NCBI GenBank assembly: GCA_018396775.1
Contig: JAGTRF010000002.1
Location: forward strand, 14,069 to 78,068
From: Candidatus Bathyarchaeota archaeon
GTDB taxonomy: Archaea; Thermoproteota; Bathyarchaeia; 40CM-2-53-6; DTDX01
Length of the DNA stretch: 64,000 nt
Direction: 5' to 3'
In this document: positions 1 through 64,000 of the stretch, in pieces
Position numbering within the stretch: the first letter of the stretch is position 1
Layout: every line of letters begins with the position of its first letter
Position numbers and translations under genes: made by a program
The notes under the pieces: generated by a model
What the model was told of the DNA's origin: nothing
Database searches by the model: none
The model's input: only the letters and a program-made list of their open reading frames with translations

Positions 1-75
1 GTCCCTCTACACTATGCTTTAATCCATTATATTCTATTTGAACTTTAACTTTTTTAGATTCAAAATTCATATTCT

Positions 76-573
76 TCACCCCTTCAATTTTGGAATAACA
101 TTCTTCAGAAAATAATCTAAACCATAAGTTGTAATTCTATATTCGCCTTTCCCCACTCGTTCAACTAAATTTTCAGAGCATAATTCGCTTAATCTTCCAG
201 CAACGCTTCCAACGCTATGTTTAGTTGAAGATAAAATATCGCTGATAAGCAAGCTTTCTTTTTCTGATTTATTAAGCAATCTACTAATTTTCGCTTTAAC
301 TAAGTAAAGTAAAATTAACTCTTTATCTGGTAATGTTTCAACATCAACTAATGTTACAACTCCCTCAGGTGTTACTGCAACTATTCCTTGACAAGCTTTT
401 AATAAATCATTAACATCAACTGTTAATGAAAGTTTTGAAGCCAACTCCATTTTAGGATAGATTTTCGTTAAAAATGAGATAAGCTCCCTTAAAACCTCAT
501 CAACTTCCCCTGTAATCTTTTTTTCAAAATCTTTATGTTTTAAGTAAACTTCAATCTTTTTTTCTTCGCTCAA
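76..573 (-). CDS. Hypothetical protein with a putative C-terminal winged-helix DNA-binding region. Tandem paralog of the next gene.
   Basis: 165-aa ORF. Shares the C-terminal motif ...GRLSEL...GL/GEYR... with the adjacent 577..1038 ORF. The 4-bp gap suggests an operon. Confidence 0.45.
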   Translation of the reverse strand: MSEEKKIEVYLKHKDFEKKITGEVDEVLRELISFLTKIYPKMELASKLSLTVDVNDLLKACQGIVAVTPEGVVTLVDVETLPDKELILLYLVKAKISRLLNKSEKESLLISDILSSTKHSVGSVAGRLSELCSENLVERVGKGEYRITTYGLDYFLKNVIPKLKG

Positions 574-576
574 AAA

Positions 577-1038
577 TTAACCTCCCGACTTAAATGAAGA
601 AATTAACTTTTCTATCCATTTTTTTCCAGAAACAGTTAACCTGTAAGCCTCCCCCTCTTTGTAGGCTAAGCCCTCCCGTTTTAACTCGCTAAGCCTGCTA
701 GCAAAACCTACAGAAAGAAAACCGCTTAAATTCAATAATCGGCTTAGCTCTTTAGGTTTTAATCCATTAGGTTCCGTAGCGTAAAGAAGCAATCCTACTG
801 CTTCTCTATCTGTTAACTTCTCTCTTGAAACCGTTATTAATGGGCCATCAGGCGTATTTTCAACAATACCTTTAAGAACTTCTTTCTCGCTTATTCCAGA
901 AGAGCTTGCAACTATCATACCGTCTATAACTTCAAGCCACTCTGGAAAACCTTTAAGATTCTCTATTAATTCGTCGAAGTTTTCTCCTTCAATTTCAATA
1001 TTTCCATAGCTTCTATGAAGCGTTATTCTAACTTTCAA
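577..1038 (-). CDS. Hypothetical protein with a putative C-terminal wHTH. Tandem paralog of 76..573.
   Basis: 153-aa ORF. Has the SRLSELKREGLAYKEGEAYRLT motif resembling the TrmB/MarR-type recognition helix and wing. Family not recognised with confidence. Confidence 0.4.
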   Translation of the reverse strand: MKVRITLHRSYGNIEIEGENFDELIENLKGFPEWLEVIDGMIVASSSGISEKEVLKGIVENTPDGPLITVSREKLTDREAVGLLLYATEPNGLKPKELSRLLNLSGFLSVGFASRLSELKREGLAYKEGEAYRLTVSGKKWIEKLISSFKSGG

Positions 1039-1314
1039 GCCTATTCACACATTTTTATTTTAAACGTTAAAGTATATAAACTTTTCTGTATAAAGTATAT
1101 AATATACGTAACGTTTAACTAATACACTTAATCATCCATAAATGAATGGAATAAGCGAAAAATAAAATTTTAGAGTAAAGCCAATTTTTGACAAGAAAAA
1201 GTAAATATTTAAGGTTTTTCATGAAGTTTAACCGCGATTCTAAGCTTATTTATTAACAGAAAACGTATAAATAAAAGTGTTTCTTCAACGAAATAGAGCT
1301 GGAGGTTATGAAAA

Positions 1315-1467
1315 ATGGAAATGTTTTGCGTTAAATGCAGAAAAAAAGTATCTGTAAATGACGACGCAGTGCAAAAAGAAACAACAAGCAAAGGAAGAAT
1401 TTTACTTAAAGCAACATGTCCTCTATGCAACTCTAAAATAACCAAGTTTGCTAAATCTACATCATAA
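1315..1467 (+). CDS. Small zinc-ribbon protein (50 aa, CxxC...CxxC). Not in the supplied ORF track.
   Basis: ATG at 1315 preceded by GGAGGT (1301-1306). Translation MEMFCVKCRKKVSVNDDAVQKETTSKGRILLKATCPLCNSKITKFAKSTS has two CxxC pairs. Followed by a hairpin plus T-run terminator. Confidence 0.55.
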   Translation: MEMFCVKCRKKVSVNDDAVQKETTSKGRILLKATCPLCNSKITKFAKSTS

Positions 1468-1488
1468 ACTGTTTCCAACTTAGATTTC

Positions 1489-1527
1489 TTCAGATACTGG
1501 AAAACTCCAGTATCTGAAACTTTTTTA
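1489..1527 (+). terminator. Inverted repeat TTCAGATACTGG/CCAGTATCTGAA followed by TTTTTT.
   Basis: 12-bp perfect arms with a 6-nt loop, then an oligo-T tract immediately after the zinc-ribbon ORF stop. Confidence 0.5.
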
Positions 1528-1869
1528 ATTTTACTTTAAAACTATGTAAGAATTAAAGACTTAATCCTACTTTTTAGAAAAACATATTTTTTGTTTATTC
1601 ATTAAATTAAAAATGGCTTGTTTTAAAAAGTTGAAAGCGTGAAATTAAACTAAAATATTTAAGCTTGGCTAAAAGGCTTTCAAGTTAAAGCTTATTTGAA
1701 TGCTCTTAAAGTTTTATTTTAATAAAGGAATAAAGGGCTTAATTACCCTTGAAAGAACTATTGGCCAAACCAAAAAATTTATATTATGATTTTGTTTTTG
1801 CATTAATAATGCTTACGAAATTTTGTGAGTTATGTTATTATTTAAAAAGCTTAAAGGAGGTTTTATGAT

Positions 1870-3528
1870 ATGGCAGTTGAATCTGCTCCAGAACTTGCTG
1901 GAACCCCGATTTTAATATTAAAAGAGGGTACTACACGATCTAGGGGGCGAGAAGCTCAGCATGCGAATATAACTGCTGCTAAAATCATCGCTGAAACGGT
2001 GAAAAGCTCTTTAGGCCCAAAAGGTATGGATAAAATGCTTGTTGACAGCTTTGGAGATGTTACTATTACTAATGATGGGGCTACTATTCTTGATGAGGTT
2101 GATGTTCAGCATCCAGCAGCTAAAATGATGGTTGAAGTAGCTAAAACACAAGATAATGAAGTAGGCGATGGAACAACAACAGCCGTAGTATTAGCAGGAG
2201 AGCTTCTTACTAAAGCTGAAGAGCTTATCGATAAAGATGTTCACCCAACTATAATTGTTGATGGATATAGAACTGCAGCTGAGAAGGCTCTTGGATTTCT
2301 TAATGAAATAGCTATTAAAGTTGAGCCAACTGATAAAGAATTTTTAAAGAAAGTTGCTAAAGTGGCTGTAGCTAGTAAATTACTTTCTGAATATAAAGAT
2401 TATATCGCTGATTTAACTGTGAATGCTGTGCTTCAAGTTGCTGAGAAAACTCCAGAAGGCTATAAAGTTGATATTGACGATATAAAAGTTGAAAAAAAAG
2501 CTGGAGAATCTTTAATGGATACAAAATTGGTTAAAGGTGTGGTGCTTGATAAAGAAGTTGTTCATCCAGGAATGCCTAAAAGAATTGATAATGCTAAAAT
2601 AGCCTTGCTTAATTGTCCTTTAGAAATTGAAAAAACAGAAATGGATGCTAAAATAAACATAGAGACGCCAGAGCAAATGGATGCTTTCCTTAAGGAAGAA
2701 GAAAGAATGCTTAAAGAAATGGTTGAGAAAATCGCTAAAGCTGGAGCTAATGTTGTTATTTGTCAAAAAGGAATCGATGATATGGCTCAACATTTCTTAG
2801 CTAAAAAAGGAATTTTAGCTGTTCGCAGAGCTAAAGAATCAGATATGGAAAAGCTTGCTAAAGCTACAGGTGGTAGAATAATAACGAATCTTGATGATTT
2901 ATCTTCTAAAGATTTAGGTTTCGCTAAAATTGTTGAGGAAAGAAAAGTTGCAGATGATAAAATGACTTTTATTGAAGGGTGCAAAAACCCGAAATCTGTT
3001 ACAATCCTTGTTCGTGGAGGAGCTGAAAGAATAGTTAATGAAGCTGAAAGAGCCATTCATGATGCTTTATGCGTTATAAGAGACGTAGTTGTAGATCCAA
3101 GAGTTGTAGGCGGTGGAGGTGCTCCTGAAACTGAGGTAGCTAGAAAGTTAAGGCAATACGCTGAGAAGTTAGCTGGAAAAGAACAGTTGGCTGTTTTAGC
3201 TTTCGCTGAAGCCTTAGACTCTATACCAATGACTTTATCTGAAAATGCTGGTTTAGATCCGATAGATATAATCACAGAGTTAAGATCTAAACATGATAAA
3301 GGAGAGATGTGGGCTGGCGTAGATATTTTTTCAGGTAAAGTTTCTGATATGACTAAAAACGATGTTTATGAACCATTAGTTGTTAAAACTCAAGTTATTA
3401 AATCTGCAAGTGAAGCCGCAACAATGATATTAAGAATTGACGATGTAATAGCTGCTTCCAAAACTAAAGAAGAAAAGGGACCGCCAAAGGGGCCAGAAGA
3501 GAGTGGTGAAGAATTCGGAGAAACTTAA
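1870..3528 (+). CDS. ths: Thermosome subunit (group II chaperonin, CCT/TCP-1 family).
   Basis: 552 aa. GDGTTT ATP-binding motif, NDGATIL, VGGGA. AAGGAGG RBS upstream of the ATG. C-terminal G/E-rich tail. Confidence 0.95.
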
Positions 3529-3532
3529 ATCT

Positions 3533-3787
3533 ATGGAAAAAACATTAATAGGACCGAAAAAACTTACTCGGTTTGAAAAAACTAGAATCGTTGGCGCGAG
3601 AGCGATGCAAATAGCTATGGGCGCTCCAGTATTAATAGATATTCCACCAGAAGTTAAATCTCCAATTGATATAGCTCTCTTAGAGCTTGAAGAAAGTATT
3701 TTACCAATAAGCATTAGACGTCAACTTCCGGATGGAACAAGCCAAAATATTCCTCTTAAACTATTATTGAAATCTGAAGAAGATTAA
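3533..3787 (+). CDS. rpoK: DNA-directed RNA polymerase subunit Rpo6/RpoK (omega/RPB6 homolog).
   Basis: LTRFEKTRIVGARAMQIAMGAPVLIDIP matches the conserved RpoK/RPB6 core. Start placed at the internal Met (3533) because the track start at 3503 overlaps the thermosome stop. Confidence 0.85.
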   Translation: MEKTLIGPKKLTRFEKTRIVGARAMQIAMGAPVLIDIPPEVKSPIDIALLELEESILPISIRRQLPDGTSQNIPLKLLLKSEED

Positions 3788-3827
3788 ACTTTTTTTAACT
3801 CAAAAACCTCTTCCACTCTGGTTTTTT

Positions 3828-4001
3828 ATGAAAATTAATCATTGGTTTTATTCTTTTCTAGTAATGAGCATTATTTCATTTTCTTTGCTTACCACAAGGT
3901 TTTTTTCAATTCAAATATTCGCTTTTGAATTTGAATTTTGCATTTTTTATTTTCCAACAATAGCTTTATTTTTAGCTTGGCTTTTAACAAAGAAAAAGTA
4001 A
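3828..4001 (+). CDS. Possible small membrane protein (57 aa, two hydrophobic segments, KKK tail).
   Basis: ATG-to-TAA ORF in an otherwise empty 250-bp gap. Hydrophobic profile only. No homology recognised. Confidence 0.25.
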   Translation: MKINHWFYSFLVMSIISFSLLTTRFFSIQIFAFEFEFCIFYFPTIALFLAWLLTKKK

Positions 4002-4041
4002 AGTTAATTGAAATGCTATTTTTGAGGGAAAGGGGCTTGCT

Positions 4042-5253
4042 TTGAAAGTTTATATGGCTGTTTGCGGAATAGGTTTAGGGCATGTAACAAGATGTGAGCC
4101 TATAGGTAGATTGTTAAAAAATAAAGGTGTAAATGTTGTTTTTTCAACTTGCTTTGAAGCTGCTAATTATTTAAGAAGAATAGGATACAATATTTTTGAA
4201 ACATTACAAATGAGTTACGCTGTAAATGAAGATGGAACTGTTGATTATAAAGCTTCTTTAGCGTATAACCCAGGTTTTTTTCATGCAATAAAACTTTCTC
4301 TTAAAGAGTTGGCTTATGAATTAAAAAGAATAGAAGAGTATAATCCTAACCTTGTTTTTTCAGATTCTAGAATGGCACCAATTTTAATAGCTAAAATGCT
4401 AGGCATACCTAACGTTTTAATGTTAAATCAATTTAAAGTAAATATTATTAATTCTAGTTTTAATAACTCTTTGATTGAGGAAGCATCATTTAAATTAATG
4501 AAGGTTTTATGGGGTGCTTCAAGCAGTGTTATTGAAGGAATTTGGAGTTTAAGTGACCAAATTTTAATTCCAGATTTACCCTACCCATATACTGTTTCGT
4601 CTAGGAACTTGGCGATTCCAAAAGCTTTTGAGAAGAAAATAAAATTTGTTGGACCTATAATCCCAATTAAATATAGCGATTTGCCTAATGAAGAAACAAT
4701 TAAGAAAGAGTTAAATATCGATGAATCTAAAATAACTGTTTACGCTGTTGTTAGCGGTCCAAAAAAAGAAAAAGCTTGGTTGCTAAATAAACTTATGAAA
4801 ATTCTTCAAGTTTTCCCTGAGAAATATGAGGTGATTCTTTCCAAAGGAGATCCTAAAGGAGATGTAACCTTAAAGAAAATTGGTAAAATTAAAGTTTATG
4901 ATTGGGTTGATGAAGAAACTCAATTTAAGCTTTTTAAAGCATCTGACATTATCGTTGGGAGAGCTGGTCATGGTGTAATAATGAAAGCTTTAGCTTATAA
5001 AAAGCCGATTATTACTATTCCGATTCCGGGTCAAGCTGAACAATATGGAAATGCTGAACGGATTGAACAGTTAAAGCTTGGAAAAATGATTAAGCAAGAG
5101 AAGCTTAATGAAGAAGCTTTGTTAAACGCTGTGGAGAACCTGCTTAAATTAAAAGATAGTAAAGAATTAAATAATGTTTTTAAAGTTTTAAACTCATTTG
5201 ATGCTGTGAAAACAATTTTAAACTTAATCTTAGAAATGCTTAATCAACAATAG
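4042..5253 (+). CDS. GT-B fold glycosyltransferase (GT1/GT28, MurG/UDP-glycosyltransferase-like).
   Basis: N-terminal Gly-rich VCGIGLGHVTRC and C-terminal GRAGHGVIMKAL...PIPGQAEQYGNAERI donor-binding motif. TTG start. Confidence 0.7.
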   Translation: MKVYMAVCGIGLGHVTRCEPIGRLLKNKGVNVVFSTCFEAANYLRRIGYNIFETLQMSYAVNEDGTVDYKASLAYNPGFFHAIKLSLKELAYELKRIEEYNPNLVFSDSRMAPILIAKMLGIPNVLMLNQFKVNIINSSFNNSLIEEASFKLMKVLWGASSSVIEGIWSLSDQILIPDLPYPYTVSSRNLAIPKAFEKKIKFVGPIIPIKYSDLPNEETIKKELNIDESKITVYAVVSGPKKEKAWLLNKLMKILQVFPEKYEVILSKGDPKGDVTLKKIGKIKVYDWVDEETQFKLFKASDIIVGRAGHGVIMKALAYKKPIITIPIPGQAEQYGNAERIEQLKLGKMIKQEKLNEEALLNAVENLLKLKDSKELNNVFKVLNSFDAVKTILNLILEMLNQQ

Positions 5254-6791
5254 CAACTTTTAATTGTTTTAACCTTTAATTCTATAGGATGCGAAATTGA
5301 AGGTAAGCCTTGTTGATACTCAAAAATTTTTTCCTCCCTTCCTTTACGCTCTATTAACCAAATAAATAGATCATAAAGCTTCCGCATTATGAAACTATAC
5401 CATTTTCCTTGAATGTAACAATCTATAATTTCTTTTGCATATTTAATATCGTGGGTTAAGCATTTCACCATTAACTCTTTTTGTAAATCTGTTAAATCCT
5501 CATATTTAAACCAGTCTTTATTTTTTAGTTTACCCATAGGAACAAAAAATAATGGAACAATCATGCTTTTAAACCAATTTAAATCCTCAACTAACTCTAT
5601 AGTTCTAATTACATCGTCATCAATTTCTTCAGGTAAACCAGTTATCAATGTGCAGGCTGGAATTAACCCATAATCATTCATTAAGCCTGCAGCTTTCTCT
5701 ACAACTTCTCGCCATTCTTCAGGCTTAAAAGGCTTAGCTTTAGCTGGCATAGCCAACTTAACTAATCTAGGTGAACCTGTTTCTATACCTATTTGAGCTC
5801 CCCACCATTTTTGATCTTCATCAATAATTATCTCTGAAACTTCTTTAAACAATTTTGGGTCAGCTGCTATAGCAGCCATACTAACATGGCTCCAGCAAAA
5901 ATTCTTCATATATTTTTTAGTTAATTTATGCAGCTCAAGAATTTTTTCTCTATTAGGCATAACTGATTTAGAACCGTAAAGCAGCGCATCTTCAGCGTGA
6001 AGAATCCCTGAAGTTATTCCACCTTTAATGTTTACCTGAAGTTCCTTCTCTATTTTATCAAGTGGATACCATCTTAAAGGCTTTAAAGTTACACTGCAAA
6101 AGTTGCATCCTCTAGGGCATCCTCGTCCAATTTCAATTAAACCATTAATCGATGGATTTTTAATCTCTGAAATCTCATTTAAGCTAGGTAAATTATGAAT
6201 GTTAACTTCAAAATAGCTTGGTAAATCTTCTCCTTTTAAAGCTTTCCTTATAAGATCACCAATAACTCGTTCAGCTTCTCCATCAACTACGCAATCTATT
6301 CCATACTCTTTTTGTTCTTCAACTCTATACTTAAATTGCCAAACTCCAGCTCCTCCTACAATTATTTTTAAGCCATGTTTTTTAGCTTGTTTAACTTCAG
6401 GCTTCATAAATAACTCTTTAAAATACTTTAATAAGTAAGGCTCACCTGTACGAAGAATTCTAGCGAAAGTTGTTGATGAAGGCCCTAAACCAAAAGGATC
6501 CATAACATGAACACATAAAACTTTAGCGTTTTTAATATATTTTTTCAAGTGATCAGGGTCAACTGTAAGCGCGTTAAAACCCTCATCTAAAAGTTTAGCT
6601 TCAATTTTTCTAAGTCCATAAGGCGCCTCAAGCGGTAAACCCCTCTTATTTTTTACTGGAGGGAAAAACATAATTTTATAAAACCATTCTGGTAAAATAT
6701 TCGGCGGAGCACTAGTAGCGAAACCAAGAAACTCTTTCCCACGATAATTACTCATTAATGTTCTATCAGCAGTAAGTATAATATCAACCAA
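5244..6791 (-). CDS. B12-binding-domain radical SAM protein (class B rSAM).
   Basis: 515 aa. CPRGCNFC (CxxxCxxC) at the centre. N-terminal Rossmann-like region consistent with a cobalamin-binding domain. Long C-terminal helical extension. Confidence 0.7.
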   Translation of the reverse strand: MVDIILTADRTLMSNYRGKEFLGFATSAPPNILPEWFYKIMFFPPVKNKRGLPLEAPYGLRKIEAKLLDEGFNALTVDPDHLKKYIKNAKVLCVHVMDPFGLGPSSTTFARILRTGEPYLLKYFKELFMKPEVKQAKKHGLKIIVGGAGVWQFKYRVEEQKEYGIDCVVDGEAERVIGDLIRKALKGEDLPSYFEVNIHNLPSLNEISEIKNPSINGLIEIGRGCPRGCNFCSVTLKPLRWYPLDKIEKELQVNIKGGITSGILHAEDALLYGSKSVMPNREKILELHKLTKKYMKNFCWSHVSMAAIAADPKLFKEVSEIIIDEDQKWWGAQIGIETGSPRLVKLAMPAKAKPFKPEEWREVVEKAAGLMNDYGLIPACTLITGLPEEIDDDVIRTIELVEDLNWFKSMIVPLFFVPMGKLKNKDWFKYEDLTDLQKELMVKCLTHDIKYAKEIIDCYIQGKWYSFIMRKLYDLFIWLIERKGREEKIFEYQQGLPSISHPIELKVKTIKSCYC

Positions 6792-6837
6792 TATTAACCG
6801 CCTCCTAATTTCTAAATAAAAAAGAAGTAAACTGGTT

Positions 6838-8271
6838 TTAATATGGAATTACAGGAGCCAACCTCGCCTCCTCCTTAAGCATCGTGTAAAATGCTTTATT
6901 ATTTATGCAACCAGGGTCTGGAGCTAAGTAATCATTAAAGTAACCATAAGCTCTTGCCCTGCACCCACCACAGTAATATCTATATTCACATGTTCCGCAA
7001 TGTCCTTTTAAAATATCTTTATTTCTAAGATCTTTTAAAACTTTAGAATTAACCCACAACTCCTCTAAATTATCACTTCTAATGTTTCCAAGTTTTAATG
7101 GAAGGAAAACGCATGGTTGAATATCGCCATTAGGTTTTATAGCTATGTAAAATCTACCTGCGCCGCATCCCCCTATAAATTCAGCTAAACTTTTAATTTT
7201 TTCCCTTGATTTAGATGAATAAAAATGGCTTAAAACTAAAGCCTCGCTTTGGCAGGATGCTTCTAAGGAAACTCTAGCGAATTGAGGCGCTGTAGAAAGC
7301 ATAGCTACATTTGAATTTTGCATTCTTTCATAAAGCATTTTTAAAAGTTCTTCTCTTTCATCAGGCGTTAAATCTAGTTCTGTAATATCAACACCTCTTC
7401 CAGTTGGAATAAAATTATAAGCCATAAACCAATCTACGCCAAGCTTTTCACATAAATCCAATATTTTAGGGATTTCTTTATAATTCAACTTAGTGATTGT
7501 GGTTGAAACTTCAACAAAAAATTCTTCAGCTATAACGTTTTTAATTCCTTCAACAGCTTTATTAAATGCTCCTGGAACACCCCTAAAATAATCATGTGTT
7601 TCAGCTACAGCTCCATCAAGGCTAATTTGCACATAATCTATTCCAGCTTCCTTCATAGCTTTAGCCTTCTCTTTAGTTATTAAGGTAGCGTTTGTAGCTA
7701 CAGCTACATAAATTCCTTTATCAGATGCATATTTAGCAAGCTTAAGAAAATCTCTTCGCATAAACGGTTCTCCACCAGAAAAAGCTAAAATTGTTATACC
7801 AAATTTATCAAGCTTATCTATTGCTTTTAAAGCTTCCTCTGTATTTAACTCATTTACTTCTGCCCCTGCATTAGCTGAGCAATGCTTACACCTTAAATTA
7901 CAAGCATTAGTTACTTCCCAAACTACTTGAAAGGGGGCCCCTGGAGTAAAAGGTTTTGTAACACCAAATAAACCTAACCCTTTAACTACGCTGCTTAACC
8001 CCCTTCTCCAATATGAGTCAGCAAAAGTCTTCTTCATCTCTTCTTCTGAAACATTAAAGCTTCTTCTCCCAATCCTCAAAATTAAGCTTAAGATTTTTTC
8101 AGCAGCTTTACATTTTAAGCAAGCATCAGCTCTAACGCCTGAGTAAAGCTCTAAACCAGCTTCCAATCTATTTTTTCCATCTTTTTCGCAATAAGTTGAA
8201 ATATTTTTTAGTAAACTTCTTGTTAAAAGATTATTAGAAATTAACTTAAATGCCCGAATTTTCCCTTCCAA
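6838..8271 (-). CDS. Radical SAM protein with a C-terminal SPASM/twitch domain and a roughly 100-aa N-terminal extension carrying 3 Cys.
   Basis: CNLRCKHC rSAM motif. C-terminal GGCGAG...C...CGTCEYRYYCGGC Cys cluster typical of SPASM peptide/cofactor maturases. Confidence 0.75.
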   Translation of the reverse strand: MEGKIRAFKLISNNLLTRSLLKNISTYCEKDGKNRLEAGLELYSGVRADACLKCKAAEKILSLILRIGRRSFNVSEEEMKKTFADSYWRRGLSSVVKGLGLFGVTKPFTPGAPFQVVWEVTNACNLRCKHCSANAGAEVNELNTEEALKAIDKLDKFGITILAFSGGEPFMRRDFLKLAKYASDKGIYVAVATNATLITKEKAKAMKEAGIDYVQISLDGAVAETHDYFRGVPGAFNKAVEGIKNVIAEEFFVEVSTTITKLNYKEIPKILDLCEKLGVDWFMAYNFIPTGRGVDITELDLTPDEREELLKMLYERMQNSNVAMLSTAPQFARVSLEASCQSEALVLSHFYSSKSREKIKSLAEFIGGCGAGRFYIAIKPNGDIQPCVFLPLKLGNIRSDNLEELWVNSKVLKDLRNKDILKGHCGTCEYRYYCGGCRARAYGYFNDYLAPDPGCINNKAFYTMLKEEARLAPVIPY

Positions 8272-8709
8272 ATTTTAAAACGCTCCGGTTAAATATACCT
8301 ATTTAACACCGAAAAATCTGAAATTTTATTTTATAAAAGAAGGTATTTAAAGCTTTCCGTGCTTTAAAAGAGATTGAAAAATAAGAGTTATCGCCTTCCT
8401 AAACCTTTTTAAAGGTTTAGCGATTTAAAGTAATGAACACTTTTACAAGAGTTTTGAATTAAGCTTCAGTTTACCTACTCTACGGTAAAGCTTTAGAAAG
8501 GCTTATAGCTGCAGATAAAACGAAAAGTAAGCTTAACGGTAAATAGCTTTCGCCTTTAAATTGTAATATGTGGATGAAAAAGAAATTTTGCAAAATGCTT
8601 GAATTCTTCATTAAAAGCATAGATTTATTTATTGAGTTTACTAAAGCTTGCTATACTGCTATTAGGAAAGCTCATTTTACCACCAATTGCATTGTAACAA
8701 AAATTAATT

Positions 8710-9843
8710 TTAATAGCTTCCAAGCAAATGGATATTTCCTATATAAACATTTCTTAAAAATTTTTTAGCGATTTTATAACAGTTTAATGCTTGAATTCTT
8801 GGTGTTATAGGTAAATCTTGCATCATAAAATCTGGGTGGAAAACTAAAAGCGAATATGGAATTTCATGGTTTAAACTTGAAATAAACTCTGAAATATTCT
8901 TTATCTCCTCTTCATCTACATAACCTGGAACCAAAAGTGTTGTAGCTGATAAAACGGGTAAATGCTCTCTTTTATTATAAAACTCTTTAGCTATAAACTC
9001 AAAGTTTTCATAAGCTTTTTTATTTGAGACTCCGCTTAAAGCTAAGCTTAAATTTTCATCGAAGCATTTTAAATCAAACTTAATGTTTCCACCGCTTTTA
9101 AAAGCTAATTCAACCGCTTCTTTAACTAAAAACTTGTTTCCACAACCATTCCACTCAAAGCAAACTCTAATTATTCTATTAGGATTTTCTTCAAGAATCT
9201 TTTTTGATGAAGCTAAAGCGAATGGAAGTTGAGGTTCAGGTGAACCGCCGAAAAAACATATACAAGAGTATTTTTCATCATTTTTAACAATTTTAGTAAA
9301 TTCGTTTAAAGATATTATTGAACCCAACTCTATATTTTTATGAGAAGCATTTTGACAAAATAAACAGTTAAAGTTGCATCCATAAAAGAATACAGCCAAA
9401 TTTTTATATCCTATTTCTGGCCCTTTAGTGTAAGTAAATTTTGGGTAGCCTACTCCTGTTCCAGCTGGGCAAAACCATGCGTTGCAGCAATTTGTAACAT
9501 GAGGATCTGGATACCAATGTAAAACTGCTTTCTCAACGTTTGATAAAGAAATTATTTTTCCATTTAAATTTCTTTTTAAACCGCAGTAGCTTCTCTCTCC
9601 GCTCCCAATTACGCATTCATTAGCGCATAAATTGCATGGAACTCCCCCCAAAGATTTAGGAGAAGTTGAAGGTAAATTGTATAAAGCTCTAACGTTTTCA
9701 TGAGTTTTCATTATTAAAGGTTTAGCTTCCTCAGGTTTTTCTTTAATGCATTTACCGCAAAGATTAAGAATGCTTGAAATTAACTCTCCTTTTTTACCGC
9801 AAAGCTTACATTCCTTATGCTTAAACATATTAAAACGAAACAT
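8710..9843 (-). CDS. Radical SAM protein with a Cys-rich N-terminal zinc-ribbon-like extension (AmmeMemoRadiSam or PFL-activase-like).
   Basis: GCNFNCLFCQN (CxxxCxxC). N-terminal CKLCG...CGKC and CNLCANEC...C motifs. Confidence 0.6.
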   Translation of the reverse strand: MFRFNMFKHKECKLCGKKGELISSILNLCGKCIKEKPEEAKPLIMKTHENVRALYNLPSTSPKSLGGVPCNLCANECVIGSGERSYCGLKRNLNGKIISLSNVEKAVLHWYPDPHVTNCCNAWFCPAGTGVGYPKFTYTKGPEIGYKNLAVFFYGCNFNCLFCQNASHKNIELGSIISLNEFTKIVKNDEKYSCICFFGGSPEPQLPFALASSKKILEENPNRIIRVCFEWNGCGNKFLVKEAVELAFKSGGNIKFDLKCFDENLSLALSGVSNKKAYENFEFIAKEFYNKREHLPVLSATTLLVPGYVDEEEIKNISEFISSLNHEIPYSLLVFHPDFMMQDLPITPRIQALNCYKIAKKFLRNVYIGNIHLLGSY

Positions 9844-9845
9844 TT

Positions 9846-10250
9846 TTGAGCAGGGAAAAAATATTTTTAAAGGAAATTATGGGCAACTTTTCTTTAATAA
9901 TAATTATTTCATACGCGGTTATATTAACTTTATTTATCCTTGTAGGAATATTAAATATTAAAGATATGAAAGTTAAAAAAAGAGATAGATGGGTTAAAAA
10001 AGATTCTATAGCGATGATTATAAGAGTATTGTTTTATGGTTTTTTAATAAGCTTTGCAATCATCGAGCTTGAAGCTTTAATTTTAATGTTTGGACGTTTT
10101 TCGCTTCAGTTTTTTGCTGGAAAAAGCTTACCTATTTATGTTTCTCGTTCTCTTTTAATTCTACCTATTCTCCCAGTTATTTTAATTGGGGTAGTTTATG
10201 CTATAGCTAAAAAGAGGGAATGGTATGAGCTTATTGATGAAGAAGAATAA
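9846..10250 (+). CDS. Small integral membrane protein (3 predicted TM helices). Translationally coupled to the AAA-Lon gene.
   Basis: Hydrophobic segments. The stop overlaps the start of 10225..12978 by 26 nt. Confidence 0.5.
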   Translation: MSREKIFLKEIMGNFSLIIIISYAVILTLFILVGILNIKDMKVKKRDRWVKKDSIAMIIRVLFYGFLISFAIIELEALILMFGRFSLQFFAGKSLPIYVSRSLLILPILPVILIGVVYAIAKKREWYELIDEEE

Positions 10251-12978
10251 TAGCGAGTATGAGTTTAAACCTTGGTGGATTCAACATCCTAAGCTTAGCA
10301 CCTTACTAAGTTTTCCATTATACGTTACAACTAGAGAGTATCGAAGATGGAGAAATGCTAAGTTAACCCCTAGAAAGCTTCAAAAATTAATTAAAGAGCT
10401 TGATAAAAACTATCCATCTAAAAGAGAAAAGCTTGTTGGAAGAGATAAAGAATATGAGCTTATAATGTCTAGCATAACATTTCATGTAGTTCAAGAGAAA
10501 TGCATAAAAGAACTGCTTAAAGATGCTTCGCCACCAAAATTTTTTATTCTTAAAGGCGCAAGTGGAACTGGAAAATCTTTGCTGGCTGAAGTATGCATTA
10601 GAGAGGGCGTTTTACATGGTATAAGAAATGGTGTAAACGTTCAACCAATTTTTGTTAAGGGACCTGAAGTTTTTGATCCTCTTTATGGGCAATCAGCTAG
10701 GAATTTAATGGCTATTTTTGATAAAGCTTTTAATACACCAAGCATAATTTTCATAGATGAGTTTGAAAGCTTCGCTAAAAAAGTGGATACAGCTAAAGCT
10801 GCAAGAGTAGCTGAAATGGAAGATTTAAGAGTTCAAAGTCTTTTTATAAACAATTTAAGAAGGCTTTTAGATACACAAACAAGAACAATTTTAATAGCTG
10901 CTACAAACATGTATGAAGCTATTAGAGAAGATATAAGAAGAAGAGCTTTTACAATAGATTTAGATCAAAACATAACTAGAGAAATGCTTTTAGCTATTTT
11001 AGCTTCAGAGCTTAAAAGCCATGATTGGACATATTTAAATCCTGAAGAAGTTATGGTAACTTTAGAGAAGGGTGTAAGTATTTATAGGCAAACGCAACTA
11101 TCCCCCTTTGATATAATTGATGCTTGCAATAAAGTTAGAGAAAAGAAAATAGCGCCTATTAGAAAAAGCCTTTTTGAAAGGTTGGAGAGAAAATTAACTC
11201 AGAAAAATGAGGTTAAATATAAAGTTTCAATAGAAGATTTTGAAGCTGTAGCGAGAGAGCTTAGAGGGTATATTGAACAAGAGAAAAGCACTGAGGTTAT
11301 GAGCGCGGTTTTAAAAATAAAACCTTCAATAACCTACGATGATGTTGGAGGATTATTTAATATAAAAGAGAAAATCTTTAAAACTATTTCTTTAAGTTTA
11401 AAGCCTGAGCTTGTAAATAAGCTTGGTTGGATACCGCCTAAAGGCTTCATTCTTTGGGGGGAACCTGGATGCGGTAAAACTCATATTTCTAAAGCTATAG
11501 CTAGAGAGAATGGCGCTGAATTCTTTTATGCTCCAGCAGCTCAACTTCTTATTAACGCTAAATGGGTTGGTGAACCAGAGAAAAATGTTAGAGATTTATT
11601 TGCGATAGCTAGAAAAACCGCTCCAAGCATAATTTTCTTTGATGAATTTGATATAATAGCTGGAAAACGTAAAGGCGACCCTGTAGGCGATAGAATAACT
11701 GCTCAAATATTAACTGAGCTTGATGGGTTGCAACCTCTTGAAAACGTTATTGTTATAGCTGCTACAAATAGGCTTGAAGCTGTTGATGAAGCTGTTTTAA
11801 ATAGATTTGAACCAAACATTATAGAGGTTCCATTACCAAGGAACGATGCTGAAAGAAAAGATATAATTAAAATTCATTTAAGACATTATGTAGAGCATTT
11901 AGATCAGGAAGTTACTATTGATAACGTGCTTAAAATAATAAAAAAACATAGAATTGTTTCCCCAAGAGTTGTCGCAGAAATAATAAGGTCAGCTAACCGT
12001 TTAAGAACTCAAGAAATTATAGCTTCTTGGGAGCTTAAAAAAGGAGATGAAGCTTATAAAAGTAAAGTTTTAAAAATGTTTCATGAGGATATAAAAAGGC
12101 TTTGTGAAGTATTAAATTTAAATGAGGAAGAGTTGATTAAAAATCATGCTGAGTTAACTGGAGAAAACTATAAGGTTAAGCTTTACCATTTTGAGAAAGC
12201 TGCTCAACAACTTGAGCAGGATATTGATAAAGAATTAATGGATGTTCAAGAAAGCGCTGTTTTTGAAGAACCTGAAACTGGCGTGGCTTATGGGCTTGGA
12301 ACAGATCCCACAGGTAGAAGAGGAGTAATACTCATAGTTGAATGTGTAATAAACCCAAATGGAAATGGAAAAACTGTTGTAACTGGCGCGTCTAAATCTA
12401 CAATTATTGGTCCAACAGCTATTGAAGATACAAGCGTGATTGAAAGCGCTGTGAATGTAATTGAATATATTAAGAAATATGTTAGAGAAAAGATTGGTGA
12501 AGAAATTTCAAAATTTGATTTTATATTTGAAGTTGTTAGCCCATTAGAGGGGGCTTCTGGATTAGGAGTAAGCGGTCCAAGCTTAGGAGTAGCCTTCAGC
12601 GTAGCAGCTGTTTCAGAGCTTGCTCAAATAGAAGTTGAATCAACGGTAGTTATGACTGGAAAAGGAGATATTAAAGGAAATATTGGTCCTGTTGGGGGAG
12701 TTGGCTGGAGAGGAGCAGGAAAATTTCTTGCAGCTATAAAAACTAAAAAAATGAAAATCAACAAGTTTTTGCTTCCAAAATGGAATTATGAAAACTCTAA
12801 AGACGAATGGGAAATTTTAATAGAAAAAAACATTAACGTCATCCCCATTCAAAAACAATTAGAAGCTTGGCTTCACTCATTTAATGTTACTGAAGAAGAA
12901 TTATTAAGAAAACTTTCTATACAGCTTAAATCTTTAAAGTTTAAATCTGTAAGCTATCCTGAAGTTAAAGAAGTTTAA
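10225..12978 (+). CDS. Tandem AAA+ ATPase fused to a Lon-type (S16) protease domain.
   Basis: AAA-1: Walker A GASGTGKS, Walker B IIFIDEFE. AAA-2: GEPGCGKT, IIFFDEFD, and SRH TNRLEAVDEAVLNRF. C-terminal SGPSLG (Lon catalytic Ser motif) and GAGKFLAA (candidate catalytic Lys). Confidence 0.75.
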   Translation: MSLLMKKNNSEYEFKPWWIQHPKLSTLLSFPLYVTTREYRRWRNAKLTPRKLQKLIKELDKNYPSKREKLVGRDKEYELIMSSITFHVVQEKCIKELLKDASPPKFFILKGASGTGKSLLAEVCIREGVLHGIRNGVNVQPIFVKGPEVFDPLYGQSARNLMAIFDKAFNTPSIIFIDEFESFAKKVDTAKAARVAEMEDLRVQSLFINNLRRLLDTQTRTILIAATNMYEAIREDIRRRAFTIDLDQNITREMLLAILASELKSHDWTYLNPEEVMVTLEKGVSIYRQTQLSPFDIIDACNKVREKKIAPIRKSLFERLERKLTQKNEVKYKVSIEDFEAVARELRGYIEQEKSTEVMSAVLKIKPSITYDDVGGLFNIKEKIFKTISLSLKPELVNKLGWIPPKGFILWGEPGCGKTHISKAIARENGAEFFYAPAAQLLINAKWVGEPEKNVRDLFAIARKTAPSIIFFDEFDIIAGKRKGDPVGDRITAQILTELDGLQPLENVIVIAATNRLEAVDEAVLNRFEPNIIEVPLPRNDAERKDIIKIHLRHYVEHLDQEVTIDNVLKIIKKHRIVSPRVVAEIIRSANRLRTQEIIASWELKKGDEAYKSKVLKMFHEDIKRLCEVLNLNEEELIKNHAELTGENYKVKLYHFEKAAQQLEQDIDKELMDVQESAVFEEPETGVAYGLGTDPTGRRGVILIVECVINPNGNGKTVVTGASKSTIIGPTAIEDTSVIESAVNVIEYIKKYVREKIGEEISKFDFIFEVVSPLEGASGLGVSGPSLGVAFSVAAVSELAQIEVESTVVMTGKGDIKGNIGPVGGVGWRGAGKFLAAIKTKKMKINKFLLPKWNYENSKDEWEILIEKNINVIPIQKQLEAWLHSFNVTEEELLRKLSIQLKSLKFKSVSYPEVKEV

Positions 12979-13481
12979 AGCTTCCTAGACATTACGTAAG
13001 CATCTTCTCCATCATGATAATAGTAAACGATTCTTTGAGCAACTTCAAAACCTAGTTTTCTATAAAGATTTATTCCTGCTTCATTAGAAACTCTAACCTC
13101 TAAATAACATTCTTTAGCTTGAGCATTAACAAGCTCTTTTAATGCTTGAGTAATTAAAGAAGTTCCTATTCCTTTCCCTCTATACTCGTTAAGAACCGCT
13201 ATTGAAACAATATGACCCTTTTTAACAAGCTTAAACCTGTTAAAATCTGAGAAACCATACTCTATTCTACACATAATATATCCAACAATTTTATCTTCTG
13301 CTTCAGCCACCAAAAAAGCTTCAGGACAATTTCTATAAATATCCATAAAAAAATTAAATGTATAATTTTCAGGGAGGCATCTTCTATTTATTTCAATTAC
13401 AGCATTTAAATCACTTGGGTTGAATCTTCTAATAATAAACTTCTGCATTGTAACCATTTTTACCAAATCCCAACTCTGCAA
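12975..13481 (-). CDS. GNAT family N-acetyltransferase (RimI/Ard1-like N-alpha-acetyltransferase).
   Basis: VLNEYRGKGIGTSL acetyl-CoA binding motif. About 165 aa. Confidence 0.75.
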   Translation of the reverse strand: MQSWDLVKMVTMQKFIIRRFNPSDLNAVIEINRRCLPENYTFNFFMDIYRNCPEAFLVAEAEDKIVGYIMCRIEYGFSDFNRFKLVKKGHIVSIAVLNEYRGKGIGTSLITQALKELVNAQAKECYLEVRVSNEAGINLYRKLGFEVAQRIVYYYHDGEDAYVMSRKL

Positions 13482-13612
13482 GCTATAACTTACATTTAAT
13501 TAAATCTTCGTTTTATAAGCTTTTAAACTAATCTTTATGTCTTTAATAATAATGTTTAAATTTTAATAAAAAATAAGTTAATATAAGATTAATTTTGTAA
13601 GGATGAATTAAA

Positions 13613-14740
13613 ATGGGTTTAAATTATTCAGAAATCGTTTACCCTTATTCATTTTCTGAATTAAAAGCTTTAGTTTCTTCTAGATTTACTGTTTTAGACT
13701 CATATATAGATGAAAGAGGTACTCCAAACTTTGTTATTTCACCTAAAGTAAACAAAGAGAATTTTAAACAAATGTCTAAAGAGTTGATGAAGCTTAACTT
13801 GATCCCATTTTTAAGGAAGAATGGTGATCGCTATGTTATAAAAGTTTTTTTGAAATTTTTAGAGAAAAGAAGGAAAAATAACATTTTAAATGTTATTCTT
13901 TTAATCGCAACTTTAGGAACAATATTTTTAGCTGGTTATTATAGTTTCATCAATACTCCTGTATTAAAAGATATTTTAATGAAGGGTGAAAATGCTTTTC
14001 TTCAAGCAGGTTTATTTACTCTCTCGCTCTTCGCTATAATTGGATTGCATGAATCAGGTCATATGATTGCTTGTAAAATTCATGGATTAGAGTTCTCTTT
14101 ACCATATTTTATTCCCGGGCCTCCCCCATTCGGGACTTTTGGAGCAATAGTCTCATTAAAATCTCCTCCAACAAATCGAGATGAGCTTTTCGATATAGGG
14201 TTTGCCGGTCCTATAGCAGGTTTTATAGCTACAACAATTGTGGCAATATTAAGTTTTAAGTTGGGTTTTCTCGTTCCTGAAACTGATGTGTCTGTTTGGG
14301 AAAAGCAAAAATTAGTTCAAAGCATAAGTTGGCCAAGATCGCCTTTACTATTTGAAGTTCTTTTACCTTTTATACGTCAAATTCCTCAAGGTTTTAGGCT
14401 TGTTTTAACTCAAATAGAATTCGCTGCTTGGGTTGGTGCTTTATTAACATTCCTAAACATTCTTCCAATATGGCAGCTTGATGGTGGACATGTTTCTAGA
14501 GCTATTTTTGGCGCTTCAAAACATAAAATCGCTTCTATAATTGGGTTAATTATATTGATTTTCTCAGGATACTGGTTTTTTGCTTTATTTCTTTTGTTAT
14601 GGATGTTTGGAGGTGGACGTGGAACAGCAGGAGCTGAACCATTAGATGATATTTCTCCATTAAGCAGCTCTAGAAAAATTCTTTATTTCCTTTCTTTAGT
14701 TATGCTTATGCTCTGTTTTATAGCTTTTCCTTCATTATAA
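13613..14740 (+). CDS. Site-2 protease (M50 family intramembrane metalloprotease).
   Basis: HESGH (HExxH) inside a TM segment. Multiple TM helices. LDGGHV motif. Confidence 0.75.
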   Translation: MGLNYSEIVYPYSFSELKALVSSRFTVLDSYIDERGTPNFVISPKVNKENFKQMSKELMKLNLIPFLRKNGDRYVIKVFLKFLEKRRKNNILNVILLIATLGTIFLAGYYSFINTPVLKDILMKGENAFLQAGLFTLSLFAIIGLHESGHMIACKIHGLEFSLPYFIPGPPPFGTFGAIVSLKSPPTNRDELFDIGFAGPIAGFIATTIVAILSFKLGFLVPETDVSVWEKQKLVQSISWPRSPLLFEVLLPFIRQIPQGFRLVLTQIEFAAWVGALLTFLNILPIWQLDGGHVSRAIFGASKHKIASIIGLIILIFSGYWFFALFLLLWMFGGGRGTAGAEPLDDISPLSSSRKILYFLSLVMLMLCFIAFPSL

Positions 14741-14790
14741 AAAATGATTTTTTTAACATAAAACAAGAAATAAAATAGATTAAATTTGGA

Positions 14791-15036
14791 GTGAGTGTAT
14801 TGAAAGAAAAATCAGCAGTTGTTTATATGCTTATAGGAACTCAAGCCGGAAAAGAACGTGAAGTTGCTAAAGAAGTGAAAAAATTTCCAGGAGTAACTGA
14901 AGCAAAAATTGTTTATGGAGAATACGATGTAATAGTTAGAATTGAGCTTAATGATTTTTCAATCTTAAGCGAAACCGTAACATTGATTAGAAGAATTTCT
15001 GGAATAGTTAAAACTGCAACTTTAATTTCAGCTTAA
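14791..15036 (+). CDS. Stand-alone Lrp/AsnC C-terminal (RAM) domain protein.
   Basis: 81 aa. VYMLIGTQAGKEREVAKEVKKFPGVTEAKIVYGEYDVIVRIEL matches the RAM-domain beta-alpha-beta-beta-alpha-beta pattern. GTG start with a GGAG RBS. Confidence 0.6.
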   Translation: MSVLKEKSAVVYMLIGTQAGKEREVAKEVKKFPGVTEAKIVYGEYDVIVRIELNDFSILSETVTLIRRISGIVKTATLISA

Positions 15037-15125
15037 ACTTTCACTTAGTTTGCTTATAACATTTTATTGAAAGGAAAGATTTAAGTAAAAGCATCTTAAC
15101 TTTAATTAATAGGGGGTTAAAAGTT

Positions 15126-15404
15126 TTGGCTTTTATTGGACCTTGGGAAATAGCTTTAATTTTAGCCATAGTTTTAATCTTATTTGGGGGGAAAAAGCTT
15201 CCTGAGCTTGCAAGATCGATTGGCGACTCAATAAGACAGTATAAAAAGGCTGTTGAAGGAGTTGAACCTAAAAAAAACGAGAGGGAAAGCATTTTAGAAG
15301 CTGCTGAAAAACTTGGTATAGATACTAGAGGTAAAAGCGTAGAAGAAATCGCTACGGAAATAACCCAGAAAATTAAGGAAGAAGATAAACAAGCAAAAAA
15401 TTAA
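15126..15404 (+). CDS. tatA: Twin-arginine translocase subunit TatA/E.
   Basis: N-terminal TM plus the FGGKKLPELARSIG amphipathic-helix motif. TTG start after AGGGGGT. Confidence 0.8.
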   Translation: MAFIGPWEIALILAIVLILFGGKKLPELARSIGDSIRQYKKAVEGVEPKKNERESILEAAEKLGIDTRGKSVEEIATEITQKIKEEDKQAKN

Positions 15405-15604
15405 AGCTGCTTATTTAAATCGCTTATAATCTGCTTAATTTTTCTTGAAGCTTGAATTTCAACCTCTTCAGGTTCCATGCTAAGTTTTCTTCCGCAATTA
15501 GGGCAAACTCCATTATATCTTTTAACTGTTTCAATTGGAGGTTCAGGTTCAAAACCTCTATATAATATAGTGCCGCAACGCGAGCAAACTGTTTCTTGAG
15601 GCAA
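15401..15604 (-). CDS. Small zinc-ribbon protein.
   Basis: CSRCG...CPNCG Cys pairs. 67 aa. Confidence 0.5.
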   Translation of the reverse strand: MPQETVCSRCGTILYRGFEPEPPIETVKRYNGVCPNCGRKLSMEPEEVEIQASRKIKQIISDLNKQL

Positions 15605-15789
15605 GCTTATCCACCAGAATTCTTCTAAGTTTACTTCTAAAAAGCTATGTAAATTTAACCTTTTTTAACCTTCTTTAATTATTTTTGTAAAAATTGATTT
15701 ATGTAAAAAAACCTTTATTATAAGCCGGCTCTGTATTTTTAAGAAAAATTTATTTCTTATTCTTCTTAAAATTTATTGGAGGTGAAATT

Positions 15790-16110
15790 TTGCTTCAAGA
15801 ATTATATCTAGCGCCTGTAACTTTCAATTTTAAGGTCAGAAGAGGAGCTAAGCAAATTTGCATTGAATGCTTTTGGTTAGGGGCAGGTTCAATTGAAATA
15901 AAAATTCAAGCCTTAAATAAAGTTTATACAGAAAAAGATATGAAAGTTATTGAAAAAACAACAATACATGCATCAGGTTTAACTGTAGAATATCAATGCT
16001 ATAAAAAATGCTTGCTTTCAATACCTTCTATAGCTGAAGATGAATTTTGGAGATTAGAGTTAACATTATTAGGTGTTTCTGAATATCAGCTAGCTATTGA
16101 AATCTCATAA
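15790..16110 (+). CDS. Hypothetical protein.
   Basis: 106-aa ORF with no recognised motif. First of three consecutive same-strand ORFs. Confidence 0.35.
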   Translation: MLQELYLAPVTFNFKVRRGAKQICIECFWLGAGSIEIKIQALNKVYTEKDMKVIEKTTIHASGLTVEYQCYKKCLLSIPSIAEDEFWRLELTLLGVSEYQLAIEIS

Positions 16111-16130
16111 AAGCTTCTGCGGTAAAAGCG

Positions 16131-16490
16131 ATGAAAATAAATGTTTCATGCAATCTTAAAGCTTTTAGAAAATTTTTAATACTAAATGTTTGTCAAAGCT
16201 TTATTCCAAATGAATGGAAAGTTAATGATGAAATTTTCCCTGAAAAAATTGGGAAAGAAGGAAGCATAATTATTGAAGCAAAATATAAAGAAACTGTTGG
16301 AGTTATTAAAGGAATGAAATTTAGTAAAGTGAAGGAAATTTTAAAAATAGTTTATAACTCTAAAAGTGGTAGAACCAAGTTAACTTGGGTTAAAGTAAAA
16401 GGGAATGAAGGTAAATTAATTGGAGACGCAAGCGTTAACAGCGTTGTTAACCTAGCTTTAGCAGGAATTATTAAATCAGTTGAAGCTTAA
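16131..16490 (+). CDS. Hypothetical protein.
   Basis: 119-aa ORF. 3-nt gap to the next ORF. Confidence 0.35.
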   Translation: MKINVSCNLKAFRKFLILNVCQSFIPNEWKVNDEIFPEKIGKEGSIIIEAKYKETVGVIKGMKFSKVKEILKIVYNSKSGRTKLTWVKVKGNEGKLIGDASVNSVVNLALAGIIKSVEA

Positions 16491-16492
16491 AA

Positions 16493-17161
16493 TTGTTTAG
16501 AAAAAACTTTTTGCTATCTCTTTTAAAGCAAACTAAAGAAGATAAAGCTGTAAAACCACTTGATGGTTTTAGCAAGGCTGAAATTAATGAAGCTTGCAAA
16601 AAAGGTTTAATAGAATTTAGCGATGGAAAAATATTTGTTAACTCTTTAAACCGTTTAAAGATCGCCGTTGAAGCTATAAACCTTGGCGTTGATTTTGAAA
16701 AAGTTTGTCGATTGCTAGATTGGAAGGAATTTGAAGAATTCAGCTCTATAATTCTCGAGCATAATGGTTATTTAACGTTTAAAAAGTTTATTTTTAAAGA
16801 AGGAAAAGGTAAAAGATGGGAAATTGATGTTTTAGGCGTTAAAAACTCAGTAATTTTATGTTTAGATTGTAAAGGATGGCGTTATGGTTGGTATAAAAGC
16901 AAGCTTTCTTCAGCTGCTGAAAAACATTTTGAAAGAGTTAAAGCTTTAAGTAAAGAATTGCCTAATTTAGCTTTAAAATTAAGGATTAAAAGAAATGAAA
17001 GCTTTATAATTTTGCCCTTATTAATCACTTTAGCTGATGTTTCATATAAAAATATTAATGGCTCGCTTATAGTTTCAATTTTAAGGTTTAAAAGCTTTCT
17101 TTATGAGTTGCCTGAAATAATTTATAGCGAATCTAACTTATTAATTAAAGCTTTAAGCTAA
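16493..17161 (+). CDS. Hypothetical protein with a possible PD-(D/E)xK nuclease-like core.
   Basis: EIDVLGVK...ILCLDCKGW fits a D...(D/E)xK signature. Weak. Confidence 0.35.
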   Translation: MFRKNFLLSLLKQTKEDKAVKPLDGFSKAEINEACKKGLIEFSDGKIFVNSLNRLKIAVEAINLGVDFEKVCRLLDWKEFEEFSSIILEHNGYLTFKKFIFKEGKGKRWEIDVLGVKNSVILCLDCKGWRYGWYKSKLSSAAEKHFERVKALSKELPNLALKLRIKRNESFIILPLLITLADVSYKNINGSLIVSILRFKSFLYELPEIIYSESNLLIKALS

Positions 17162-17162
17162 T

Positions 17163-17756
17163 TTAAACTTGAAATCTATATTCAAAATTATAATAGTTTC
17201 TTGTTTTTTTAGCTAAACTATAGCCAATTATTAATCCAGCTGCTAAACCTCCAAAATGAGCAAACAAATTTACACCTGCTCCAGCATTTATTAAAAACAA
17301 GTAAAATGAATAAATTAAAGCGCTTAAAATAGGTTGATTCATAGTTTTTCTCATATACATTATTGAGGCGCCGAAAAGACCGAAAATAGCTCCTGAAGCT
17401 CCAACTGATACAACATTAGAGCCCATTAATAAAGTTAACAAGTTGCCTATAAAACCTGAGCTAAAATATATAAATAAGTAAATTTTCTTCGAAAATAATT
17501 CTTCAGCTTTAAAACCGAAAAAAGCTAAAAATAATGAGTTTCCTAAAACATGAAGAAGATTAGCGTGAACAAATATTGAAGTGAAAAGCTGCCAGAGCCA
17601 ACCTTCATAAACAAATAGATTGTATTGGCCATAAATTGCAAGCAACTCATAATTTATAATTAAAATGTTTCTGCTTGAGAAAGCTAGAAAAGCGTAAATT
17701 ATTAAATTAATTGTAATTAACAGTGAAGTTAGCTTTCCTAATATTTCAAGAGACAA
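17163..17756 (-). CDS. Rhomboid family intramembrane serine protease.
   Basis: GASGAIFG (GxSG) and a downstream His in AHFGGLAAG. 6 TM profile. Confidence 0.75.
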   Translation of the reverse strand: MSLEILGKLTSLLITINLIIYAFLAFSSRNILIINYELLAIYGQYNLFVYEGWLWQLFTSIFVHANLLHVLGNSLFLAFFGFKAEELFSKKIYLFIYFSSGFIGNLLTLLMGSNVVSVGASGAIFGLFGASIMYMRKTMNQPILSALIYSFYLFLINAGAGVNLFAHFGGLAAGLIIGYSLAKKTRNYYNFEYRFQV

Positions 17757-17835
17757 TTTTTTATTTAACCTCTAAAGGAAGCTAATATTTATTTGCAGCT
17801 TAATAATTTTTCTAAGCTTTAAAGAGGGATGAAAA

Positions 17836-19080
17836 ATGAGTGCAAAAGCTATTTTTGTGATTTGCGATGGAATGGGAGATAGGCCTGTTAAAGAGCATGG
17901 TTATAAAACTCCCCTGGAAGCTGCGAATACACCGCATTTAGATAAGCTGGCTGAAGAAGGGTTAATTGGGTTAATGGATCCTGTAAGCCCAGGAGTTAGA
18001 CCTGGAAGCGATGTAGCTCACCTAGCTATTTTAGGTTATAATCCTTATGAATGTTATGCTGGTAGAGGAAGCTTAGAAGCTGCTGGAGCTGGAATAACGC
18101 TTAAACCTGGCGATATAGCTTTTAGAGCAAACTTCGCTACTGCAACTGAAGATTTAACAATTGTGGATAGAAGAGCTGGAAGAATAAAAACTGGAACTAA
18201 AGAGTTAACTGAAGCATTAAATCAAATAAAAATTGAAAGCGTTAACGATGTTTCAATAGAGTTTTATCCAACTATTGAGCATAGAGGTGTTTTAATTCTT
18301 CGCGGAGAAAAGCTTTCTAGAAATGTATCAGATACAGATCCTCATGCAACTGGTGTTAAACCATTAAAATCTAAACCTTTAGATAATAGTGTTGAAGCTG
18401 AAAGAACAGCTAAAGCTTTAAACGAGTTTACTGAAAAATCCTTTCATATGCTTAAAAATCATCAAGTAAACTTGAATAGAGTTAAGGCAGGAGAAAAACC
18501 TGCAAACATAATTTTATCTAGAGGCGCCGGCTCATATTTTAAGCTTGAAACTTTGCAAGATAAATATGGAATTAAAACTGCTGCAATAGCTGGTGTAGCT
18601 TTAGTTAAAGGAGTTTGCCGAATAGTTGGAATGGATATATTAAATGTTGAAGGTGCTACTGGGGGATTAAACACTAATTTTAATGGTAAAGCTGATGAGG
18701 CAGCTAAAGCTATTAAACAATATGACTTTGTTTTACTTCATGTTAAAGCTACAGATGTGGCTGGACATGATGGAAACTTTGAAGCTAAAATTGAAGCTAT
18801 AGAAAATATAGATAAAATGATTGATAGATTAATAAAGCAATTAGATTTAAATGAAACATACATAACTGTTACTGCAGATCATTGCACTCCAGTAAATTTT
18901 AAAGACCATTCAGGCGACCCTGTTCCAATCTTAATTCATGGACCTGAAGTTTTCCATAGTGGAATTAAAAAATTCTGCGAAAAAACAGCTTCTCAAGGAA
19001 ACTTATGTAGAATAAAAGGAGCAGATATAATGGCTATCCTAACAAATTATATGGGTGTATCAAAGAAATTTGGTTATTGA
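17836..19080 (+). CDS. apgM: 2,3-bisphosphoglycerate-independent phosphoglycerate mutase, archaeal type.
   Basis: VICDGMGDRP N-terminus and overall ApgM-like sequence. 414 aa. Confidence 0.85.
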   Translation: MSAKAIFVICDGMGDRPVKEHGYKTPLEAANTPHLDKLAEEGLIGLMDPVSPGVRPGSDVAHLAILGYNPYECYAGRGSLEAAGAGITLKPGDIAFRANFATATEDLTIVDRRAGRIKTGTKELTEALNQIKIESVNDVSIEFYPTIEHRGVLILRGEKLSRNVSDTDPHATGVKPLKSKPLDNSVEAERTAKALNEFTEKSFHMLKNHQVNLNRVKAGEKPANIILSRGAGSYFKLETLQDKYGIKTAAIAGVALVKGVCRIVGMDILNVEGATGGLNTNFNGKADEAAKAIKQYDFVLLHVKATDVAGHDGNFEAKIEAIENIDKMIDRLIKQLDLNETYITVTADHCTPVNFKDHSGDPVPILIHGPEVFHSGIKKFCEKTASQGNLCRIKGADIMAILTNYMGVSKKFGY

Positions 19081-19089
19081 TGAAAAACA

Positions 19090-20109
19090 ATGGAAAATTT
19101 AATTGAAACTAAAAACAATTTAATTTTACCAAGTAAAATCAGAGTTTCCATCGGTTCAGCGATATTAATTGGATTAAAAAAAGGTTTTATAAATGCCCTT
19201 CCAGAAACAATTTATTTAATGACTTTTCATGAAGGGAAATGCCTTGCTAACTGCGGTTTTTGCGCTCAAGCAAGAGAAAGTAAAACTGATTTAAACCATT
19301 TATCTAGAGTAGCTTGGCCTATTTTTGAAACAGAAAAAGTTTTAAATAAAATAGAGGAATCCCTGAAAAAAGCGAAACGAATTTGCATTCAAGCATTAAA
19401 TTACCCTAATTCTTTTAATGATGTTGCAAGCTTAGCAAAAGCATTAAGAAAATTTAATATTCCTATATCTATTTCATGTCAACCTTTTAATGAAACGCAA
19501 TTCCATATGTTAAAAGTTATTGGCGTAGATAAAATCTCTATACCATTAGATGCATCTACAAAAGAAATTTTTGAAGAAGTTAAAGGTTTAAAAAGAAAAA
19601 GCCCATACATTTGGGAAGCCCATTTTGAAGCTTTAAAAAAAGCTGTTAAAATATTTGGTGAAGGAAACGTTACAACGCATTTAATTTTAGGTTTAGGAGA
19701 AACTGAACGTGACGTTTGTTTTTTAACCCAAAAATTAACTGATATAGGTGTTAACATAGCTTTATTCGCTTTAACACCTATAAAAGGCACGTTTCTAGAA
19801 AACTTTAAATCCCCTTCAATAAACTATTATCGAAAAGCTCAATTAGCTAGACATCTAATTGTTAACCGTTATATTAAATTTAGTAAAATTAAATTTAATG
19901 AAAAAGGAGAAATAATTGATTTAGGTTTACCTAAAAAAGAATTGCTAAAGATAACTCTATCTGGGAAACCGTTTTTAACTTCAGGATGCCCAAATTGCAA
20001 TCGACCATATTATAATGAAAAAGTTTCAGGCCCAATATATAATTTCCCTAAAGCTTTAACAGAAAAAGAAATAAATGAGGTTTTATACTCATTAACATCT
20101 ATTCTTTAA
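19090..20109 (+). CDS. Radical SAM protein, candidate archaeal lipoyl synthase component (LipS1/LipS2 family).
   Basis: CLANCGFC motif. Positioned directly upstream of a split lplA and a second rSAM, the reported lipS-lplA arrangement. Confidence 0.55.
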   Translation: MENLIETKNNLILPSKIRVSIGSAILIGLKKGFINALPETIYLMTFHEGKCLANCGFCAQARESKTDLNHLSRVAWPIFETEKVLNKIEESLKKAKRICIQALNYPNSFNDVASLAKALRKFNIPISISCQPFNETQFHMLKVIGVDKISIPLDASTKEIFEEVKGLKRKSPYIWEAHFEALKKAVKIFGEGNVTTHLILGLGETERDVCFLTQKLTDIGVNIALFALTPIKGTFLENFKSPSINYYRKAQLARHLIVNRYIKFSKIKFNEKGEIIDLGLPKKELLKITLSGKPFLTSGCPNCNRPYYNEKVSGPIYNFPKALTEKEINEVLYSLTSIL

Positions 20110-20123
20110 AGGGAGGTCGGTTT

Positions 20124-20894
20124 ATGATTGAAGAATGGCGTTTAATCGAATTAACTATAAATGATGCATATATGAATATGGCTATAGATGAGGCTATTTT
20201 AACTATGATTCAAAAAGGTGAATCTCAAAATACGATAAGATTTTATAGATGGAATCCATCAGCTGTTTCTATCGGATACTTCCAAAGTTTAATTGAGGAA
20301 GTTAACATTGAAACATGCAGAAAACTTAATGTAGACATAGTGAGGAGAATAACTGGAGGAGGCGCTGTTTACCACGATTATAATGGAGAAATAACTTACA
20401 GCGTTATAGCCTCTACAAATAACCCGAAAATTCCAGGGAATATTCTAAAATCCTATAGCGTTTTATGCAATGGAATAGTTTTAGGGTTAAAAAAGCTTGG
20501 TTTAAACTCTACCTTTAAACCTATAAACGATATTGTTGTTAATGAGAAAAAAATTTCTGGAAACGCTCAAACAAGAAAATTGAATGCTATTCTTCAACAT
20601 GGAACAATTTTAATTGATGTTAATGTAGAGAAAATGTTTAATCTACTTAAAATAAGCGATGAAAAAATAAAGGATAAAATGATTAAATCTGCGAAAGAAA
20701 GAGTTACAAGCATTAAAAAAGAGTTGAATAAGGAGGTTAGCTTCAGCGAGGTTGCTGAAGCTTTAAAAAATGGTTTTGAAGAAGCTTTAAACATAAAGCT
20801 TTCTTTAGGAAAGCTTACGCAAGAAGAGAAATCTTTAGCTGAAAAATTAAAGAAGGAAAAATACTCTGCAAAAGAGTGGCTTTATAAAAGGTGA
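20124..20894 (+). CDS. lplA: Lipoate-protein ligase A, catalytic (N-terminal) domain protein.
   Basis: RRITGGGAVYHD and KISGNAQ motifs of the BPL/LplA/LipB family. 256 aa. Confidence 0.8.
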   Translation: MIEEWRLIELTINDAYMNMAIDEAILTMIQKGESQNTIRFYRWNPSAVSIGYFQSLIEEVNIETCRKLNVDIVRRITGGGAVYHDYNGEITYSVIASTNNPKIPGNILKSYSVLCNGIVLGLKKLGLNSTFKPINDIVVNEKKISGNAQTRKLNAILQHGTILIDVNVEKMFNLLKISDEKIKDKMIKSAKERVTSIKKELNKEVSFSEVAEALKNGFEEALNIKLSLGKLTQEEKSLAEKLKKEKYSAKEWLYKR

Positions 20895-20900
20895 AAAACT

Positions 20901-21179
20901 TTGATTAAATTTGAGTATAAAGTACCTGGGGGAAAACTCATCAAAGTTTTAACCTCTATAAAAAATGATGTTATAGAAGAGATTAAAATAACAGGAGACT
21001 TCTTTCTTCACCCAGAGGAATCTATAGAGATTCTTGAGCAAAAATTAAAAGGCATGAAAATTGAAGAAGAGTCATTAATAAAAAATATTATTAACGAGTT
21101 TTTTAAATCTAAAACCTTAATTGGAGCATCTTCAGAAGATTTCTTCTTAGCTGTAAAGGGAGCTTTAAGTAAAGCCTAG
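20901..21179 (+). CDS. Lipoate-protein ligase C-terminal accessory domain protein (LplA-C/LplB).
   Basis: 92 aa, immediately after lplA-N. Archaeal split-LplA arrangement. Confidence 0.55.
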   Translation: MIKFEYKVPGGKLIKVLTSIKNDVIEEIKITGDFFLHPEESIEILEQKLKGMKIEEESLIKNIINEFFKSKTLIGASSEDFFLAVKGALSKA

Positions 21180-21184
21180 CTAAG

Positions 21185-22162
21185 GTGCAGGAAACTCTGA
21201 ATCTTCAAGATTTAAAACTAGAAGAAGAAATAAAGCTTGCTAGAGAAGCTTCCTGGAAAAATCTTGGAAGAAAAATAGTTTTCTTTACTCCAAGCTTCAT
21301 TTATTATAAAAAACATTTTTCTCCTTGGAGTTTTCCGTCAATTTCTATAACTGGAGAAAGCTGCGCTTTAAAATGCGATCATTGCGATGGAAAAATATTG
21401 AAAACTATGATTCCTGCTTTAACTCCCAAAAAATTAATAGATGTTTGCATGGAGATTGAAAAACATAAAGGTTTAGGATGCTTAATAAGCGGTGGCTGCT
21501 TAATAAATGGGGTTGTTCCATTAAAAAATTTTTCAAAAGCCATTAAAGAAGTTAAATCAAAAACTAAATTAAAAATTGTTGTGCATACAGGGTTAATAGA
21601 TGAGGAAACAGCTTTCAGCCTTAAAGAAGCTGGTGTTGACGCAGCTTTAATAGATGTTATTGGAAGCGAGAAAACCTTAAAAGAAATATACCATTTAAAC
21701 ACTAATGTTGAAAGCTTTGATAAATCTTTAAGCATTATTAATAAAGCTGGTCTCCCGCTTATCCCTCATATTTTAGTCGGTCTTCAGCATGGAGAAATTG
21801 AAGGTGAATATAACGCGCTTAACATTATTTCCCGCTATAACCCATCTGCTTTAATAGTAATCGTTTTCTTTCCAATTAAAGGAACTAAAATGGAAAAAGA
21901 TGATCCTCCAGCTATTCCTAAAGTGATTAAATTTATAGCGTTTGCAAGAAAAGTTTTTTCAGGCACACCTATAGCGTTAGGTTGCGCTAGACCAACAGGC
22001 GCTTATAGAGTTAAATTAGATTCATTAGCTGTTAAAACCGGCGTAAACGGTATAGCTTTTCCAGCTGAAGAAGCTGTTGAATTAGCTAAATCTTTAAATT
22101 TAGAGATTTTATATTCTAATGTTTGCTGCTCTCAAATTTATGAAGAGTATTTAAAAACTTGA
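21185..22162 (+). CDS. Radical SAM protein, second candidate lipoyl synthase component (LipS1/LipS2 family).
   Basis: ESCALKCDHCDG motif. TIM-barrel-like rSAM. Same operon as lplA. Confidence 0.55.
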   Translation: MQETLNLQDLKLEEEIKLAREASWKNLGRKIVFFTPSFIYYKKHFSPWSFPSISITGESCALKCDHCDGKILKTMIPALTPKKLIDVCMEIEKHKGLGCLISGGCLINGVVPLKNFSKAIKEVKSKTKLKIVVHTGLIDEETAFSLKEAGVDAALIDVIGSEKTLKEIYHLNTNVESFDKSLSIINKAGLPLIPHILVGLQHGEIEGEYNALNIISRYNPSALIVIVFFPIKGTKMEKDDPPAIPKVIKFIAFARKVFSGTPIALGCARPTGAYRVKLDSLAVKTGVNGIAFPAEEAVELAKSLNLEILYSNVCCSQIYEEYLKT

Positions 22163-22177
22163 TTTTGGTGTATTTAA

Positions 22178-22705
22178 TTGGAGCTTTTTGAAGCTATTTT
22201 TGGTAGAAGAAGCATAAGAGCTTTTAAAAAAGATGATGTTCCAGAAGATTATTTATTAAAATTAATTGATGCAGCTCGCTTTGCTCCTTCAGCTGGAAAC
22301 CTTCAATCTTGGGAGTTTGTTATAGTTAAAAGCGTTGAAGGAAGAAAAGCTCTTGCAAAAGCAGCTTTAAATCAAAACTTTATTTTTGAAGCTCCAGTTG
22401 CAATAGTTGTTTGCGCTAATGAAGCTAGAAGCGGAAGATATTATGGTGAAAGAGGAGCAAAACTTTACTGTATTCAAGATACAGCTGCAGCCATTCAAAA
22501 CTTGCTGTTAAGCGCTTATGCGCTTGGGCTTGGAGCATGTTGGGTCGGCGCTTTTAATGAAGCTGAAGTGGCTAAAGTAATTGAAGCTAGTAAAAGCATT
22601 AGGCCAATAGCTATAATTCCTATCGGCTTCCCATTAGAAAAGCCTTATCCCCCATCAAGAAGAAGCCTTAAAGAAATAATTCATAAAGAAAAATTAAATC
22701 TTTAA
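22178..22705 (+). CDS. Nitroreductase family protein (FMN-dependent).
   Basis: RRSIRAF N-terminal motif and overall nitroreductase fold pattern. Confidence 0.75.
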   Translation: MELFEAIFGRRSIRAFKKDDVPEDYLLKLIDAARFAPSAGNLQSWEFVIVKSVEGRKALAKAALNQNFIFEAPVAIVVCANEARSGRYYGERGAKLYCIQDTAAAIQNLLLSAYALGLGACWVGAFNEAEVAKVIEASKSIRPIAIIPIGFPLEKPYPPSRRSLKEIIHKEKLNL

Positions 22706-22725
22706 ATTTTAGGCTTAAGAAAGCA

Positions 22726-24501
22726 ATGGTTAGGCGGGAAAAATTGCGATACTTAAAATTAGCTGATTTCTACGAGAAAATTGAAGCTACAACTAAAAGG
22801 CTTGAAATTACAGATTTATTAACAGAGCTTTTAAAGCAAACCCCTAAAGAATCTATAGATAAAATTGTTTATTTAACTCAAGGAAAACTCTACCCAGATT
22901 TTATTGGAGTTGAACTAGGTTTAGCTGAAAAACTCGCTATTAAAGCTATTTCAGAAGTTTCAGGTAAACCTGAAGATGAAGTTGAAAAAAAATTCGGTGA
23001 ACTTGGCGATTTAGGGAAAGTTGCTGAAACTCTTTTAGAAAGAAAAGCGCAGCAAACTCTTTTTCAAAGACCATTAACCATAAATATGGTTTACGATGCT
23101 TTCGAAAAAATGGCTAAAGCTTCAGGAGAGGGCGCTATGGATTTAAAAATTAGATATCTTTGCAGCTTATTAAATGATGCTACACCTAAAGAAGCTAGAT
23201 ATATTGTGAGAACAGCCTTAGGTAGATTAAGGTTAGGCGTCGCCGACATGACTATTTTAGATGCTTTAGCTATAGCATATGGTGGTGGAAAAGCTTCAAG
23301 AGAAATTTTAGAAAGAGCCTATAATTTATCCTCAGATTTAGGGTTTGTAGCTAAAACTGTAGCTGTTGAAGGGCTTGAGGGAATTAAAAAATTTAAAATC
23401 TCTATAGGAAGACCTATTAGACCTATGCTTGCAGAAAGGCTTTCAGACCCTAAAGAAATTCTGGAAAAGCTTAACGGTAAAGGCGCTGCTGAATACAAGT
23501 ATGATGGTATTCGATTGCAAGCTCACTTATTTAACGATAAAGTTTACTTGTTTTCTAGGCGTTTAGAAAATATTACAAGCCAATTTCCAGATGCTTGCAA
23601 GCATATTAGAGAATGTGTGAAAGTTAAGGAAGCTATTGTTGAAGGAGAATGCGTTGGCGTAGACCCTAACACAGGCGATATGCTTCCTTTTCAAGTTATA
23701 TCCCAACGGAGAGGAAGAAAATATGATATAGAAAAGATGGAGGAAGAGGTTCCAGTTGAAGTTTTCCTTTTTGATGTTCTATATGTAAATGATGAAGATT
23801 ATACTGTTAAACCATTTTTAGAAAGAAGAAGAAAGCTTGAGGAAATTATTGAAGAAACTGAAAAAGGGAAAATTTCAGAGTTAATTATTGCAAGCGATCC
23901 TGAAGAGCTTGATAGATATATGGATAAGGCTGTATCAGATGGATGTGAAGGATTAATGGTTAAATCTATAGGGGTAGATTCAATTTATAAAGCTGGAGCT
24001 AGAGGATGGACTTGGATAAAATATAAAAGATCTTATAAAGCAGAGTTAGCGGATACATTTGATTTAGTTCCAATCGGAGGTTTTTATGGTAAAGGAAAAA
24101 GAGCTGGAAGCTACGGCGCTTTATTAATGGCAGCTTATAATAAAGAGGAAGATATCTTCGAAACTGTATGCAAGCTTGGAAGCGGCTTCACAGATGAAGA
24201 TTTAAAAAAGCTTTCAGATGAAATGAGGAAATGGGTTATTCCGCATAAGCATGCAAGAGTAGATTCGCTTATGGAAGCGGATATTTGGTTTTCTCCAAGC
24301 ATTGTTCTTGAGGTTGCTTCAGATGAAATAACGCTTTCACCTCTTCACTCTTGCGGAAGAGATTTAATAAAGAAGGAAAGTGGATTGGCTTTAAGGTTTC
24401 CAAGATTTACAGGTAGATGGAGGTTTGATAAATCTCCTGAAGATGCTACAACAACAAGCGAAATTTTAGAAACTTATAAAAAACAGTTAAAGAAAATTTA
24501 A
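22726..24501 (+). CDS. lig: ATP-dependent DNA ligase.
   Basis: KYDGIR (KxDG adenylation motif I) plus the EGLMVK and LRFPRF motifs. Confidence 0.9.
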   Translation: MVRREKLRYLKLADFYEKIEATTKRLEITDLLTELLKQTPKESIDKIVYLTQGKLYPDFIGVELGLAEKLAIKAISEVSGKPEDEVEKKFGELGDLGKVAETLLERKAQQTLFQRPLTINMVYDAFEKMAKASGEGAMDLKIRYLCSLLNDATPKEARYIVRTALGRLRLGVADMTILDALAIAYGGGKASREILERAYNLSSDLGFVAKTVAVEGLEGIKKFKISIGRPIRPMLAERLSDPKEILEKLNGKGAAEYKYDGIRLQAHLFNDKVYLFSRRLENITSQFPDACKHIRECVKVKEAIVEGECVGVDPNTGDMLPFQVISQRRGRKYDIEKMEEEVPVEVFLFDVLYVNDEDYTVKPFLERRRKLEEIIEETEKGKISELIIASDPEELDRYMDKAVSDGCEGLMVKSIGVDSIYKAGARGWTWIKYKRSYKAELADTFDLVPIGGFYGKGKRAGSYGALLMAAYNKEEDIFETVCKLGSGFTDEDLKKLSDEMRKWVIPHKHARVDSLMEADIWFSPSIVLEVASDEITLSPLHSCGRDLIKKESGLALRFPRFTGRWRFDKSPEDATTTSEILETYKKQLKKI

Positions 24502-24531
24502 TTAAATAAAAGCTTCGAAAGATAAAAAGAT

Positions 24532-24810
24532 TTACTTAGCTAAAAGAATTTCTATCGTTGAAATAAGCGTTTTTCTTCCATCTTGACGCGTAACCTCTTC
24601 AGAATTTAAATCAATTTTCTTAACCGCTAAACCTTTAGCAAAAACTCTTCTAAGCATTTCCGCTGTATCAACAGCTTTGGAAATAGCTCTCCCCCTAGCT
24701 TTCAAAGTTATTTCGCTTACCCCATGATTTAATAAATGCAAGCAAGCCACAACATAATTCATTAAAGGTTTTTTACCAATAAATACTTGATTTATTTGAT
24801 TCATCACCAC
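24532..24810 (-). CDS. albA: DNA/RNA-binding protein Alba.
   Basis: 92 aa with typical Alba sequence ([19 protein letters not shown]). Confidence 0.85.
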
Positions 24811-25302
24811 ACCCCTCCAACATCATTAATAGATATTTTTTTACCAGCAGCAAAGCTTTTCTGGCGTAAAATTTTAAAACAAATAACCTTATTAACACTT
24901 TCAACATTATAAATTTTTTGTTTAAATAAAACTCTTAATTATATCAACGGTCATGGGATAACAATTTTTAAGCTAAAAACCTTTTTTAATTATAAAAATA
25001 TGGTGAAAAGTAATTTTTCTTTCCTTTCTTTCCCTTAAAAAACATTTTTTACTAAACCCTCTAAACCATCTTTCAAAGGTTTTTATAGCAACATTAGTTT
25101 AAAAACCCTTTTAACTATATGATTGCTATGAGTAATATTGGTTTATGGCTGTAAATCATTAAGTTTATTTAAAACTTGAAAAGCCTAAATGGTAAAAGGT
25201 TACCTTATTAAGTTAATAAAAAGAAAATTTTAAATAGTAAAAACTAGATAATTATTCTGTTGGCTTTCTATTAAAAAATGTTTTTTAAGGAGGAAAGAAA
25301 TT

Positions 25303-26955
25303 TTGAGTGCAGAGAAAACTTTATTTTTAAGACGTGCAACAGGGCTTGTTAGAGCTTGGGCTTTAAGCGACGCATTCATGTACGCTGCACTTTCCGTTAA
25401 TATCGTGACGTTAGGAATGTACGCTTTCTCATTTGGCAGTTTTCTTCCGCAGCATAATTTAGTACCCGCTATTCTTATAAGCTTTCTTATAATATTCTTA
25501 GAGATTATTGCGTATTGTGGATTAATTTCTGTTATGCCTAGAGCTGGTGGAGACTACGTTTGGCAATCAAGAGTTTTGCATCCTTTAATCGGTTTTGTTT
25601 TCGCTTGGAATTGTTGGGTTTCAGTTCTTTGGCTTTGGGGACCAATTTATGGGCAGATGCTTGTTTGGGAGTTTATAAGCCCACTGCTAGTTCTTTTTGG
25701 AAAAATTTCAGGTAATCCAGCGCTTTATTCAGCAGCTTTATGGTGGACCGGCTCCATGGGAGCTTTTATTGCCACATTAATTACTATAGGCTTCGTTTTT
25801 ATTTATGTAGGGTTAGGGATGAGAAATTACGCTAGAATACAAAAAACATGTTTTATCTTAGGAACTATAGGTGTTTTAGCTTTCATAGCTATTATAGCGG
25901 CAACTCCTCAAGCAGCTTTTATTAATGCATTCAGTAAGCATTGGTCTGAATTTACTGGTCAAGCAATCAGCTATAACGATGTGATAGAGCGAACAACTCA
26001 AATTGGTGATTGGAGTTTAGATTTTAGAGATTATCCTTTTTCAGCTACTATAGCTTCCTTAAGCCTACCGTTAATTCCATTTGTTGTATTCTTTAATCTT
26101 TATCCTCAGTGGGGTGCTACTCTTTACGGTGAAGTTAGAGGGGCAAGCGATTTTAAGAGGCAAGCAGGCGCTATGGCTATAGGAAGCATTTTCATGAATA
26201 TTTTAGCTGTTATAATGCTTTTAGCCTTATGGAAATTTATTGGTTACGAGTTCTTTAATGCTTCAAATTATCTCTTTTGGTATTACATCTATACAGGGGC
26301 CGATTCTACTGTGCCATTGTTTCCATATCCTCCTCTATTAGCCACTTTCATTCTTGAAAATCCTGCTTTAGGCGCGCTGCTAGTTTTCTTAATAGGCTTA
26401 TGGTTTTTCGGTTGGTCTGGAACTTTATTCCTATCCTCTACACGAGTAGTTTTCGCTATGGCTTTTGATAGAGTTCTCCCAGAATGGTTTGGAAAAGTTA
26501 CAACAAAATTTAGAACTCCAATAAATTGCTTAGCATTTATGGCTATAATGACCACTTTCATAGGATGGCTTTACTGCTTTAACATCGGAGGCTTTACCAG
26601 GCTTACTCTTGACGCTGTATTTATGATTGCTGTAGGCTATGCTGTAACATGTATTGCGGCAGCGATAGTTCCCTGGCGTATGCCTGATGCCTATAATCGG
26701 GCTCCAATATCAAAATATAAAATTGGAGGAATCCCTGTGATTACTATAGCTGGAGTACTGTTCGCATTATTCCTAATTTGGGTTATGTATCTTTGGGCTA
26801 TAGACCCTGTTTATGGCGTTAATGATCCAGTATCAGTAATATATTTAATAGCTAACTATATAGCGGCTGTGATAATCTTTTACGCGTTTAAATGGTATAG
26901 AAAGAAGCAAGGAATTGAAGTGGATATGCTTTATAAAGAGATTCCAACCGAATAA
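25303..26955 (+). CDS. APC-superfamily permease (12 TM). Paralog of 47380..49008.
   Basis: Polytopic. TTG start after AAGGAGG. Similar in length and N-terminus to the second copy. Confidence 0.7.
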   Translation: MSAEKTLFLRRATGLVRAWALSDAFMYAALSVNIVTLGMYAFSFGSFLPQHNLVPAILISFLIIFLEIIAYCGLISVMPRAGGDYVWQSRVLHPLIGFVFAWNCWVSVLWLWGPIYGQMLVWEFISPLLVLFGKISGNPALYSAALWWTGSMGAFIATLITIGFVFIYVGLGMRNYARIQKTCFILGTIGVLAFIAIIAATPQAAFINAFSKHWSEFTGQAISYNDVIERTTQIGDWSLDFRDYPFSATIASLSLPLIPFVVFFNLYPQWGATLYGEVRGASDFKRQAGAMAIGSIFMNILAVIMLLALWKFIGYEFFNASNYLFWYYIYTGADSTVPLFPYPPLLATFILENPALGALLVFLIGLWFFGWSGTLFLSSTRVVFAMAFDRVLPEWFGKVTTKFRTPINCLAFMAIMTTFIGWLYCFNIGGFTRLTLDAVFMIAVGYAVTCIAAAIVPWRMPDAYNRAPISKYKIGGIPVITIAGVLFALFLIWVMYLWAIDPVYGVNDPVSVIYLIANYIAAVIIFYAFKWYRKKQGIEVDMLYKEIPTE

Positions 26956-26977
26956 AACCTCTCTTCCCTATTTTTTG

Positions 26978-27739
26978 TTATATCTCTTCCACTTCTTTAT
27001 ACCATTTTGTTTTTGTTCCTATTTTCGCGCGCACTTTCCAACTCATACTTTTAGGTTTTTCCTCTATTTTATTTAAAATTTCATCTATTTTATTTTTTAC
27101 ATCAATAATCTTATCTTCTGTTAAAACTTGAGAATAAGAATCTGCAAGAGTTTTAATCTTCTTTAAATTAGTTGTAACTGTATAATAAAAACCCCAATCT
27201 TTAGCTAAAAGCTCAGCTATATAACCGCTGTTAACAACTTCTTTTTCATCATCATCTCCAATTTTATGATCGCTAAGAAGAACAACAACATCTTTAACAT
27301 CTTTCTCGTTTATTTCAACTATTTGAAGCTTCTCTAAAAGCAAGTCTGCTAAAGATATGGTTGGATAATCTACAAGAAGCCTTCCTCTAAAATCAATTTT
27401 ATGACACATATCTAATTCGTTAAAGAAAACATCCACATGAATTCCTATCTCAGGTTTCTCATAAATATGTCTAGCTTCAGCCATAATAGCCATAAATCTT
27501 TCTCTAGGTTTATAGCCTATATCCAAAAAAAACTTTTTAACTTTTTCTCTATCGCTTGTAGTCATAAGGTCTATATCTGTAAATTGACGGCTTAAAGCTT
27601 CATGAAGAGATTTAGCTTCATTAGAGCTGTGAACATAAATAGCTAAAGCCCCCATCAATCTTAATGGTAGTCCTTTAGATTCTCCTAAATCAACTATTTT
27701 AACAGCTTCATCTATAAGAATCTTTTTAGTTAAAGCCAA
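26978..27739 (-). CDS. Hypothetical protein (possible nucleotidyltransferase-like fold).
   Basis: GS...DxD-like spacing (FTDIDLM, GIHVDVFF). Weak. Confidence 0.3.
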   Translation of the reverse strand: MALTKKILIDEAVKIVDLGESKGLPLRLMGALAIYVHSSNEAKSLHEALSRQFTDIDLMTTSDREKVKKFFLDIGYKPRERFMAIMAEARHIYEKPEIGIHVDVFFNELDMCHKIDFRGRLLVDYPTISLADLLLEKLQIVEINEKDVKDVVVLLSDHKIGDDDEKEVVNSGYIAELLAKDWGFYYTVTTNLKKIKTLADSYSQVLTEDKIIDVKNKIDEILNKIEEKPKSMSWKVRAKIGTKTKWYKEVEEI

Positions 27740-27832
27740 CTTCAGCTTCAGCCTCCCCTTAAAATAGGTAAAATTTAAGTATAATAAAGCTTATTAACTT
27801 TTACGATTAAACTCCTTTTAAGAGGAAAACTT

Positions 27833-28774
27833 ATGACCAGAATATTTTTCGCGACCGATGTTCACGGTTCAGAAAAATGCTGGAAAAAATTTGTTAACGC
27901 TGGAAAATTTTATAAAGCTAACATCTCAATTTTAGGCGGAGATTTAACTGGTAAAGCTGTAATTCCAATAGTGAGCGAAGGCAACAACATTTATAAAGTG
28001 AATTTTTTAGAGCAGGATTTTAATTTAAAATCTAGTGAAGAGCTTGCTGAAATGGAGTATAAAATAGTTAATTCAGGTTATTATCCATATATTGTTTCTC
28101 GTGAAGAGTTAAAAGAGTTAAGTGTTAATCCAGATAAAGTTAATAAAATTTTTGAGCAGTTAATGACTGAGCGGTTAGAGAATTGGTTAAGGTTTGCTGA
28201 TGAAAAATTAAAGGGTTCAGGGATTAAAGCGTATGTTTGCCCAGGAAACGATGATCCATTCATAATTAACGAGTTAATTAAGAAATCTGAAGTTATAGAA
28301 AATGCTGAGGGAAAAGTTGTTGAGGTAGATTCTTATCATGAAATGATAAGCTCTGGATGGACTAATGTAACTCCATGGAAAACTTTTAGGGAATGCAGTG
28401 AAGAAGAGCTTGAAAGAAAAATAGAAGAAATGACTCAAAAAGTTAATAATTTGAGAAACTGTATTTTTAATCTTCACGCTCCACCATATGGATCTGGGCT
28501 TGATGAAGCTCCCCAATTAGATGAAAGCCTTAAGCCTATTTATGGAGGGCAGGTTTTAATGCCTGTTGGAAGTAAAGCTGTTAAAGAAGCTATAGAAAAA
28601 TATCAACCGCTTCTCGGGCTTCACGGGCACATTCATGAAGGTAAGGGTTTTTCACGCATTGGAAGAACTTTATGCATTAACCCTGGCAGCTCTTATGAAG
28701 AAGGAACATTGTTAGGCGCTATAATTGATTTAGATAAAGGAAAAATAGTTAGACATATGCTTGCAACAGGTTGA
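27833..28774 (+). CDS. Calcineurin-like metallophosphoesterase. Paralog of 49148..50182.
   Basis: DVHGS, GGD, GNDD and GHIHE metal-ligand motifs. About 50% identical by eye to the second copy. Confidence 0.75.
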   Translation: MTRIFFATDVHGSEKCWKKFVNAGKFYKANISILGGDLTGKAVIPIVSEGNNIYKVNFLEQDFNLKSSEELAEMEYKIVNSGYYPYIVSREELKELSVNPDKVNKIFEQLMTERLENWLRFADEKLKGSGIKAYVCPGNDDPFIINELIKKSEVIENAEGKVVEVDSYHEMISSGWTNVTPWKTFRECSEEELERKIEEMTQKVNNLRNCIFNLHAPPYGSGLDEAPQLDESLKPIYGGQVLMPVGSKAVKEAIEKYQPLLGLHGHIHEGKGFSRIGRTLCINPGSSYEEGTLLGAIIDLDKGKIVRHMLATG

Positions 28775-30215
28775 AAGGAAGGAGAATTTTATGCTTAAAT
28801 TTTTATCTAATAATGAGGTTTTAGAAATTCATAACGCCTCCTTAAAAATGTTGAATAAGCTTGGCGTAATAATAAAACATGAAAAACTTCTTAAAATGCT
28901 TAAGGATGCTGGAGCTGACGTTGATGAAGAAAAGCAGTTAGCTAGACTTCCAATATACTTGATTGAAGAGTTTGTTAGTAAAGCTCCAAGCGGGTATATT
29001 ATGGGCGGTCGAAAAAGAGAATATGATTTATATGTTGGAGATGGTAAAAGTTATGTTAGGAGTCAAGGTGGCTGCGATCGTATCTTAGATTTAGAAACAG
29101 GTGTTATTAGAGAAGCTAATACAAACGATGTTATTAACGCTACAATCATTCAAGATGCTTTAGAAAACATTCATTGGTGCGCAAGCTTTCTTCATCCAAG
29201 TGATGAACCTCCAATGACAAGAGATCTTTATCAATTAATGCTAATGATGGAAAATACTGTAAAGCATATAGTAGCTCAACCATATACAACTGAATCTTTT
29301 AAGTATCAAGTTAAAATGGCTAAAGCTATCATTGGAGATGAGGAAGAATTCATGAAAAGACCTCTTATAAGCGTTTTTGTTGGGCCAACAAGCCCGCTGG
29401 AAATAGATAAACATAACTGCGAGCTTATAGAAATAGCTGCTAAAAATAGAATTCCAATAATGCCTGTTAGCGCTCCTATAGCTGGCGCTACTGGTCCAGT
29501 AACTTTAGCTGGGTTAGCAGCTTTAGCTCACGCTGAAATAATGATGATTGTTGTTTTAACTCAATTAATTAATCCAGGTGCTCCAATAGAGTATACACCT
29601 AGACCTAACACTATGGATATGCGAACTGCTCAATCACTTTGGGGAGCCATAGAATATGCGTTAACTTCAGCTATTGGGGTTCAATTAGCTAGGCTTATTA
29701 AGCTTCCAGTATGCGTTCAATGCTTAAGCACAGACTCTAAGCTTCCAGATGCTCAAGCTTGCATAGAGAAAACTATGCAAATAACTTTAGCAGCTTTAAT
29801 GAAGCCTGATACGATGACTGGTGCTGGAGGAATAGATTCTGTTAAAACTGCAAGCTTAGAGCAATTAGTAATCGATAATGAAATAATAGGTATAGCTAAA
29901 AGAATTGCTAAAGGGGTTGAAGTTAACGATGAAACAATTGCTTATCATGTTATCGAAAGAGTTAAGCATGGCGGCCATTTTCTAGCTGATAAACATACCA
30001 GCAAATATTATTTTGAGGAGCATTATATACCTAAGCTTTTTGATAGAAATGCTAGAGGAGCATGGGAAGCCGCTGGCGGAAAAGACTTAACAACTAAAGC
30101 AAAAGAAACTGCAAAGAAAATTCTTAAAGAATATGAGCAGAGACCATTAGATGAAGATGTTAAAAAAGACTTAAGAAAAATAATGGATGAAGCTAGAAAA
30201 AACTTGGTTAAATAA
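28761..30215 (+). CDS. MttB-superfamily corrinoid-dependent methyltransferase, non-pyrrolysine type (quaternary-amine methyltransferase-like).
   Basis: PLISVFVGPTSPLE, LEQLVIDNEII and AWEAAGGKDL match trimethylamine methyltransferase blocks. Uninterrupted ORF with Ser/Thr in the region where MttB carries pyrrolysine. Confidence 0.8.
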   Translation: MQQVERKENFMLKFLSNNEVLEIHNASLKMLNKLGVIIKHEKLLKMLKDAGADVDEEKQLARLPIYLIEEFVSKAPSGYIMGGRKREYDLYVGDGKSYVRSQGGCDRILDLETGVIREANTNDVINATIIQDALENIHWCASFLHPSDEPPMTRDLYQLMLMMENTVKHIVAQPYTTESFKYQVKMAKAIIGDEEEFMKRPLISVFVGPTSPLEIDKHNCELIEIAAKNRIPIMPVSAPIAGATGPVTLAGLAALAHAEIMMIVVLTQLINPGAPIEYTPRPNTMDMRTAQSLWGAIEYALTSAIGVQLARLIKLPVCVQCLSTDSKLPDAQACIEKTMQITLAALMKPDTMTGAGGIDSVKTASLEQLVIDNEIIGIAKRIAKGVEVNDETIAYHVIERVKHGGHFLADKHTSKYYFEEHYIPKLFDRNARGAWEAAGGKDLTTKAKETAKKILKEYEQRPLDEDVKKDLRKIMDEARKNLVK

Positions 30216-30220
30216 AATAT

Positions 30221-31141
30221 TTAAAATAAGTTTTTGCTTGTTACTTCTGGATATTTTTCTTTCAGCATTTCAAAATGCTTTAAACACTCGTTAAATTGGA
30301 ATCTCGCGTAGCTATTAAAATCGAAATCTAACTCTGAAACATGATATTGCATAACTGCCCATAAACCCCACCAAAGCCTAGATGGAAGCTTATATAAATC
30401 TACTCTACGCTTCTCTCTTGCTTTTCCATCGCCAAAATATAATTGCTTTATATGTTCCTCCTCATCACTTGTTAAATTATCAAGCTCTGCAATAAAATCA
30501 GCGATATCAAAGCATGGGTCATTCATCCCTGCATACTCCCAATCAATAATGTAAACTTTATCATTAACGAAAATGAAGTTTTCAGGTAAAAGATCATTAT
30601 GGCATGGAGCAAGCTTTATAGGCTCATCTTTACGCGCTTCAACCTCTATGTTTTTAACTGTTTTAACCATTTCATCTACTGGGTAATCGCTTAAAATAGC
30701 CTTGCCGTAAGGTTTAAGCAAACTATTATATCTTTCAACCTCTCTAAAGATATTAAATATATTGCAAAGTTGAACGTTAGAATTGTGAATTAACTTTATA
30801 GCGTTAACAGCTTTCCATCTAACTTTAGGATCTTTAAAATCTTCTTTTTTAGCTACCTTTCCAGAAATAAACTCAATAATCGATATTTGAGTATCTTCTT
30901 TATGCTCGTAAAGCTTTGGAGTTATTTCAGTCGCTTCTAAAGCTTTTAAATTTTTTATTTCAGCTTCCCTATCTATAAAAAGCTCTGTTTTTTTACCTGG
31001 AATTCTAACCTTATATTTTCTGCCTTCTTCATCCTCCACTAAATAAAGCTCGTTCGTTATTCCACCTTTAAGCTTAACAACCTTCACCGGTTTCTCAAGC
31101 CATTCACGCCTTAAGCTTTTAATAAACGTTTCATCAATCAA
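30221..31141 (-). CDS. Choline/ethanolamine-kinase-like phosphotransferase (APH/ChoK family).
   Basis: HNDLLPENFIF (catalytic loop) and IDWEYAGMNDPCFDIADF (ChoK signature). Confidence 0.7.
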   Translation of the reverse strand: MIDETFIKSLRREWLEKPVKVVKLKGGITNELYLVEDEEGRKYKVRIPGKKTELFIDREAEIKNLKALEATEITPKLYEHKEDTQISIIEFISGKVAKKEDFKDPKVRWKAVNAIKLIHNSNVQLCNIFNIFREVERYNSLLKPYGKAILSDYPVDEMVKTVKNIEVEARKDEPIKLAPCHNDLLPENFIFVNDKVYIIDWEYAGMNDPCFDIADFIAELDNLTSDEEEHIKQLYFGDGKAREKRRVDLYKLPSRLWWGLWAVMQYHVSELDFDFNSYARFQFNECLKHFEMLKEKYPEVTSKNLF

Positions 31142-31257
31142 TTTTGCTTCCTTACTATAAATTATTTAGAAGCATTTTAAGGTAATGTTTATCGATTGAA
31201 AACTTAAGGTAAAGGTTTTAAAAAGCTTTACATGGAAAGAGAAAAATATTAAGGGTT

Positions 31258-31665
31258 TTAAGGTGGAGGATAAGGTGCATAAGCCACTCTTAAAACCCAG
31301 TATAATAAATCTTTTTCTGTAATTATCCCTTCAAGCTTTCCATTCTTCACTACTGGAAGACGTCTAATATTGTTTTTTCGCATAAGTTGAAGGGCTTCAA
31401 AGATTCCTGTATCTGGAGAAACAGTAATTAAAGGTTTACTCATAACATCTTCAGTCTTCTTATCTAATGTTTCCTTATTTGCAACAAGTTTTTTCGCAAT
31501 ATCTCTTTCCGTTAATATTCCTACTGGTTTACCGTTTTTAACGATTAAAACGCTTCCTATACCTTTTTCAGCCATTATTTGAAGGGCTTTTAACACTTTT
31601 TCTGAAGCATCAACTGTTATCACGTTTTTACTCATTATTTGAGATACGAAATCTTCACTAGCCAA
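31258..31665 (-). CDS. CBS domain pair protein.
   Basis: Two CBS repeats (GSVLIV...GILTERDI and RRLPVV...GIITEKDL). Confidence 0.75.
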   Translation of the reverse strand: MASEDFVSQIMSKNVITVDASEKVLKALQIMAEKGIGSVLIVKNGKPVGILTERDIAKKLVANKETLDKKTEDVMSKPLITVSPDTGIFEALQLMRKNNIRRLPVVKNGKLEGIITEKDLLYWVLRVAYAPYPPP

Positions 31666-31823
31666 TTTTCTCCCTCCAATCGCATTTAATTCTATTGTTT
31701 AAGGCAGAGTTTAGATATAAAGTTTTAGGTTAAATATTTGCTGTTTTATAAAGCTTTATGAAAGTTTAACGCTTATATCTCACGTTTTAATTTAATTGTT
31801 AAAAGAGTTAAAAAAGATTAAAA

Positions 31824-33407
31824 ATGAATCAAAAGCTTTTAAATTGCAAATTACTCCTTGAAAAGCTTAAAGATAAAGAGTTAAGCGTTAAAGAAGTTAA
31901 TGAATTAAAACTGAAGATAGCGAAGCTCCTTAATCTTGAAAGAATTTTAAGCAACTCTGAAATTTTATCTATACTGAATGCTGAAGAAAGAAAAGCTTTA
32001 CTAAGATTACTTCAATTAAAAAAGGTTAGAAGCATTTCAGGCGTAAATATAGTAGCGGTTATGGCAGCTCCTTACAAATGTCCTCATGGAAAATGCGTTT
32101 ATTGTCCTTCTGAACCAGGGGTTCCAGAAAGCTATACTGGTCATGAACCATCTTCTATGAGAGGTCTTCAATATAATTTTAATCCTTATCTTCAAGTTTT
32201 AAATAGAATAAAACAATTAACTGATATTGGGCATTTAGTAAGCAAGGTTGAGCTTATAATTCAAGGCGGCACCTTTCCAGCTATGCCTGTTTCTTATCAA
32301 AAAGATTTTGTTAAAAGTTGTTTAGAAGCTATTATTGGAGAAAAAACTGAATCTTTAGATGAAGCTAAAAAGAAAGCTGAAGAAAGCAAAATTAGAAATG
32401 TTGGATTAACAATTGAAACTAGACCAGACTGGTGTAAACAAAAGCATATAGATTTAATGCTTGAATTAGGCGCTACTAGAGTTGAAATAGGAGTTCAAAC
32501 TTTATATGATGATATTTATAAATTAGTTGAAAGAGGGCATACAGTTCAAGATGTTATAAATGCTTTTAGAATGGCTAAAGATTCAGGTTTAAAAATTGTA
32601 GCGCATATGATGCCTGGTTTACCTGAATGCAATTTTGAAAGAGATTTAAAAGCTTTTCAAATTTTATTTAAAGATTCAAATTTTAAGCCTGATATGCTTA
32701 AAATTTATCCATGCTTAGTTTTAAAAAACACGAAGCTTTACGAATGGTGGAGAGAAGGAAAATATAGGCCTTATTCTACAGAGGAAGCGGTAGAGTTAAT
32801 TGTTAAAGTGAAGGCTAATATCCCTAAATGGGTTAGAATAATGAGAATTCAAAGAGATATTCCAGCTAAATTAATTGTCGCAGGAGTTAGAAAAAGTAAT
32901 TTAAGAGAGTTAGCTCAAGAAGAATTAAGACGGAAAGGTTTAAAATGCAATTGCATAAGATGTAGAGAAATAGGCCATAAAATGTTAAGGGAAAATGTTA
33001 AACCTAAATTTGAAAGCCTTCAACTTAATATTGAAGAGTACAAGGCTTCTGAAGGAGTTGAATTGTTTATTTCAATTGATGAACCAAGCTTGGACGCGTT
33101 AATTGGTTATTTAAGGCTTAGAATTCCATCAGAAAAAGCTGAAAGAATTGAGTTAACTGATGGAAAAACTTCTATAGTTAGAGAGCTTAAAGTTTGCGGT
33201 CCAGTAGTGCCTTTAGGAGAGCATTTTAAAGATGCTTGGCAGCATAAAGGTTTAGGTGCAAAACTGATTTTTGAAGCTGAAAAAATTAGCTTAGAAAAAT
33301 TTGATTGCAAAAAAATTCTTGTTTTAAGCGGTTTAGGCGTAAAACATTATTATAAACGTTTAGGTTACTATCCTGAAGGCCCTTATATGGCTAAAAAGCT
33401 TATTTAA
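31824..33407 (+). CDS. elp3: Elongator Elp3 homolog (radical SAM plus GNAT, tRNA wobble-uridine modification).
   Basis: CPHGKCVYCP rSAM motif. C-terminal GNAT (KGLGAKLI). 527 aa. Confidence 0.85.
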   Translation: MNQKLLNCKLLLEKLKDKELSVKEVNELKLKIAKLLNLERILSNSEILSILNAEERKALLRLLQLKKVRSISGVNIVAVMAAPYKCPHGKCVYCPSEPGVPESYTGHEPSSMRGLQYNFNPYLQVLNRIKQLTDIGHLVSKVELIIQGGTFPAMPVSYQKDFVKSCLEAIIGEKTESLDEAKKKAEESKIRNVGLTIETRPDWCKQKHIDLMLELGATRVEIGVQTLYDDIYKLVERGHTVQDVINAFRMAKDSGLKIVAHMMPGLPECNFERDLKAFQILFKDSNFKPDMLKIYPCLVLKNTKLYEWWREGKYRPYSTEEAVELIVKVKANIPKWVRIMRIQRDIPAKLIVAGVRKSNLRELAQEELRRKGLKCNCIRCREIGHKMLRENVKPKFESLQLNIEEYKASEGVELFISIDEPSLDALIGYLRLRIPSEKAERIELTDGKTSIVRELKVCGPVVPLGEHFKDAWQHKGLGAKLIFEAEKISLEKFDCKKILVLSGLGVKHYYKRLGYYPEGPYMAKKLI

Positions 33408-33423
33408 AAAGGGGTTAAATGTT

Positions 33424-34749
33424 TTGCCTGAATTAACAGGTTATAAGGGGTTAGCTTTAGAGAAGCTAAAGGAAGCTTCAGCTTCTTTAGGCGATGAAAT
33501 AAAAATTATTAAGGGCGAAAAAATTTATAAAGGAATTTTAATTCCAAGACCTGAATACCAAAATAGCGATTATATAGTTTTAAAGCTGAAAAGCGGCTAT
33601 AACATAGGTGTAAAGGTTGATTCAAGCGTTAAAATAGAGGTTTTAGGGTTTAAAGTTGAACCTAAATTCGTTAAGCCCCCTTCTCCAGAAACAAAAGAAG
33701 GTTTACCTCAAGTTTCCATAATTAGCACTGGTGGAACAATAGCTAGCAGAGTTGATTATAGAACTGGAGCTGTTGAACCTGCTTTAAATGCTGAAGACAT
33801 ATATAGCATAGTTCCAGAGCTTTCTAAAATAGCTAAAATAAACACTGAAATTCTTTATAATGAGTTTAGCGAAAACTTTACGCCAATTCATTGGGAAAAT
33901 ATTGCTAAAGCTGCAGCTAAAAATATTGAAGAAGGAGTTGATGGAATAGTTATATGCCATGGAACAGATACCATGGCATATACAGCTGCGGCTTTAAGCT
34001 TTGCTTTACAAAATCTTCCAGTTCCAGTAGTTTTAGTAGGTTCTCAAAGATCTTCTGATAGACCAAGCTCCGATGCTGCTGCAAACCTTATAGGCGCGGT
34101 TTCTATCTCGGCTAAAGCGCCTTTTGCTGAAGTTGCGATAGTTATGCATAAGGAAACATCTGATGATAAATTAATTGTTATTAGGGGGGTTAAAGCTAGA
34201 AAATGTCATACAAGCGCTAGAAATGCTTTTAAATCTATAAACGCTCAACCGATTGCAGAATATGATTTATTAAATGAAGAAATTAAATTTTTAAATGAAG
34301 ATTTTAAACCTAGAGTGAAAAGTGAAAAACTCGTTTTAAAACCAAAGTTTAACATGAAAGCTGCTTTAATAAAGTTTTACCCTGGAATGAACCATGAAAT
34401 TATAGACTTCTTTGTAGATAAAGGTTATCTTGGTTTAATTCTTGAAGGAACAGGGTTAGGACATGTAAGTCGATACTGCTATAACTCTATAAAAAGAGCT
34501 GTTGAAGCAGGATTATTTATTGGAATGACTTCTCAATGCCTTTGGGGAAGAATCAACATGCATGTTTATTATACTGGAAGAGATTTATTAAATTTAGGTG
34601 TAACCTCGCTTGAAGATATGCTTCCTGAAACAGCTCTAGTTAAATTAATGTGGGTTCTTGCTCAAACTTCTGAGCTGAATGAAGTTAAAACCTTAATGTT
34701 GAAAAATATTTCTGGAGAATTTTCTGGCAAGAGATGGATTGAGGTGTAA
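33424..34749 (+). CDS. gatD: Glu-tRNA(Gln) amidotransferase subunit D.
   Basis: Asparaginase-like ISTGGTIAS and HGTDTMAYTAAAL motifs. Confidence 0.85.
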   Translation: MPELTGYKGLALEKLKEASASLGDEIKIIKGEKIYKGILIPRPEYQNSDYIVLKLKSGYNIGVKVDSSVKIEVLGFKVEPKFVKPPSPETKEGLPQVSIISTGGTIASRVDYRTGAVEPALNAEDIYSIVPELSKIAKINTEILYNEFSENFTPIHWENIAKAAAKNIEEGVDGIVICHGTDTMAYTAAALSFALQNLPVPVVLVGSQRSSDRPSSDAAANLIGAVSISAKAPFAEVAIVMHKETSDDKLIVIRGVKARKCHTSARNAFKSINAQPIAEYDLLNEEIKFLNEDFKPRVKSEKLVLKPKFNMKAALIKFYPGMNHEIIDFFVDKGYLGLILEGTGLGHVSRYCYNSIKRAVEAGLFIGMTSQCLWGRINMHVYYTGRDLLNLGVTSLEDMLPETALVKLMWVLAQTSELNEVKTLMLKNISGEFSGKRWIEV

Positions 34750-34751
34750 TT

Positions 34752-36647
34752 ATGGCTTTAAATTATGAAGAAGCTGGATTAAAAGTTGGTATTGAAATTC
34801 ATTGTCAACTTGATACTGAAAGAAAGCTTTTTTGCAATTGCATAACAAAGCTTTCTACCGAACCTCCAAGCCTTAAATTTATCAGGCGTTTAAGGCCTAC
34901 TCAAAGCGAGCTTGGCCAAATAGATCCTGCTGCCTTATTCGAGTTTAAAAAAGGAAAAATGATTGTTTATGAAGCTGACCCTGAATCATGCTGTTTAGTT
35001 GAAATGGATGAAGAGCCTCCTCATGAATTAAATAAAGAAGCTTTAGAAGCAGCTTTAACTATCGCTCTTCTTTTAAATGCTGAACCTATAGAAGAAATTC
35101 ATGTGATGAGGAAAGTTGTAATAGACGGCTCTAATACAACAGGTTTTCAAAGAACAGCGGCCGTTGCTTTAAATGGTTTTATTCAAGTTGAAAATAAAAA
35201 GATTCAAATTGAACATGTAAGCTTAGAGGAAGATGCTGCTAGAAAAACCGGTGAATCTGGGTTAACAGTATCTTATAGAATAGATAGATTGGGAATCCCT
35301 CTTGTTGAAGTTGCTACAGCTCCAGTTATAACGAATCCAATTGAAGCTCAAAATGTAGCTTTAGCTATTGGAAGAATTTTAAAAGCTACAAAAAGAGTTA
35401 AAAGAGGAATTGGAACAATAAGGCAGGATCTTAACGTTTCAATTAAAGAAGGTGCTTTAATAGAAATTAAAGGAGTTCAAAAACTGGAGTTAATAGGGAA
35501 AGTTGTGGAATATGAGGTGCAACGTCAGTTTTCATTAATAGAAATAAAAAATGAATTAAGAAAAAGAGGGTTAACGCTTGATTTAATTCAAAATGAAATT
35601 TTTGATGTAACATCAATTCTAAAGGATACGAAAAGCAGAGTAATTAAAGAAGCTTTCAGTAAAGGTGGAGTAGCTTTAGCTGTTAAGCTTCCTAAATTTG
35701 CTGGATTATTAAAGAAGGAATTAATTCCTAACATAAGGCTTGGAACAGAAATGGCTTATCGAGCTATATTCGCTGGTAAAGTTAAAGGTTTATTTCATAC
35801 AGATGAATTACCTGGATATGGAATTTCAAAAGAAGAAGTTGAAAAAATAATTGAAACTCTTAAATTAAATAATGAAGATGCAGCTGTGATTATAGCTGAT
35901 TTAAAAGAGAATGCTGAAGATGCTTTAAAAGCGGTTATTGAAAGAGCTAAAGAAGCTTTTTTAGGCGTTCCAGAGGAAACAAGAGCAGCAAACCCGGATG
36001 GAACAACTCATTACATGCGTCCTAGACCTGGAGCTGCAAGAATGTATCCTGAAACAGACATCCCTTTAATTCAAATAACTAAAGATATGCTTACTAAAAT
36101 TGAAAAGAATCTTCCAGAACTGCCTGAAGAAATTGTTAATCGAGTGGTTAAAATTTATGGGATAAACCTTAAATTAGCTCAGCAGTTATTAGATTCAGAT
36201 AAGCTTTATTTATTTGAAGAGCTTACTTCTAAAGTTAAGATTTCTCCCCCCTTTATTGCTACAGTGTTGACTGAAACTTTAAAAAGCCTTGAAAGAGAAG
36301 GTTTTGAAATTGAAAAAATAACGGATGAACAAATAAAAGAAACTTTCAAGCTTATTGATGAAGGTGCTACAGCTAAAGAATCTATAGAAGAAATTTTCAA
36401 ATGGCTTGCTAAAAACGAGAATGCCAACCCTAAAGATGCTTTAATTAATTTAGGATTAAAAATGCTTAGCGAAAAAGAAATTGAAAAAATCATTTCAGAA
36501 ATTATTAATGAAAATTTAAGCCTTATCAAAGCTAGCGGTGAAGCTGCCTTTAAAAAATTAATGGGTTTAGCTATGAGCAGGCTAAGAGGAAAAGCAGATT
36601 CAAAAAAAGTTATGGAGCTTATTAAAAAAGAGTTGAAAGCTGTTTAA
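34752..36647 (+). CDS. gatE: Glu-tRNA(Gln) amidotransferase subunit E.
   Basis: GatB/E-like core. 631 aa. Directly follows gatD. Confidence 0.85.
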   Translation: MALNYEEAGLKVGIEIHCQLDTERKLFCNCITKLSTEPPSLKFIRRLRPTQSELGQIDPAALFEFKKGKMIVYEADPESCCLVEMDEEPPHELNKEALEAALTIALLLNAEPIEEIHVMRKVVIDGSNTTGFQRTAAVALNGFIQVENKKIQIEHVSLEEDAARKTGESGLTVSYRIDRLGIPLVEVATAPVITNPIEAQNVALAIGRILKATKRVKRGIGTIRQDLNVSIKEGALIEIKGVQKLELIGKVVEYEVQRQFSLIEIKNELRKRGLTLDLIQNEIFDVTSILKDTKSRVIKEAFSKGGVALAVKLPKFAGLLKKELIPNIRLGTEMAYRAIFAGKVKGLFHTDELPGYGISKEEVEKIIETLKLNNEDAAVIIADLKENAEDALKAVIERAKEAFLGVPEETRAANPDGTTHYMRPRPGAARMYPETDIPLIQITKDMLTKIEKNLPELPEEIVNRVVKIYGINLKLAQQLLDSDKLYLFEELTSKVKISPPFIATVLTETLKSLEREGFEIEKITDEQIKETFKLIDEGATAKESIEEIFKWLAKNENANPKDALINLGLKMLSEKEIEKIISEIINENLSLIKASGEAAFKKLMGLAMSRLRGKADSKKVMELIKKELKAV

Positions 36648-36652
36648 AGAAG

Positions 36653-36913
36653 CTAAACTTCCTCATCTTTTATTGGATTATAACCTAACCTTTTAATTCT
36701 TTCGAAATCATGTTGAAGAAAAGGCGTTAAAGCAGCTTCTTCACCTATATATATTAATGGAAACCCGCATATACTGCATACTCTTTCTTCAATAGTTGCC
36801 CCCACTCTTGGAGCATAGAAATAATTTGTTAAAACTGCTATGCCTCTAGCATCTGGATGACTTAAAAAATTTAAGCAATCAAAGAAAAGCCAAAGATTCC
36901 ATCTTTCCTCCAT
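36653..36913 (-). CDS. Hypothetical protein.
   Basis: 86-aa ORF, same strand and downstream of hisIE. No motif recognised. Confidence 0.3.
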   Translation of the reverse strand: MEERWNLWLFFDCLNFLSHPDARGIAVLTNYFYAPRVGATIEERVCSICGFPLIYIGEEAALTPFLQHDFERIKRLGYNPIKDEEV

Positions 36914-36976
36914 TCATAAATTCCTCCTTTAAACCTTAATTTATCATAAGCTCCATTTAAACTATTATGTCTAATT

Positions 36977-37651
36977 TTATTTACATGCAGTTTTAGCTTT
37001 ATGTCTTTCCTCTAATTCTTTAAAAATTTTCTTTAAGCTTATTCCTTTGTTGGCTAATAAAATTAAAACATGAAAAATTAAATCTGAAGCTTCAAAAACA
37101 ACTTCTTTTTCATCGCTTTTTTTTGAAGCTAAAACAAGCTCAAAAGCTTCTTCACCAATTTTTTGTAAAATAGCATCTTCACCTTCACTTGAAAGCTTAG
37201 AAACATAAGATTTTTCATTAAAGTTTTCTATTCTCTCTACGATAACTTCATAAATTTTTTCTAGAAATCTTCCATTAACAACCCCCTTCCCCTCTAAAGA
37301 GAAAGGTGAATTGTGAAAGCAGGATTCTTCCCCAGTATGACAGCAAACACCAATTTGATGAACTTTAAATAAAATAGCATCGTTATCACAGTCTAAAATA
37401 ACGTTTTCCACTATAGAATAATGTCCAGATTCCTCGCCTTTAAGCCATACTCTCCTTTTTGTTCTACTCCAATAATGCATTTTTCCAGTTTTTAACGTAA
37501 GCTTTAAAGCTTCTTCATTCATGAAAGCTTGCATTAAAACTTTTTCACTATCCTTATCTTGAACAACTACTGGAACTAAACCATTCATTTTTTTAAAATC
37601 AACTTTTGAAACAAGCTCTTCTATTTCTCCTTCCGATAACTTTAAAACCAT
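36977..37651 (-). CDS. hisI: Bifunctional phosphoribosyl-AMP cyclohydrolase / phosphoribosyl-ATP pyrophosphatase.
   Basis: N-terminal HisI (CHTGEESCF). C-terminal HisE-like helical domain. Confidence 0.8.
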   Translation of the reverse strand: MVLKLSEGEIEELVSKVDFKKMNGLVPVVVQDKDSEKVLMQAFMNEEALKLTLKTGKMHYWSRTKRRVWLKGEESGHYSIVENVILDCDNDAILFKVHQIGVCCHTGEESCFHNSPFSLEGKGVVNGRFLEKIYEVIVERIENFNEKSYVSKLSSEGEDAILQKIGEEAFELVLASKKSDEKEVVFEASDLIFHVLILLANKGISLKKIFKELEERHKAKTACK

Positions 37652-37787
37652 TTTTATACAACTCCTAAATCTTACTTAATTTCTCTTTGTTACTTATTAA
37701 TTAAAGCTATGAATATTTTTTTGATAGGTTTTTTTGACAGTTATAATAATCTAAAAAATCTTTACACTTTTGTTTAAGCCAATTAAT

Positions 37788-38228
37788 TTACTTAGAAAAA
37801 TTAAACTCAATATTTTTCAAAATTGCATCCACCAATTCGTTAGCTCTCTTCGCTTTTTTTAAAGCTTTATAAGCTTTTTCTTCGTTATAAAGTTCCCAAG
37901 GTGTAATACCTTCTGTAGGTTTACCATAAGTAGCAATTCCATGTTCAGGTGCTAATTCATGAGCTAAGTACGCTAACTCTTCAATAAAGTTTTTTTGTTC
38001 TAGTGATAATTCATGCATAACTTCTATCAATTCACTTGATGGATCATGAGTCCAACTTGGTATTCTTTTTAAAGCAATTATAGCTTTAGCGGCACTTTCA
38101 ATAGATAATTGTGAGGCTTCAACACTTTCTTTATAGTCACCTGTATTTAAAAATTTTTCCGCTTTTTTCAAGTATTCTAAAGCTAATTTGCATCTATAAT
38201 TCACTTCTGAGGTTGGATCGATTTTCAA
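37788..38228 (-). CDS. HEPN domain protein (toxin of the HEPN/MNT pair).
   Basis: 146 aa, helical. Directly follows an MNT nucleotidyltransferase. The Rx4-6H motif was not clearly identified. Confidence 0.55.
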   Translation of the reverse strand: MKIDPTSEVNYRCKLALEYLKKAEKFLNTGDYKESVEASQLSIESAAKAIIALKRIPSWTHDPSSELIEVMHELSLEQKNFIEELAYLAHELAPEHGIATYGKPTEGITPWELYNEEKAYKALKKAKRANELVDAILKNIEFNFSK

Positions 38229-38231
38229 AAA

Positions 38232-38681
38232 TTACACCATTATTGTAGTAAAATATTTATCTTTTGGCTTCCATCCGTATTTACCATCTTTTGTTCTATA
38301 TCTTTCAAGTTTATCTTTAACAGCATCCTTTATGCGTTTAAATAATTTCTCAAGTTTTCCAGAAGGATCATAAAGTATTATAGAATCCCATGCGATATTT
38401 AAAAGCAATGGAGTTATCGTTAATTCCTCTTTAAAAAGATTCTCTTCATCAACATCTATTATGGTTATATCTCGTTTAAGAATATTGTATAAATGATGAT
38501 ATATTGTAAATCTTCTACCTTCTTCTTTAAACTCTTTAACGACTATGAAAAAATCAGCATCACTATATTCGCAAGCTTCATTTCTAGCCCAGCTTCCAAA
38601 TAATGCTATACCCGTAATTTTATCTCCTAAAGCATTAACAAGCGCTTTAGAAGCTTTATACGCTAATTCTATTGCTTGCAT
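38232..38681 (-). CDS. Minimal nucleotidyltransferase (MNT, Pol-beta superfamily).
   Basis: GSWARNEACEYSDADFFIV matches the GS...DxD NTase signature. Confidence 0.75.
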   Translation of the reverse strand: MQAIELAYKASKALVNALGDKITGIALFGSWARNEACEYSDADFFIVVKEFKEEGRRFTIYHHLYNILKRDITIIDVDEENLFKEELTITPLLLNIAWDSIILYDPSGKLEKLFKRIKDAVKDKLERYRTKDGKYGWKPKDKYFTTIMV

Positions 38682-38791
38682 AACAATTTTATATATGACT
38701 ATAAGCTTAAAAGTTTTTATATTCCCTCAATAAAAGGCTTTGATTATAATAAATAAGATTTTTTTAAATTCTTTATGAGTGAGAAAAGCTT

Positions 38792-39601
38792 CTAATCTAA
38801 CCTAACTGGAATTCCCTGTTCTTTTAAAAATTTTTTAACTTCTAATATGCTGTATTCTTCTTCATGGAAAATAGAGGCTGCTAAAGCTGCATCAGCTTTA
38901 CCTTTTGTTAAAGCTTCTAAAATATGCTCTGGTTTTCCTGCACCTCCGCTTGCAATTATTGGGATGTTAACATTTTCGCTTATAGTTTTTGTTAATAGAA
39001 CATCATATCCATTTCTTGTTCCATCGTAATCCATGCTTGTAAGCAAGATTTCTCCAGCTCCAAGCTTTTCAACTTTTTTAGCCCATTCTATAGCGTCTAT
39101 ACCTGTAGGCGTTCTTCCCCCTTCTATATAAACTTCCCACCAGCATTTTCCTTGAGGAGTTTCAATTATATTCCTTCTTGGCTTACTTAACTTTTCATAA
39201 TTTCTTTTAGCATCTATAGCTATAACTATGCATTGTTTGCCGAAAGTTTCAGCAGCTTTTTTAATTAAGCTTGGATTTTTTACAGCGAAAGTATTTATAG
39301 AAACTTTATCTGCTCCTGAAGAAAGAATCACTCTTATATCTTTTAAGCTTCTTATTCCACCGCCAACAGTAAATGGAATAAAAACTTCTTCAGCTGTTCT
39401 TTTTACAGCATCTAAAAGTATATCTCTACGTTCATATGAAGCTGTAACATCTAAAAAAACAAGTTCATCTGCGCCTTGTTCGTTGTAAATCGCCGCTAAC
39501 TCCGCTGGATCCCCTTCAATCCTTAAATTTTTAAATTTTATTCCTTTAACAACTTTTCCTTTTTCCACATCTAAACATGGAATTATTCTTTTAGTTAACA
39601 T
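38792..39601 (-). CDS. hisF: Imidazole glycerol phosphate synthase cyclase subunit.
   Basis: TIM-barrel HisF blocks ([22 protein letters not shown]). Confidence 0.85.
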
Positions 39602-40286
39602 TTTTCGCAGCCTCTATTGCCTCTTTTAAAGTGAATTTTCCTTCATAAAGAGCTCTTCCAACTATAACTCCATCAACTCCAATTTTAGATAATTCTTTAA
39701 TATCTTTTAAACTTCCTACGCCTCCTGAAGCTATAAACTTTATGTTTGATAAATATGCTGCTTTAGAAATTTTATCTATTGATGGACCTAATAAAGTTCC
39801 ATCTTTATCGATTAAAGTTAAAATTAAAACTCCAACATTAAGCTTTTTAATTTTCGATATTAAATCTAAATAAGTTAGATTTAACTCTTTTCTCCAACCT
39901 TTAACAGCTATTTTCTCTCCTTTAACATCTATAGCTGCTGCTGTTTTTTCCGGTCCAAATTTATCTGAAAAGCTTTTTACTAAGATGGGATTTTCAATTA
40001 ATGCTGTTCCAAATATAACTCTACTAGCTCCATAACTTATAAGTTTTTCAGCTTTATCAAATGAATTTACTCCGCCTCCAACTTGAACTTTAACTTTAGC
40101 CTCTTTTAAAATCTGTTTTATAACATTCATGTTTTCTCTAAGATTTAAAGCAGCATCTAAATCTATTACATGAATCCATTCTGCTCCATCTTGAGTAAAT
40201 TTTTTAAGCGGAATCAATGGGTCATCAAAATAAACTTTTTTTGTTTCAGCTTTCCCCATAAATAGTCTAACGCATTTTCCATCCAT
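39591..40286 (-). CDS. hisA: ProFAR isomerase.
   Basis: HisA-like ([18 protein letters not shown]). Confidence 0.8.
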
Positions 40287-40319
40287 TAAATCTATAGCAG
40301 GTATAACTATCGTAAGCTT

Positions 40320-40928
40320 TCACCTTTTAATTAAATAAACGAAATTTTCCAAAATTTTTAATCCATTATCTCCACTTTTTTCAGGATGAAATTGCGTTGC
40401 ATAAATGTTATTTTTAGCTATAATTGAAGGAAAAACCACTCCATAATTAGTTGTTGATAAAACTATTTTAAAATCTTCTGGTTTAGCGATATAAGAGTGA
40501 ACAAAATACATAAAGGCTTCATCTTTAACACCATTTAGAATATCATCATCTTTAATTATTTTTATAGTGTTCCAACCTATATGTGGAAGTTTTACTGTTT
40601 CCGGTAGCTTAACAATATTTCCTTTTAATAAATTTAATCCTGAAATAACTCCGCCTTCAAAGCTTTTTGTAAATAAGAGCTGAAGACCTAAACATATTCC
40701 TAAAGTAAATTTTCCAGAGTTTACAAAATCTTTAATTACATATTCTAAACCTTTAATTTTTTTTCTTGCTTCTTTAAATGCGCCAACGCCAGGCAACACT
40801 ATAGCATCAGCTTCTTTAACATCTTTAAGCCCACTCGTAATTTTTACTGTTGCTTTACAATTTTCTAAAGCTTTAGAAACACTTCTAAGGTTTCCCACTC
40901 CATAATTTAGAATTATTATTTTAGGCAT
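40320..40928 (-). CDS. hisH: Imidazole glycerol phosphate synthase glutaminase subunit.
   Basis: Class-I GATase (GICLGLQ with catalytic Cys, HPEKS). Confidence 0.85.
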   Translation of the reverse strand: MPKIIILNYGVGNLRSVSKALENCKATVKITSGLKDVKEADAIVLPGVGAFKEARKKIKGLEYVIKDFVNSGKFTLGICLGLQLLFTKSFEGGVISGLNLLKGNIVKLPETVKLPHIGWNTIKIIKDDDILNGVKDEAFMYFVHSYIAKPEDFKIVLSTTNYGVVFPSIIAKNNIYATQFHPEKSGDNGLKILENFVYLIKR

Positions 40929-40934
40929 AAAGCT

Positions 40935-41513
40935 TTAAAGAGCCTCCTTAACGCTTGGGATCTTCCCTTTTAATTTTTCATCAATTGAAATAGCATTTTT
41001 TAAAGCTAAAGCGAAAGATTTAGCGGTAGCTTCAATTTTATGATGAGCATTAACTCCATAAAAAACTTTAATGTGTAATGTAGATTTTGAAGCTTGAGCT
41101 AAAGAAGAGAAAAAGTGAATTACATCTTCAGCTTTCACATCTTCTATTTCCTCTTGATAAACTTTAAGGTTTATTTTAGCGTATGGTCTCCCGCTTAAAT
41201 CAATTACAGTTCTAGCTAAAGCTTCATCCATAGCTGCATAAGCGTAACCAAATCGTTTAATCCCTTTTTTCTCTCCTAAAGCCTCTAAAATAGCTGAGCC
41301 AATTGCTATTCCTACATCTTCAATTAAATGATGTTTTAAATCTCCTGAAGCTTTAATTGTTAAATCAATCATTGAATATTTAACTATTGTGTCAAGTATA
41401 TGGTTTAAAAACTTTATTCCCGTTTCTACCTCAGTTTTTCCTTCACCATCAAGGTTTAATTTTCCTAAAACTTCAACTTCTTTAGTTTTTCTTTTTATTT
41501 TAGCTTCTCTCAA
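40935..41513 (-). CDS. hisB: Imidazoleglycerol-phosphate dehydratase.
   Basis: HHxIE and DxHH motifs (HHLIEDVGIAIG, NAHHKIEA). Confidence 0.85.
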   Translation of the reverse strand: MREAKIKRKTKEVEVLGKLNLDGEGKTEVETGIKFLNHILDTIVKYSMIDLTIKASGDLKHHLIEDVGIAIGSAILEALGEKKGIKRFGYAYAAMDEALARTVIDLSGRPYAKINLKVYQEEIEDVKAEDVIHFFSSLAQASKSTLHIKVFYGVNAHHKIEATAKSFALALKNAISIDEKLKGKIPSVKEAL

Positions 41514-41516
41514 TTT

Positions 41517-42602
41517 TTATCCCTCTTTAAAAATCAAACTTAATTCATTAACATCTTTTAAAATTACATCAGCATTAATTGAGGGGTTTTTCGAAACGAT
41601 AATGGATAAAGATTTTATTGAATAATTTGTTTTTAGTCTTTCAATTAAAATAGCCTCTGCTGCTGTGTCTCCTACATAAGCTGAAAGCTTGTTTTCAGCT
41701 TTCAATTCTTTAAGAAGGTTAAAAAAGGGTGTAGGATTTGGTTTTCCCGACTCTTCCAAAAAACTAAATTTATTTATTTCCTCCCAAAAATACGATTTTT
41801 CTAAATTAAAATAATTTTCAAGATTAAACTTTTCTAATACGTAAATTGCTTGTTTTCTAGTTCTTTCACTATAAATTATAAGTTTACCAAATTTTTTGCA
41901 AAGTTTTCTTAATGTTTCAATTGTTATAAGTGGAACTTCATTTTCTATAAAACCTTTATTTAAATTAAATAAGGCTGGTTGATTATAAAATTCTTCATAA
42001 AGATTTTTTCCTAAATAAAATTCTTCAAAAATTTTTTGAGGTAAATCTTCTTTATTTACTTTAGTTTGAATGAAGTTTTTTAATTTAGGTAAAGAATCGG
42101 TTAAATTTGGAAAAATTTTTTGCAAAGCCTCCAACTCACTTACGTTTTTTAATAAGCTTAATAAAGGTTTAAACCCTATTTTTTCACTTTTCTTTATTAA
42201 ACTTAAATAAGTTAAATTTAATCCATGAGAATTAAAAAACTCTTTTAACTTTTCAATCATATTTAAAATTTCCTTTAAATTTTCCCCCTCTTTAATTAGC
42301 TTTAAAAAATCCTTGTTTTTTAAAGCTAAAGCTGAAAAAAAATATAAAATAAAAAACCTTGTTAACTTCCAATCATCATTATACATACCTGTATCTTTAA
42401 ATTTTTGAATTTCTTTTTGCGTAATCAAATTTAAGCATGAACCCTTAAGTTTTAATAATTGAAAAAAGTAAAAGTTTACGGTTTCTTGAATAGCTCTTCT
42501 AAAAGAATTTCTTGATGAAAACACTACTCCATCAAAATCTAAAATTAAAACCTCAACTTTTTTTAATTTATTTAAAGCTTTCTCATCAATTTTTAAATAC
42601 AT
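41517..42602 (-). CDS. HAD-superfamily hydrolase embedded in the his operon (candidate histidinol-phosphate phosphatase).
   Basis: DFDGV motif I and C-terminal GDTAAEA motif IV. 361 aa with a large cap insert. Confidence 0.55.
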   Translation of the reverse strand: MYLKIDEKALNKLKKVEVLILDFDGVVFSSRNSFRRAIQETVNFYFFQLLKLKGSCLNLITQKEIQKFKDTGMYNDDWKLTRFFILYFFSALALKNKDFLKLIKEGENLKEILNMIEKLKEFFNSHGLNLTYLSLIKKSEKIGFKPLLSLLKNVSELEALQKIFPNLTDSLPKLKNFIQTKVNKEDLPQKIFEEFYLGKNLYEEFYNQPALFNLNKGFIENEVPLITIETLRKLCKKFGKLIIYSERTRKQAIYVLEKFNLENYFNLEKSYFWEEINKFSFLEESGKPNPTPFFNLLKELKAENKLSAYVGDTAAEAILIERLKTNYSIKSLSIIVSKNPSINADVILKDVNELSLIFKEG

Positions 42603-42603
42603 T

Positions 42604-43695
42604 TTAAGAATCTTCCTTTAAAACTTTTTTTAATTCAGAAGTAAATTTAATATTCATTTTCCTAGTTCCAACAGTAACTCTTAAACACTTTTCTAAAAGA
42701 GGATCTTTACTTCTATCTTTTATATAAACTCCTAAGCGTTTAAGTTTACTGCATATAGATTCAATTGATAAATCATTTTTATTAATTTTAAATAGAATAA
42801 AGTTTGCTTTTGAAGGAAAAGGAGTTACTCCATCTATTTTTTTTAATTCATTAAAAAGCCACTCTCTCTCCTTAATAATGCATTTAATCTTTCTCTTAAA
42901 TAAACTCCACTCCTCTAAAGCTATTTTAATAATTTTTTGAGTTATGGAATTCACTGAAAAAGGTCCTGAAACCCTCATTAAATAATTAACCACTTTCTCA
43001 TCAGCTGCTGCAAACCCTGCTCTAATTGAAGCTAAACCAAAAGATTTAGAAAAAGACCTTAAAACAATTAAGTTTTCATATTTTTCAACTAGGTTAATTA
43101 TGGAAAAGTCTCCAAAATCTACGTAGGCTTCATCAACAACAACTAAACCATCAAAGTCTTTCAAAATTTTTTCAACATCTTCTATGCTGAACTGATTTCC
43201 GGTAGGATTGTTGGGCGAGCAAATAATAACCATTGATGTTTTGGAGTCACATTTACTTAGAATGCTATTCACATCTAATTGAAAATTTGGCTTTAATAAA
43301 ACCTCTCTTTTTTCTCCACCATAAAGCTTTACAAAGAAAGAATACATATTGAAAGTAGGCTCGTTAATTATGATATTGCTTCCTTTGGGAATAAAAGTTT
43401 TTGAAATCTTATCTAATAAGTCATCTGAGCCATTAGCTACGAATATTTTTTCCTCTTTTAAATTATAAAATTCAGCTATGGATTCTATAGCTTCTTTTCC
43501 GTAAGGTTTTGGATAAAACCTAAAATCAAGTTTTTTAATTGCTTTTTCAACAATCTTCTTAATTTCTCTATTTGAAGTAAATAAGTTTTCATTTAAATCT
43601 AATTTAACGATAGTTTTTAAGCTTTTTATTTCAAGTAAATCTTTAACGTCATATGGTTTAACTTCTTCTACTTCAGGTCTGATTAAAAGCTTCAT
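42604..43695 (-). CDS. hisC: Histidinol-phosphate aminotransferase.
   Basis: Class I/II aminotransferase. PLP Lys in SFSKSFGLA. Confidence 0.8.
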   Translation of the reverse strand: MKLLIRPEVEEVKPYDVKDLLEIKSLKTIVKLDLNENLFTSNREIKKIVEKAIKKLDFRFYPKPYGKEAIESIAEFYNLKEEKIFVANGSDDLLDKISKTFIPKGSNIIINEPTFNMYSFFVKLYGGEKREVLLKPNFQLDVNSILSKCDSKTSMVIICSPNNPTGNQFSIEDVEKILKDFDGLVVVDEAYVDFGDFSIINLVEKYENLIVLRSFSKSFGLASIRAGFAAADEKVVNYLMRVSGPFSVNSITQKIIKIALEEWSLFKRKIKCIIKEREWLFNELKKIDGVTPFPSKANFILFKINKNDLSIESICSKLKRLGVYIKDRSKDPLLEKCLRVTVGTRKMNIKFTSELKKVLKEDS

Positions 43696-44329
43696 TTCTT
43701 TTCACTATCTCATCAACTTTTTCAATAAACTCTTTAATTTTATTAAAGCTTCTATAAGCAATTTTATTGCAAATCAACCTAGCTGTAGACTCTAATATAA
43801 CTTCAATTTCTTTTAATCCATTTTTTCTTAATGTTTCTCCTGTTGTTGAAAGATCCACTATAGCATCTGCTAAACCAAGTTTTGGAGTTAATTCTGCGCT
43901 TCCTCTAACTGTTAAAATTTCAATAGGCTTTTTTAATGAATCAAAGAATTTTCTTGTTAAATTTGGGAATTCTGTAGCTACTCTAGCGTTTAATGGAAGC
44001 TCAACAGCGTTATTTAAATTAGCTTCTATAGGCACAGCTAGTACAAGCTTGCATTTTCCAAATTTTAAATCTGAAACTTCATACACGTCTGCCTCTCTTT
44101 CCAAAATTATGTCATGTCCAGTTATCCCTAAGGTTGCTGCTCCATATTGAACATAAAGAGGAATATCAAAAGCTCTAGCTAATACAACCTCAAACTCTGA
44201 GTCTGAAGTCTTTAAGATATATGTTCTTTCCTGTTCTTTAACTTTTAATCCAGCTTTCTCAAGAATTTTCAGGGCTGGAGCCTTAAGCCTACCTTTGCTA
44301 GGCAAAGCTACTCTAAAACAATTCTCCAT
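43673..44329 (-). CDS. hisG: ATP phosphoribosyltransferase, short form.
   Basis: 218 aa. LPSKGRL N-terminus and DLSTTGETL motif. Lacks the C-terminal regulatory domain of the long form. Confidence 0.8.
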   Translation of the reverse strand: MENCFRVALPSKGRLKAPALKILEKAGLKVKEQERTYILKTSDSEFEVVLARAFDIPLYVQYGAATLGITGHDIILEREADVYEVSDLKFGKCKLVLAVPIEANLNNAVELPLNARVATEFPNLTRKFFDSLKKPIEILTVRGSAELTPKLGLADAIVDLSTTGETLRKNGLKEIEVILESTARLICNKIAYRSFNKIKEFIEKVDEIVKRNEAFNQT

Positions 44330-45552
44330 TAACTCTCCTCCTTAAGAATAAACTTTAAAGCTTCATTAATGCTTAACTTCTTTTCTTTTCCAGTTTTCAC
44401 ATTTATTACTAAAGCATAATCATTATCCAATTTTATTATAGCATTTGCCTTGCAGCTTTTCGCTATCATTTTTATTTGATCTATTGGTTTTGTAGATTCT
44501 AGAATTGTTGCAACTCCATTTTCTCTTAATTTTGAAGCGAATTCACCCCCAAGCTTTAAAGATGAAACCTCTAAAACAACAGTTTTCCTATAGCTATTTA
44601 ATAATGATTGATTTTTAATTGCTTTAAAGCATTCTGTAACGTCTATTGCAAATCCAGTTGCTGGTAAATCTTCGCCAAATTTTTTTAGCAATTCATCATA
44701 TCTTCCGCCTCCAGCGATTGGAAAACCTAAAGTTGGTAAAGAAGCTTCAAAAATTACCCCGCTATAATACTCTATTTCTTTAGTTAAAGCAAAATCAAAA
44801 AATAACTCTTTTACTCCTAGGTTTTCTGCAGCTTCATTTATTTCGAGAAGATTTACTAAAGCCTTCTTTATAGCTTGATAGCTTTCCGCTTCTTTAAGAA
44901 CATCTTTTAAATCTGAAATTTTAAAGCATTTAAAAAGCTTTTTTAAAATTAAAGCCAGCTTTAAAGGGCATCGTTTATTTTCTAAAAAGCTTTCAAATCT
45001 TGAGTAATCTTTATAGCCCGCTATCGCGAAAAGCTCCTCTTTTTCTTGAGGGTTTAAATTTAATTCATTTACAACTTCTTTTAAAATAGCTGCATGGCTT
45101 ACATCTATTCTAAAATTTGTTAAACCTAAAGAATTTAAAGCTTCAGTTAAAAGTGTTAAAACTTCAGCATCAGCTTCAGAATCTTTTCTTCCGATTAATT
45201 CAACTCCAGCTTGCCAAAATTCCCTAAACCTGCCAGGTCTATCAATAACCCTTCTAAAAACATTCAGTATATAATATAATCTAATTGGTTTAGGCGTTGG
45301 AGATAATTCGCTTGTTAAAACTCTAACAGTTGGAATTGTTGCTTCAGCTCTTAAAGCAATAATTTTTCCATCTAAATCTTGAAATTTAAACATGCTATCG
45401 ATTAACTTTGAGCCTATACCTAGAGAGAGATCTTCTGCAAACGCGATTGTTGAGGGAATTACCTCCGTATATCCCCAAAGCTCAAATGCTTCTCTTAACT
45501 TTTTTTCTATATGCCTGAAAATGTAGGCTTCTTTAGGTGGAAAATCCTTCAT
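44329..45552 (-). CDS. HisS/HisZ family protein (class II aaRS-like; either ATP-PRTase regulatory subunit or a genuine HisRS).
   Basis: Motif-2-like FRRVIDRPGRFREFWQAGVELIG. GGRYD histidine-binding block. C-terminal roughly 100-aa alpha/beta domain resembling an anticodon-binding domain. Confidence 0.6.
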   Translation of the reverse strand: MKDFPPKEAYIFRHIEKKLREAFELWGYTEVIPSTIAFAEDLSLGIGSKLIDSMFKFQDLDGKIIALRAEATIPTVRVLTSELSPTPKPIRLYYILNVFRRVIDRPGRFREFWQAGVELIGRKDSEADAEVLTLLTEALNSLGLTNFRIDVSHAAILKEVVNELNLNPQEKEELFAIAGYKDYSRFESFLENKRCPLKLALILKKLFKCFKISDLKDVLKEAESYQAIKKALVNLLEINEAAENLGVKELFFDFALTKEIEYYSGVIFEASLPTLGFPIAGGGRYDELLKKFGEDLPATGFAIDVTECFKAIKNQSLLNSYRKTVVLEVSSLKLGGEFASKLRENGVATILESTKPIDQIKMIAKSCKANAIIKLDNDYALVINVKTGKEKKLSINEALKFILKEES

Positions 45553-45687
45553 TCCAGTTGGTAATCGAGGGTTTATGAACGTTAAGCCTCCTTTCCATTT
45601 TTATCTCCTATCACCTTAAGTTAATATCCCACTTTTTACCCACCAGATTTATATAAACCTTTCGTTACTCTTTAAAGGGGGAAATGA

Positions 45688-46101
45688 ATGGAGTTATCTA
45701 AAATCGTTAGGTTAGATTCTAAAGGTAGAATATTGATTCCTTCAAGCATTAGAGCTGGATTAGGTTTATGTAAAGGTATGTATCTGATGATTTATGCAAA
45801 TTTAAATAATAAAGAAGCGCGATTGATTCCTTTCGCTGATTCTAAAGCTAAGCTTATAAACTTTAAAATGACGCTTTCAGATGCGCCTGGAGCTTTAGCT
45901 AAAGCCGCTTCAACTTTAGCTAATTATGGTGTAGATTTACTTTCAAGCGAATCAAGAACTATTCAAAGAGGGAAAATCGCTGAATGGAATGCTATAGGTG
46001 ATATATCTAAATGCAAGCTTAACCTTAAAGAGTTGAAAAAAGCTTTAGAAAAAGAAGCTTCAGCTAAAAATATTCAATTCAAAAAGTTATCTCTTGATTA
46101 A
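45688..46101 (+). CDS. AbrB/SpoVT-type DNA-binding domain fused to an ACT domain (putative small-molecule-responsive regulator).
   Basis: N-terminal IVRLDSKGRILIPSSIR (swapped-hairpin). C-terminal ACT-like region. Confidence 0.55.
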   Translation: MELSKIVRLDSKGRILIPSSIRAGLGLCKGMYLMIYANLNNKEARLIPFADSKAKLINFKMTLSDAPGALAKAASTLANYGVDLLSSESRTIQRGKIAEWNAIGDISKCKLNLKELKKALEKEASAKNIQFKKLSLD

Positions 46102-47152
46102 AATTTATTTTATTAACTGTTAACCAATCCATTAAATCTAAGTCATGAATTAAAAATTTTAGGTATTCACTTACATTTTTATCTCCAGCATAAAAATCGC
46201 TAATATCCCAGTGAATTAAGAAAAGGTTTACCGCTTTTATTAAAGCTGGTAAAGCTTTTATCTCCATTTCATTTAAAGCATTACTTTTCCCTTTCTCAAT
46301 AAAGGTTTTTTGATAAGCTTTAAAAAACTCTAAAGCTTTATTAACATCTATAGCATTTTCTCCTTTTTCACCCCAAACACCGCATGTATAATAAATGGCG
46401 TAAGCAACATCATAGGCTCTAGCATCCCATTTAACCCAATCGAAATCATACATAGCTGTTACTTTATTATCTTTAAACTTTAAGTTTCCAAGATGAAAAT
46501 CTCCAAAAACAACTATTTTAGGCAGGGTAGCGTAACCTATTGCCTTCAACTCTTTATAAATTTTAATGCTTTTCTCTTTTAGCTTATCTTTATTGCTTAA
46601 AAATAGTTTGCAAAAATCTGTTTCATCAGCTTTCTTAGAAAGATTTTCAAATTCTTTTCTTAAATTAAAAATTAATTTATCAAGTGGAAGCGTTTTCTTT
46701 TTTGATTTAGGTTTAAATCCTTTAACATGAATATGGTATTCAGCTAAAGTTTTAGCAGCATCTTTTAACTCTAAAATATTACAATATGGATAATACCATG
46801 TATACTTGTCTTCACCAATTGCAAATTCAAATAACGCGTAAAACACTATCTTTTTATAATTATTTCTTTTCTCAAATTTAGATACATAAGTTTTACCGGT
46901 TTTAGTTTTAAGTAAACGAGGAGTTTTTTGAAATCCTGAATTTATTAAATGGTTTATAAGCTCATGCTCGAAATTTACTTCGTTTCTTCGAGCGTTATCT
47001 CTATAACGCCTTAAAAAATATCTTCCTTTAGAAGTTTCAATAATATAGCTAACGTTAACATAGCCGCTGCTTAACTTTTCAGTTTTAATCACTTCACCTA
47101 AATCATAATTTTCTTTAATAATACTTTTTATATTGGTTAATTCATTTATCAA
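46079..47152 (-). CDS. APH/ChoK-family phosphotransferase. Second copy.
   Basis: FGDFHLGNL (catalytic loop) and DFDW..W motif. Confidence 0.65.
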   Translation of the reverse strand: MINELTNIKSIIKENYDLGEVIKTEKLSSGYVNVSYIIETSKGRYFLRRYRDNARRNEVNFEHELINHLINSGFQKTPRLLKTKTGKTYVSKFEKRNNYKKIVFYALFEFAIGEDKYTWYYPYCNILELKDAAKTLAEYHIHVKGFKPKSKKKTLPLDKLIFNLRKEFENLSKKADETDFCKLFLSNKDKLKEKSIKIYKELKAIGYATLPKIVVFGDFHLGNLKFKDNKVTAMYDFDWVKWDARAYDVAYAIYYTCGVWGEKGENAIDVNKALEFFKAYQKTFIEKGKSNALNEMEIKALPALIKAVNLFLIHWDISDFYAGDKNVSEYLKFLIHDLDLMDWLTVNKINFNQEITF

Positions 47153-47379
47153 AATAGAAGAGGCCTCTTAACTCGTTTTATTATTATTTAATTTTTAATT
47201 TAAAGCTGAAACAAAAAGTTTTTTGTAGAATAATTAAAGAATTCTAATACACTTCTTCTCTTTATATATAAAATATATAGATATATTACTTCAATATACG
47301 AAAATCTTAAATACTTAATGGGATAATAGCAAGGACTTATTTTGCGAGCTTTAATTAAATTAGGAGGAAAAATTAAAGC

Positions 47380-49008
47380 TTGGCTGAGAAAGGTGTTTTT
47401 ATAAGAAAAGCAAGCGGATTAGTAAGGGAAGTAGCTCCAATAGATGCTTGGATATACAACTGCCTTACAATGGGTTGGCTGTCTGTTATTGCCTATAATG
47501 TTGTAGTAAATGTTGCTATATTTCCTGGTGGAAACCATAGTGCAGCTATACTTATGACTGCTGTGCTTGGAACATTCATGTGGACAACCTATATATTTAT
47601 AACAACTGCTATGCCTAGAAGTGGAGTTGATTGGATTGCTCAAAGCAGGTTTATAAGCCCATGGGTAGCTGCACCAATAGTTATAGGAGACTTTTTCTAT
47701 TTAGTCTATTGGGATGTTTGGGCTTATTGGTTTGTTACATTTTTAGGTTTGCAACCATTTCTTACAGTTTTAGGCGCAGCTGCAAATAATCCTTCAATAA
47801 GCCAATTTGGTGAATGGCTTATAACATCTAAAGGCCTCTTTATAGTTGGAATGATATATCTGTTTCTAATGGGGTGGCAGCTTGCTCTGCCTATAAGGCT
47901 TTTCGCAAAAATTCAAAGAGGGTTAATGTTTTTTGCAACGCTTGCAATAATAGTTATGTATGCTGTTTTCGCGATGACGCCGAACTCGGTTTTTATTCAA
48001 CGCTTCAACTTGTTTGCTGAAGCTTTTGGTGCTGGACCAGATTATTACCATGCGGTTATACAAAAAGCTAGTGAAGTAACTAATTTAAATCCAGGCTTTA
48101 GATGGTATGATCAAATTGGCTTAATGGTTTTAATTTGGAGCCTTTTAGGATGGGCTTTTTGGAGTGCTCAACTTAGTGGAGAAATAAAAGGAGCTGATAA
48201 GCTTAAAGTTCAAAACTTTATAATGAATGGTTCAGGTTGGGCTACAGCTATAGCATGGCTTATAGCTTGGCTTTTAATATCTAGATCAGCCGGTGAAGAA
48301 TTTATGAAAGCTGCTGGATTTCTAGGTTTAAGCGGTGAATGGGAACTGCCTGTGGCACCTTATTTAGCTGGTTATCTTGCAGGTGCTACTATGGCCCCTG
48401 GATTTGGAACTTTAATAATCGTTGTGCTTTTAATACTTGCTTTAGGCTTGGTTTGTAATGGATATCAAGTTTACTATAATACTATGGTTGGCCCCATTAG
48501 AATGTTTTTCGCTATGGCTTTTGATAGAGCTCTTCCTGATGTATTTTCTAGAGTGCATAAAAGATGGCATACACCTGTATATGTTATTTGGTTGGCTTGC
48601 GCTGTAGCTGCTATTCAAATTTACGTTTCAGCTTATGCGCCTGAAGTTGCACCAGTATTCCTTCCAGCTGCGCTTTCAAGCGGATGCATACCATACTTCT
48701 TTACATCTTTAGCTGGAGCCTTAATGCCTTATACTGGAAAACCGATTTATGAAGCTTCTCCAGCAGCTAAATTTAAGCTTGGTCCAATACCGTTAATAAC
48801 AATTACTGGTGGGATTAGCTGCATCTTTAACGCTACAATGGCTTATTACTGGCTTACGGTTCCAGAGCTTGGAATAAACCCAGCTTCTATGGTTTTCGTA
48901 TTAATAGCATATATTGTAGGCTTTGTTTATTATGTTTTCTGGAGAACATATAGAAAAAGGCAGGGTATAAATCTAGATTTAGCATTTAAAGTTATTCCAC
49001 CAGATTAA
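47380..49008 (+). CDS. APC-superfamily permease. Paralog of 25303..26955.
   Basis: TTG start after TAGGAGG. Polytopic membrane protein. Confidence 0.7.
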   Translation: MAEKGVFIRKASGLVREVAPIDAWIYNCLTMGWLSVIAYNVVVNVAIFPGGNHSAAILMTAVLGTFMWTTYIFITTAMPRSGVDWIAQSRFISPWVAAPIVIGDFFYLVYWDVWAYWFVTFLGLQPFLTVLGAAANNPSISQFGEWLITSKGLFIVGMIYLFLMGWQLALPIRLFAKIQRGLMFFATLAIIVMYAVFAMTPNSVFIQRFNLFAEAFGAGPDYYHAVIQKASEVTNLNPGFRWYDQIGLMVLIWSLLGWAFWSAQLSGEIKGADKLKVQNFIMNGSGWATAIAWLIAWLLISRSAGEEFMKAAGFLGLSGEWELPVAPYLAGYLAGATMAPGFGTLIIVVLLILALGLVCNGYQVYYNTMVGPIRMFFAMAFDRALPDVFSRVHKRWHTPVYVIWLACAVAAIQIYVSAYAPEVAPVFLPAALSSGCIPYFFTSLAGALMPYTGKPIYEASPAAKFKLGPIPLITITGGISCIFNATMAYYWLTVPELGINPASMVFVLIAYIVGFVYYVFWRTYRKRQGINLDLAFKVIPPD

Positions 49009-49147
49009 ACCTCTTTTTATTTTTTTATAAATAAGGAGGTGAAGATTATATTGGATCCGGAAGATAAAGGAATGATTATTTTTTCAATCTTAATGTGGAT
49101 AATAATTATAGCTTGGCTTATTGCTGCGTCTTGAGAAACCCGTTTTT

Positions 49148-50182
49148 TTATCCAGATACAAATTGATAATTTACTACCTTTTTATCAGCTATAGTTATTA
49201 ACGCAGCCCTTAATATTCCTTCCCCATACTCGCTTCCAGGATTAACACATAATGTTCTTCCAATTTTCCTGGTGCCTTTAGATTCATGTATATGGCCATG
49301 TAAACCAAGCAGTGGTTGATATTTTTCTATAGCTTCTTTAACAGCTTCGCTTCCAGCACCATAAAAAACCATTTGGGCTCCCTCAAAAACTGGTTTTGGT
49401 GGATAAACTGTTGTATCAAGTTTTGGAGCTGTATCAAGCTCCGAGTCTTTGGGTGGAATATGAAAATTGAATATAGCATTTTCCATATCCTTAATTTTAG
49501 AAATCATTTCTTCTATTTTTCTTTTAAGCTCCTCTTCGTCGCATTCTCTTGGGGTATTCCAAGGAGTTGGGTTTCCCCAACCTAAGCTTGCCATTTCATG
49601 AACATCATCAATACGCACTACTTTTCCATCAGGATTTTTAACATGCTCAGTATCTTTAATAAGTTCAACAACTTCTTGTTCATCATCATTTCCTCCAGTT
49701 ATATAGCAGATAATATTTGTTCCCTTTAGCCGTTCTTCTGCGATTTCCATCCAGTTTTTCAAGCGTTCCCGCATTAATTCATCAAATATTTTTTTGCGTT
49801 TTTCTTCATTAGCTTCAAGTTCTTCATACTCTTTTTGAGTTACATGCAAGGGGTAAAAACCTGTTGTTAAAATTCTTTTTTCTAAATAGGGTAATTCATC
49901 TTTATTTTTAGCTTTTTGTTCTTGTCCTAAGAAATATGACTTATATATGCCATCAGCCTGCTCAATTATTGGAACAACCATTTTCCCTGTTATATCTCCA
50001 CCTAAAATAAGCGCGTCAACTTCATAGATTTTCCCAGCGTTAATAAATTTTTTAAATGTAGGTTCAGATCCGTGCACATCTGTAGCAAAAAGAATTTTAG
50101 TTATTTTTTCTTCACTTTTCTTTTTACCGAAAAAAGGCAAGCATAAACGCCTCCAAAATTTAAACGTGAATAATTTATACAC
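49148..50182 (-). CDS. Calcineurin-like metallophosphoesterase. Second copy.
   Basis: Same DVHGS, GGD, GND and GHIHE motifs as 27833..28774. The true start is probably downstream of the track start. Confidence 0.7.
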   Translation of the reverse strand: MYKLFTFKFWRRLCLPFFGKKKSEEKITKILFATDVHGSEPTFKKFINAGKIYEVDALILGGDITGKMVVPIIEQADGIYKSYFLGQEQKAKNKDELPYLEKRILTTGFYPLHVTQKEYEELEANEEKRKKIFDELMRERLKNWMEIAEERLKGTNIICYITGGNDDEQEVVELIKDTEHVKNPDGKVVRIDDVHEMASLGWGNPTPWNTPRECDEEELKRKIEEMISKIKDMENAIFNFHIPPKDSELDTAPKLDTTVYPPKPVFEGAQMVFYGAGSEAVKEAIEKYQPLLGLHGHIHESKGTRKIGRTLCVNPGSEYGEGILRAALITIADKKVVNYQFVSG

Positions 50183-50256
50183 TATTATAATATTTAAAGC
50201 TTTTTTGTTAAAACCTAAAGGTTTTTAAAGCTTTAAAAGCTTAAAATATTGCTGAA

Positions 50257-50772
50257 ATGCTGGAAACTTTAAAAATTCATGGAATAGAGCTTAAACATCC
50301 TGAAGAATGGGTAATTCACCCAATAATTAAATTGGAAAGACTTAGAGGAGAAATTGCTTTTTCCTCTAGCGAACAAAAAAGCGCAACGCCTAAGCTTATG
50401 CTTTCATGGAAACCTTTAGAGCAATCTAAAAGAAAATATAATTCACCTGAAGATCAAGCTGAAGCAACTATAAAAATAATGCGGAAAGACAGCTCATTAA
50501 AATCTCTTGAAATAATTAATCATGAAGAAATTAATGTTAACAACCATAAAGCAAGCTTTTATAATATTAAAATAACCCTTTATAAACCAGCTTTAATAAT
50601 GATTAAACCAAAATTCACAATTAAAATCGTAAAATTTGCAATGCTTTTCTGCGAAGAATCTGACCGCTCAATAACACTTTACTCTGAGCTAGAAGAAACA
50701 GAAGAAAAAGAAGATGTATTTAAAGAAATTCTTTCATCACTAATATGCCATTCAACCAAGCGTAAAATTTAA
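50257..50772 (+). CDS. Hypothetical protein.
   Basis: 171-aa ORF directly upstream of the methyltransferase genes. Confidence 0.35.
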   Translation: MLETLKIHGIELKHPEEWVIHPIIKLERLRGEIAFSSSEQKSATPKLMLSWKPLEQSKRKYNSPEDQAEATIKIMRKDSSLKSLEIINHEEINVNNHKASFYNIKITLYKPALIMIKPKFTIKIVKFAMLFCEESDRSITLYSELEETEEKEDVFKEILSSLICHSTKRKI

Positions 50773-50818
50773 ATTCTTATTACAGCTTGATTATTCAGCG
50801 TTAAAATTAAATTGAAGA

Positions 50819-52204
50819 ATGAGGAATGAAAATTTGCCTCCTATAAGTTTTATTGAAGTTTTAAATCGAAGCTTGACAGGTCCAGTTTCATCAGAAAAAG
50901 AGTTTGATTATAAAGTTGGCATGAAATTAAGAGAGCTTGTAAAAAAATATGATATTAAATATAATCCAGAAAACCCAATCCCATCTGACAATAGTTTAGC
51001 TGATGATGTATTTAAAGCAGCTGTAGAATTTTATACTGATGTAGGCACTTATTGCATGGATACCGAGCGAAGAATAACATTTACAGAGGATGAAATTAAA
51101 GAAGGAATAAAAAATGTGCCACATGCAACCCTTTTTGGGGAAGGAAATGAAGCAAAATTTTTCTCTGCTAGAACGCTTGAAAGCTCTGAGCATCCATGGT
51201 GTCATGTAGGTGCTGGAATAGCCGTATCCAGTGAAGAACTATTAGTAAAACTTGTTGAAGCTTTTGCAAGCATTCCTGAAACTGATTCCGTAAGCGTTCC
51301 TACATTAACTGAGGTTGATGGCGTTCCTATAAGAACACCGCCATTAGAAGTTTATGGATCAATAAGAATGATTGCTTTAGCTCATGAAGCTATGAAAAGA
51401 GCCGGTCGCCCAGGTTTACCGATTTTAAATTTAGTTTCTACAGCAGCTTCTCAAATAGCTGGAATAGCTGCAACAGCTCCTCAATTTGGGATAAAACCAA
51501 CAGATGGATGGCTTGTAGATGCTTTCCCAGATTTAAAAATGTATAACGATGTTTTAACTAAAGCAGCTTACCTGTTAAACTGGGGCGCAAATATAGGTGC
51601 ATGTTATACACCATTAATAGGTGGATACTCTGGAGGACCTGAAGGAACAGCTATAATGAGTGTTGCTTACTCGATAAACGGGATAATGGTGTTAAAATCA
51701 AGATATCAACTTTACTATGTTTCAAATATAGTAAACGGTTCATCAAGCAGTAGAGACGCTCTTTGGGCTTTATCAGTTAGCGCGCAAGCAATAAGCAGAA
51801 ACATTAAAGTACCTATAATTCATTTATCTTATCAAGCTGCTGGAGCTGCTACAGAAATGCTATTATATGAAATTACAGCAGCTATATTAGCGTCGGTGGC
51901 TTCCGGCATCTCAGTAGAAAGCAACCATCCATCTAAAGCTGTGTTAACCGATCATATAATCCCTATGGAATCTGAATTTTATTGTAAAGTTGCGCATGCT
52001 GTTACTGGCATGAAAAGAAGTGAAGTAAATGAACTTGCAAAAATCCTATTACTTAAATATGAGAAGGATTTAAATAATCCGCCTAAAGGAAAAAAATATC
52101 AAGAATGTTATGATGTTAAAACAGGTAAACCAAAGGAAGAGTATTTAAAATTCTATAAAGTTATGGAGAAAAAAATTATTGATTTAGGAATACAAATTGA
52201 ATAA
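50819..52204 (+). CDS. MtmB-family (monomethylamine methyltransferase-like) corrinoid-dependent methyltransferase, non-pyrrolysine.
   Basis: C-terminal PKGKKYQECYDVKTGKPKEEYLKFY resembles the MtmB C-terminus. AGRPGLPILNLVSTAASQIAG aligns where MtmB encodes Pyl. The ORF is uninterrupted. This rests on my recall of MtmB sequence. Confidence 0.65.
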   Translation: MRNENLPPISFIEVLNRSLTGPVSSEKEFDYKVGMKLRELVKKYDIKYNPENPIPSDNSLADDVFKAAVEFYTDVGTYCMDTERRITFTEDEIKEGIKNVPHATLFGEGNEAKFFSARTLESSEHPWCHVGAGIAVSSEELLVKLVEAFASIPETDSVSVPTLTEVDGVPIRTPPLEVYGSIRMIALAHEAMKRAGRPGLPILNLVSTAASQIAGIAATAPQFGIKPTDGWLVDAFPDLKMYNDVLTKAAYLLNWGANIGACYTPLIGGYSGGPEGTAIMSVAYSINGIMVLKSRYQLYYVSNIVNGSSSSRDALWALSVSAQAISRNIKVPIIHLSYQAAGAATEMLLYEITAAILASVASGISVESNHPSKAVLTDHIIPMESEFYCKVAHAVTGMKRSEVNELAKILLLKYEKDLNNPPKGKKYQECYDVKTGKPKEEYLKFYKVMEKKIIDLGIQIE

Positions 52205-52239
52205 AGTTTATAAAAATAACAAATGGAGGGAAAATTAGG

Positions 52240-52884
52240 TTGTCTTCTAAAGAAGAGATTTTAAATAAGGTTGTTTTGGATTTGTTTAGTTATGATGTTG
52301 ATGGTATTAGGGTTGATGTTGAAAAGGCTTTAGAAAAAGGTTTTTCGCCTTTAGAGGTTATTAACGCCTTATCTAATGGTATGCGTGAGATTGGTGATAA
52401 GTTTGCTAGGCTTGAGCTTTTCTTAACTGATTTAATGATGGCTGGTGACACGATGAAGGCTGCTTTAGAAATATTACTGCCTAAAATTCCTAAAGATAAA
52501 GCTGTAAGTAAAGGCAAAATTGTTATTGGAACTGTTAAAGGGGATATTCATGAAATAGGCAAGAATATTGTTTCAGCCATGTTGACAGCTTCAGGTTTTG
52601 AAGTTTACGATTTAGGGAAGGATGTTCCAGCTTCAAGGTTTCTTGAGGAAGCTGAGAAATTTAAAGCTAATATTATAGGCGCTTCAGCATTAATGACAAC
52701 AACAATACCCGCCTTAAAAGATTTAATAGAATATGTTAAGGCTAAAGGCTTAAGAAATAAATATAAAATAATAGTTGGTGGAGGACCAGTAACAAAAGAA
52801 TATGCGGAGGAAATAGGTGCAGACGCATATGCGGAAAACGCTGTAGAAGCCGTTAAAACAATAAAAAACCTAATAGAAAAATAG
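52240..52884 (+). CDS. Corrinoid (cobalamin-binding) protein, MtmC/MttC-like.
   Basis: Helical cap plus Rossmann B12 domain with GDIHEIGKNIV (DxHxxG). TTG start after GGAGGG. Confidence 0.8.
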   Translation: MSSKEEILNKVVLDLFSYDVDGIRVDVEKALEKGFSPLEVINALSNGMREIGDKFARLELFLTDLMMAGDTMKAALEILLPKIPKDKAVSKGKIVIGTVKGDIHEIGKNIVSAMLTASGFEVYDLGKDVPASRFLEEAEKFKANIIGASALMTTTIPALKDLIEYVKAKGLRNKYKIIVGGGPVTKEYAEEIGADAYAENAVEAVKTIKNLIEK

Positions 52885-52897
52885 AGGAGACACATAT

Positions 52898-54268
52898 ATG
52901 AACTCTGTTAACTTCTTTGAAGTTTTAAAACGCGCTTCATCAGGTCCCATAGTTTCTGAAAAAGAATTTAATATACTGGTTTTTAAAAAGCTTAAAGAAG
53001 TTGTGAAAGAGTACGATATAAAATTTGATGGTGAAACCCCAGTTCCTTTTGATGATAGTTTAGCTGATGATGTATTTAAAGCTGCTTTAGATTTTTATGC
53101 TGATGTAGGCACTTATTGCATGGATACTGAGCGTATAATAAAATTTACAGAGGATGAAATTAAAGAAGGCTTAAAAAATGCTCCTCATAAAGCTTTTTTT
53201 GGAGAAGGAAAAGAAGCGAAAACTTTTATACCTAGAAAACCTGAAAGCAAAGAAACTCCATGGTGTCATGTAGGTGCTGGAATAGCTGTATCTAGTGAAG
53301 AAATTCATTCAAAGTTAGTTGAAGGATACGCTAGCATTCCTGAAGCAGATTCTATAAGCGTTCCAGCATTAGCTTTTATAGAAGGTGTTTCAATAAGGGA
53401 GCCTCCAATAGAATTTTATGGTGCTTTGAAAATGTTAGCTTCAGCTAAAGAAGCTTTAAGAAGAGCCGGTCGTCCAGGCTTACCGATTTTAAATCTTGTT
53501 TCTACAGCGGCCTCTCAAATAGCTGGAATAGCTGCTAGTGCAGCGCAATTTGGCTTAACATCTTCTAACGGATGGTTAGTTCCCACTTATCCAGAATTAA
53601 AAATTGGAAATAATGAGTTATGTAAAATAGCTTATCTGCTTAGTTGGGGAGCAAATATTGGTGCTGAATACTCGCCGTTAATAGGTGGCTACTCTGGTGG
53701 ACCTGAAGGAACAGCAGTAGTGTTTGTTGCTAATTGCATTCAAGGAATACTAGTTTTAAAGTCTACTTATCAACTTGCTTGGATAACAAATGTTATTGAT
53801 AGATGCTCAACTACTAAAGATGCCATATGGGCTTTAGCTGTAAGCGGTCAAGCAATAAGCCGAAATATATCTTTTCCAGTTATTCAATTTCATTATCAAG
53901 CAGCCGGTCCAGCAACTAAAATGCTGCTTTATGAGGTTGCTGCAGGCATGATTGAGATAGTGGCTTCAGGTCAAGCTATAGAAACAGCGCATCCAGCTAG
54001 AGCTGTAGAAATAGATTATGTAACGCCGTTAGAAATGAAATTTTCTGTAGAAATAGCTCATGCAGCAGCAGGAATGAAAAGAACAATGGCAAACGAAATA
54101 GTTAAAGAACTACTAGAAAAATATGAAAATAACATTAAAAATGCTCCTAAGGGAAAAAAATATCAAGAATGCTTTGATTTAAAAACAGGTAAACCTACCG
54201 AAGAATACTTAAGAATATATAATGAAGTGAAAAAAGAGCTTAAAGATATAGGTATCCCATTTGAATAA
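52898..54268 (+). CDS. MtmB-family methyltransferase, second paralog, non-pyrrolysine.
   Basis: Collinear with 50819..52204 (GRPGLPILNLVSTAASQIAG and PKGKKYQECFDLKTGKPTEEYLRIY). About 55-60% identical by eye. Confidence 0.65.
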   Translation: MNSVNFFEVLKRASSGPIVSEKEFNILVFKKLKEVVKEYDIKFDGETPVPFDDSLADDVFKAALDFYADVGTYCMDTERIIKFTEDEIKEGLKNAPHKAFFGEGKEAKTFIPRKPESKETPWCHVGAGIAVSSEEIHSKLVEGYASIPEADSISVPALAFIEGVSIREPPIEFYGALKMLASAKEALRRAGRPGLPILNLVSTAASQIAGIAASAAQFGLTSSNGWLVPTYPELKIGNNELCKIAYLLSWGANIGAEYSPLIGGYSGGPEGTAVVFVANCIQGILVLKSTYQLAWITNVIDRCSTTKDAIWALAVSGQAISRNISFPVIQFHYQAAGPATKMLLYEVAAGMIEIVASGQAIETAHPARAVEIDYVTPLEMKFSVEIAHAAAGMKRTMANEIVKELLEKYENNIKNAPKGKKYQECFDLKTGKPTEEYLRIYNEVKKELKDIGIPFE

Positions 54269-54514
54269 CTTTATAAATTTTTTATTTAAAAGGGGAATCG
54301 GTATGAGTCTAATCTCCCAAAAATGCGTTACAGCTGAAGGCTCTGTAATGAAATTAAGGCAAATTTAGTCATCTCTTATTCTATTGATAAAAAATCTTTA
54401 GTAAACATATGTTAGCTGGAATTCAAAATAACGATTTCGCCTAAAGGCTTTTGGAGGTTTAAATAGTAGTCAAAAGAAAAAATTAGAGAAAGCGTTAAAA
54501 GCCTAAAAATTAAT

Positions 54515-54534
54515 TTGCATTAAGTCTAATGCAA
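54515..54534. promoter_or_regulatory. Palindrome TTGCATTA-AGTC-TAATGCAA in the long AT-rich leader upstream of fae/hps.
   Basis: Perfect 8-bp inverted arms with a 4-bp spacer, about 230 bp upstream of the fae/hps start. Candidate dimeric regulator site. Confidence 0.3.
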
Positions 54535-54761
54535 CTTATAAAATCGAAATAATAAAAATGAAGCTTTAATAGGTTCAATATGTTCCTGTTTAAAGAAAAT
54601 AAACTTTATTATAAATATAACATAAAAATGTCAATTTTATATTATTTACATCATAATTATTTAAAATAAAGTTTAAAATGGTATTTTTAAATCAAAAATA
54701 GTTAAAGTAAAAATGCTTAATTGCATATATTAAAAGGGTTAAGGGGGCAAAAAAGATTATA

Positions 54762-55943
54762 ATGTTTTTAATTGGTGAAGCTCTCGTCGGCTCTGGACCT
54801 GAAGTAGCCCATATAGATTTAATTATAGGCGATAAAGAAGGCGTTGTAGGGCAAGCTTTCGCTACAGGTTTAGCTAGTTTATCTGCGGGGCATACTCCTT
54901 TAGTAGCTGTTATAAGGCCTAATTTACCGCCTAAGCCCTTCACCTTACTTGTTCCTAAAGTAACAATTAAAAATATGGAACAAGCTGCTAAAGTTTTTGG
55001 TTCAGCTCAAGCAGCTGTAGGTAAAGCTGTGGCAGATGCTGTTGAAGAAGGAATTATTCCAAAAGATAAAATTGATGAATGGGTTATTATATGCAGCGTT
55101 TTTATTCATCCAGAAGCTAAAGATTCAAGGCGAATATACCATTATAATTACAGTGCAACTAAACTAGCGCTTAAAAGAGCTTTAATGAATTATCCAAGCT
55201 TAGAGAAAATAATGTATGATAAGGATAGAGCAACTCATCCGATAATGGGCTTTAGAGTTCCAAGATTATGGATGCCGCCCTACCTTCAAGTAGCTTTAGA
55301 TATTCCAGATTTAGAGAAAACAAAAGCTATTGTAGCTGATCTTCCTAAAAGCGATAGAATAATTCTTGAAGCTGGAACCCCGCTTATAAAAAGATACGGC
55401 GCTAGAGTAATTCAAGAATTAAGAGAAATAGTTAAAGATGTTTTTATAATAGCTGATTTAAAAACGCTTGATGTAGGTCAAGTGGAAGTTGATTTAGCTT
55501 ATGAAGAAACAGCAGATGCAGTTGTAGCATCTGGATTAGCTAGCATAGAAACATTAAATAAATTCATTTATGAAGCTAAAAGGCTTGGAATATACGCTGC
55601 AATAGATATGATGGATGTAGTTAACCCATTAAAGCTTTTAGAGCAATTAACTGATTTACCAGATATAGTTATTATTCATAGAGGAATAGATGAGGAAAAA
55701 ATAAAGAAAACAAGATGGGAATTAATTAAAGAGCTTAAAGAAAAATATAAAGATAAAAAAATGCTTATAGCTATAGCCGGAGGAATAGAGCCTTCAACAG
55801 TTCCTTTAGCTTTAGAATCAGGCGCAGATATAATAGTTGTAGGAAGATATATAACGCAATCAAGAGATGTTAAAAAAGCAGCTAGAGAATTCTTAACTCA
55901 GCTAGGCTTAGACATGGATATATTTAGAGTTCACGTAGAATAG
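54762..55943 (+). CDS. fae/hps: Bifunctional formaldehyde-activating enzyme / 3-hexulose-6-phosphate synthase.
   Basis: N-terminal Fae (MFLIGEALVG...VAHIDLIIG). C-terminal OMPDC-fold HPS (LQVALD, ADLKTLD). Confidence 0.8.
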   Translation: MFLIGEALVGSGPEVAHIDLIIGDKEGVVGQAFATGLASLSAGHTPLVAVIRPNLPPKPFTLLVPKVTIKNMEQAAKVFGSAQAAVGKAVADAVEEGIIPKDKIDEWVIICSVFIHPEAKDSRRIYHYNYSATKLALKRALMNYPSLEKIMYDKDRATHPIMGFRVPRLWMPPYLQVALDIPDLEKTKAIVADLPKSDRIILEAGTPLIKRYGARVIQELREIVKDVFIIADLKTLDVGQVEVDLAYEETADAVVASGLASIETLNKFIYEAKRLGIYAAIDMMDVVNPLKLLEQLTDLPDIVIIHRGIDEEKIKKTRWELIKELKEKYKDKKMLIAIAGGIEPSTVPLALESGADIIVVGRYITQSRDVKKAAREFLTQLGLDMDIFRVHVE

Positions 55944-56025
55944 AAACTATTTTTCCCCTGCTTTTTTAAAAGCTAATAACTATGGAAAATAACATTTAAT
56001 AAAACCTATCACTTAAATTGTCTTC

Positions 56026-57267
56026 ATGAATTTTAAAGAAAATATTGTCGATTCAAATTTTTTTAAATGGAAACTGCGGATTTTAATAATTTGGAATATA
56101 TTTTACATTTTTTATTATCTTGGTAGAATCCATTATGGGCTTACGCTTCCTTGGATAAAAGAGGATTTAAAGCTTACAATTATAGAGGCAAGTGTTATAG
56201 CTTCAGGAAGCCTTTGGGCTTATGCTTTAGGCAATATTATATTCGGAAGGCTTAGCGATAAATTAGGTTATAAAAAACTGTTGTTTTCAGCTTCAATATT
56301 TACAGCTTTAATGAATTGGATCGCCAGCTTTGCTTTTTCCTTTAAAACTCTTTTAATTCCATTTATAATTAATGGCTTTATTCAAGCAATGGGTTATGCG
56401 CCTGGTGAAGCTATGGTTGCGCAATGGTGGCGAAGAAAAGAATGGGGAACAACAGTTGGTTTTACAGGTTTAAGTGCATCTCTATCTGTTCTTATTGTTT
56501 GGATTATAACCGGTTGGTTTGCTTCAAATTACGGTTGGAGAGCAGCATGGCGATATCCTTTATTAATAACTTTAACAGTTGGAGTAATGCTTTATCTTAT
56601 TGCTAAAGATAAACCAAGCGATGCAGGATTTCCAAGCTATAACGATTTTAACGAAAATAATCAATCTATAAAAGAAAAACTTAACCCTTATATTTATTTA
56701 CTTTCAAATAAAAAATTTCTATTAATTTGTTTTGTTGGCATATTGCTTTTTATCGGTCGATATGGATTAATAACTTGGATACCTTTATATTATGCTGAAA
56801 GCGGAATAGCTTTATCAATTATTCCATTAACAACTATAACGTTGCCTATAGGGCAAGCTTTAGGCGCTATTTCAGCCGGCTTCATTTCAGATAAAGTTTT
56901 TAAATCTAACCGTTACAAAACCGTATGCATATATGCGGTTGCTGGTTGTTTAACTTTAATTGCTTTAGCTTTAACTTCTATTCGCTTAAACCCAATTCTT
57001 TCAATAACGTTATTAGGTTTAGGGGGCTTCTTCACTTTTGGAGCTGCTATACCTGTTTTTGTATTAGCTTTAGAGGCTGGTGGAAGAGAAATAGCTGGAA
57101 CAGCTGTTGGAATCTTCGACTTCTTTTGTTATATAGGTAGTGGTCTTCAAGGCTTAATTATAGGGTTTATACTTTATGCTACAAACTATAATTGGATAAA
57201 AACATTCATAATTTTAGGCATGTTAATTGCTTTCTCAGCAATTTTAATTTTTGCAGCAAGAAAATAA
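56026..57267 (+). CDS. MFS transporter.
   Basis: 12 TM profile and GRLSDK-type motif between TM2 and TM3. Confidence 0.7.
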   Translation: MNFKENIVDSNFFKWKLRILIIWNIFYIFYYLGRIHYGLTLPWIKEDLKLTIIEASVIASGSLWAYALGNIIFGRLSDKLGYKKLLFSASIFTALMNWIASFAFSFKTLLIPFIINGFIQAMGYAPGEAMVAQWWRRKEWGTTVGFTGLSASLSVLIVWIITGWFASNYGWRAAWRYPLLITLTVGVMLYLIAKDKPSDAGFPSYNDFNENNQSIKEKLNPYIYLLSNKKFLLICFVGILLFIGRYGLITWIPLYYAESGIALSIIPLTTITLPIGQALGAISAGFISDKVFKSNRYKTVCIYAVAGCLTLIALALTSIRLNPILSITLLGLGGFFTFGAAIPVFVLALEAGGREIAGTAVGIFDFFCYIGSGLQGLIIGFILYATNYNWIKTFIILGMLIAFSAILIFAARK

Positions 57268-57311
57268 AAAAGCTAGCTTTAATTAATTGTTCCATTCATA
57301 GATGCTGCGTA

Positions 57312-57698
57312 TTAAAGCTCATCACTTGCAACTGTTTTTACATATTTTTTACCTATTTTATAAAGCTTTGAATCATCTGTAACTAATGTTAAGTTGTTAT
57401 CTATCGCAGCTTGAATATATGATGCATCATAATAGGTTATACCTTCTTCTAAAGCCATTTTTAATATTTTTAAGGCATTTTCAGGTTTTAGCTTCTTTAA
57501 CCTATTGAAGACTTCAATTAAAGAATCTAATGCTATTCTTGCCTCATCAGCTTCTATAGCTTTATATAAATAAACCTGCTTCCAAATAGCATTTCCCAAC
57601 TCATAAAACGTTAAACTTAAAGTCCATCCTTCAAGCAGTTTATCCAATTTTTTTTCTCCACATAAGTTTATTATAGCTGAAGAGTCAAAAAGATTCAT
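57312..57698 (-). CDS. vapC: PIN-domain ribonuclease (VapC toxin).
   Basis: 128 aa with PIN acidic residues. Overlaps the upstream small antitoxin by 4 nt. Confidence 0.7.
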   Translation of the reverse strand: MNLFDSSAIINLCGEKKLDKLLEGWTLSLTFYELGNAIWKQVYLYKAIEADEARIALDSLIEVFNRLKKLKPENALKILKMALEEGITYYDASYIQAAIDNNLTLVTDDSKLYKIGKKYVKTVASDEL

Positions 57699-57922
57699 CT
57701 CTCTTCTCTACTCTCCCTTAAAGATTTAATCCAAGCCTCTTCGCTAACTTTTTTTATAATTTTGCTCGCTTCTTCAACCTTTTTATAAAGGCGTTGTTTC
57801 ATTCTTTCCTCCACTTCCTCTTCAAGCGCTCTTTTAATAACTTCAGAAGGTTTTATTCCTAGCTCAGAAAGCTTTTTTCTAAGCTCTTCATCGATTTTGG
57901 CTGAAACAGTTACATACCTCAA
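57695..57922 (-). CDS. vapB: Ribbon-helix-helix (CopG/VapB-like) antitoxin.
   Basis: YVTVSAKIDEELRKKLSEL has an N-terminal beta-strand followed by a helix. Confidence 0.6.
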   Translation of the reverse strand: MRYVTVSAKIDEELRKKLSELGIKPSEVIKRALEEEVEERMKQRLYKKVEEASKIIKKVSEEAWIKSLRESREER

Positions 57923-58196
57923 TTATACCACCAATATGTATTACATAATTTTACTATATAAATATTACTACTTTATAAGACTCCAATAAAATAAAGTTGA
58001 ATCTTATACACCTGAAAAACCCTAATTTACTACTCACCCTTAAAATTTAACAATCTAAAGGAGAGGCTTTTAAATATGCTGCTCTTACAAAAGAATAAGC
58101 TAAATGCAATATAACGATAGTTGTAAATTAAAAACGTGGAGTCATAAACTAATTTAAGGTATTTAAACCTAACACAATTTAATGAGCAATATAAGA

Positions 58197-58333
58197 TGGT
58201 AGCCCGGGGGAGATTCGAATTCAGGGCTTTAAGCTCTCCCGTCAGCAGGTTGCTTTTCCCTTTTTTAATAGGATCCAGAGCCTTACAGGGGCTTCTGAGC
58301 CCTTGCTATGCTTGACCGCTACACCACCGGGCT
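58197..58333 (-). tRNA. Atypical, likely intron-containing tRNA gene (isotype not resolved by eye).
   Basis: Minus strand. 5' AGCCCGG-TG-GTGT-AGCGGTCAA-GCAT (acceptor plus D-arm with GG). 3' ...TTCGAATCTCCC-CCGGGCT-A-CCA (T-loop, acceptor complement, encoded CCA). About 60 extra nt lie between them. The T-stem partner GGGAG sits 16 nt upstream of the T-loop. Confidence 0.5.
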
Positions 58334-58396
58334 ATAGGCTTCCCCCAGGCTAAGAAATAAGTTTATTTAAAGAGAAAATTAAACTTTTCTTAATTT

Positions 58397-59203
58397 TTAA
58401 ACTGTTTTTAAAACCCTTAAAATTTCTTTGCATAAGTGATTATTTGCAGCTGCTATAAAAGAAGCTTTTTCCTCAGGTGTAACCTTCATGTTCAATTCTT
58501 CCCCATTTAATGAAACAATAACTCCTCCAGCCTCTTTAACTATTAATTGGCTTGCTGCGATATCCACAGCTCTAATCTTATTTCTTGCATCTATAAAAGC
58601 GTCTGTAACGTTGTTTGCTATTTGACAAAGCTCTAACGCGTTAGCTCCAAAATGTCTTGTATGCCGAGCATAATTAAAAAGATTTGCAATCTTTTTTATA
58701 TCTTCACTATTTGTAAAGCATAAATCTAAACCTATTAGAGCTTTATTTAAACTTGTCACATTAGATGTATGGACTTCATTATTATTTAAATATGCTCCTT
58801 TATCTTTTTCAGCGTAATAAACATCTCCATTTACAAGATCCATAACTAAACCTGCATAAACACTTTTTAAAAATAAAGTTTTAGAAACAGCTAAGGAACA
58901 GCAATAAAAATTTATGCCTCTTAAAGCGTTTAATGTGCCATCTATAGGATCAAGAATTATAAATTCTTTAGGTTTTTCCCCCAGCTTTTTTACCCCAGCT
59001 TCCTCGCTTACTAAAATGCATGAAACATTAAGTTTATTTAAAGTTTCAATTACCGTTTTCTCCGCTATATAATCCACTTTTCTAGTTATATCCCCTCCAG
59101 CTCCTTGACCCAATTCTTCACCAGCTTCCTTTAAGCTTAACGTTAACTTCACGTTTCTCTTAACCTCTTCACAAGTTTCCCTTAAAATTTTAAACCAATC
59201 CAT
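58397..59203 (-). CDS. Inositol monophosphatase / fructose-1,6-bisphosphatase family protein.
   Basis: ILDPIDGT and EEAG...DLV metal-binding motifs. Confidence 0.75.
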   Translation of the reverse strand: MDWFKILRETCEEVKRNVKLTLSLKEAGEELGQGAGGDITRKVDYIAEKTVIETLNKLNVSCILVSEEAGVKKLGEKPKEFIILDPIDGTLNALRGINFYCCSLAVSKTLFLKSVYAGLVMDLVNGDVYYAEKDKGAYLNNNEVHTSNVTSLNKALIGLDLCFTNSEDIKKIANLFNYARHTRHFGANALELCQIANNVTDAFIDARNKIRAVDIAASQLIVKEAGGVIVSLNGEELNMKVTPEEKASFIAAANNHLCKEILRVLKTV

Positions 59204-59254
59204 CTTAACTTTTCGCCTCCTCGATTTTACATTATTTCAGCTTTAAATCAATTT

Positions 59255-60001
59255 TTACTCAAAAGCAATCTTCATGAAACCCATAAAGCTTACGCCTATC
59301 AAGAAAAGAGTAAAAGATAAAATAGATTTTTTAAATTCAGGCTGTTTATGAAGTTCAGGAATAAGATCTGAAGCTGCTATATAAAGGAATCCTCCAGCTG
59401 TAAAAGGAATTAAATGTGAAGCTATATTCTCCACATATGTAATAAAAAAGTAGCCGAATAAAGCTCCAAAAACAGCTGTTAAAGCTGATATAAAATTCCA
59501 AAATAAAGCTTTAAACTTAGTGAATCCCCCATAAATAAGCACACCAAAATCTCCAAGTTCTTGAGGGATCTCATGAGCTATCACAGCTATTGTTGTGGTT
59601 ATGCCAAGCGGTATACCAACGATAAAACTTGCAGCTATAATTAAACCATCTATAAAATTGTGAATTCCATCTCCAATTAAATTTAAGTAAGTAAACATGT
59701 GAATAGGGCATTTTTCTTCATGGCAATGACGCCAATAAAGAATCTTCTCTAAAAGAAAAAATAATGTAAACCCAAGTATAACATAAAGAAAAATCACTAT
59801 GCTATTGGTTTGGCTTAAAGCTTCTGGAAGAAGATGAATAAAAGCTCCACCAATTAATGCTCCAGCTGAAAAACCAACTAAAGAAAACAATATATTATTT
59901 AAAACTTTCTCTTTAATAATTAATGTGAATAAGCCGATTAAGGATATAAAACTTACCAAAATAACGCTTCCTAAAATCCAAATTAAAACGTTAAAATCCA
60001 A
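59255..60001 (-). CDS. ZIP-family metal (zinc) transporter.
   Basis: HEIPQELGDF and HNFIDG motifs. His-rich loop HCHEEKCPIH. TTG start. Confidence 0.7.
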   Translation of the reverse strand: MDFNVLIWILGSVILVSFISLIGLFTLIIKEKVLNNILFSLVGFSAGALIGGAFIHLLPEALSQTNSIVIFLYVILGFTLFFLLEKILYWRHCHEEKCPIHMFTYLNLIGDGIHNFIDGLIIAASFIVGIPLGITTTIAVIAHEIPQELGDFGVLIYGGFTKFKALFWNFISALTAVFGALFGYFFITYVENIASHLIPFTAGGFLYIAASDLIPELHKQPEFKKSILSFTLFLIGVSFMGFMKIAFE

Positions 60002-60456
60002 ATTAAAACTCTCCGTTTTATATTATTAAATATCTTAAGTGACTTGAATAAAAAGATTATTTAAAGCTTCTCCATTAACCTTTTTACTTTCGAATGGCGA
60101 TAGAAGCTATAAAAACTAATCCAGCAAAAATGGCTTGTGTTAAATTCAATTCTTTTTAGCAAGCAATTATTAAAAAATTAGGCTAAATAATACGCTTTTA
60201 TTATAAGCGAAAAACCTTCAAATTTTGAGAGCTGTCGACTCGCTTTATAGTTTTATGAAGACCTTTATAATGAGTTATTGGTTTTAAGGTTAAAGTTAAC
60301 GCTTTTGAATTTTTATTTAAAAATATTTTTCTTTAAAAATTTATTTTTCAAATTTTTTACATTAAAATTTGTTTTTGAATAAATTTTTTGTAAAAATTAC
60401 AAAGTTAATTTGGAAATATTTATTAAAAAGAGAGTTTATTTAAAACAAGAGTTAAA

Positions 60457-61416
60457 TTGAAGAAAGCGTTGCTTAAACAACTAAACAATTTAACTTCATT
60501 ATGCAACTTAGAAAAAAAAGAGAAAAAGGCTATATTTAAAATTGAAACAGGAATCTTAAAGGTTATGGTTGATAAGCTTATTGAAAAAGGCTTCTATTGG
60601 TTTTTACCAGTTATATTAGCTAAATCAACCGATCCATTATGGCCTGATACTCAAGCAAGCATAGAAAAAAGAGTAGAGCTTGAAATTTATAATAAGAAAG
60701 TTAAAACTATGCAAAGCATGATAATTCATAAAAGAATTTTAGTTTCTTCAGGAATAGAAAAAATATTCGTTTTATCTCCCAATATTCGAATAGAGCGAAG
60801 AGAAAGAGCTGAAACTGGAAAACACTTATATGAATTTACTCAATTAGATATTGAAGCTGCTTACTGGAAAATGAAAGATATATTCAAGCTTTTTGAAGAG
60901 CTTATTAAAACATCGATAATTTATGTTAAAGAAAACTTTAATGAAGAGCTTAAAATGCTTAAAAGAGAAATTAAAACACCTGAAACTCCATTTAAAATCT
61001 TCAATAGAATAAAGCTTGAAGAAAAATATGGAGGAAACTGGGAATCCCTTATTTCTAAAACTTTAAAAAATCCAATATGGGTAACAAACATTCCAAGAGA
61101 GTTTTATGATTATGAAGATAAAAAAACTGGAGAATGGCGAAACTTCGATTTAATTTTACCAGAAGGCTATGGCGAAGTCATTTCCGGAGCTGAAAGAGAA
61201 TATGAGTATGAAAAACTCATTAAAAAAATAGATAAAGATGGATTAAATAAAAACGATTATAAAGTTTTATTAAGCTTCGCTAAAGAGGGAAAATTAAAAC
61301 CTTCAACAGGCGCTGGGCTTGGAGTTGAAAGATTCATAAGCTATGTTTGTGGAGTTAAGCATATCGCTGAGGTTCAACCATTTCCAAGAATACCAGGTTT
61401 TGTTTCAGAGTTATAA
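60457..61416 (+). CDS. Class II aaRS-like catalytic-core protein (AsnA/asparagine synthetase A-like or AsnRS paralog).
   Basis: Motif 3 GAGLGVERFISY and motif-2-like FRNFDL. 319 aa with no anticodon-binding domain. TTG start. Confidence 0.55.
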   Translation: MKKALLKQLNNLTSLCNLEKKEKKAIFKIETGILKVMVDKLIEKGFYWFLPVILAKSTDPLWPDTQASIEKRVELEIYNKKVKTMQSMIIHKRILVSSGIEKIFVLSPNIRIERRERAETGKHLYEFTQLDIEAAYWKMKDIFKLFEELIKTSIIYVKENFNEELKMLKREIKTPETPFKIFNRIKLEEKYGGNWESLISKTLKNPIWVTNIPREFYDYEDKKTGEWRNFDLILPEGYGEVISGAEREYEYEKLIKKIDKDGLNKNDYKVLLSFAKEGKLKPSTGAGLGVERFISYVCGVKHIAEVQPFPRIPGFVSEL

Positions 61417-61458
61417 AAATGACTAAAAACTTTTTAAAAAAGAAAAGAATTGAGATGT

Positions 61459-61947
61459 TTAAGGTTTACTCTTCTTCTTAAATATTGTTGTTAAAGCTAA
61501 CAAAACTGTTAAAGAAAGGAAAATAGCGATTACACCATTAAATTCTGAAACCACTATGCATGAAATTTGAGTTGTTGCATCAGAATAACCTTGTTTGCTT
61601 GCAGTTAAATGGATAACATATGTTCCTTCTTCAGCATCTGATGGAACCCTGAATTCATGAGTAAATGTTCCATCTTGATTTGAATAAGCTAACCCTAAAT
61701 GTAAAATTTCTCCAGAAGGCTTATTAACTTGAATAGATATTGAAGCGCTTGAAACAGGATTGTTAAATTCATCTTTAATTATGCCATTTATTCTAACATA
61801 TTCTCCAGCATTATAGGATTCTTCAGATACGTTAGCTGAAATTGAAAGCGCCTCAGCTGAATAGGCTTGATTAATGGTTGATGAAATAGTTAATAAAGCT
61901 AAAGCTAAGAAAATATGCGCTTTAAAAAGTGTTTCTTTGCAAAGCAT
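61459..61947 (-). CDS. Secreted protein with an Ig/CARDB-like domain and a C-terminal TM anchor plus basic tail (archaeosortase-type sorting-signal-like).
   Basis: N-terminal signal peptide. C-terminal GVIAIFLSLTVLLALTTIFKKKSKP. Confidence 0.5.
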   Translation of the reverse strand: MLCKETLFKAHIFLALALLTISSTINQAYSAEALSISANVSEESYNAGEYVRINGIIKDEFNNPVSSASISIQVNKPSGEILHLGLAYSNQDGTFTHEFRVPSDAEEGTYVIHLTASKQGYSDATTQISCIVVSEFNGVIAIFLSLTVLLALTTIFKKKSKP

Positions 61948-61971
61948 TTAAGCCCGCCTCTTCTTAACCGT

Positions 61972-63168
61972 TTAGTTAACCATAAATATAGCATCTATTG
62001 AAGCTAAAAATTTTCCTCCTTGAGAAATCAACTTATCAGATACAAAAGCTTTAGTTGAATATATACCTTTAACAGCGTTAGCTGGTATTATAAAACTGAA
62101 CCCCTCTGTTATAGTCTTGCCCTGTTCTAAATCTCCAACATGAAAATCGACTTTAATAGGTGTTCCATTTGGGTCATCTATCTCTAACCATACGTAAGCA
62201 TTATTTAAAATTTCTCCAGAATTCTCTACTGTAACCCATATGATTAATGATTCTCCTTGAGTAAATTCTGATTTAATCGCTTCGCCAGTTGAATCGGTTA
62301 TGTTAATGCTTACAAAATTTACACTTGGAAGGTTTGATTCTCCAACAATAAATGTCGCATGCGCATACCCATCTATGTAACCAAATTTACTTGCTGTAAC
62401 AAAAACTGTGTATGTTCCATTTATAAATATTGAGTACCCTAACTCGCCGATAGTAAAGTTGTCGAAGTATATGCCTGAAGAATCTGTTTCAATTAACGCT
62501 GAATGAACAACATTGCCTAATGGATTAACTATTTGAATTGAAACTTCAACTGCTTCTACAGGGTTTTTAAATCGATCTTGAACGCTTCCAGAGATTTTCA
62601 CCACATCATTTTGCGTATAAATCGCTTCATCTGTTTGCACATTTACAAGTAATATGTTTTCTCTAGTTGTTGTTTGAGTTGTTGAAGTTGAGGTTATCGC
62701 AGCTTCTGGAGGATTAATTATTAAGCCTACTTTCGCTTCTTCCTCTTTATCTCCGCTAACAGCTGTTATTGTTATTTCATATGCGCCTTCAGGTGTTTGA
62801 ATGGTTGTAATTATGGTTAGCTTCGAATGAAAGGGTGTTCTTCCTTTTTCAGGCGTAAATATGCCTATCGTATTTTCAGGGAGTCCTTCAACCGTTAATA
62901 TTACTATTCTCCTAAAGCGTGTTAACGATTCAACTTTAATGGAGAAGCTTGCCACTTCACCAGCTTTAATCGATTTATAAGATGGTTCTGCGCGTATAAG
63001 AATGGTAGCTTCATTATTGTTTGCTAATATTGGGGATAGCGTTAAGCTTAATAGAAATAGGCTTAAAAATATTGTTGCAAAAATTTTTTGGTTCAAGAGA
63101 TTTTTCACCTTAACCTTATTTTTTGCGTTTCTTCTATATAAATGTTTCTGTGTAGCACAAATAAACAT
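61972..63168 (-). CDS. Secreted or cell-surface protein with repeated Ig/CARDB-like domains.
   Basis: Signal peptide with TM. Internal domain (VEVSIQIVNPLGNVVHSAL) homologous to the domain of 61459..61947. Confidence 0.5.
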   Translation of the reverse strand: MFICATQKHLYRRNAKNKVKVKNLLNQKIFATIFLSLFLLSLTLSPILANNNEATILIRAEPSYKSIKAGEVASFSIKVESLTRFRRIVILTVEGLPENTIGIFTPEKGRTPFHSKLTIITTIQTPEGAYEITITAVSGDKEEEAKVGLIINPPEAAITSTSTTQTTTRENILLVNVQTDEAIYTQNDVVKISGSVQDRFKNPVEAVEVSIQIVNPLGNVVHSALIETDSSGIYFDNFTIGELGYSIFINGTYTVFVTASKFGYIDGYAHATFIVGESNLPSVNFVSINITDSTGEAIKSEFTQGESLIIWVTVENSGEILNNAYVWLEIDDPNGTPIKVDFHVGDLEQGKTITEGFSFIIPANAVKGIYSTKAFVSDKLISQGGKFLASIDAIFMVN

Positions 63169-63235
63169 TTATAGAAAAACTATTACGTAACCTCTACAAT
63201 ACATCATAATAAAAAACTTAAGCGAGAAGAAACCC

Positions 63236-63610
63236 TTGAAGGAAGAAGCAGAAACAAACTCTTTAGTTATAGAGCTTTTAAAAAAAATAAGCAAAAGCCT
63301 TGAAGAATTAAATGAAAAAATTGATAAATTAATTGAAAAAACCATGTTAACCGAGGTTAAACCTAAAAAAATCTCTATAGAAAACTTGCCATTAGATGCA
63401 GCAACTCTTCTTTCGCTTCCAGATCACCTTAGAAAAACTGCTATAGCAATATGCAGTTTAGGAGAAGCTACAGCAGAGGATGTAGCTGAAGAAACAAAAA
63501 GAGCTAGAGCTGTTGAAAGCGATTATTTAAATCAATTAGTAGCTTTAGGATATTTAAAGAAAAAAAGAATTGGAAAAAAAGTTTACTTCAGCATTGAGGA
63601 GAAAAAATAA
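63236..63610 (+). CDS. Winged-helix transcriptional regulator (TrmB/MarR-like).
   Basis: C-terminal ATAEDVAEETKRARAVESDYLNQLVALGYLKK recognition helix plus wing. The stop overlaps the next start (TAATG). Confidence 0.5.
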   Translation: MKEEAETNSLVIELLKKISKSLEELNEKIDKLIEKTMLTEVKPKKISIENLPLDAATLLSLPDHLRKTAIAICSLGEATAEDVAEETKRARAVESDYLNQLVALGYLKKKRIGKKVYFSIEEKK

Positions 63611-64000
63611 TGAAAACTATAGCTATTCACTCTTATAAAGGTGGAACTGGAAAAACTTCTATAGCTGTAAATTTAGCAGCTTTATCAGCTATTAAAGGAA
63701 GAAATGTTTGCATATTGGATTATGATTTTAGAGCTCCAAGTCTTCAAGTTGCTTTTAAAGAAAACCCAAGGTTTTGGTTAAACGATTTTCTGGAGGGAAA
63801 CATTAATTTTCAAGATGCGTTAATCGAGTTAACTCGTAAATATGATTTTAAAGGAAGGTTTTTAGTAGGCTTCGCTAATCCAAACTCTCAAGCTTTAAGA
63901 AACATGATGACGAAAGATAGAATATGGGAAATGAGGGCTTTGCATAAAACGCTTTCAGCTAAAAGAAGCTTAAACCAAGAAATGGGCGTCGAGCTTTTGA
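63610..64000 (+). CDS. ParA/MinD-family ATPase (partial; continues beyond the window).
   Basis: Deviant Walker A YKGGTGKTS at the N-terminus. The ORF is open to the window end. Confidence 0.65.
   Translation, partial: MKTIAIHSYKGGTGKTSIAVNLAALSAIKGRNVCILDYDFRAPSLQVAFKENPRFWLNDFLEGNINFQDALIELTRKYDFKGRFLVGFANPNSQALRNMMTKDRIWEMRALHKTLSAKRSLNQEMGVELL

Follow-up and report, generated by a model that had tools for sequence, protein, structure and literature searches.

A candidate bathyarchaeial locus for harvesting methyl groups from choline-type compounds through a non-pyrrolysine MttB relative

A locus in the genome of an uncultured sediment or hot-spring archaeon, Candidatus Bathyarchaeota archaeon (GCA_018396775.1), most likely serves the harvesting of methyl groups from a choline-type compound through a relative of MttB that lacks pyrrolysine (non-Pyl). 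In the reading that we favor, to which we give roughly even odds (about 0.5), this bathyarchaeial system would demethylate a choline-type N-methylated amino alcohol via a phosphorylated intermediate. The window, which is the whole stretch of 64,000 nucleotides that was analyzed, was previously described in a sequence-only reading as containing an MttB homolog paired with a choline-kinase-like kinase. This pair is part of a larger unit that includes a metallophosphoesterase, an APC permease, a nucleotidyltransferase (NTase)-like protein, and non-Pyl MtmB genes. The features of the first module (module A) are as follows:

25303..26955, + strand: APC-superfamily permease, 550 aa, about 11 hydrophobic segments (Pfam AA_permease_2, 61.7 bits)
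26978..27739, - strand: NTase253, a nucleotidyltransferase-like protein, 253 aa (Pfam NTP_transf_5, 24.6 bits, weak and below the cut-off)
27833..28774, + strand: metallophosphoesterase MPE1, 313 aa (weak Pfam Metallophos matches; in an operon with the MttB gene)
28791..30215, + strand: non-Pyl MttB-superfamily methyltransferase, 474 aa (Pfam MTTB, 317.6 bits)
29712-29714, + strand: codon of Cys318, at the MtgB Arg312 position (same gap-free alignment as Ser323)
29727..29729, + strand: codon of Ser323, at the Pyl334 position of M. barkeri MttB (gap-free alignment)
30221..31141, - strand: choline-kinase-family kinase, 306 aa (Pfam Choline_kinase, 121.1 bits; convergent with the MttB gene)
31258..31665, - strand: CBS-pair protein, upstream of the kinase (Pfam CBS, 133.8 bits)

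All six genes of module A are under purifying selection (dN/dS 0.06 to 0.19). MPE1, the APC permease, and the NTase-like protein are three more conserved partners of the MttB/kinase pair. The permease, which is the presumed importer of the module, adjoins MPE1 and MttB or the kinase at loci L001-L008, L015, L096, L102-L156, L175, and L176. Searches of PDB and NCBIfam gave zero matches for NTase253, in which G30, D55xD57, and D103 are invariant across 11 homologs; bacterial and archaeal loci repeatedly carry it together with the permease, MPE1, and the kinase. The AF2 model of MPE1 (pLDDT 95.4) has a calcineurin-like fold with the uncharacterized proteins aq_1956 and TT1561 as the nearest PDB entries (GpdQ, E 3e-4), and homologs that are 55 to 60% identical are found in Chloroflexi, Firmicutes, and Bathyarchaeia. 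The CBS-pair protein, a possible regulator, is kept beside the kinase in close relatives and is also present in an Anaerolineales locus (L080).

The assignment of the 484-aa open reading frame 28761-30215 to the MttB family was borne out. The frame matches Pfam MTTB (PF06253) over its full length (residues 10-477; 317.6 bits versus a gathering cut-off of 25) and its alignment with M. barkeri MttB (7xcl, 245.8 bits) runs the length of both proteins (residues 12-480 versus 18-490). The TTG at 28761 was rejected as the start in favor of the ATG at 28791, which has AAGGAAGGAG in front of it and begins 16 nt past the MPE1 stop. All homologs and NCBI also give a protein of 474 aa, and the ATG is the likely start, not the mechanical start of the reading frame. 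Comparison with an 89%-identical ortholog yielded a dN/dS of 0.088. The prior observation of Ser/Thr at the pyrrolysine position is likewise correct: in a gap-free alignment, Pyl334 of 7xcl pairs with Ser323, and Thr324 comes next (KLPVCVQCL-S-TDSKLP; KLPVCVQCLSTDSK versus GLPSYVAGSOSDAK in MttB and GVPSRSGGGLNDSK in MtgB). The reading frame was searched for an internal in-frame stop (TAG) and none was found; therefore, the protein lacks pyrrolysine. Gly110 and Tyr364 of MttB activate pyrrolysine (PMC9842639). The Gly110 equivalent is retained (G103), with Tyr364 replaced by Thr353 and Met249 by Ala238. A Pyl-dependent trimethylamine methyltransferase was considered and rejected on the basis of the Ser at 334, the absent internal stop, the TIGR02369 score (454.8 bits, below the equivalog cut-off of 525), and the change of Tyr364.

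The lack of pyrrolysine had been regarded as characteristic of the quaternary-amine branch of the superfamily. That placement was not supported, as the protein does not resemble the characterized members of the branch. It lacks the Arg common to MtgB, MtcB, MtpB, MtyB, and MthB, and it scores nearer to Pyl-type MttB, both with TIGR02369 and in the PDB search (246 bits for 7xcl versus 173 bits for MtgB). The Arg at MtgB position 312 is shared by every member whose known substrates are acidic; its column has Cys318 in the window and in relatives that are 89 to 92% identical, and Asp in homologs P0003-P0023. MtgB binds its substrate through cation-pi interactions of Y97 and F356, with R312 and H348 contacting the carboxylate (PMC13080624). 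The Y97, F356, R312, and H348 columns contain G103, V361, C318, and G354 (or a gap, depending on the alignment) in the window, so that none of the four binding residues is kept. In the tree, MtgB branches as a distant outgroup. The MttB homolog lies outside the glycine betaine clade, where its presence had been considered evidence against a choline-type substrate. Three lysines (K314, K348, and K362) are specific to the clade of the window protein, whereas sister clades carry Gly, Gly, and Leu/Asn instead. The lysines occupy loops that, in MttB and MtgB, form the lining of the pocket. Binding of an anion by the lysines is possible.

The choline-kinase signature reported for the neighboring gene, CHNDLLPENFIF and IIDWEYAGMNDPCFDIADF, can be read straight from the sequence. 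The kinase has the Brenner motif HxDxxxxN of PF01633 as HNDLLPEN and the [IV]DWEY motif as IIDWEY, and it scores 121.1 bits with Pfam Choline_kinase (cut-off 29) and 62 bits with APH. An affiliation with aminoglycoside or homoserine kinases had been raised as grounds for dismissing the choline-kinase assignment, but the kinase groups with the choline kinases instead. Its best PDB matches are 3dxq and LicA (E of about 1e-30 to 1e-28, with 2.8e-30 for the choline kinase family, versus 1.9e-4 for APH), and the NCBIfam models for APH(3') and homoserine kinase gave 22.2 and 16.7 bits, respectively. It is 100% identical to a protein of GCA_038852005.1 that NCBI names 'phosphotransferase'.

The kinase is 32.7% identical to LicA of Streptococcus pneumoniae (4r77) over 257 aa and shares its short prokaryotic architecture. 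LicA residues T29, D176, N181, D194, E196, Y197, E213, W251, W254, and Y268, which cover catalysis and choline binding, are all kept. The pocket of the kinase consists of T29, D183, L185, Y203, E219, W258, W261, and Y278, and the replacement of LicA V178 by L185 is the sole choline-contact exchange listed. Judged from this alignment, the choline-binding cage of the kinase is intact, and because the cage for a quaternary amine is complete, choline fits better than ethanolamine. The LicA-type pocket is mostly kept across the archaeal kinase clade. LicA differs in its setting because it feeds phosphocholine to cell-wall decoration via LicC and LicD, whereas the neighbors of the kinase in the window are catabolic methyltransferases, a phosphoesterase, and a permease.

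The sequence-only reading described the MttB and kinase genes as a convergent pair spanning 28761 to 31141. The genes are indeed convergent, with 5 nt between their stop codons, and therefore are not cotranscribed in the window, but that span covers only two genes of a larger module. The pairing itself is real and not due to chance because the gene order is kept in relatives with 53 to 55% MttB identity. In these relatives (L005-L008 and L096), the permease, MPE1, MttB, the choline-kinase-like kinase, and a non-Pyl MtmB follow each other on one strand. The choline-kinase gene adjoins the MttB gene in the window and at L001-L010, L015, and L096, and the two are on the same strand at L005-L008. 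Kinases that are 52 to 56% identical to that of the window adjoin corrinoid, non-Pyl MtmB, MtrH, permease, and MPE genes (L014 and L181-183). Every member of the window clade in the kinase tree is beside MttB or MtmB genes, unlike a large sister clade.

Related loci provide additional context. A sister MttB (P0005, 52% identical; locus L177) is accompanied by an Ugp-like ABC transporter, a GDPD glycerophosphodiesterase, a corrinoid protein, MtrH, and an FGGY kinase. In Peptococcaceae CEB3, the NTase253/permease/MPE1 trio lies between GbsR and Fe-ADH on one side and an MtgB-like MttB, an aldehyde dehydrogenase, and OpuA on the other. These GDPD/Ugp and GbsR/OpuA contexts appear to point to choline head groups. 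The trio is also found without any methyltransferase, for example, in Leptolinea tardivitalis.

The window contains a parallel second set of genes (module B), with a kinase, paralogs of the permease and of the phosphoesterase, two non-Pyl MtmB homologs, and a corrinoid protein:

46079..47152, - strand: second kinase APH2, 357 aa, APH/homoserine-kinase-II-like (Pfam APH, 78.6 bits)
47380..49008, + strand: second permease, 542 aa, 8 hydrophobic segments, a distant paralog of the APC permease
49148..50182, - strand: metallophosphoesterase MPE2, an MPE1 paralog (Pfam Metallophos_3, 29.4 bits)
50257..50772, + strand: 171-aa protein that travels with MtmB and MPE2 (faint Pfam match)
50819..52204, + strand: non-Pyl MtmB homolog 1, 461 aa (Pfam MtmB, 297.5 bits, full length, without a stop codon)
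52240..52884, + strand: corrinoid protein, the sole one in the window (B12-binding_2 and B12-binding domains)
52898..54268, + strand: non-Pyl MtmB homolog 2, 456 aa (Pfam MtmB, 320.4 bits)

Judging by these assignments, the permease/kinase/phosphoesterase/methyltransferase logic occurs twice in the window. Unlike the first kinase, APH2 does match the APH/homoserine kinase type (NCBIfam CotS, 66 bits; thrB_alt, 63 bits), and at the Chloroflexi loci L033, L034, and L040 its homologs have MttB and a corrinoid gene as neighbors. Pfam gave zero matches for the second permease, which BLASTP aligned to the first with 25.7% identity over 565 aa (E 6e-51). MPE2 is 53% identical to MPE1 over 318 aa. At L014 a 90% identical copy of the 171-aa protein sits between MtmB and MPE2. 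MtmB homolog 2 is 62% identical to homolog 1 and has Leu at the Pyl202 column of 1l2q. The corrinoid gene previously placed at 52240 was confirmed: in addition to its B12-binding domains, the protein scores 217.2 bits with TIGR02370 (cut-off 215.3), and its top named model is MtbC (219 bits).

The sequence-only reading considered choline-type substrates to be unassigned among these methyltransferases, which is outdated. In the MthB/MthK/MthC/MthA system of Eubacterium limosum (Jiang et al., JBC 2025, PMC12155760), the choline kinase MthK, encoded next to MthB, produces the phosphocholine that MthB demethylates, and MtqB, a non-Pyl MtmB homolog of Methanococcoides methylutens Q3c described in 2026, acts on choline and tetramethylammonium (PMC13044021). 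The locus was compared by published description with MthB (WP_341455952.1) and MthK (WP_052237066.1). Both systems place a non-Pyl MttB-superfamily gene beside the gene of a kinase that has the Brenner and choline-kinase motifs, and both include a transporter and a corrinoid protein; in both the kinase is on the opposite strand and the pairing is found in many genomes. Co-localization of the MthB/MthK type has been reported only for Firmicutes and deltaproteobacteria (PMC12155760), whereas the locus described here is archaeal. MthB has the MtgB-R312-type Arg, in place of which the locus has Cys or Asp. The 306-aa kinase is 33% identical to LicA, versus 19% for MthK (about 48 kDa, as estimated here from kcat/Vmax). 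The transporter is an APC permease rather than EamA, and the methyl acceptor is probably H4MPT through MtrH rather than THF. A metallophosphoesterase is conserved here, whereas MthK recycles phosphate in E. limosum, and the non-Pyl MtmB homologs and the NTase-like protein are additional partners. As far as the published description indicates, the locus is set apart from MthB/MthK by its archaeal host, an MttB nearer to Pyl-MttB, the missing conserved Arg, and the extra conserved partners.

Among solved structures, MttB 7xcl is the best-scoring relative (33% identity, co-linear over the full length). The two share the Gly110-type loop and lack the one-residue insertion of MtgB-like members, but the window protein differs in Pyl334 to Ser, Tyr364 to Thr, Met249 to Ala, and Thr111 to Gly. 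MtgB of D. hafniense (2qne/9yce) belongs to the same superfamily, has the same TIM-barrel architecture, also lacks pyrrolysine, and depends on a corrinoid to transfer methyl groups from a quaternary amine, but it is only 28% identical, with Y97, R312, H348, and F356 corresponding to Gly, Cys, Gly (or a gap), and Val. Compared by description, MtqB/MtqC resembles the full-length non-Pyl MtmB homologs that flank the corrinoid protein and are paired with a kinase here and in relatives; MtqC is annotated as MtbC-type, which is also the best-scoring type for the corrinoid protein of the window. The Mtq system differs in that a kinase or phosphoesterase is unreported and in that it feeds coenzyme M in a methanogen.

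In the pathway that we propose, the locus would be one half of a bathyarchaeial methylotrophy system. The APC permease would import choline or a choline phosphoester (glycerophosphocholine or phosphocholine), and the LicA-like kinase would phosphorylate the hydroxyl of the compound. We infer both this substrate and its phosphorylated form as the methyl donor. The non-Pyl MttB, together with the two non-Pyl MtmB proteins encoded 20 kb away, would then move N-methyls to the Co(I) corrinoid protein encoded at 52240, and an MtrH-type enzyme encoded elsewhere in the genome would pass the methyl to H4MPT. The presumed role of the metallophosphoesterase is to free the head group from a diester or to dephosphorylate the demethylated product; the place of the NTase-like protein and the order of steps are similarly inferred. 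The pathway follows the MthK/MthB logic (choline to phosphocholine to DMAE phosphate) with another MttB lineage and extra parts. In its favor are the conserved linkage, the duplicated gene logic of the window, the intact cage of the kinase, the independent choline-related contexts, the MthB/MthK and MtqB precedents, the clade-specific lysines, and the purifying selection. Several observations count against it. MthB retains the Arg that binds the acidic group in MtgB, but this locus has Cys at that position and its nearest relatives have Asp. In the window, the kinase gene converges on the MttB gene instead of being cotranscribed with it, and the corrinoid gene lies at a distance of 22 kb. Unless their specificities differ, a kinase and a phosphoesterase that share a compound would set up a futile cycle. 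The occurrence of the NTase253/permease/MPE1 trio at loci that lack a methyltransferase also counts against this reading.

One possibility, which we consider somewhat unlikely, is that the methyltransferases use a quaternary amine that carries no phosphate, such as free choline, and that the kinase and phosphoesterase function before or after methyl transfer. For example, the phosphoesterase might provide choline by cleaving glycerophosphocholine or phosphocholine, while the kinase phosphorylates the demethylated product, ethanolamine or DMAE, for assimilation or export control. The acid-binding Arg is replaced by Asp or Cys, and an Asp argues against a phosphate there and would be compatible with a free hydroxyl or a cation. 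The GDPD at L177 normally yields free choline and glycerol-3-phosphate, and choline kinase is absent from that locus; therefore, the methyl donor of the clade could be free choline, which is also what MtqB uses. Furthermore, the MPE1 trio of CEB3 feeds a cluster for oxidation of choline to glycine betaine without a kinase. However, the kinase retains the quaternary-amine cage of LicA (Y203, E219, W258, W261, and Y278), the pocket loops of the MttB homolog hold the clade-specific lysines, and the sole characterized kinase-linked MttB member requires a phosphorylated substrate.

It is quite unlikely that the substrate is some other cationic alcohol or amine, not derived from choline, such as a different N-methylated amino alcohol, an N-methylated amino sugar, or a thiamine- or guanidine-type compound. 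The choline-kinase likeness would then reflect a generic cation pocket. The top NCBIfam models for the kinase are GntI (174 bits) and thiamine kinase (91 bits), both below their cut-offs, and JGI labels its homologs 'thiamine kinase-like'; the MttB pocket residues match no characterized member, and APH2 and NTase253 resemble enzymes that modify small molecules. Yet the LicA choline contacts are kept apart from V178, the GDPD/Ugp and GbsR/Fe-ADH/OpuA contexts are choline-specific themes, and both methyltransferase families include members that use choline-type substrates. Highly improbable is an ordinary trimethylamine or glycine betaine methyltransferase with the kinase as a chance neighbor, even though JGI and NCBI label the homologs 'trimethylamine--corrinoid protein Co-methyltransferase', surveys of Bathyarchaeia count mttB and mtmB as methylamine genes (PMC10321748), and the two genes are convergent in the window. 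The protein has Ser and not pyrrolysine at 334, Thr for Tyr364, a score under the TIGR02369 cut-off, and 0/4 of the glycine betaine-binding residues; same-strand synteny persists at 53 to 55% identity, and the kinase-tree association spans the clade.

Few unassigned methyltransferases of uncultured archaea and anaerobic bacteria are as numerous as the non-Pyl homologs of MttB and MtmB. The routine methylamine reading of these Bathyarchaeia genes cannot be correct because pyrrolysine is missing, and the locus offers a concrete substrate hypothesis for one archaeal clade while tying non-Pyl MttB and non-Pyl MtmB to a single pathway. Demethylation of a phosphorylated choline-type compound would mean that activation by a kinase, a principle discovered in 2025 in an acetogen of the gut, also operates in archaea that abound in sediments and hot springs. 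If this is true, archaea that are not methanogens would draw methyl groups and carbon from the choline head groups of decaying membranes, and a known methane precursor would be diverted from methanogens. A broader version, in which a previously undescribed head-group pathway is widespread in Bathyarchaeia and Chloroflexi, with imported choline or glycerophosphocholine phosphorylated, all three N-methyls stripped by three non-Pyl methyltransferases (one of the MttB type and two of the MtmB type) and one corrinoid protein, and the phosphate finally freed by the dedicated metallophosphoesterase, is unlikely at present. If it were true, many bathyarchaeial 'trimethylamine/monomethylamine methyltransferases' would be phospholipid-head-group demethylases, and phosphorylation would be a general activation of neutral amino alcohols for corrinoid methyl transfer.

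The ORF at 28761 to 30215 encodes a homolog of the MttB methyltransferases (Pfam MTTB, 317.6 bits) whose full-length alignment with M. barkeri MttB (7xcl) scores 245.8 bits. It is one of six neighboring genes:

25303-26955, APC permease
26978-27739, minus strand, nucleotidyltransferase-like protein of 253 aa (NTase253)
27833-28774, metallophosphoesterase (MPE1)
28761-30215, MttB homolog
30221-31141, minus strand, choline-kinase-like protein
31258-31665, minus strand, CBS-pair protein

The true start of the MttB homolog is likely the ATG at 28791, which is preceded by AAGGAAGGAG, lies 16 nt downstream of the stop codon of the MPE1 gene, and is in accord with homologs of 474 aa. The sequence-only reading had taken the 484-aa ORF for an MttB with Ser or Thr at the pyrrolysine position, and this was borne out: Pyl334 of 7xcl corresponds to Ser323, and the pyrrolysine loop aligns without gaps (KLPVCVQCL-S-TDSK versus GLPSYVAGS-O-SDAK). 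The protein scored 454.8 bits with TIGR02369, the equivalog model for pyrrolysine-containing MttB, which is under the cutoff of 525. Its identity to M. barkeri MttB is 33%, against 28% to MtgB, the D. hafniense glycine betaine enzyme. The positions described as pyrrolysine activating in MttB (PMC9842639) are mostly altered (Tyr364 to Thr, Met249 to Ala, and Thr111 to Gly), with Gly110 retained.

The residues with which MtgB binds glycine betaine are Y97, R312, H348, and F356, and R312 is common to MtcB, MtpB, MthB, and MtyB (PMC13080624). The corresponding positions in the window MttB homolog are Gly, Cys, Gly (or a gap), and Val. Cys at the R312 position is shared with relatives 89 to 92% identical, and homologs P0003 to P0023 have Asp. 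In a neighbor-joining tree of the 120 best database matches, the window protein and homologs P0001 to P0005 formed one clade inside the Asp-bearing group, with M. barkeri MttB near the base of the larger group, the Arg-bearing clade apart, and MtgB as a distant outgroup. With the binding residues replaced and MtgB so distant in the tree, the window protein does not belong to a glycine betaine clade. The suggestion that it is typical of the quaternary-amine branch was not sustained; with Cys at the R312 position, it does not look like any characterized quaternary-amine member.

The MttB and kinase genes are convergent, with 5 nt separating their stop codons. The sequence-only reading of this neighbor as a carrier of the choline-kinase signature holds: the product matched Pfam Choline_kinase with 121.1 bits, versus 62 bits for APH, and contains the motifs HNDLLPENFIF and IIDWEYAGMNDPCFDIADF. 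It is 100% identical to an NCBI protein labeled "Candidatus Bathyarchaeota archaeon" (contig JAWCKM010000004.1, GCA_038852005.1). Its best PDB matches were 3dxq, of the choline/ethanolamine-kinase family (E 2.8e-30), and pneumococcal LicA (4r77; E 4.8e-28), and the best APH match had an E value of 1.9e-4. NCBIfam matches, all subthreshold, were GntI (174 bits), thiamine kinase (91), APH(3') (22), and homoserine kinase (17). The choline contacts described for LicA (PMC4364537) were transferred to the window kinase through a HMMER alignment with 32.7% identity across 257 residues, which paired T29/T29, D176/D183, V178/L185, N181/N188, D194/D200, E196/E202, Y197/Y203, E213/E219, W251/W258, W254/W261, and Y268/Y278 (LicA/window kinase). 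Thus, the ranking of PDB and NCBIfam matches and the mapped LicA contacts argue against a grouping with aminoglycoside or homoserine kinases.

The association of these genes is real. In relatives with 89 to 92% identity, all six genes are retained and their order is unchanged. The six window genes are under purifying selection (dN/dS of 0.06 to 0.19 versus locus L001). At the loci of more distant MttB homologs (P0003, 55% identical, L006 to L008; P0004, 53% identical, L005 and L096), permease, metallophosphoesterase, MttB, choline-kinase-like, and non-pyrrolysine MtmB genes share one strand. L005 and L096 also encode a 365-aa Pfam AAT protein (PF03417, acyl-CoA:6-APA acyltransferase/peptidase C45-like family) directly upstream of MttB, in the place of MPE1, which lies further upstream on the opposite strand. 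Kinases 52 to 56% identical to that of the window (L014 and L181 to L183) are flanked by genes for a corrinoid protein, non-pyrrolysine MtmB, MtrH, permease, and metallophosphoesterases, with no MttB gene beside them. These MtmB-adjoining kinases are nearer to the window kinase than the MttB-adjoining kinases of L005 and L006, so the kinase is not split by methyltransferase type. Besides MtmB, no fewer than four distinct MttB lineages show the link.

A kinase-centered scan of metagenome contigs recovered kinases 31 to 42% identical to that of the window. Of their loci, 47 were 6 kb or longer, and of these 47, a phosphoesterase gene was present in 17, a permease gene in 15, an NTase-like gene in 9, and an MttB or MtmB gene in 11. 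The kinase tree places the window kinase in a clade whose members are all associated with such modules. Two further clades occur with MtmB/corrinoid genes or with permease/phosphoesterase/NTase genes plus MtgB-like MttBs, and a large sister clade, including a proteobacterial type adjoining TRAP transporter genes, has no module-associated member. No methyltransferase gene adjoins the gene for a 38% identical bacterial kinase homolog (P0142), and of the 74 loci of 6 kb or more that were recovered via MttB homologs 32 to 43% identical, only 1 has a choline-kinase-like gene and 3 have an APH2-like kinase gene. Therefore, when set against the pattern in the kinase tree, the kinase-methyltransferase link is specific to certain lineages and is not family-wide.

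A second gene set is located at 46079 to 54268:

APH2 kinase, APH/homoserine-kinase-II-like
unk542, a 542-aa membrane protein, distant paralog of the APC permease (E 6e-51), no Pfam match
MPE2, metallophosphoesterase 53% identical to MPE1
171-aa protein, function not assigned, also between MtmB and MPE2 in L014
50819-54268, two full-length non-pyrrolysine MtmB homologs, 62% identical to each other, Leu at Pyl202 of M. barkeri MtmB, no NCBIfam match for either
between the two MtmB genes, MtbC-like corrinoid protein, the only one in the window

The part from 46079 to 50772 mirrors the gene set around MttB, with kinase, permease, and metallophosphoesterase. Homologs of APH2 occur at Chloroflexi loci with MttB and corrinoid genes (L033, L034, and L040), one of which (L034) also has homologs of unk542 and MPE2. 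Neither MtrH nor a corrinoid activase is encoded within the window. Directly downstream of the MtmB/corrinoid genes (54762 to 57267) are genes for a Fae-Hps fusion (formaldehyde-activating enzyme plus OMP-decarboxylase-family domain) and an MFS transporter.

The window has a G+C content of ca. 32%, and its housekeeping genes are typical of archaea (ATP-dependent DNA ligase, Alba, Elp3, GatD/GatE, thermosome, and the histidine operon). Rfam and tRNA scans of the window gave no match, and a sigma-70 promoter/terminator scan, the model of which is inapplicable to archaea, found fewer sites than in shuffled sequence. Other genes include five for radical-SAM proteins (5244 to 9843 and 19090 to 22162), dispersed over the first third of the window and in one case encoding a SPASM domain; a 917-aa double-AAA/Lon_C protein (10225 to 12978); a toxin-antitoxin-like HEPN and minimal-nucleotidyltransferase pair at one end of the histidine operon, beside hisIE (37788 to 38681); a PIN-domain gene (57312 to 57698); and a 319-aa protein (60457 to 61416) that consists of the class II aminoacyl-tRNA synthetase catalytic core (tRNA-synt_2) alone and resembles archaeal AsnA-type asparagine synthetase paralogs. 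At 43673 to 45552, HisG is of the short form (218 aa), and after it comes a HisRS-like protein of 407 aa that is probably not a tRNA synthetase but HisZ, the regulatory subunit.

The sequence-only reading regarded a choline-type substrate as not yet assigned in the superfamily. This is outdated, and the idea has direct precedents. Jiang et al. (2025) found that phosphocholine, but not choline, serves MthB of E. limosum as methyl donor for its corrinoid protein. They identified MthK, encoded divergently, as a choline kinase that is also a DMAE-phosphate:choline phosphotransferase, and the mthK-mthB pairing is recurrent in Firmicutes and deltaproteobacteria. MtqB, a non-pyrrolysine MtmB homolog, is active on tetramethylammonium and choline (Kashyap et al. 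2026). Our literature search found no paper joining Bathyarchaeia, choline kinase, and these methyltransferases. Five Firmicutes/Desulfovibrionaceae loci (L043, L044, L054, L060, and L076) were rejected as MthB/MthK type for lack of a Brenner-motif ORF near MttB, and the bathyarchaeial lignin O-demethylase named "MtgB" (Yu et al. 2023) was rejected as a rival, since this protein of ca. 300 aa is unrelated.

Two relatives bear on the substrate. The sister MttB P0005 (52% identical; L177; ENA ERZ23498930 scaffold_1609), which carries the clade-specific residues of the window protein, is flanked by a Ugp-like ABC transporter and a GDPD glycerophosphodiesterase, and the opposite flank holds a corrinoid protein, MtrH, and an FGGY kinase. 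This cluster, which also holds AP_endonuc_2 and a Fer4_16 protein, has no choline kinase and is a glycerophosphodiester context. In Peptococcaceae bacterium CEB3 (L176; LDXJ01000039.1), the NTase253, permease, and MPE1 trio is followed by an MttB with 50% identity to MtgB and with the binding residues of MtgB. GbsR, Fe-ADH, aldehyde dehydrogenase, an OpuA-type ABC transporter, pterin methyltransferase, and a corrinoid activase-like protein are also encoded, a choline/glycine betaine context that looks like a complete anaerobic route from choline through glycine betaine to methyl groups. Another MttB, DUF1638, and AFOR are further present there.

MPE1 is unusually conserved, with 55 to 60% identity across Chloroflexi, Firmicutes, and Bathyarchaeia, which suggests interdomain transfer. 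A search with its predicted fold (pLDDT 95.4) gave no clue to specificity, matching only uncharacterized or generic metallophosphoesterases and the glycerophosphodiesterase GpdQ (E 3e-4). NTase253 has invariant nucleotidyltransferase-type residues (G..DxD..D) and co-occurs with the permease and MPE1 in Bathyarchaeia, Chloroflexi (Leptolinea tardivitalis), and Firmicutes. It had no match in the PDB profile search or NCBIfam scan, and its single-sequence AF2 model (pLDDT 36) was unusable.

The best-supported model is that the substrate would be imported, phosphorylated by the LicA-like kinase, and N-demethylated in a corrinoid-dependent manner by the MttB-type and MtmB-type enzymes, with the metallophosphoesterase handling the phosphate. 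The model is least certain about the methyl donor, which may be either the phosphoester or the free alcohol. The position at which MthB has Arg, a comparison confined to published descriptions of MthB and MthK (R312 and kinase size), is Cys in the window protein. This missing Arg, the Asp of relatives, and the kinase-free GDPD locus L177 would fit demethylation of the free alcohol. The phosphoester is favored by the example of MthB, by the strict linkage to the kinase, and by three lysines that are specific to the clade and lie in pocket loops.

Surveys of Bathyarchaeia count mttB and mtmB as methylamine genes. The MttB/kinase feature is real, and the locus represents a variant of the pathway with kinase-coupled MttB that was described recently. 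For this locus, we infer a choline-type substrate as a plausible assignment.

What the first reader, a model, noticed from the sequence alone, without database searches (positions are those of the whole stretch)
41517..42602. HAD-superfamily hydrolase between hisB and hisC: candidate for the missing archaeal histidinol-phosphate phosphatase
The operon otherwise contains hisZ/S-like, hisG, hisC, hisB, hisH, hisA, hisF and hisIE. The only non-canonical member has HAD motifs I (DFDGV) and IV (GDTAAE) with a large cap. Many archaea have no assigned histidinol-phosphate phosphatase. Its position in the operon makes it a strong candidate.
Basis: inference. Interest (0 to 1): 0.55.

Follow-up and report, generated by a model that had tools for sequence, protein, structure and literature searches.

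The report
Archaeal histidinol-phosphate phosphatase, known family
The extra gene in this archaeal histidine operon is very probably the phosphatase for the second-to-last step of histidine synthesis, but a related enzyme at the same operon position was shown to do this in 2024, so this is a divergent new member and not a discovery.

Summary
A 361-aa ORF (41517-42602, minus strand) lies between hisC and hisB in a tightly packed his cluster. It has all four HAD motifs and a helical cap of about 200 residues.

The functional inference is very probably right but not new. Kinateder et al. 2024 (PMC10804674) showed that Nmar_1556 (nmHisN), a HAD gene between hisC and hisB in Nitrosopumilus maritimus, is a specific histidinol-phosphate phosphatase. 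They also reported Bathyarchaeota homologues.

The window protein comes from a low-GC Bathyarchaeia lineage. Its clade is homologous over its full length, cap included, to Thaumarchaeota/Bathyarchaeota sequences that fit that paper's cluster I (hhalign 100%, E 2e-76). In relatives at 32-80% identity, hisC lies directly upstream in 73 of 75 testable loci and hisB directly downstream in 69 of 69.

Caveats:
- Only two of the four published specificity residues are kept (F34 and R35 replace Tyr and Asp; K69 and D77 match).
- Bacterial relatives with the same cap residues sit beside transketolase, not his genes.
- No member of this clade has been assayed.
- nmHisN's own sequence could not be retrieved.

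Verdict: new, divergent member of a known kind; low interest.

The parts
41517..42602 (-). HAD-superfamily phosphatase with a C1-type cap, 361 aa; proposed histidinol-phosphate phosphatase (HisN of the nmHisN/toHisN type)
   Evidence: ORF. Pfam HAD_2/Hydrolase and TIGR01548 best hit, 82 bits, below cut-off. AF2 model pLDDT 89.4. hhalign to cluster-I-like sequences 100%, E 1.9e-76. Conserved his-operon context.
42525..42539 (-). HAD motif I, DFDGV: D22 is the nucleophile and D24 the general acid/base (roles inferred from HAD chemistry)
   Evidence: Translation. D22, D24 and G25 invariant. Follows strand E18-21 in the model.
41928..42524 (-). All-helical cap domain, residues 27-225, about 11 helices; about 100 residues longer than in the short his-linked or HisC-fused forms
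   Evidence: AF2 secondary structure. Alignment with short forms P0015-P0018. TIGR01548 profile of 197 positions spans residues 18-318.
42489..42506 (-). First cap helix, SFRRAI: F34, R35 and I38 correspond to nmHisN Y24, D25 and I28
   Evidence: hhalign columns SFRRAI / SYDEAI. HMMER alignment to PDB 6iah, SYDEA. Alanine-scan data in PMC10804674.
42369..42410 (-). Cap segment IQKFKDTGMYNDDW: I65, K69 and D77 correspond to nmHisN I52, K56 and E64. K69, N75, D77 and W78 are invariant in the clade.
41862..41882 (-). HAD motif II, LIIYSER (S245)
   Evidence: S245 invariant. Follows strand E241-244.
41733..41747 (-). HAD motif III, GKPNP (K287)
41655..41672 (-). HAD motif IV, GDTAAE (D312, E316; Mg2+ ligands by inference)
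   Evidence: Follows strand E307-311.
42604..43695 (-). hisC, histidinol-phosphate aminotransferase; makes the proposed substrate
   Evidence: TIGR01141, 329.8 bits, above cut-off 276.55.
40935..41513 (-). hisB, monofunctional imidazoleglycerol-phosphate dehydratase with no N-terminal phosphatase domain
   Evidence: PF00475, 2.6e-53, over a 192-aa protein.
43673..44329 (-). hisG, short-form ATP phosphoribosyltransferase
   Evidence: TIGR00070, 218 bits.
44329..45552 (-). hisZ-like regulatory subunit (HisRS paralogue)
   Evidence: TIGR00443, 270 bits against cut-off 271.65; hisS model only 205 bits against 286.75.
36977..40928 (-). Rest of the cluster: hisH 40320-40928, hisA 39591-40286, hisF 38792-39601, an inserted nucleotidyltransferase/HEPN pair at 37788-38681, and hisIE 36977-37651

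Best explanation
The gene encodes the histidinol-phosphate phosphatase (HolPase, EC 3.1.3.15) of a Bathyarchaeia histidine operon.

It is a type-IA HAD phosphatase, with the cap inserted directly after motif I. By the general HAD mechanism (inferred, not shown here):
- Asp22 attacks the phosphate of L-histidinol phosphate made by the upstream HisC, forming an aspartyl-phosphate intermediate.
- Asp24 protonates the leaving histidinol.
- Mg2+ is held by D22, D24 and D312/E316.
- S245 and K287 bind the phosphate.

The helical cap of about 200 residues closes over the site and selects the substrate. Cap residues F34, R35, I38, I65, K69 and D77 occupy the positions that were shown by mutagenesis to control HolPase activity in the Nitrosopumilus enzyme nmHisN.

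The gene is co-transcribed, and probably translationally coupled, with hisC and hisB. In more distant relatives the operon hisZ-G-D-C-HAD-B-H-A-F-IE then encodes every step of the pathway.
For: 1. Catalytic motifs I-IV are intact and invariant. The model is a confident HAD fold with a cap.

2. The position is conserved. All 50 genome loci found with a HAD-domain pattern have hisC directly upstream (often fused), and hisB lies downstream wherever the flank is held; these span Bathyarchaeia, Woesearchaeota, Methanosarcinales, Gastranaerophilales, Acidobacteria and Muribaculaceae. Among the 80 best long-cap relatives in metagenomes plus L001 and L002 (32-80% identity), hisC is directly upstream in 73/75 (hisD in the other 2) and hisB directly downstream in 69/69.

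3. Fusion evidence: P0016-18 are HisC-HAD fusions whose N-terminal half passes the hisC equivalog model.

4. hisB here lacks a phosphatase domain.

5. Homology to the proven enzymes.
- The best NCBIfam model is TIGR01548.
- Tt82 from Thermococcus thioreducens (6iah) is the top PDB sequence hit and second by fold; 1qyi is second by sequence and first by fold.
- The profile of the window's clade matches a profile of Thaumarchaeota/Bathyarchaeota sequences carrying YD(R/K)(D/E) or YN(R/K)D with 100% probability, E 1.9e-76, over 387 columns including the cap.
- Two of those sequences (P0032, P0052) are themselves in his operons.

6. nmHisN (Nmar_1556) lies between hisC and hisB and was shown to be a specific HolPase (kcat 0.79 s-1, KM 73 uM; nine other phosphoesters were not hydrolysed). 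Its cluster I contains Bathyarchaeota (PMC10804674).

7. The protein is 76% identical to its L001 orthologue, within the 72-90% range of the flanking his enzymes. This suggests comparable constraint.
Against: - Two of the four fingerprint residues that define predicted HolPases in PMC10804674 are not kept: F34 replaces Y24 and R35 replaces D25. Y24 is conserved in 98% of cluster I, and Y24A lowers kcat/KM about 300-fold; D25A lowers it about 220-fold.
- The family is not uniformly his-linked. Bacterial relatives of about 343 aa with the same Y-R-K-D residues lie right after transketolase next to PHO4/PhoU. A Nitrososphaeria relative lies between NDK and a NUDIX gene.
- The TIGR01548 score (82 bits) is below the curated cut-off of 140.
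- No member of this clade has been assayed.
The residue mapping therefore rests on cluster-I-like sequences, on Tt82 and on spacing.
- The rest of the genome could not be searched for a PHP-type, IMPase-type or HisB-N-type phosphatase.
Confidence: 0.85

Rival explanations
1. It is a HAD phosphatase for a different substrate (for example a sugar phosphate, phosphoglycolate or phosphoserine) that merely travels with the his operon. The true HolPase is encoded elsewhere.
For: Homologues with the same conserved cap residues (Y-R-K-D, N75, W78, F192, E194, E222) sit next to transketolase/PHO4/PhoU in bacteria and next to NDK/NUDIX in a Nitrososphaeria MAG. The family therefore probably has more than one substrate. 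The published fingerprint is only half met. Pfam and NCBIfam give only generic HAD or phosphoglycolate-phosphatase-like secondary hits.
Against: The exact slot between the HolP-producing HisC and HisB is kept in essentially every relative examined, across several phyla and down to about 30% identity. It is also fixed as a HisC fusion in bacteria. The his-linked long forms make one clade, separate from the transketolase-linked clade, in a crude NJ tree. With the HAD counted as HolPase, the operon in relatives encodes all steps.
Confidence: 0.08
2. It is a HolPase whose enlarged cap has a second role, such as docking to HisC or HisB for channelling of histidinol phosphate. In that case the extra helices replace the covalent HisC-HAD fusion seen in bacteria.
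For: Short forms of about 200-245 aa are fused to HisC or abut it. Archaeal long forms carry about 100 extra cap residues that are conserved as a block between two archaeal clades.
Against: Nothing tests an interaction. nmHisN was reported as a monomer that is active on its own. Transketolase-linked bacterial relatives also have a long cap.
Confidence: 0.05
3. It is a catalytically dead or regulatory HAD-fold protein retained in the operon.
For: Only the loss of the Tyr hydroxyl (F34) and of the Asp (R35) at positions that matter in nmHisN.
Against: All catalytic residues of motifs I-IV are invariant. Conservation is on a par with the neighbouring enzymes. Phe at this position also recurs in other his-linked members, including a short form.
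Confidence: 0.02

Closest known systems
nmHisN (Nmar_1556), histidinol-phosphate phosphatase of Nitrosopumilus maritimus (Kinateder et al. 2024, PMC10804674)
   Same: HAD core with one large all-helical cap inserted after motif I. The gene lies between hisC and hisB. Accessory residues I28/I52 and fingerprint residues K56 and E64 (acidic) correspond to I38/I65 and K69/D77. The paper's cluster I contains Bathyarchaeota. The window's clade is homologous over its full length to sequences that fit the cluster-I description.
   Different: About 24% identity at profile level. Tyr24 is Phe34 and Asp25 is Arg35. Nine cap helices are reported for nmHisN, against about eleven in the model here. The window's clade is separate from the cluster-I-like sequences in the NJ tree. 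I did not compare it directly with the nmHisN sequence.
toHisN of Thermococcus onnurineus (Lee et al. 2008, as cited in PMC10804674) and its relative Tt82 of T. thioreducens (PDB 6IAH)
   Same: Same family. 6IAH is the best PDB hit by sequence and second best by fold. The K/R and Asp fingerprint positions align.
   Different: Much smaller cap (240 aa in total; seven helices reported). Fingerprint is Y-D-R-D. The link from 6IAH to toHisN rests on the paper's statement about Thermococcales homologues, not on a test made here.
NCBIfam TIGR01548 (HAD-SF-IA-hyp1, a hypothetical equivalog)
   Same: Best-scoring curated model for the window protein and for every relative tested. JGI names many relatives 'TIGR01548 family'.
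   Different: The model describes the short form (197 positions). Only the short P0015 passes the cut-off (156.5 against 140.2). The window protein scores 82.4, with about 100 residues inserted.
E. coli HisB-N (HAD IIIA 'DDDD' type) and P. aeruginosa PA0335/paHisN (phosphoserine-phosphatase-like HAD)
   Same: Same superfamily, same reaction and same catalytic chemistry.
   Different: Different cap architectures; judged to be independent recruitments in PMC10804674. TIGR01656 scores only 18 bits against a cut-off of 84.
PDB 1QYI, Staphylococcus aureus Q8NW41 (structural genomics, function unknown)
   Same: Best structural match (Foldseek E 3.7e-10, TM 0.57/0.54). Similar size (380 aa), with a long helical cap and the shared motif 'EWYLGSKLYE' / 'EEFYLGKNLYE'.
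   Different: 17% identity, no known function, context not examined.

Membership tests
HAD superfamily phosphatases | Motifs I (DxDx[TV]), II (S/T), III (K) and IV ([DE]x3-4[DE]) on a Rossmann-like core | tested here: met
   DFDGV, S245, K287 and GDTAAE are present, each at the end of a predicted beta strand, and invariant in the clade. Pfam HAD_2 39.3 bits and Hydrolase 31.8 bits are above their cut-offs.
HAD subfamily IA (C1 cap) | Cap domain inserted between motifs I and II, immediately after motif I | tested here: met
   Helical domain at residues about 27-225. NCBIfam hits are all subfamily IA models.
nmHisN/toHisN-type HolPases (PMC10804674) | Homology to nmHisN/cluster I over core and cap | tested here: inconclusive
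   hhalign 100%, E 1.9e-76, 387 columns against an alignment of Thaumarchaeota/Bathyarchaeota sequences whose residue pattern (Tyr nearly always; D or N; K/R; D/E) matches the paper's description of cluster I. nmHisN's own sequence could not be retrieved, so identity with cluster I is inferred.
nmHisN/toHisN-type HolPases (PMC10804674) | Fingerprint Y24, D25, K/R56, D/E64 | tested here: not met
   The window has F34, R35, K69 and D77, so two of four match. [quoted passage not shown]
nmHisN/toHisN-type HolPases (PMC10804674) | Accessory hydrophobic residues I28 and I52 | tested here: met
   I38 and I65.
nmHisN/toHisN-type HolPases (PMC10804674) | Gene located between hisC and hisB in a his cluster | tested here: met
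   Window. Relatives: 73/75 and 69/69; 50/50 genome loci.
nmHisN/toHisN-type HolPases (PMC10804674) | Specific Mg2+-dependent hydrolysis of L-histidinol phosphate | not testable with these tools
   Requires an enzyme assay or complementation.
NCBIfam TIGR01548 | Score at or above the curated cut-off (140.2 bits) | tested here: not met
   82.4 bits, E 3.1e-23. It is the best model, but the long cap splits the match. Other long forms score 62-106 bits.
HisB-N type HolPase (TIGR01656 / bifunctional HisB) | Match to the histidinol-phosphatase domain model; usually fused to IGPD | tested here: not met
   18.3 bits against a cut-off of 84.15. hisB here is IGPD only.
PHP-type (HisK/HisJ) and IMPase-type (HisN of Actinobacteria) HolPases | PHP or inositol-monophosphatase domain | tested here: not met
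   No such Pfam or NCBIfam hit for this ORF. The rest of the genome was not searched.

The most novel reading that the evidence does not exclude
The his-operon-embedded Bathyarchaeia clade may be a distinct HolPase subtype that recognises histidinol phosphate without the Tyr hydroxyl and Asp that are critical in nmHisN. Its pattern is (Y/F)-(R/W/Y)-K-D, with F-R or F-W in the window's own lineage.

If so, the published four-residue fingerprint is too narrow. Transketolase-linked bacterial relatives carry the same Y-R-K-D set, so substrate choice in this family would have to be encoded elsewhere in the 200-residue cap. Candidate positions are E193 and F272, which are conserved in both his-linked archaeal clades but are Q and T in the transketolase-linked clade.
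Probability: 0.3. Interest if true: 0.35.

Novelty: new member of a known kind. Interest (0 to 1): 0.2.

Why it matters
Histidinol-phosphate phosphatase is still the most frequent apparent gap in automated histidine-pathway reconstruction. GapMind 2026 reports hisN missing in 20% of prototrophs. Public records name this Bathyarchaeia protein only 'HAD hydrolase-like protein'.

Assigning it closes the histidine pathway for this lineage and argues against a false auxotrophy call.

The practical lesson is about annotation. Gene context identifies these enzymes better than the published residue fingerprint, which this operon-embedded clade only half satisfies. The same residues also occur in relatives with a quite different gene context. 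None of this changes the picture established in 2024.

Tried and rejected
- **nmHisN sequence.** I tried four routes and none returned it: the paper's supplements (none held), a genome-contig scan (its pattern did not reach Nitrosopumilus), a profile search and a search with the Nitrososphaerales-like P0055. The residue mapping is therefore indirect.
- **AlphaFold-DB fold search.** The library was unavailable, so only the PDB was searched.
- **Model coordinates.** They are not exposed to scripts. I could not measure distances from F34, R35, K69 and D77 to the active site.
- **'Long cap means HolPase'.** Rejected, because long-cap relatives occur next to transketolase and next to NDK.
- **HisB-N, PHP and IMPase membership.** Rejected on scores.
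- **dN/dS.** Not attempted. The only orthologues with DNA are 80% identical or less at protein level, so synonymous sites are saturated. I used relative conservation against neighbouring his genes instead.
- **hisD.** Searched for in the window and not found.
- **Literature.** Searches for TIGR01548, 6IAH, Bathyarchaeota HolPase and an AbrB-ACT regulator added nothing beyond PMC10804674.

Full report
**Observation**

It lies in a minus-strand histidine cluster:

| Gene | Coordinates |
|---|---|
| hisZ-like | 44329-45552 |
| hisG (short form) | 43673-44329 |
| hisC | 42604-43695 |
| the HAD gene | 41517-42602 |
| hisB (IGPD only) | 40935-41513 |
| hisH | 40320-40928 |
| hisA | 39591-40286 |
| hisF | 38792-39601 |
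| nucleotidyltransferase/HEPN pair | 37788-38681 |
| hisIE | 36977-37651 |

The packing is tight. One nucleotide separates the hisC stop from the HAD start and three separate the HAD stop from the hisB start. hisZ/hisG, hisG/hisC and hisA/hisF overlap.

The HAD motifs are all present: DFDGV (D22, D24), LIIYSER (S245), GKPNP (K287) and GDTAAE (D312, E316). Pfam HAD_2 and Hydrolase pass their cut-offs.

An AlphaFold2 model built on a 12-sequence alignment is confident (pLDDT 89.4, pTM 0.86). Each motif sits at the end of a core strand. Residues about 27-225 form a domain of about eleven helices inserted right after motif I, which is a C1 cap.

**Organism**

The window is about 31% G+C. The closest proteins and loci (73-99% identity) are from Candidatus Bathyarchaeia MAGs and sediment or hot-spring-type metagenomes.

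**What is already known**

Kinateder et al. 2024 (PMC10804674) followed a 2009 remark by Fondi et al. about an uncharacterised hydrolase gene between hisC and hisB in Thaumarchaeota.
- They purified Nmar_1556 from Nitrosopumilus maritimus and showed it is a HolPase (kcat 0.79 s-1, KM 73 uM with Mg2+).
- It does not hydrolyse nine other phosphoesters, phosphoserine included. They named it nmHisN.
- It is a HAD enzyme with a single large helical cap, homologous to the earlier Thermococcus onnurineus enzyme toHisN.
- An alanine scan defined a fingerprint of Y24, D25, K56 and E64, with accessory I28 and I52.
- Their similarity network placed nmHisN in a cluster of 154 sequences from Thaumarchaeota and Bathyarchaeota. 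Tyr is 98% conserved there, and D25 is often N. Euryarchaeal and delta-proteobacterial clusters have Y-R-K-D and were called 'likely HolPases'.

So the 'missing archaeal HolPase' at exactly this operon position has been found and proven.

**Relationship of the window protein to that family**

- The best curated model is TIGR01548 (E 3e-23, 82 bits). That is below the 140-bit cut-off because the model describes a short form and the window protein carries about 100 extra cap residues. Other long forms behave the same way, and a short relative passes.
- The top two PDB hits are Tt82 from Thermococcus thioreducens (6IAH; first by sequence, second by fold) and the S. aureus unknown 1QYI (second by sequence, first by fold).
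- An exhaustive phmmer search found 495 cluster representatives at E up to 0.001, mostly 300-420 aa. The long cap is therefore a family trait, not a peculiarity.
- A search seeded with one of these (P0055) returned 650 proteins. The named ones are mostly Nitrososphaerales, Thaumarchaeota and Bathyarchaeota, plus two Acidobacteria MAG records. Their residues at the fingerprint positions are YNRD, YNKD, YDRD and Y-x-K-E, which is the composition the paper reports for cluster I.
- A profile of the window's clade (A3) aligns with a profile of these sequences (A4) at 100% probability, E 1.9e-76, over 387 columns, cap included. SFRRAI aligns opposite SYDEAI, and IQKFKDTGMYNDDW opposite IQAIRNVGGFNNDW.

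This gives the mapping F34=Y24, R35=D25, I38=I28, I65=I52, K69=K56 and D77=E64. The mapping agrees with the HMMER alignment to 6IAH and with the residue spacings. I could not obtain nmHisN's own sequence, so equating A4 with cluster I is an inference.

**Context evidence**

- A genome scan with a pattern taken from the HAD domain alone gave 50 loci. All 50 have hisC immediately upstream, often fused, and hisB lies downstream wherever the flank is held. They come from Bathyarchaeia, Woesearchaeota, Methanosarcinales, Gastranaerophilales, Acidobacteria, Muribaculaceae and others.
- A metagenome scan with the long-form clade profile returned 247 relatives. In the best 80 plus L001 and L002 (32-80% identity), hisC is directly upstream in 73 of 75 testable loci (hisD in the other two), and hisB is directly downstream in 69 of 69.
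- The usual order is hisZ-G-D-C-HAD-B-H-A-F-IE. That is every step of the pathway if, and only if, the HAD is the phosphatase.
- Two cluster-I-like YDRD proteins are also his-embedded.
- HisC-HAD fusion proteins exist whose N-terminal half passes the hisC equivalog model.
- The window protein is 76% identical to its L001 orthologue, within the 72-90% range of the neighbouring his enzymes.

**Complications**

1. The fingerprint is only half met. Within his-linked relatives, K69 and D77 are invariant and positions 38 and 65 are hydrophobic. Position 35 is R, Y, W, H, N, C, P or S. Position 34 is Tyr in most but Phe in the window's own lineage and in a few others, including one short form. Operon-embedded enzymes therefore tolerate Phe and lack the Asp.

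2. The family is not uniformly his-linked.
   - Three bacterial relatives of about 343 aa, one named Thermodesulfobacteriota, lie immediately after transketolase. Two of them clearly carry Y-R-K-D, and two of the three loci also have PHO4 and/or PhoU genes just downstream.
   - A Nitrososphaeria relative lies between NDK and a NUDIX gene.
   - In a crude NJ tree the his-linked long forms are one clade, sister to the cluster-I-like sequences, and separate from the transketolase-linked clade and from the short forms.
   - A column comparison finds no difference at the fingerprint positions between his-linked and transketolase-linked groups. It does flag E193 and F272, which are conserved in both archaeal his-linked groups but are Q and T in the other. 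The transketolase-linked group was defined there by length and motif position, with gene context checked for only three members, so these positions are leads only.

For this protein the functional call therefore rests mainly on context plus homology, not on the fingerprint.

**Mechanism**

The intact catalytic residues, the fold and the context are shown here. The rest is inferred from HAD chemistry and from the nmHisN mutagenesis:
- Asp22 acts as nucleophile and Asp24 as general acid/base.
- Mg2+ is bound through D22, D24 and D312/E316.
- S245 and K287 hold the phosphate.
- The cap closes so that K69 and D77, and the first cap helix carrying F34, R35 and I38, contact histidinol phosphate.

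**Verdict**

It repeats a published, experimentally validated discovery. This is a divergent new member of the nmHisN/toHisN-type HolPases. Its one instructive feature is that it breaks the published specificity fingerprint while keeping the operon position. Interest is low (0.2).

Noticed in passing
window 45688-46101 (+) and the 135-nt intergenic 45553-45687: A 137-aa protein with an AbrB/MraZ-like N-terminus and an ACT domain is transcribed divergently from hisZ. A homologue sits in the same divergent position in 21 of 27 relatives' loci with enough upstream sequence, down to about 51% identity, including Ca. Bathyarchaeum. It is a candidate amino-acid-sensing regulator of the archaeal his operon. 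A TATA-like TTTATATAAA lies in the shared intergenic region. I found no literature on it.
   Followed up: partly
window 37788-38681 (-): A nucleotidyltransferase (MNT-like, 38232-38681) and HEPN (37788-38228) gene pair, a toxin-antitoxin-type module, is inserted between hisF and hisIE. Neither gene has a homologue in any of the related loci fetched, so the insertion appears specific to this genome.
   Followed up: partly
whole window; L001, L058-L061: hisD (histidinol dehydrogenase, the step after the phosphatase) is absent from the 64-kb window and from the operon in the nearest relatives. More distant relatives have it between hisG and hisC. The same lineage is the one with Phe in place of the fingerprint Tyr.
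   Followed up: partly
L052-L056 (proteins P0206, P0264, P0284): Bacterial long-cap homologues of about 343 aa lie directly downstream of transketolase in three separate contexts, two of them next to PHO4 and/or PhoU genes. At least two carry the Y-R-K-D residues. PMC10804674 predicted delta-proteobacterial homologues with this residue pattern to be HolPases. Gene context does not support or refute that, and it hints at another substrate.
   Followed up: partly
L051 6001-7095 (P0038): A Nitrososphaeria long-cap homologue (Y-N-R-D) lies between nucleoside-diphosphate kinase and a NUDIX hydrolase, not in a his cluster.
   Followed up: no
window 36653-36913 (-): An 86-aa ORF between hisIE and gatE has no Pfam match but is 87-92% identical in the five closest related loci. 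That is at the upper end of, or above, the 72-90% seen for the his enzymes nearby.
   Followed up: no
L003-L050 and P0016-P0018: In Gastranaerophilales (Melainabacteria), Muribaculaceae and other bacteria the short-cap homologue is fused to, or abuts, the C-terminus of HisC, giving proteins of about 575 aa that would catalyse two consecutive steps of histidine synthesis.
   Followed up: partly
L137/L138 8448-9599: In a cluster-I-type archaeal his operon, a PurP-like gene (DUF1246/DUF1297) is inserted between hisA and hisF.
   Followed up: no

Follow-up and report, generated by a model that had tools for sequence, protein, structure and literature searches.

Pyrrolysine-free MtmB-family paralogs beside a corrinoid protein in a Bathyarchaeota archaeon, with a probably choline-like substrate

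The window analysed here, a continuous stretch of 64,000 nucleotides from a Candidatus Bathyarchaeota archaeon, contains two MtmB-family genes, MtmB1 and MtmB2, separated by a gene for a corrinoid protein, CorC (Table 1). Both MtmB reading frames are full-length. They are open, with no internal stops, as the original prediction had stated, and the profile search that it proposed matched both proteins end to end. PF05369 gave an E-value of 2e-88 for MtmB1 (297.5 bits against a cut-off of 25, residues 11-458 of 461) and of 3e-95 for MtmB2 (320.4 bits, same cut-off), covering profile positions 2 or 3 to 450 of 450. With phmmer, Methanosarcina barkeri MtmB (1L2Q/1NTH) matched MtmB1 at 4e-57 and MtmB2 at 1e-58 over ∼445 aligned residues, the alignments with the two ORFs spanning residues 14-456 and 8-458. 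Identity to this enzyme is ∼30%, the GRPG, GGY.GG and QECYD.KT motifs are held in common, and both proteins are expected from their sequences to share its TIM-barrel fold.

Table 1. Genes of the locus and of a second module in the same window.
Feature	Position	Strand	Description
APC permease, second module	25303..26955	+	PF13520
NTP_transf_5-like protein (NTP5)	26978..27739	-	Weak PF14907 match
Metallophosphoesterase (MPE), second module	27833..28774	+	Paralog of 49148..50182
Non-Pyl MttB-family methyltransferase	28761..30215	+	PF06253 E 1e-94; Ser at Pyl334 position (aligned to 7XCM)
Choline/ethanolamine kinase (ChoK)	30221..31141	-	PF01633 E 8e-35
APH-family small-molecule kinase	46079..47152	-	PF01636 E 8e-22; CotS/homoserine-kinase-like; divergent from MtmB1 gene set
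APC-superfamily permease	47380..49008	+	Distant paralog of 25303-26955
Metallophosphoesterase (MPE)	49148..50182	-	Weak Metallophos matches; paralog of 27833-28774
hyp171	50257..50772	+	Small conserved protein upstream of MtmB1; probably co-transcribed
MtmB1 (ORF1)	50819..52204	+	461 aa; non-Pyl MtmB-family methyltransferase, putative MT1 (substrate:corrinoid methyltransferase)
CorC	52240..52884	+	MtxC-type corrinoid (B12-binding) protein
MtmB2 (ORF3)	52898..54268	+	456 aa; second non-Pyl MtmB-family methyltransferase, MtmB1 paralog
Fae-Hps fusion	54762..55943	+	H4MPT-linked C1 enzyme; NF009833 593 bits; MtmB2 neighbour, transcribed separately
MFS transporter	56026..57267	+	PF07690; resembles organophosphate:phosphate antiporters

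MtmB1 and MtmB2, which are 62% identical, are two old paralog lines within a clade whose named members are Bathyarchaeia. MtmB1 is identical to P0006, labelled 'Ca. Bathyarchaeota archaeon', the NCBI gene call of which uses an alternative TTG start at 50834; its orthologs (89-93% identity) lie at loci L002, L003, L080 and L088-L090. An exact copy of MtmB2 is present on NCBI contig JAWCKM010000029.1, and its orthologs (90-92%; L078, L093-L096) always occur in the order CorC-MtmB2 or SacDH-MtmB2, SacDH being a saccharopine-dehydrogenase-like gene.

Canonical MtmB carries pyrrolysine (Pyl), where the original prediction saw ordinary residues, and alignment to the M. barkeri enzyme bears this out in both ORFs. 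The residue of AGRPGLPILNLVS that aligns with Pyl202 (X in AGRPGMGVXGPE) is its first Leu, and both genes have a Leu codon there and no in-frame UAG; the control Pyl-type genes L067, L069 and L071 have TAG at this position. We take E205, H228/E229, E259 and Q333 to be the acidic or polar surroundings of Pyl in MtmB (1NTH structure). In both ORFs H228 is replaced by W and E229 by L, the E205 equivalent is S or V depending on the alignment, and that of Q333 is L or F. Near the Pyl site, acidic residues have thus given way to hydrophobic or aromatic ones. The core of the original reading stands: the proteins are Pyl-independent methyltransferases, the substrate of which is probably not monomethylamine. 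It is extremely unlikely that they are true monomethylamine methyltransferases working without pyrrolysine: Pyl202, E205 and E229 have given way to hydrophobic or uncharged residues, Pyl-type genes in Methanomethylophilaceae retain their in-frame TAG, and a docking study attributes monomethylamine activity to Pyl (PMC13044021), against which stand the public annotation of the window proteins as 'monomethylamine:corrinoid methyltransferase' and a small activity with monomethylamine of MtqB, a homolog discussed below (PMC13044021).

At the E259 equivalent, MtmB1 has C, while MtmB2 and most of its closer relatives retain E. This loss could suggest an inactive remnant, or a non-catalytic role, for one copy or for both, a very improbable reading given that both are full length, have 73-93% orthologs in several lineages and are closely linked with corrinoid and MtrH genes, and that 86 columns are invariant in an alignment of 16 clade members.

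The original prediction was also right that no Pyl machinery is visible within the 64-kb window, in which we found no tRNA genes and no Rfam matches. The radical-SAM ORFs tested as PylB were rejected, as they scored above the cut-off for LipS1/LipS2 or matched other radical-SAM families best, and a class-II synthetase-like ORF at 60457 is AsnA. Some Bathyarchaeota carry Pyl systems (PMC5424206); because MtmB1 and MtmB2 encode the Pyl position by a sense codon, any pylTSBCD genes elsewhere in the genome would be irrelevant to them.

CorC contains PF02607 and PF02310, scores 217.2 bits on TIGR02370 (above the cut-off of 215.3), carries the DIHEIG (DxHxxG), SAL and GGG motifs and is preceded by a GGAGG ribosome-binding site; its best named match is MtbC/MtgC-like. 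The protein is therefore a genuine corrinoid protein, as proposed, of the MtxC type, but the B-C-B operon in which it had been placed conflicts with a near-identical assembly and with all of the relatives. NCBI assembly GCA_038852005.1 is 99.8% identical to window positions 40834-52883, but an MtrH gene lies directly 3′ of CorC where the window has MtmB2. In that assembly MtmB1-CorC-MtrH occupy one contig and CorC-MtmB2 another, of 5.5 kb, which begins inside a CorC gene. The match of the window to the first contig ends exactly at the CorC stop codon and mismatches cluster from 52446 onward; within an overlap of 228 nt the window sides with one contig at four variable sites and with the other at two. 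Compared with L167 (the 99.8%-identical assembly) and L001, the SNP pattern is mosaic, a-type in the 5′ part and mostly b-type in the 3′ part, with a TAG stop as in L001 (TAA in L167), so that the window CorC would seem to be a hybrid of two paralogs. The order B1-C-B2 occurs in none of 26 related clade loci. The identity break at the stop codon, the 228-nt mosaic and this absence indicate that the junction arose either as a chimera of the assembly or by genuine recombination between two CorC paralogs. MtmB-like genes have a CorC homolog as neighbour at 16 of 27 clade loci and at 98 of the 134 others.

No MT2 gene and no RamA-type activase gene was found in the window. An MtrH gene directly follows MtmB1-CorC in L167, L003, L080, L089 and L090; the MtrH-type protein reaches 305 bits with the MtrH-family model, which is above the cut-off, and 307 bits with MtgA. 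Just 3′ of MtrH, the remnant of a choline kinase and a C45/phospholipase-B-like hydrolase are found in L167.

The gene neighbourhood of the two paralogs is conserved. Upstream of MtmB1, hyp171 gave no significant match in a family search and has homologs (67-87%) in the same position in L088, L089, L090 and L002; homologs of the APH kinase (77-78%) are likewise directly upstream of MtmB1 in L002, L080, L088 and L089, and those of the permease (93-94%) are found in L089/L090. On the other side, an oligo-T stretch lies 3′ of the MtmB2 stop, followed by an AT-rich gap of 490 nt before Fae-Hps, a homolog of which (95%) is downstream of MtmB2 in L094 and L096. The MFS transporter is GlpT/UhpC-like (180 bits on TIGR00881, below the cut-off), with a homolog (80%) after Fae-Hps in L094.

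A second module in the window, at 25303-31141, comprises APC, NTP5, MPE, MttB and ChoK genes. Its APC and MPE are paralogous to those upstream of MtmB1 (26% identity between the permease there and the AA_permease_2 protein at 25303, E 5e-50; 53% between the two phosphoesterases). Its MttB scores 455 bits on TIGR02369, below the cut-off of 525, and Brenner and choline-kinase motifs are visible in the ChoK translation. Homologs of every component recur beside MtmB-like genes or in the same loci: APC (37-40%) beside MtmB/MttB/ChoK in L081-L083, L092, L098 and L103; MPE (53-58%) in L081-L083, L092 and L098; MttB (53-56%) clustered with MtmB-like genes in L083, L098 and L103; NTP5 (55%) between ChoK and MtmB in L083/L103, and also in L081/L091; and ChoK (38-54%) adjacent to clade MtmB genes. 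ChoK was found beside MtmB-like genes at 7 of the 27 clade loci and at none of the 134 others, and MPE and the APC permease each at 9 of 27 versus 1 of 134. The seven loci with a choline kinase have the following arrangements: MPE, APC, MtmB1-type (73%), CorC, ChoK in L081, L082 and L091; MtmB1-type, CorC, ChoK, MPE, APC in L092; APC, MPE, MttB, ChoK, MtmB2-type (73%), all on the same strand, in L098; and a single cluster of MtmB, CorC, MPE, APC, C45 hydrolase, MttB, ChoK, NTP5 and MtmB in L083 and L103. In the window the kinase (30221) is co-localised with MttB (28761), a putative MT1.

The recurrent kinase, APC, MPE, MttB and MtrH neighbours, together with the second module, therefore point to (phospho)choline-type substrates and to transfer of the methyl group to a pterin carrier. 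The substrate is probably choline-like; not monomethylamine, but most likely choline or phosphocholine, or N,N-dimethyl- or N-methyl-ethanolamine, phosphorylated or not. From these neighbours we infer the following direction of transfer. The APC permease would import the compound and a choline/APH-type kinase would phosphorylate it; the non-Pyl MttB and the MtmB paralogs, each a substrate-specific MT1, would pass a methyl from the N-methylated amine to Co(I) of the adjacent MtxC-type CorC; an MtrH-type MT2 would hand it on to a pterin carrier, probably tetrahydromethanopterin (H4MPT); and the metallophosphoesterase would handle the phosphate ester. As a whole, the reading of both proteins as functional Pyl-independent MT1s that feed methyls from choline-type amino alcohols or their phosphates through CorC and an MtrH-type MT2 to a pterin carrier seems to us evenly balanced between right and wrong.

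Several observations weigh against this reading. The kinase/MPE/APC association is confined to about five independent lineages. In the window, 20 kb separate ChoK and MttB from the MtmB genes, and the kinase next to MtmB1 is of the APH family only. Outside the clade, class-III aminotransferases, and not kinases, co-occur with family members (25 of 76 loci). The absence of activase and MT2 genes from the window counts in the same direction, and to our knowledge characterised non-Pyl MttB and MtmB enzymes have so far been shown on quaternary amines.

The surroundings of MtmB2 raise a further alternative. Its closest orthologs (73-92%) always follow a PotD-type ABC transporter (SBP_bac_8, TOBE_2) and SacDH, in some cases with CorC, in L078, L084 and L093-L096, which suggests a different amine for MtmB2. 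MtmB1 would then serve a kinase-linked amino alcohol, and MtmB2 a polyamine- or lysine-type compound with N-methyl groups, which the ABC transporter would import and the saccharopine-dehydrogenase-like enzyme would process. The latter is weakly carboxynorspermidine-synthase-like, and its homologs are also present at 9 of the 134 loci that lie outside the clade. Class-III and PhnW-like aminotransferases are the partners of more distant members of the family. However, an MtmB2-type gene (73%) directly follows APC-MPE-MttB-ChoK in L098, a 63% relative does likewise in L083/L103, and we know of no N-methyl-polyamine methyltransferase of the MtmB2 kind. Two unrelated amines thus seem unlikely.

Pyrrolysine-free MtmB-like enzymes are an already known and widespread kind: ∼1,160 clusters at 50% identity match the query and uninterrupted homologs dominate the family. 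Of the original interpretation, the MtmB-family proteins without pyrrolysine stand; the implied novelty, like the operon, does not. The first non-Pyl MtmB homolog to be characterised, and the only one that we know of, is the tetramethylammonium/choline:corrinoid methyltransferase MtqB/MtqC from Methanococcoides methylutens Q3c (PMC13044021, 2026). Like the window ORFs, MtqB is an uninterrupted PF05369 protein of ∼459 aa adjoined by an MtbC-like corrinoid protein of ∼215 aa, and tandem paralogous C-B pairs occur in Q3c too. It has a hydrophobic residue at the Pyl position (Val; Leu in the window ORFs), Leu at the E229 position as both window ORFs do, and Cys at E259 in common with MtmB1; CorC and MtqC both score best on the dimethylamine-type corrinoid model. 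These likenesses would fit MtmB1 and MtmB2 being equivalents of MtqB that demethylate unphosphorylated quaternary amines (tetramethylammonium, choline) directly, the neighbouring kinases and phosphoesterases being irrelevant. But the window ORFs fall outside the MtqB clade, the members of which are 70-89% identical to the reference P0412 (78% between MtqB and its AM1 homolog): they are only 30-31% identical to MtqB (P0450, CP199767.1), no closer than to Pyl-MtmB, and in a neighbour-joining tree MtqB branches beside the Pyl-MtmB clade and they on another major branch. The C-M-C signature of MtqB at 259-261, columns onto which we mapped 'position 4 Met, position 5 Cys' of PMC13044021 by inference, is C-Y-T in MtmB1 and E-Y-S in MtmB2. 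The MtqB host is a methanogen with an MtbA-type CoM methyltransferase, as against an MtrH-like MT2 in a Bathyarchaeia genome, and within 6 kb either side of mtqCB there are no kinase, phosphoesterase or permease genes. As such equivalence would also leave the recurrent kinase linkage without explanation, we consider it quite unlikely.

The choline-type reading matches, in its pathway logic, the phosphocholine:THF methyltransferase system MthB/MthC/MthA/MthK of Eubacterium limosum, in which the kinase MthK, encoded next to MthB, makes the phosphocholine that MthB demethylates (PMC12155760, 2025). There too the gene of a choline kinase lies together with those of a corrinoid protein, a pterin-dependent MT2 and a non-Pyl MT1 that depends on the corrinoid, and the MttB-ChoK pair at 28761-31141 mirrors mthB-mthK. 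MthB, however, belongs to the MttB and not the MtmB family, one methyl is removed and DMAE-phosphate recycled through MthK, and PMC12155760 reports such kinase/MT1 co-localisation in bacteria only; the archaeal loci add MtmB-type MT1s, metallophosphoesterases and an MtrH-type MT2. On the same major branch as the window proteins (42-54% identity) are 'monomethylamine:corrinoid methyltransferase' homologs from Anaerolineae/Dehalococcoidia, Desulfobacterota, Spirochaetota and Planctomycetota, which are uninterrupted, usually have a corrinoid protein gene next to them and are often present several times at a locus. They are surrounded by class-III aminotransferases, GntR regulators and ABC transporters of the Opp/Dpp type rather than by kinases or phosphoesterases.

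One MttB, two MtmB-type proteins, a kinase, a permease and a phosphoesterase form one cluster in L083 and are split in two in the window. It is conceivable, though we think it improbable, that the non-Pyl MttB and the two MtmB paralogs together remove all three methyls of kinase-activated choline, from phosphocholine through phospho-dimethylethanolamine and phospho-monomethylethanolamine to phosphoethanolamine, and deliver them via corrinoid proteins of one shared type and an MtrH-like enzyme to the H4MPT branch of the Wood-Ljungdahl pathway. We know of no precedent for demethylation of tertiary or secondary ethanolamines by non-Pyl MttB- or MtmB-family enzymes. Such a series, if true, would make these the first enzymes to demethylate tertiary and secondary amines with a corrinoid but without pyrrolysine.

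Both MtmB1 and MtmB2 matched the Pfam family MtmB (PF05369) from end to end, with 297 and 320 bits, respectively, against a cut-off of 25, and they share 62% identity. Their alignments to M. barkeri MtmB (1L2Q/1NTH) covered ∼445 residues (E ∼1e-57, roughly 30% identity) and placed Pyl202 (AGRPGMGV-X-GPE; Pyl, pyrrolysine) opposite the first Leu of AGRPGLPILNLVS. The motif and the Pyl position named in the original prediction were therefore correct, as was its claim that these MtmB-like genes lack Pyl. The corrinoid protein CorC scored above the cut-off of a curated model for methyltransferase-cognate corrinoid proteins, its best named matches being MtbC/MtgC-like. The genes are separated by spacers of 35 and 13 nt, with GGAGG-type ribosome-binding sites upstream of CorC and of MtmB2 and an oligo-T run 3' of MtmB2. 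MtmB1 is identical to protein P0006, named ‘Candidatus Bathyarchaeota archaeon' at NCBI, and an exact copy of MtmB2 is found on a contig of assembly GCA_038852005.1. The window has a G+C content of 26–36% (2-kb bins) and carries archaeal-type genes (Fae-Hps, together with GatD/E and thermosome, these read by eye).

Features of the window, with positions in its own numbering
Feature	Position	Strand	Remarks
Lipoylation genes	19090–22162		LipS2 and LipS1 lipoyl synthases flanking an ORF read by eye as lipoate-protein ligase
Second module	25303–31141		APC permease, NTP_transf_5-like (−), metallophosphoesterase (MPE), non-Pyl MttB, convergent PF01633 choline/ethanolamine kinase
Histidine biosynthesis operon	36977–45552	−	Sister-assembly gene calls confirm HisG and HisZ-like; rest by eye
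ACT-domain gene	45688		After the histidine operon
APH kinase	46079	−	Upstream of MtmB1
Permease	47380		Upstream of MtmB1
Phosphoesterase (MPE)	49148	−	Upstream of MtmB1
hyp171			Upstream of MtmB1
MtmB1	50819–52204	+	461 aa; NCBI start is TTG at 50834
CorC	52240–52884	+	214 aa; both B12-binding domains and DIHEIG (DxHxxG)
MtmB2	52898–54268	+	456 aa
Non-coding stretch	54269–54761		490 nt between MtmB2 and Fae-Hps; very AT-rich, no Rfam match
Asparagine synthetase A	60457		Sole class-II synthetase-like ORF in the window

MtmB1 and MtmB2 are almost certainly non-Pyl, corrinoid-dependent substrate:corrinoid methyltransferases (MT1) with a substrate other than monomethylamine. Either a Pyl-free activity on monomethylamine or a loss of function is unlikely, because active-site residues are replaced and the proteins are strongly conserved.

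It was also said that no pyl genes are visible in the window, and this was borne out: it contains no tRNA gene and no Rfam family, and the candidates for PylB and PylS were assigned otherwise. Among the five radical-SAM ORFs tested, two were LipS1 and LipS2 above the cut-off and three best matched non-Pyl radical-SAM families; the sole PylB match was a weak, sub-threshold one to the LipS1 ORF, which belongs to an ordinary archaeal lipoylation gene set. The only candidate for PylS was the asparagine synthetase A ORF. Stop-codon usage (TAA 38, TGA 9, TAG 4) was uninformative on Pyl use. Some Bathyarchaeota carry Pyl systems (PMC5424206), but these are irrelevant to MtmB1 and MtmB2, since the Pyl position is occupied by a sense codon in both. 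Methanomethylophilaceae MtmB genes, which served as a control, retained an in-frame TAG in GRPG[LM][SG][VI]*GPQT in the same scan.

Among 1.84 billion representatives at 50% identity, 1160 clusters matched at E≤1e-3, of which 245 reached E≤1e-30; the top 150 matches were mostly full length (450–470 aa). In 147 aligned uninterrupted sequences the Pyl column held Leu (27), Val (16), Ile (15), Gly (15), Met (13) and others. Homologs are spread across Bathyarchaeia, Anaerolineae/Dehalococcoidia, Desulfobacterota, Spirochaetota, Planctomycetota and Bipolaricaulota, among other groups. The prediction of a Pyl-independent methyltransferase with a different substrate was right in substance, but non-Pyl MtmB-type proteins are a known and very widespread kind. 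One uninterrupted homolog, P0368 (461 aa), has Ile in the Pyl column and yet falls within the Pyl-MtmB clade, beside Methanomethylophilaceae sequences; it seems to have lost Pyl recently, inside this canonical clade.

The first function of a non-Pyl MtmB was described in 2026 (PMC13044021): MtqB, from Methanococcoides methylutens Q3c, uses tetramethylammonium or choline to methylate cob(I)alamin in vitro, with MtqC proposed as its partner. The MtqB mass given in the supplement matched none of 150 representatives, and a search with a Desulfobacteraceae homolog (locus L061) returned only a Desulfobacterales clade, without MtqB. Using P0412 as query (216-aa CorC, then 459-aa MtmB), we found P0450, encoded 3' of a 216-aa corrinoid protein gene on CP199767.1 (2,584,604 bp, the Q3c genome). 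It shares 78% identity with the AM1 homolog, the same figure as in PMC13044021. Its computed mass, 49432, lies 50 Da from the 49382 of the supplement, so P0450 was identified as MtqB from the genome accession, the gene order and the 78% figure. In locus L168 on CP199767.1 (5337–10631), mtqC-mtqB is followed 1.2 kb downstream by another pair of genes for a corrinoid protein and a non-Pyl MtmB, with 62% and 54% identity to the first; the available part of PMC13044021 contains no discussion of it.

MtmB1 and MtmB2 are 30–31% identical to MtqB, no closer than to Pyl-MtmB. A neighbour-joining tree placed MtqB beside the Pyl clade, and MtmB1 and MtmB2 in a 10-member clade whose sole named member is from Bathyarchaeota, within a separate major branch shared with Chloroflexota and Desulfobacterota homologs. 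Moreover, MtqB has C-M-C at the 259–261 equivalents, whereas MtmB1 has C-Y-T and MtmB2 E-Y-S. Given the low identity, the separate branch and the absence of C-M-C, they are not MtqB orthologs.

Comparison with two contigs of the sister assembly GCA_038852005.1 bears on the claimed MtmB1-CorC-MtmB2 (B-C-B) operon. Contig L167 (JAWCKM010000004.1) is 99.8% identical to window positions 40834–52883, and this identity breaks off precisely with the stop codon of CorC, which is TAG in the window but TAA in L167 (where CorC is 11407–12051). Upstream mismatches run at ∼1 per kb, bar a cluster of five within MtmB1, and nine fall between 52446 and 52854. Beyond CorC, L167 continues with an MtrH-family gene (302 aa), the remnant of a choline kinase and a C45/phospholipase-B-like hydrolase. 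Contig L001 (JAWCKM010000029.1), which starts within a CorC gene (its positions 1–229), is 99.7% identical to window positions 52656–58192. The 228-nt overlap has six variable sites; the window has the L001 base at four and the L167 base at two. Relatives, L089, L090 and L096 among them, carry two CorC paralogs, different in the N-terminal cap and nearly identical over the C-terminal two-thirds; in L090 the 3' two-thirds of CorC has apparently been gene-converted to the sequence of the other copy. The mosaic sites and the change of contig partner at CorC indicate that the window CorC is an a/b hybrid of two such paralogs.

The order MtmB1-CorC-MtmB2 was found in none of the 26 other loci of the clade of MtmB1/MtmB2 relatives (27 loci, named members Bathyarchaeia). 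Loci L003, L080, L089 and L090 have MtmB1-CorC-MtrH-radical SAM, and L078, L084 and L093–L096 have ABC transporter-saccharopine-dehydrogenase-like gene-(CorC)-MtmB2, with Fae-Hps next in L094 and L096. The B-C-B genes are real, but their arrangement is questionable: it reflects either an assembly chimera spanning a repeat or a true recombination of CorC copies, such as an inversion between two that lie in opposite orientation. Under chimera and recombination alike, each MtmB paralog naturally adjoins a CorC gene. CorC is an assembly hazard, since contigs L001, L002 and L088 all break in or at it.

The clade has a specific neighbourhood that recurs: L081, L082 and L091 have MPE, APC permease, MtmB1-type (73%), CorC and choline/ethanolamine kinase; L092 has MtmB1-type, CorC, kinase, phosphoesterase and permease; L098 has permease, phosphoesterase, non-Pyl MttB, kinase and MtmB2-type (73%) on a single strand; and L083 and L103 have MtmB, CorC, phosphoesterase, permease, C45 hydrolase, MttB, kinase, NTP_transf_5-like and MtmB. 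The kinase is present in 7 of the 27 clade loci versus none of the 134 loci that carry more distant homologs, and phosphoesterase and permease each in 9 of 27 versus 1 of 134. In the window the pattern comes as two separate sets, the genes upstream of MtmB1 and the paralogous second module. The C45/AAT-family gene of L083 and L103, between permease and MttB, is related to the L167 hydrolase (455 aa, C45 family, Phospholip_B-like, autoproteolytic), which lies with the 72-aa kinase remnant at L167 13307–15198, just past the divergence from the window. The histidine operon of the window is syntenic with L002, L080 and L167 as far as the APH kinase.

In Eubacterium limosum, the kinase MthK makes phosphocholine for the non-Pyl MttB-family MT1 MthB, and such kinase/MT1 co-localisation has been reported so far in bacteria only (PMC12155760). 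The kinase and MttB/MtmB neighbourhoods of the clade and the window mirror this arrangement. The second module, whose MPE is 53% identical to that upstream of MtmB1 and whose uninterrupted MttB-family protein has Ser at the Pyl334 position, looks by analogy like an archaeal counterpart of the MthB/MthK system; no corrinoid protein or methylcorrinoid:pterin or CoM methyltransferase (MT2) adjoins it.

Kinase, phosphoesterase and permease genes of the window type are absent near the more distant bacterial homologs, so the substrate inference does not extend to the whole family. In the bacterial homolog loci of a genome-contig scan (L002–L077), several copies of MtmB-like genes often lie together, with 104 in 69 loci. 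They co-occur with aminotransferases of class III (41 copies, 25 loci) and of the PhnW-like type (5 loci), with Opp/Dpp-type ABC transporters and with GntR regulators. The aminotransferase pairing hints that the demethylated product of many distant members may be a primary amine.

We give about even chances to MtmB1 and MtmB2 acting as MT1 enzymes on choline-type amino alcohols or the corresponding phosphates. They would move a methyl group from these substrates to CorC, and MtrH would unload methyl-CorC onto a pterin carrier, probably H4MPT, whose use by the organism is shown by the Fae-Hps gene. The MtrH-family gene found 3' of CorC in the sister assembly (L167) and in relatives would supply the MT2 lacking in the window. 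MtmB2 may act on a different amine from MtmB1, since its nearest orthologs adjoin genes for a PotD-type ABC transporter and for a protein resembling saccharopine dehydrogenase. Direct action on free choline or tetramethylammonium, as for MtqB, is possible. The boldest reading, of low probability, is that one MttB and two MtmB paralogs together strip all three methyl groups from phosphocholine. Tertiary and secondary amines would then have to be demethylated without Pyl, and we know of no precedent for this.

Corrinoid-dependent methyltransferases set which methylated amines supply methane and acetate formation in anoxic sediments. The ‘monomethylamine methyltransferase' annotation of nearly all non-Pyl MtmB homologs is very likely wrong. 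What this analysis adds is the placement of MtmB1 and MtmB2 in an uncharacterised clade with named members from Bathyarchaeia, the kinase-linked substrate hypothesis and the warning that near-identical corrinoid-protein paralogs can yield false gene orders in metagenome assemblies. The kinase-activated, choline-type link provides a concrete, testable substrate hypothesis for an abundant group of sediment archaea. If true, the phosphocholine route, so far reported from bacteria only, would reach archaea and a second enzyme family, MtmB.
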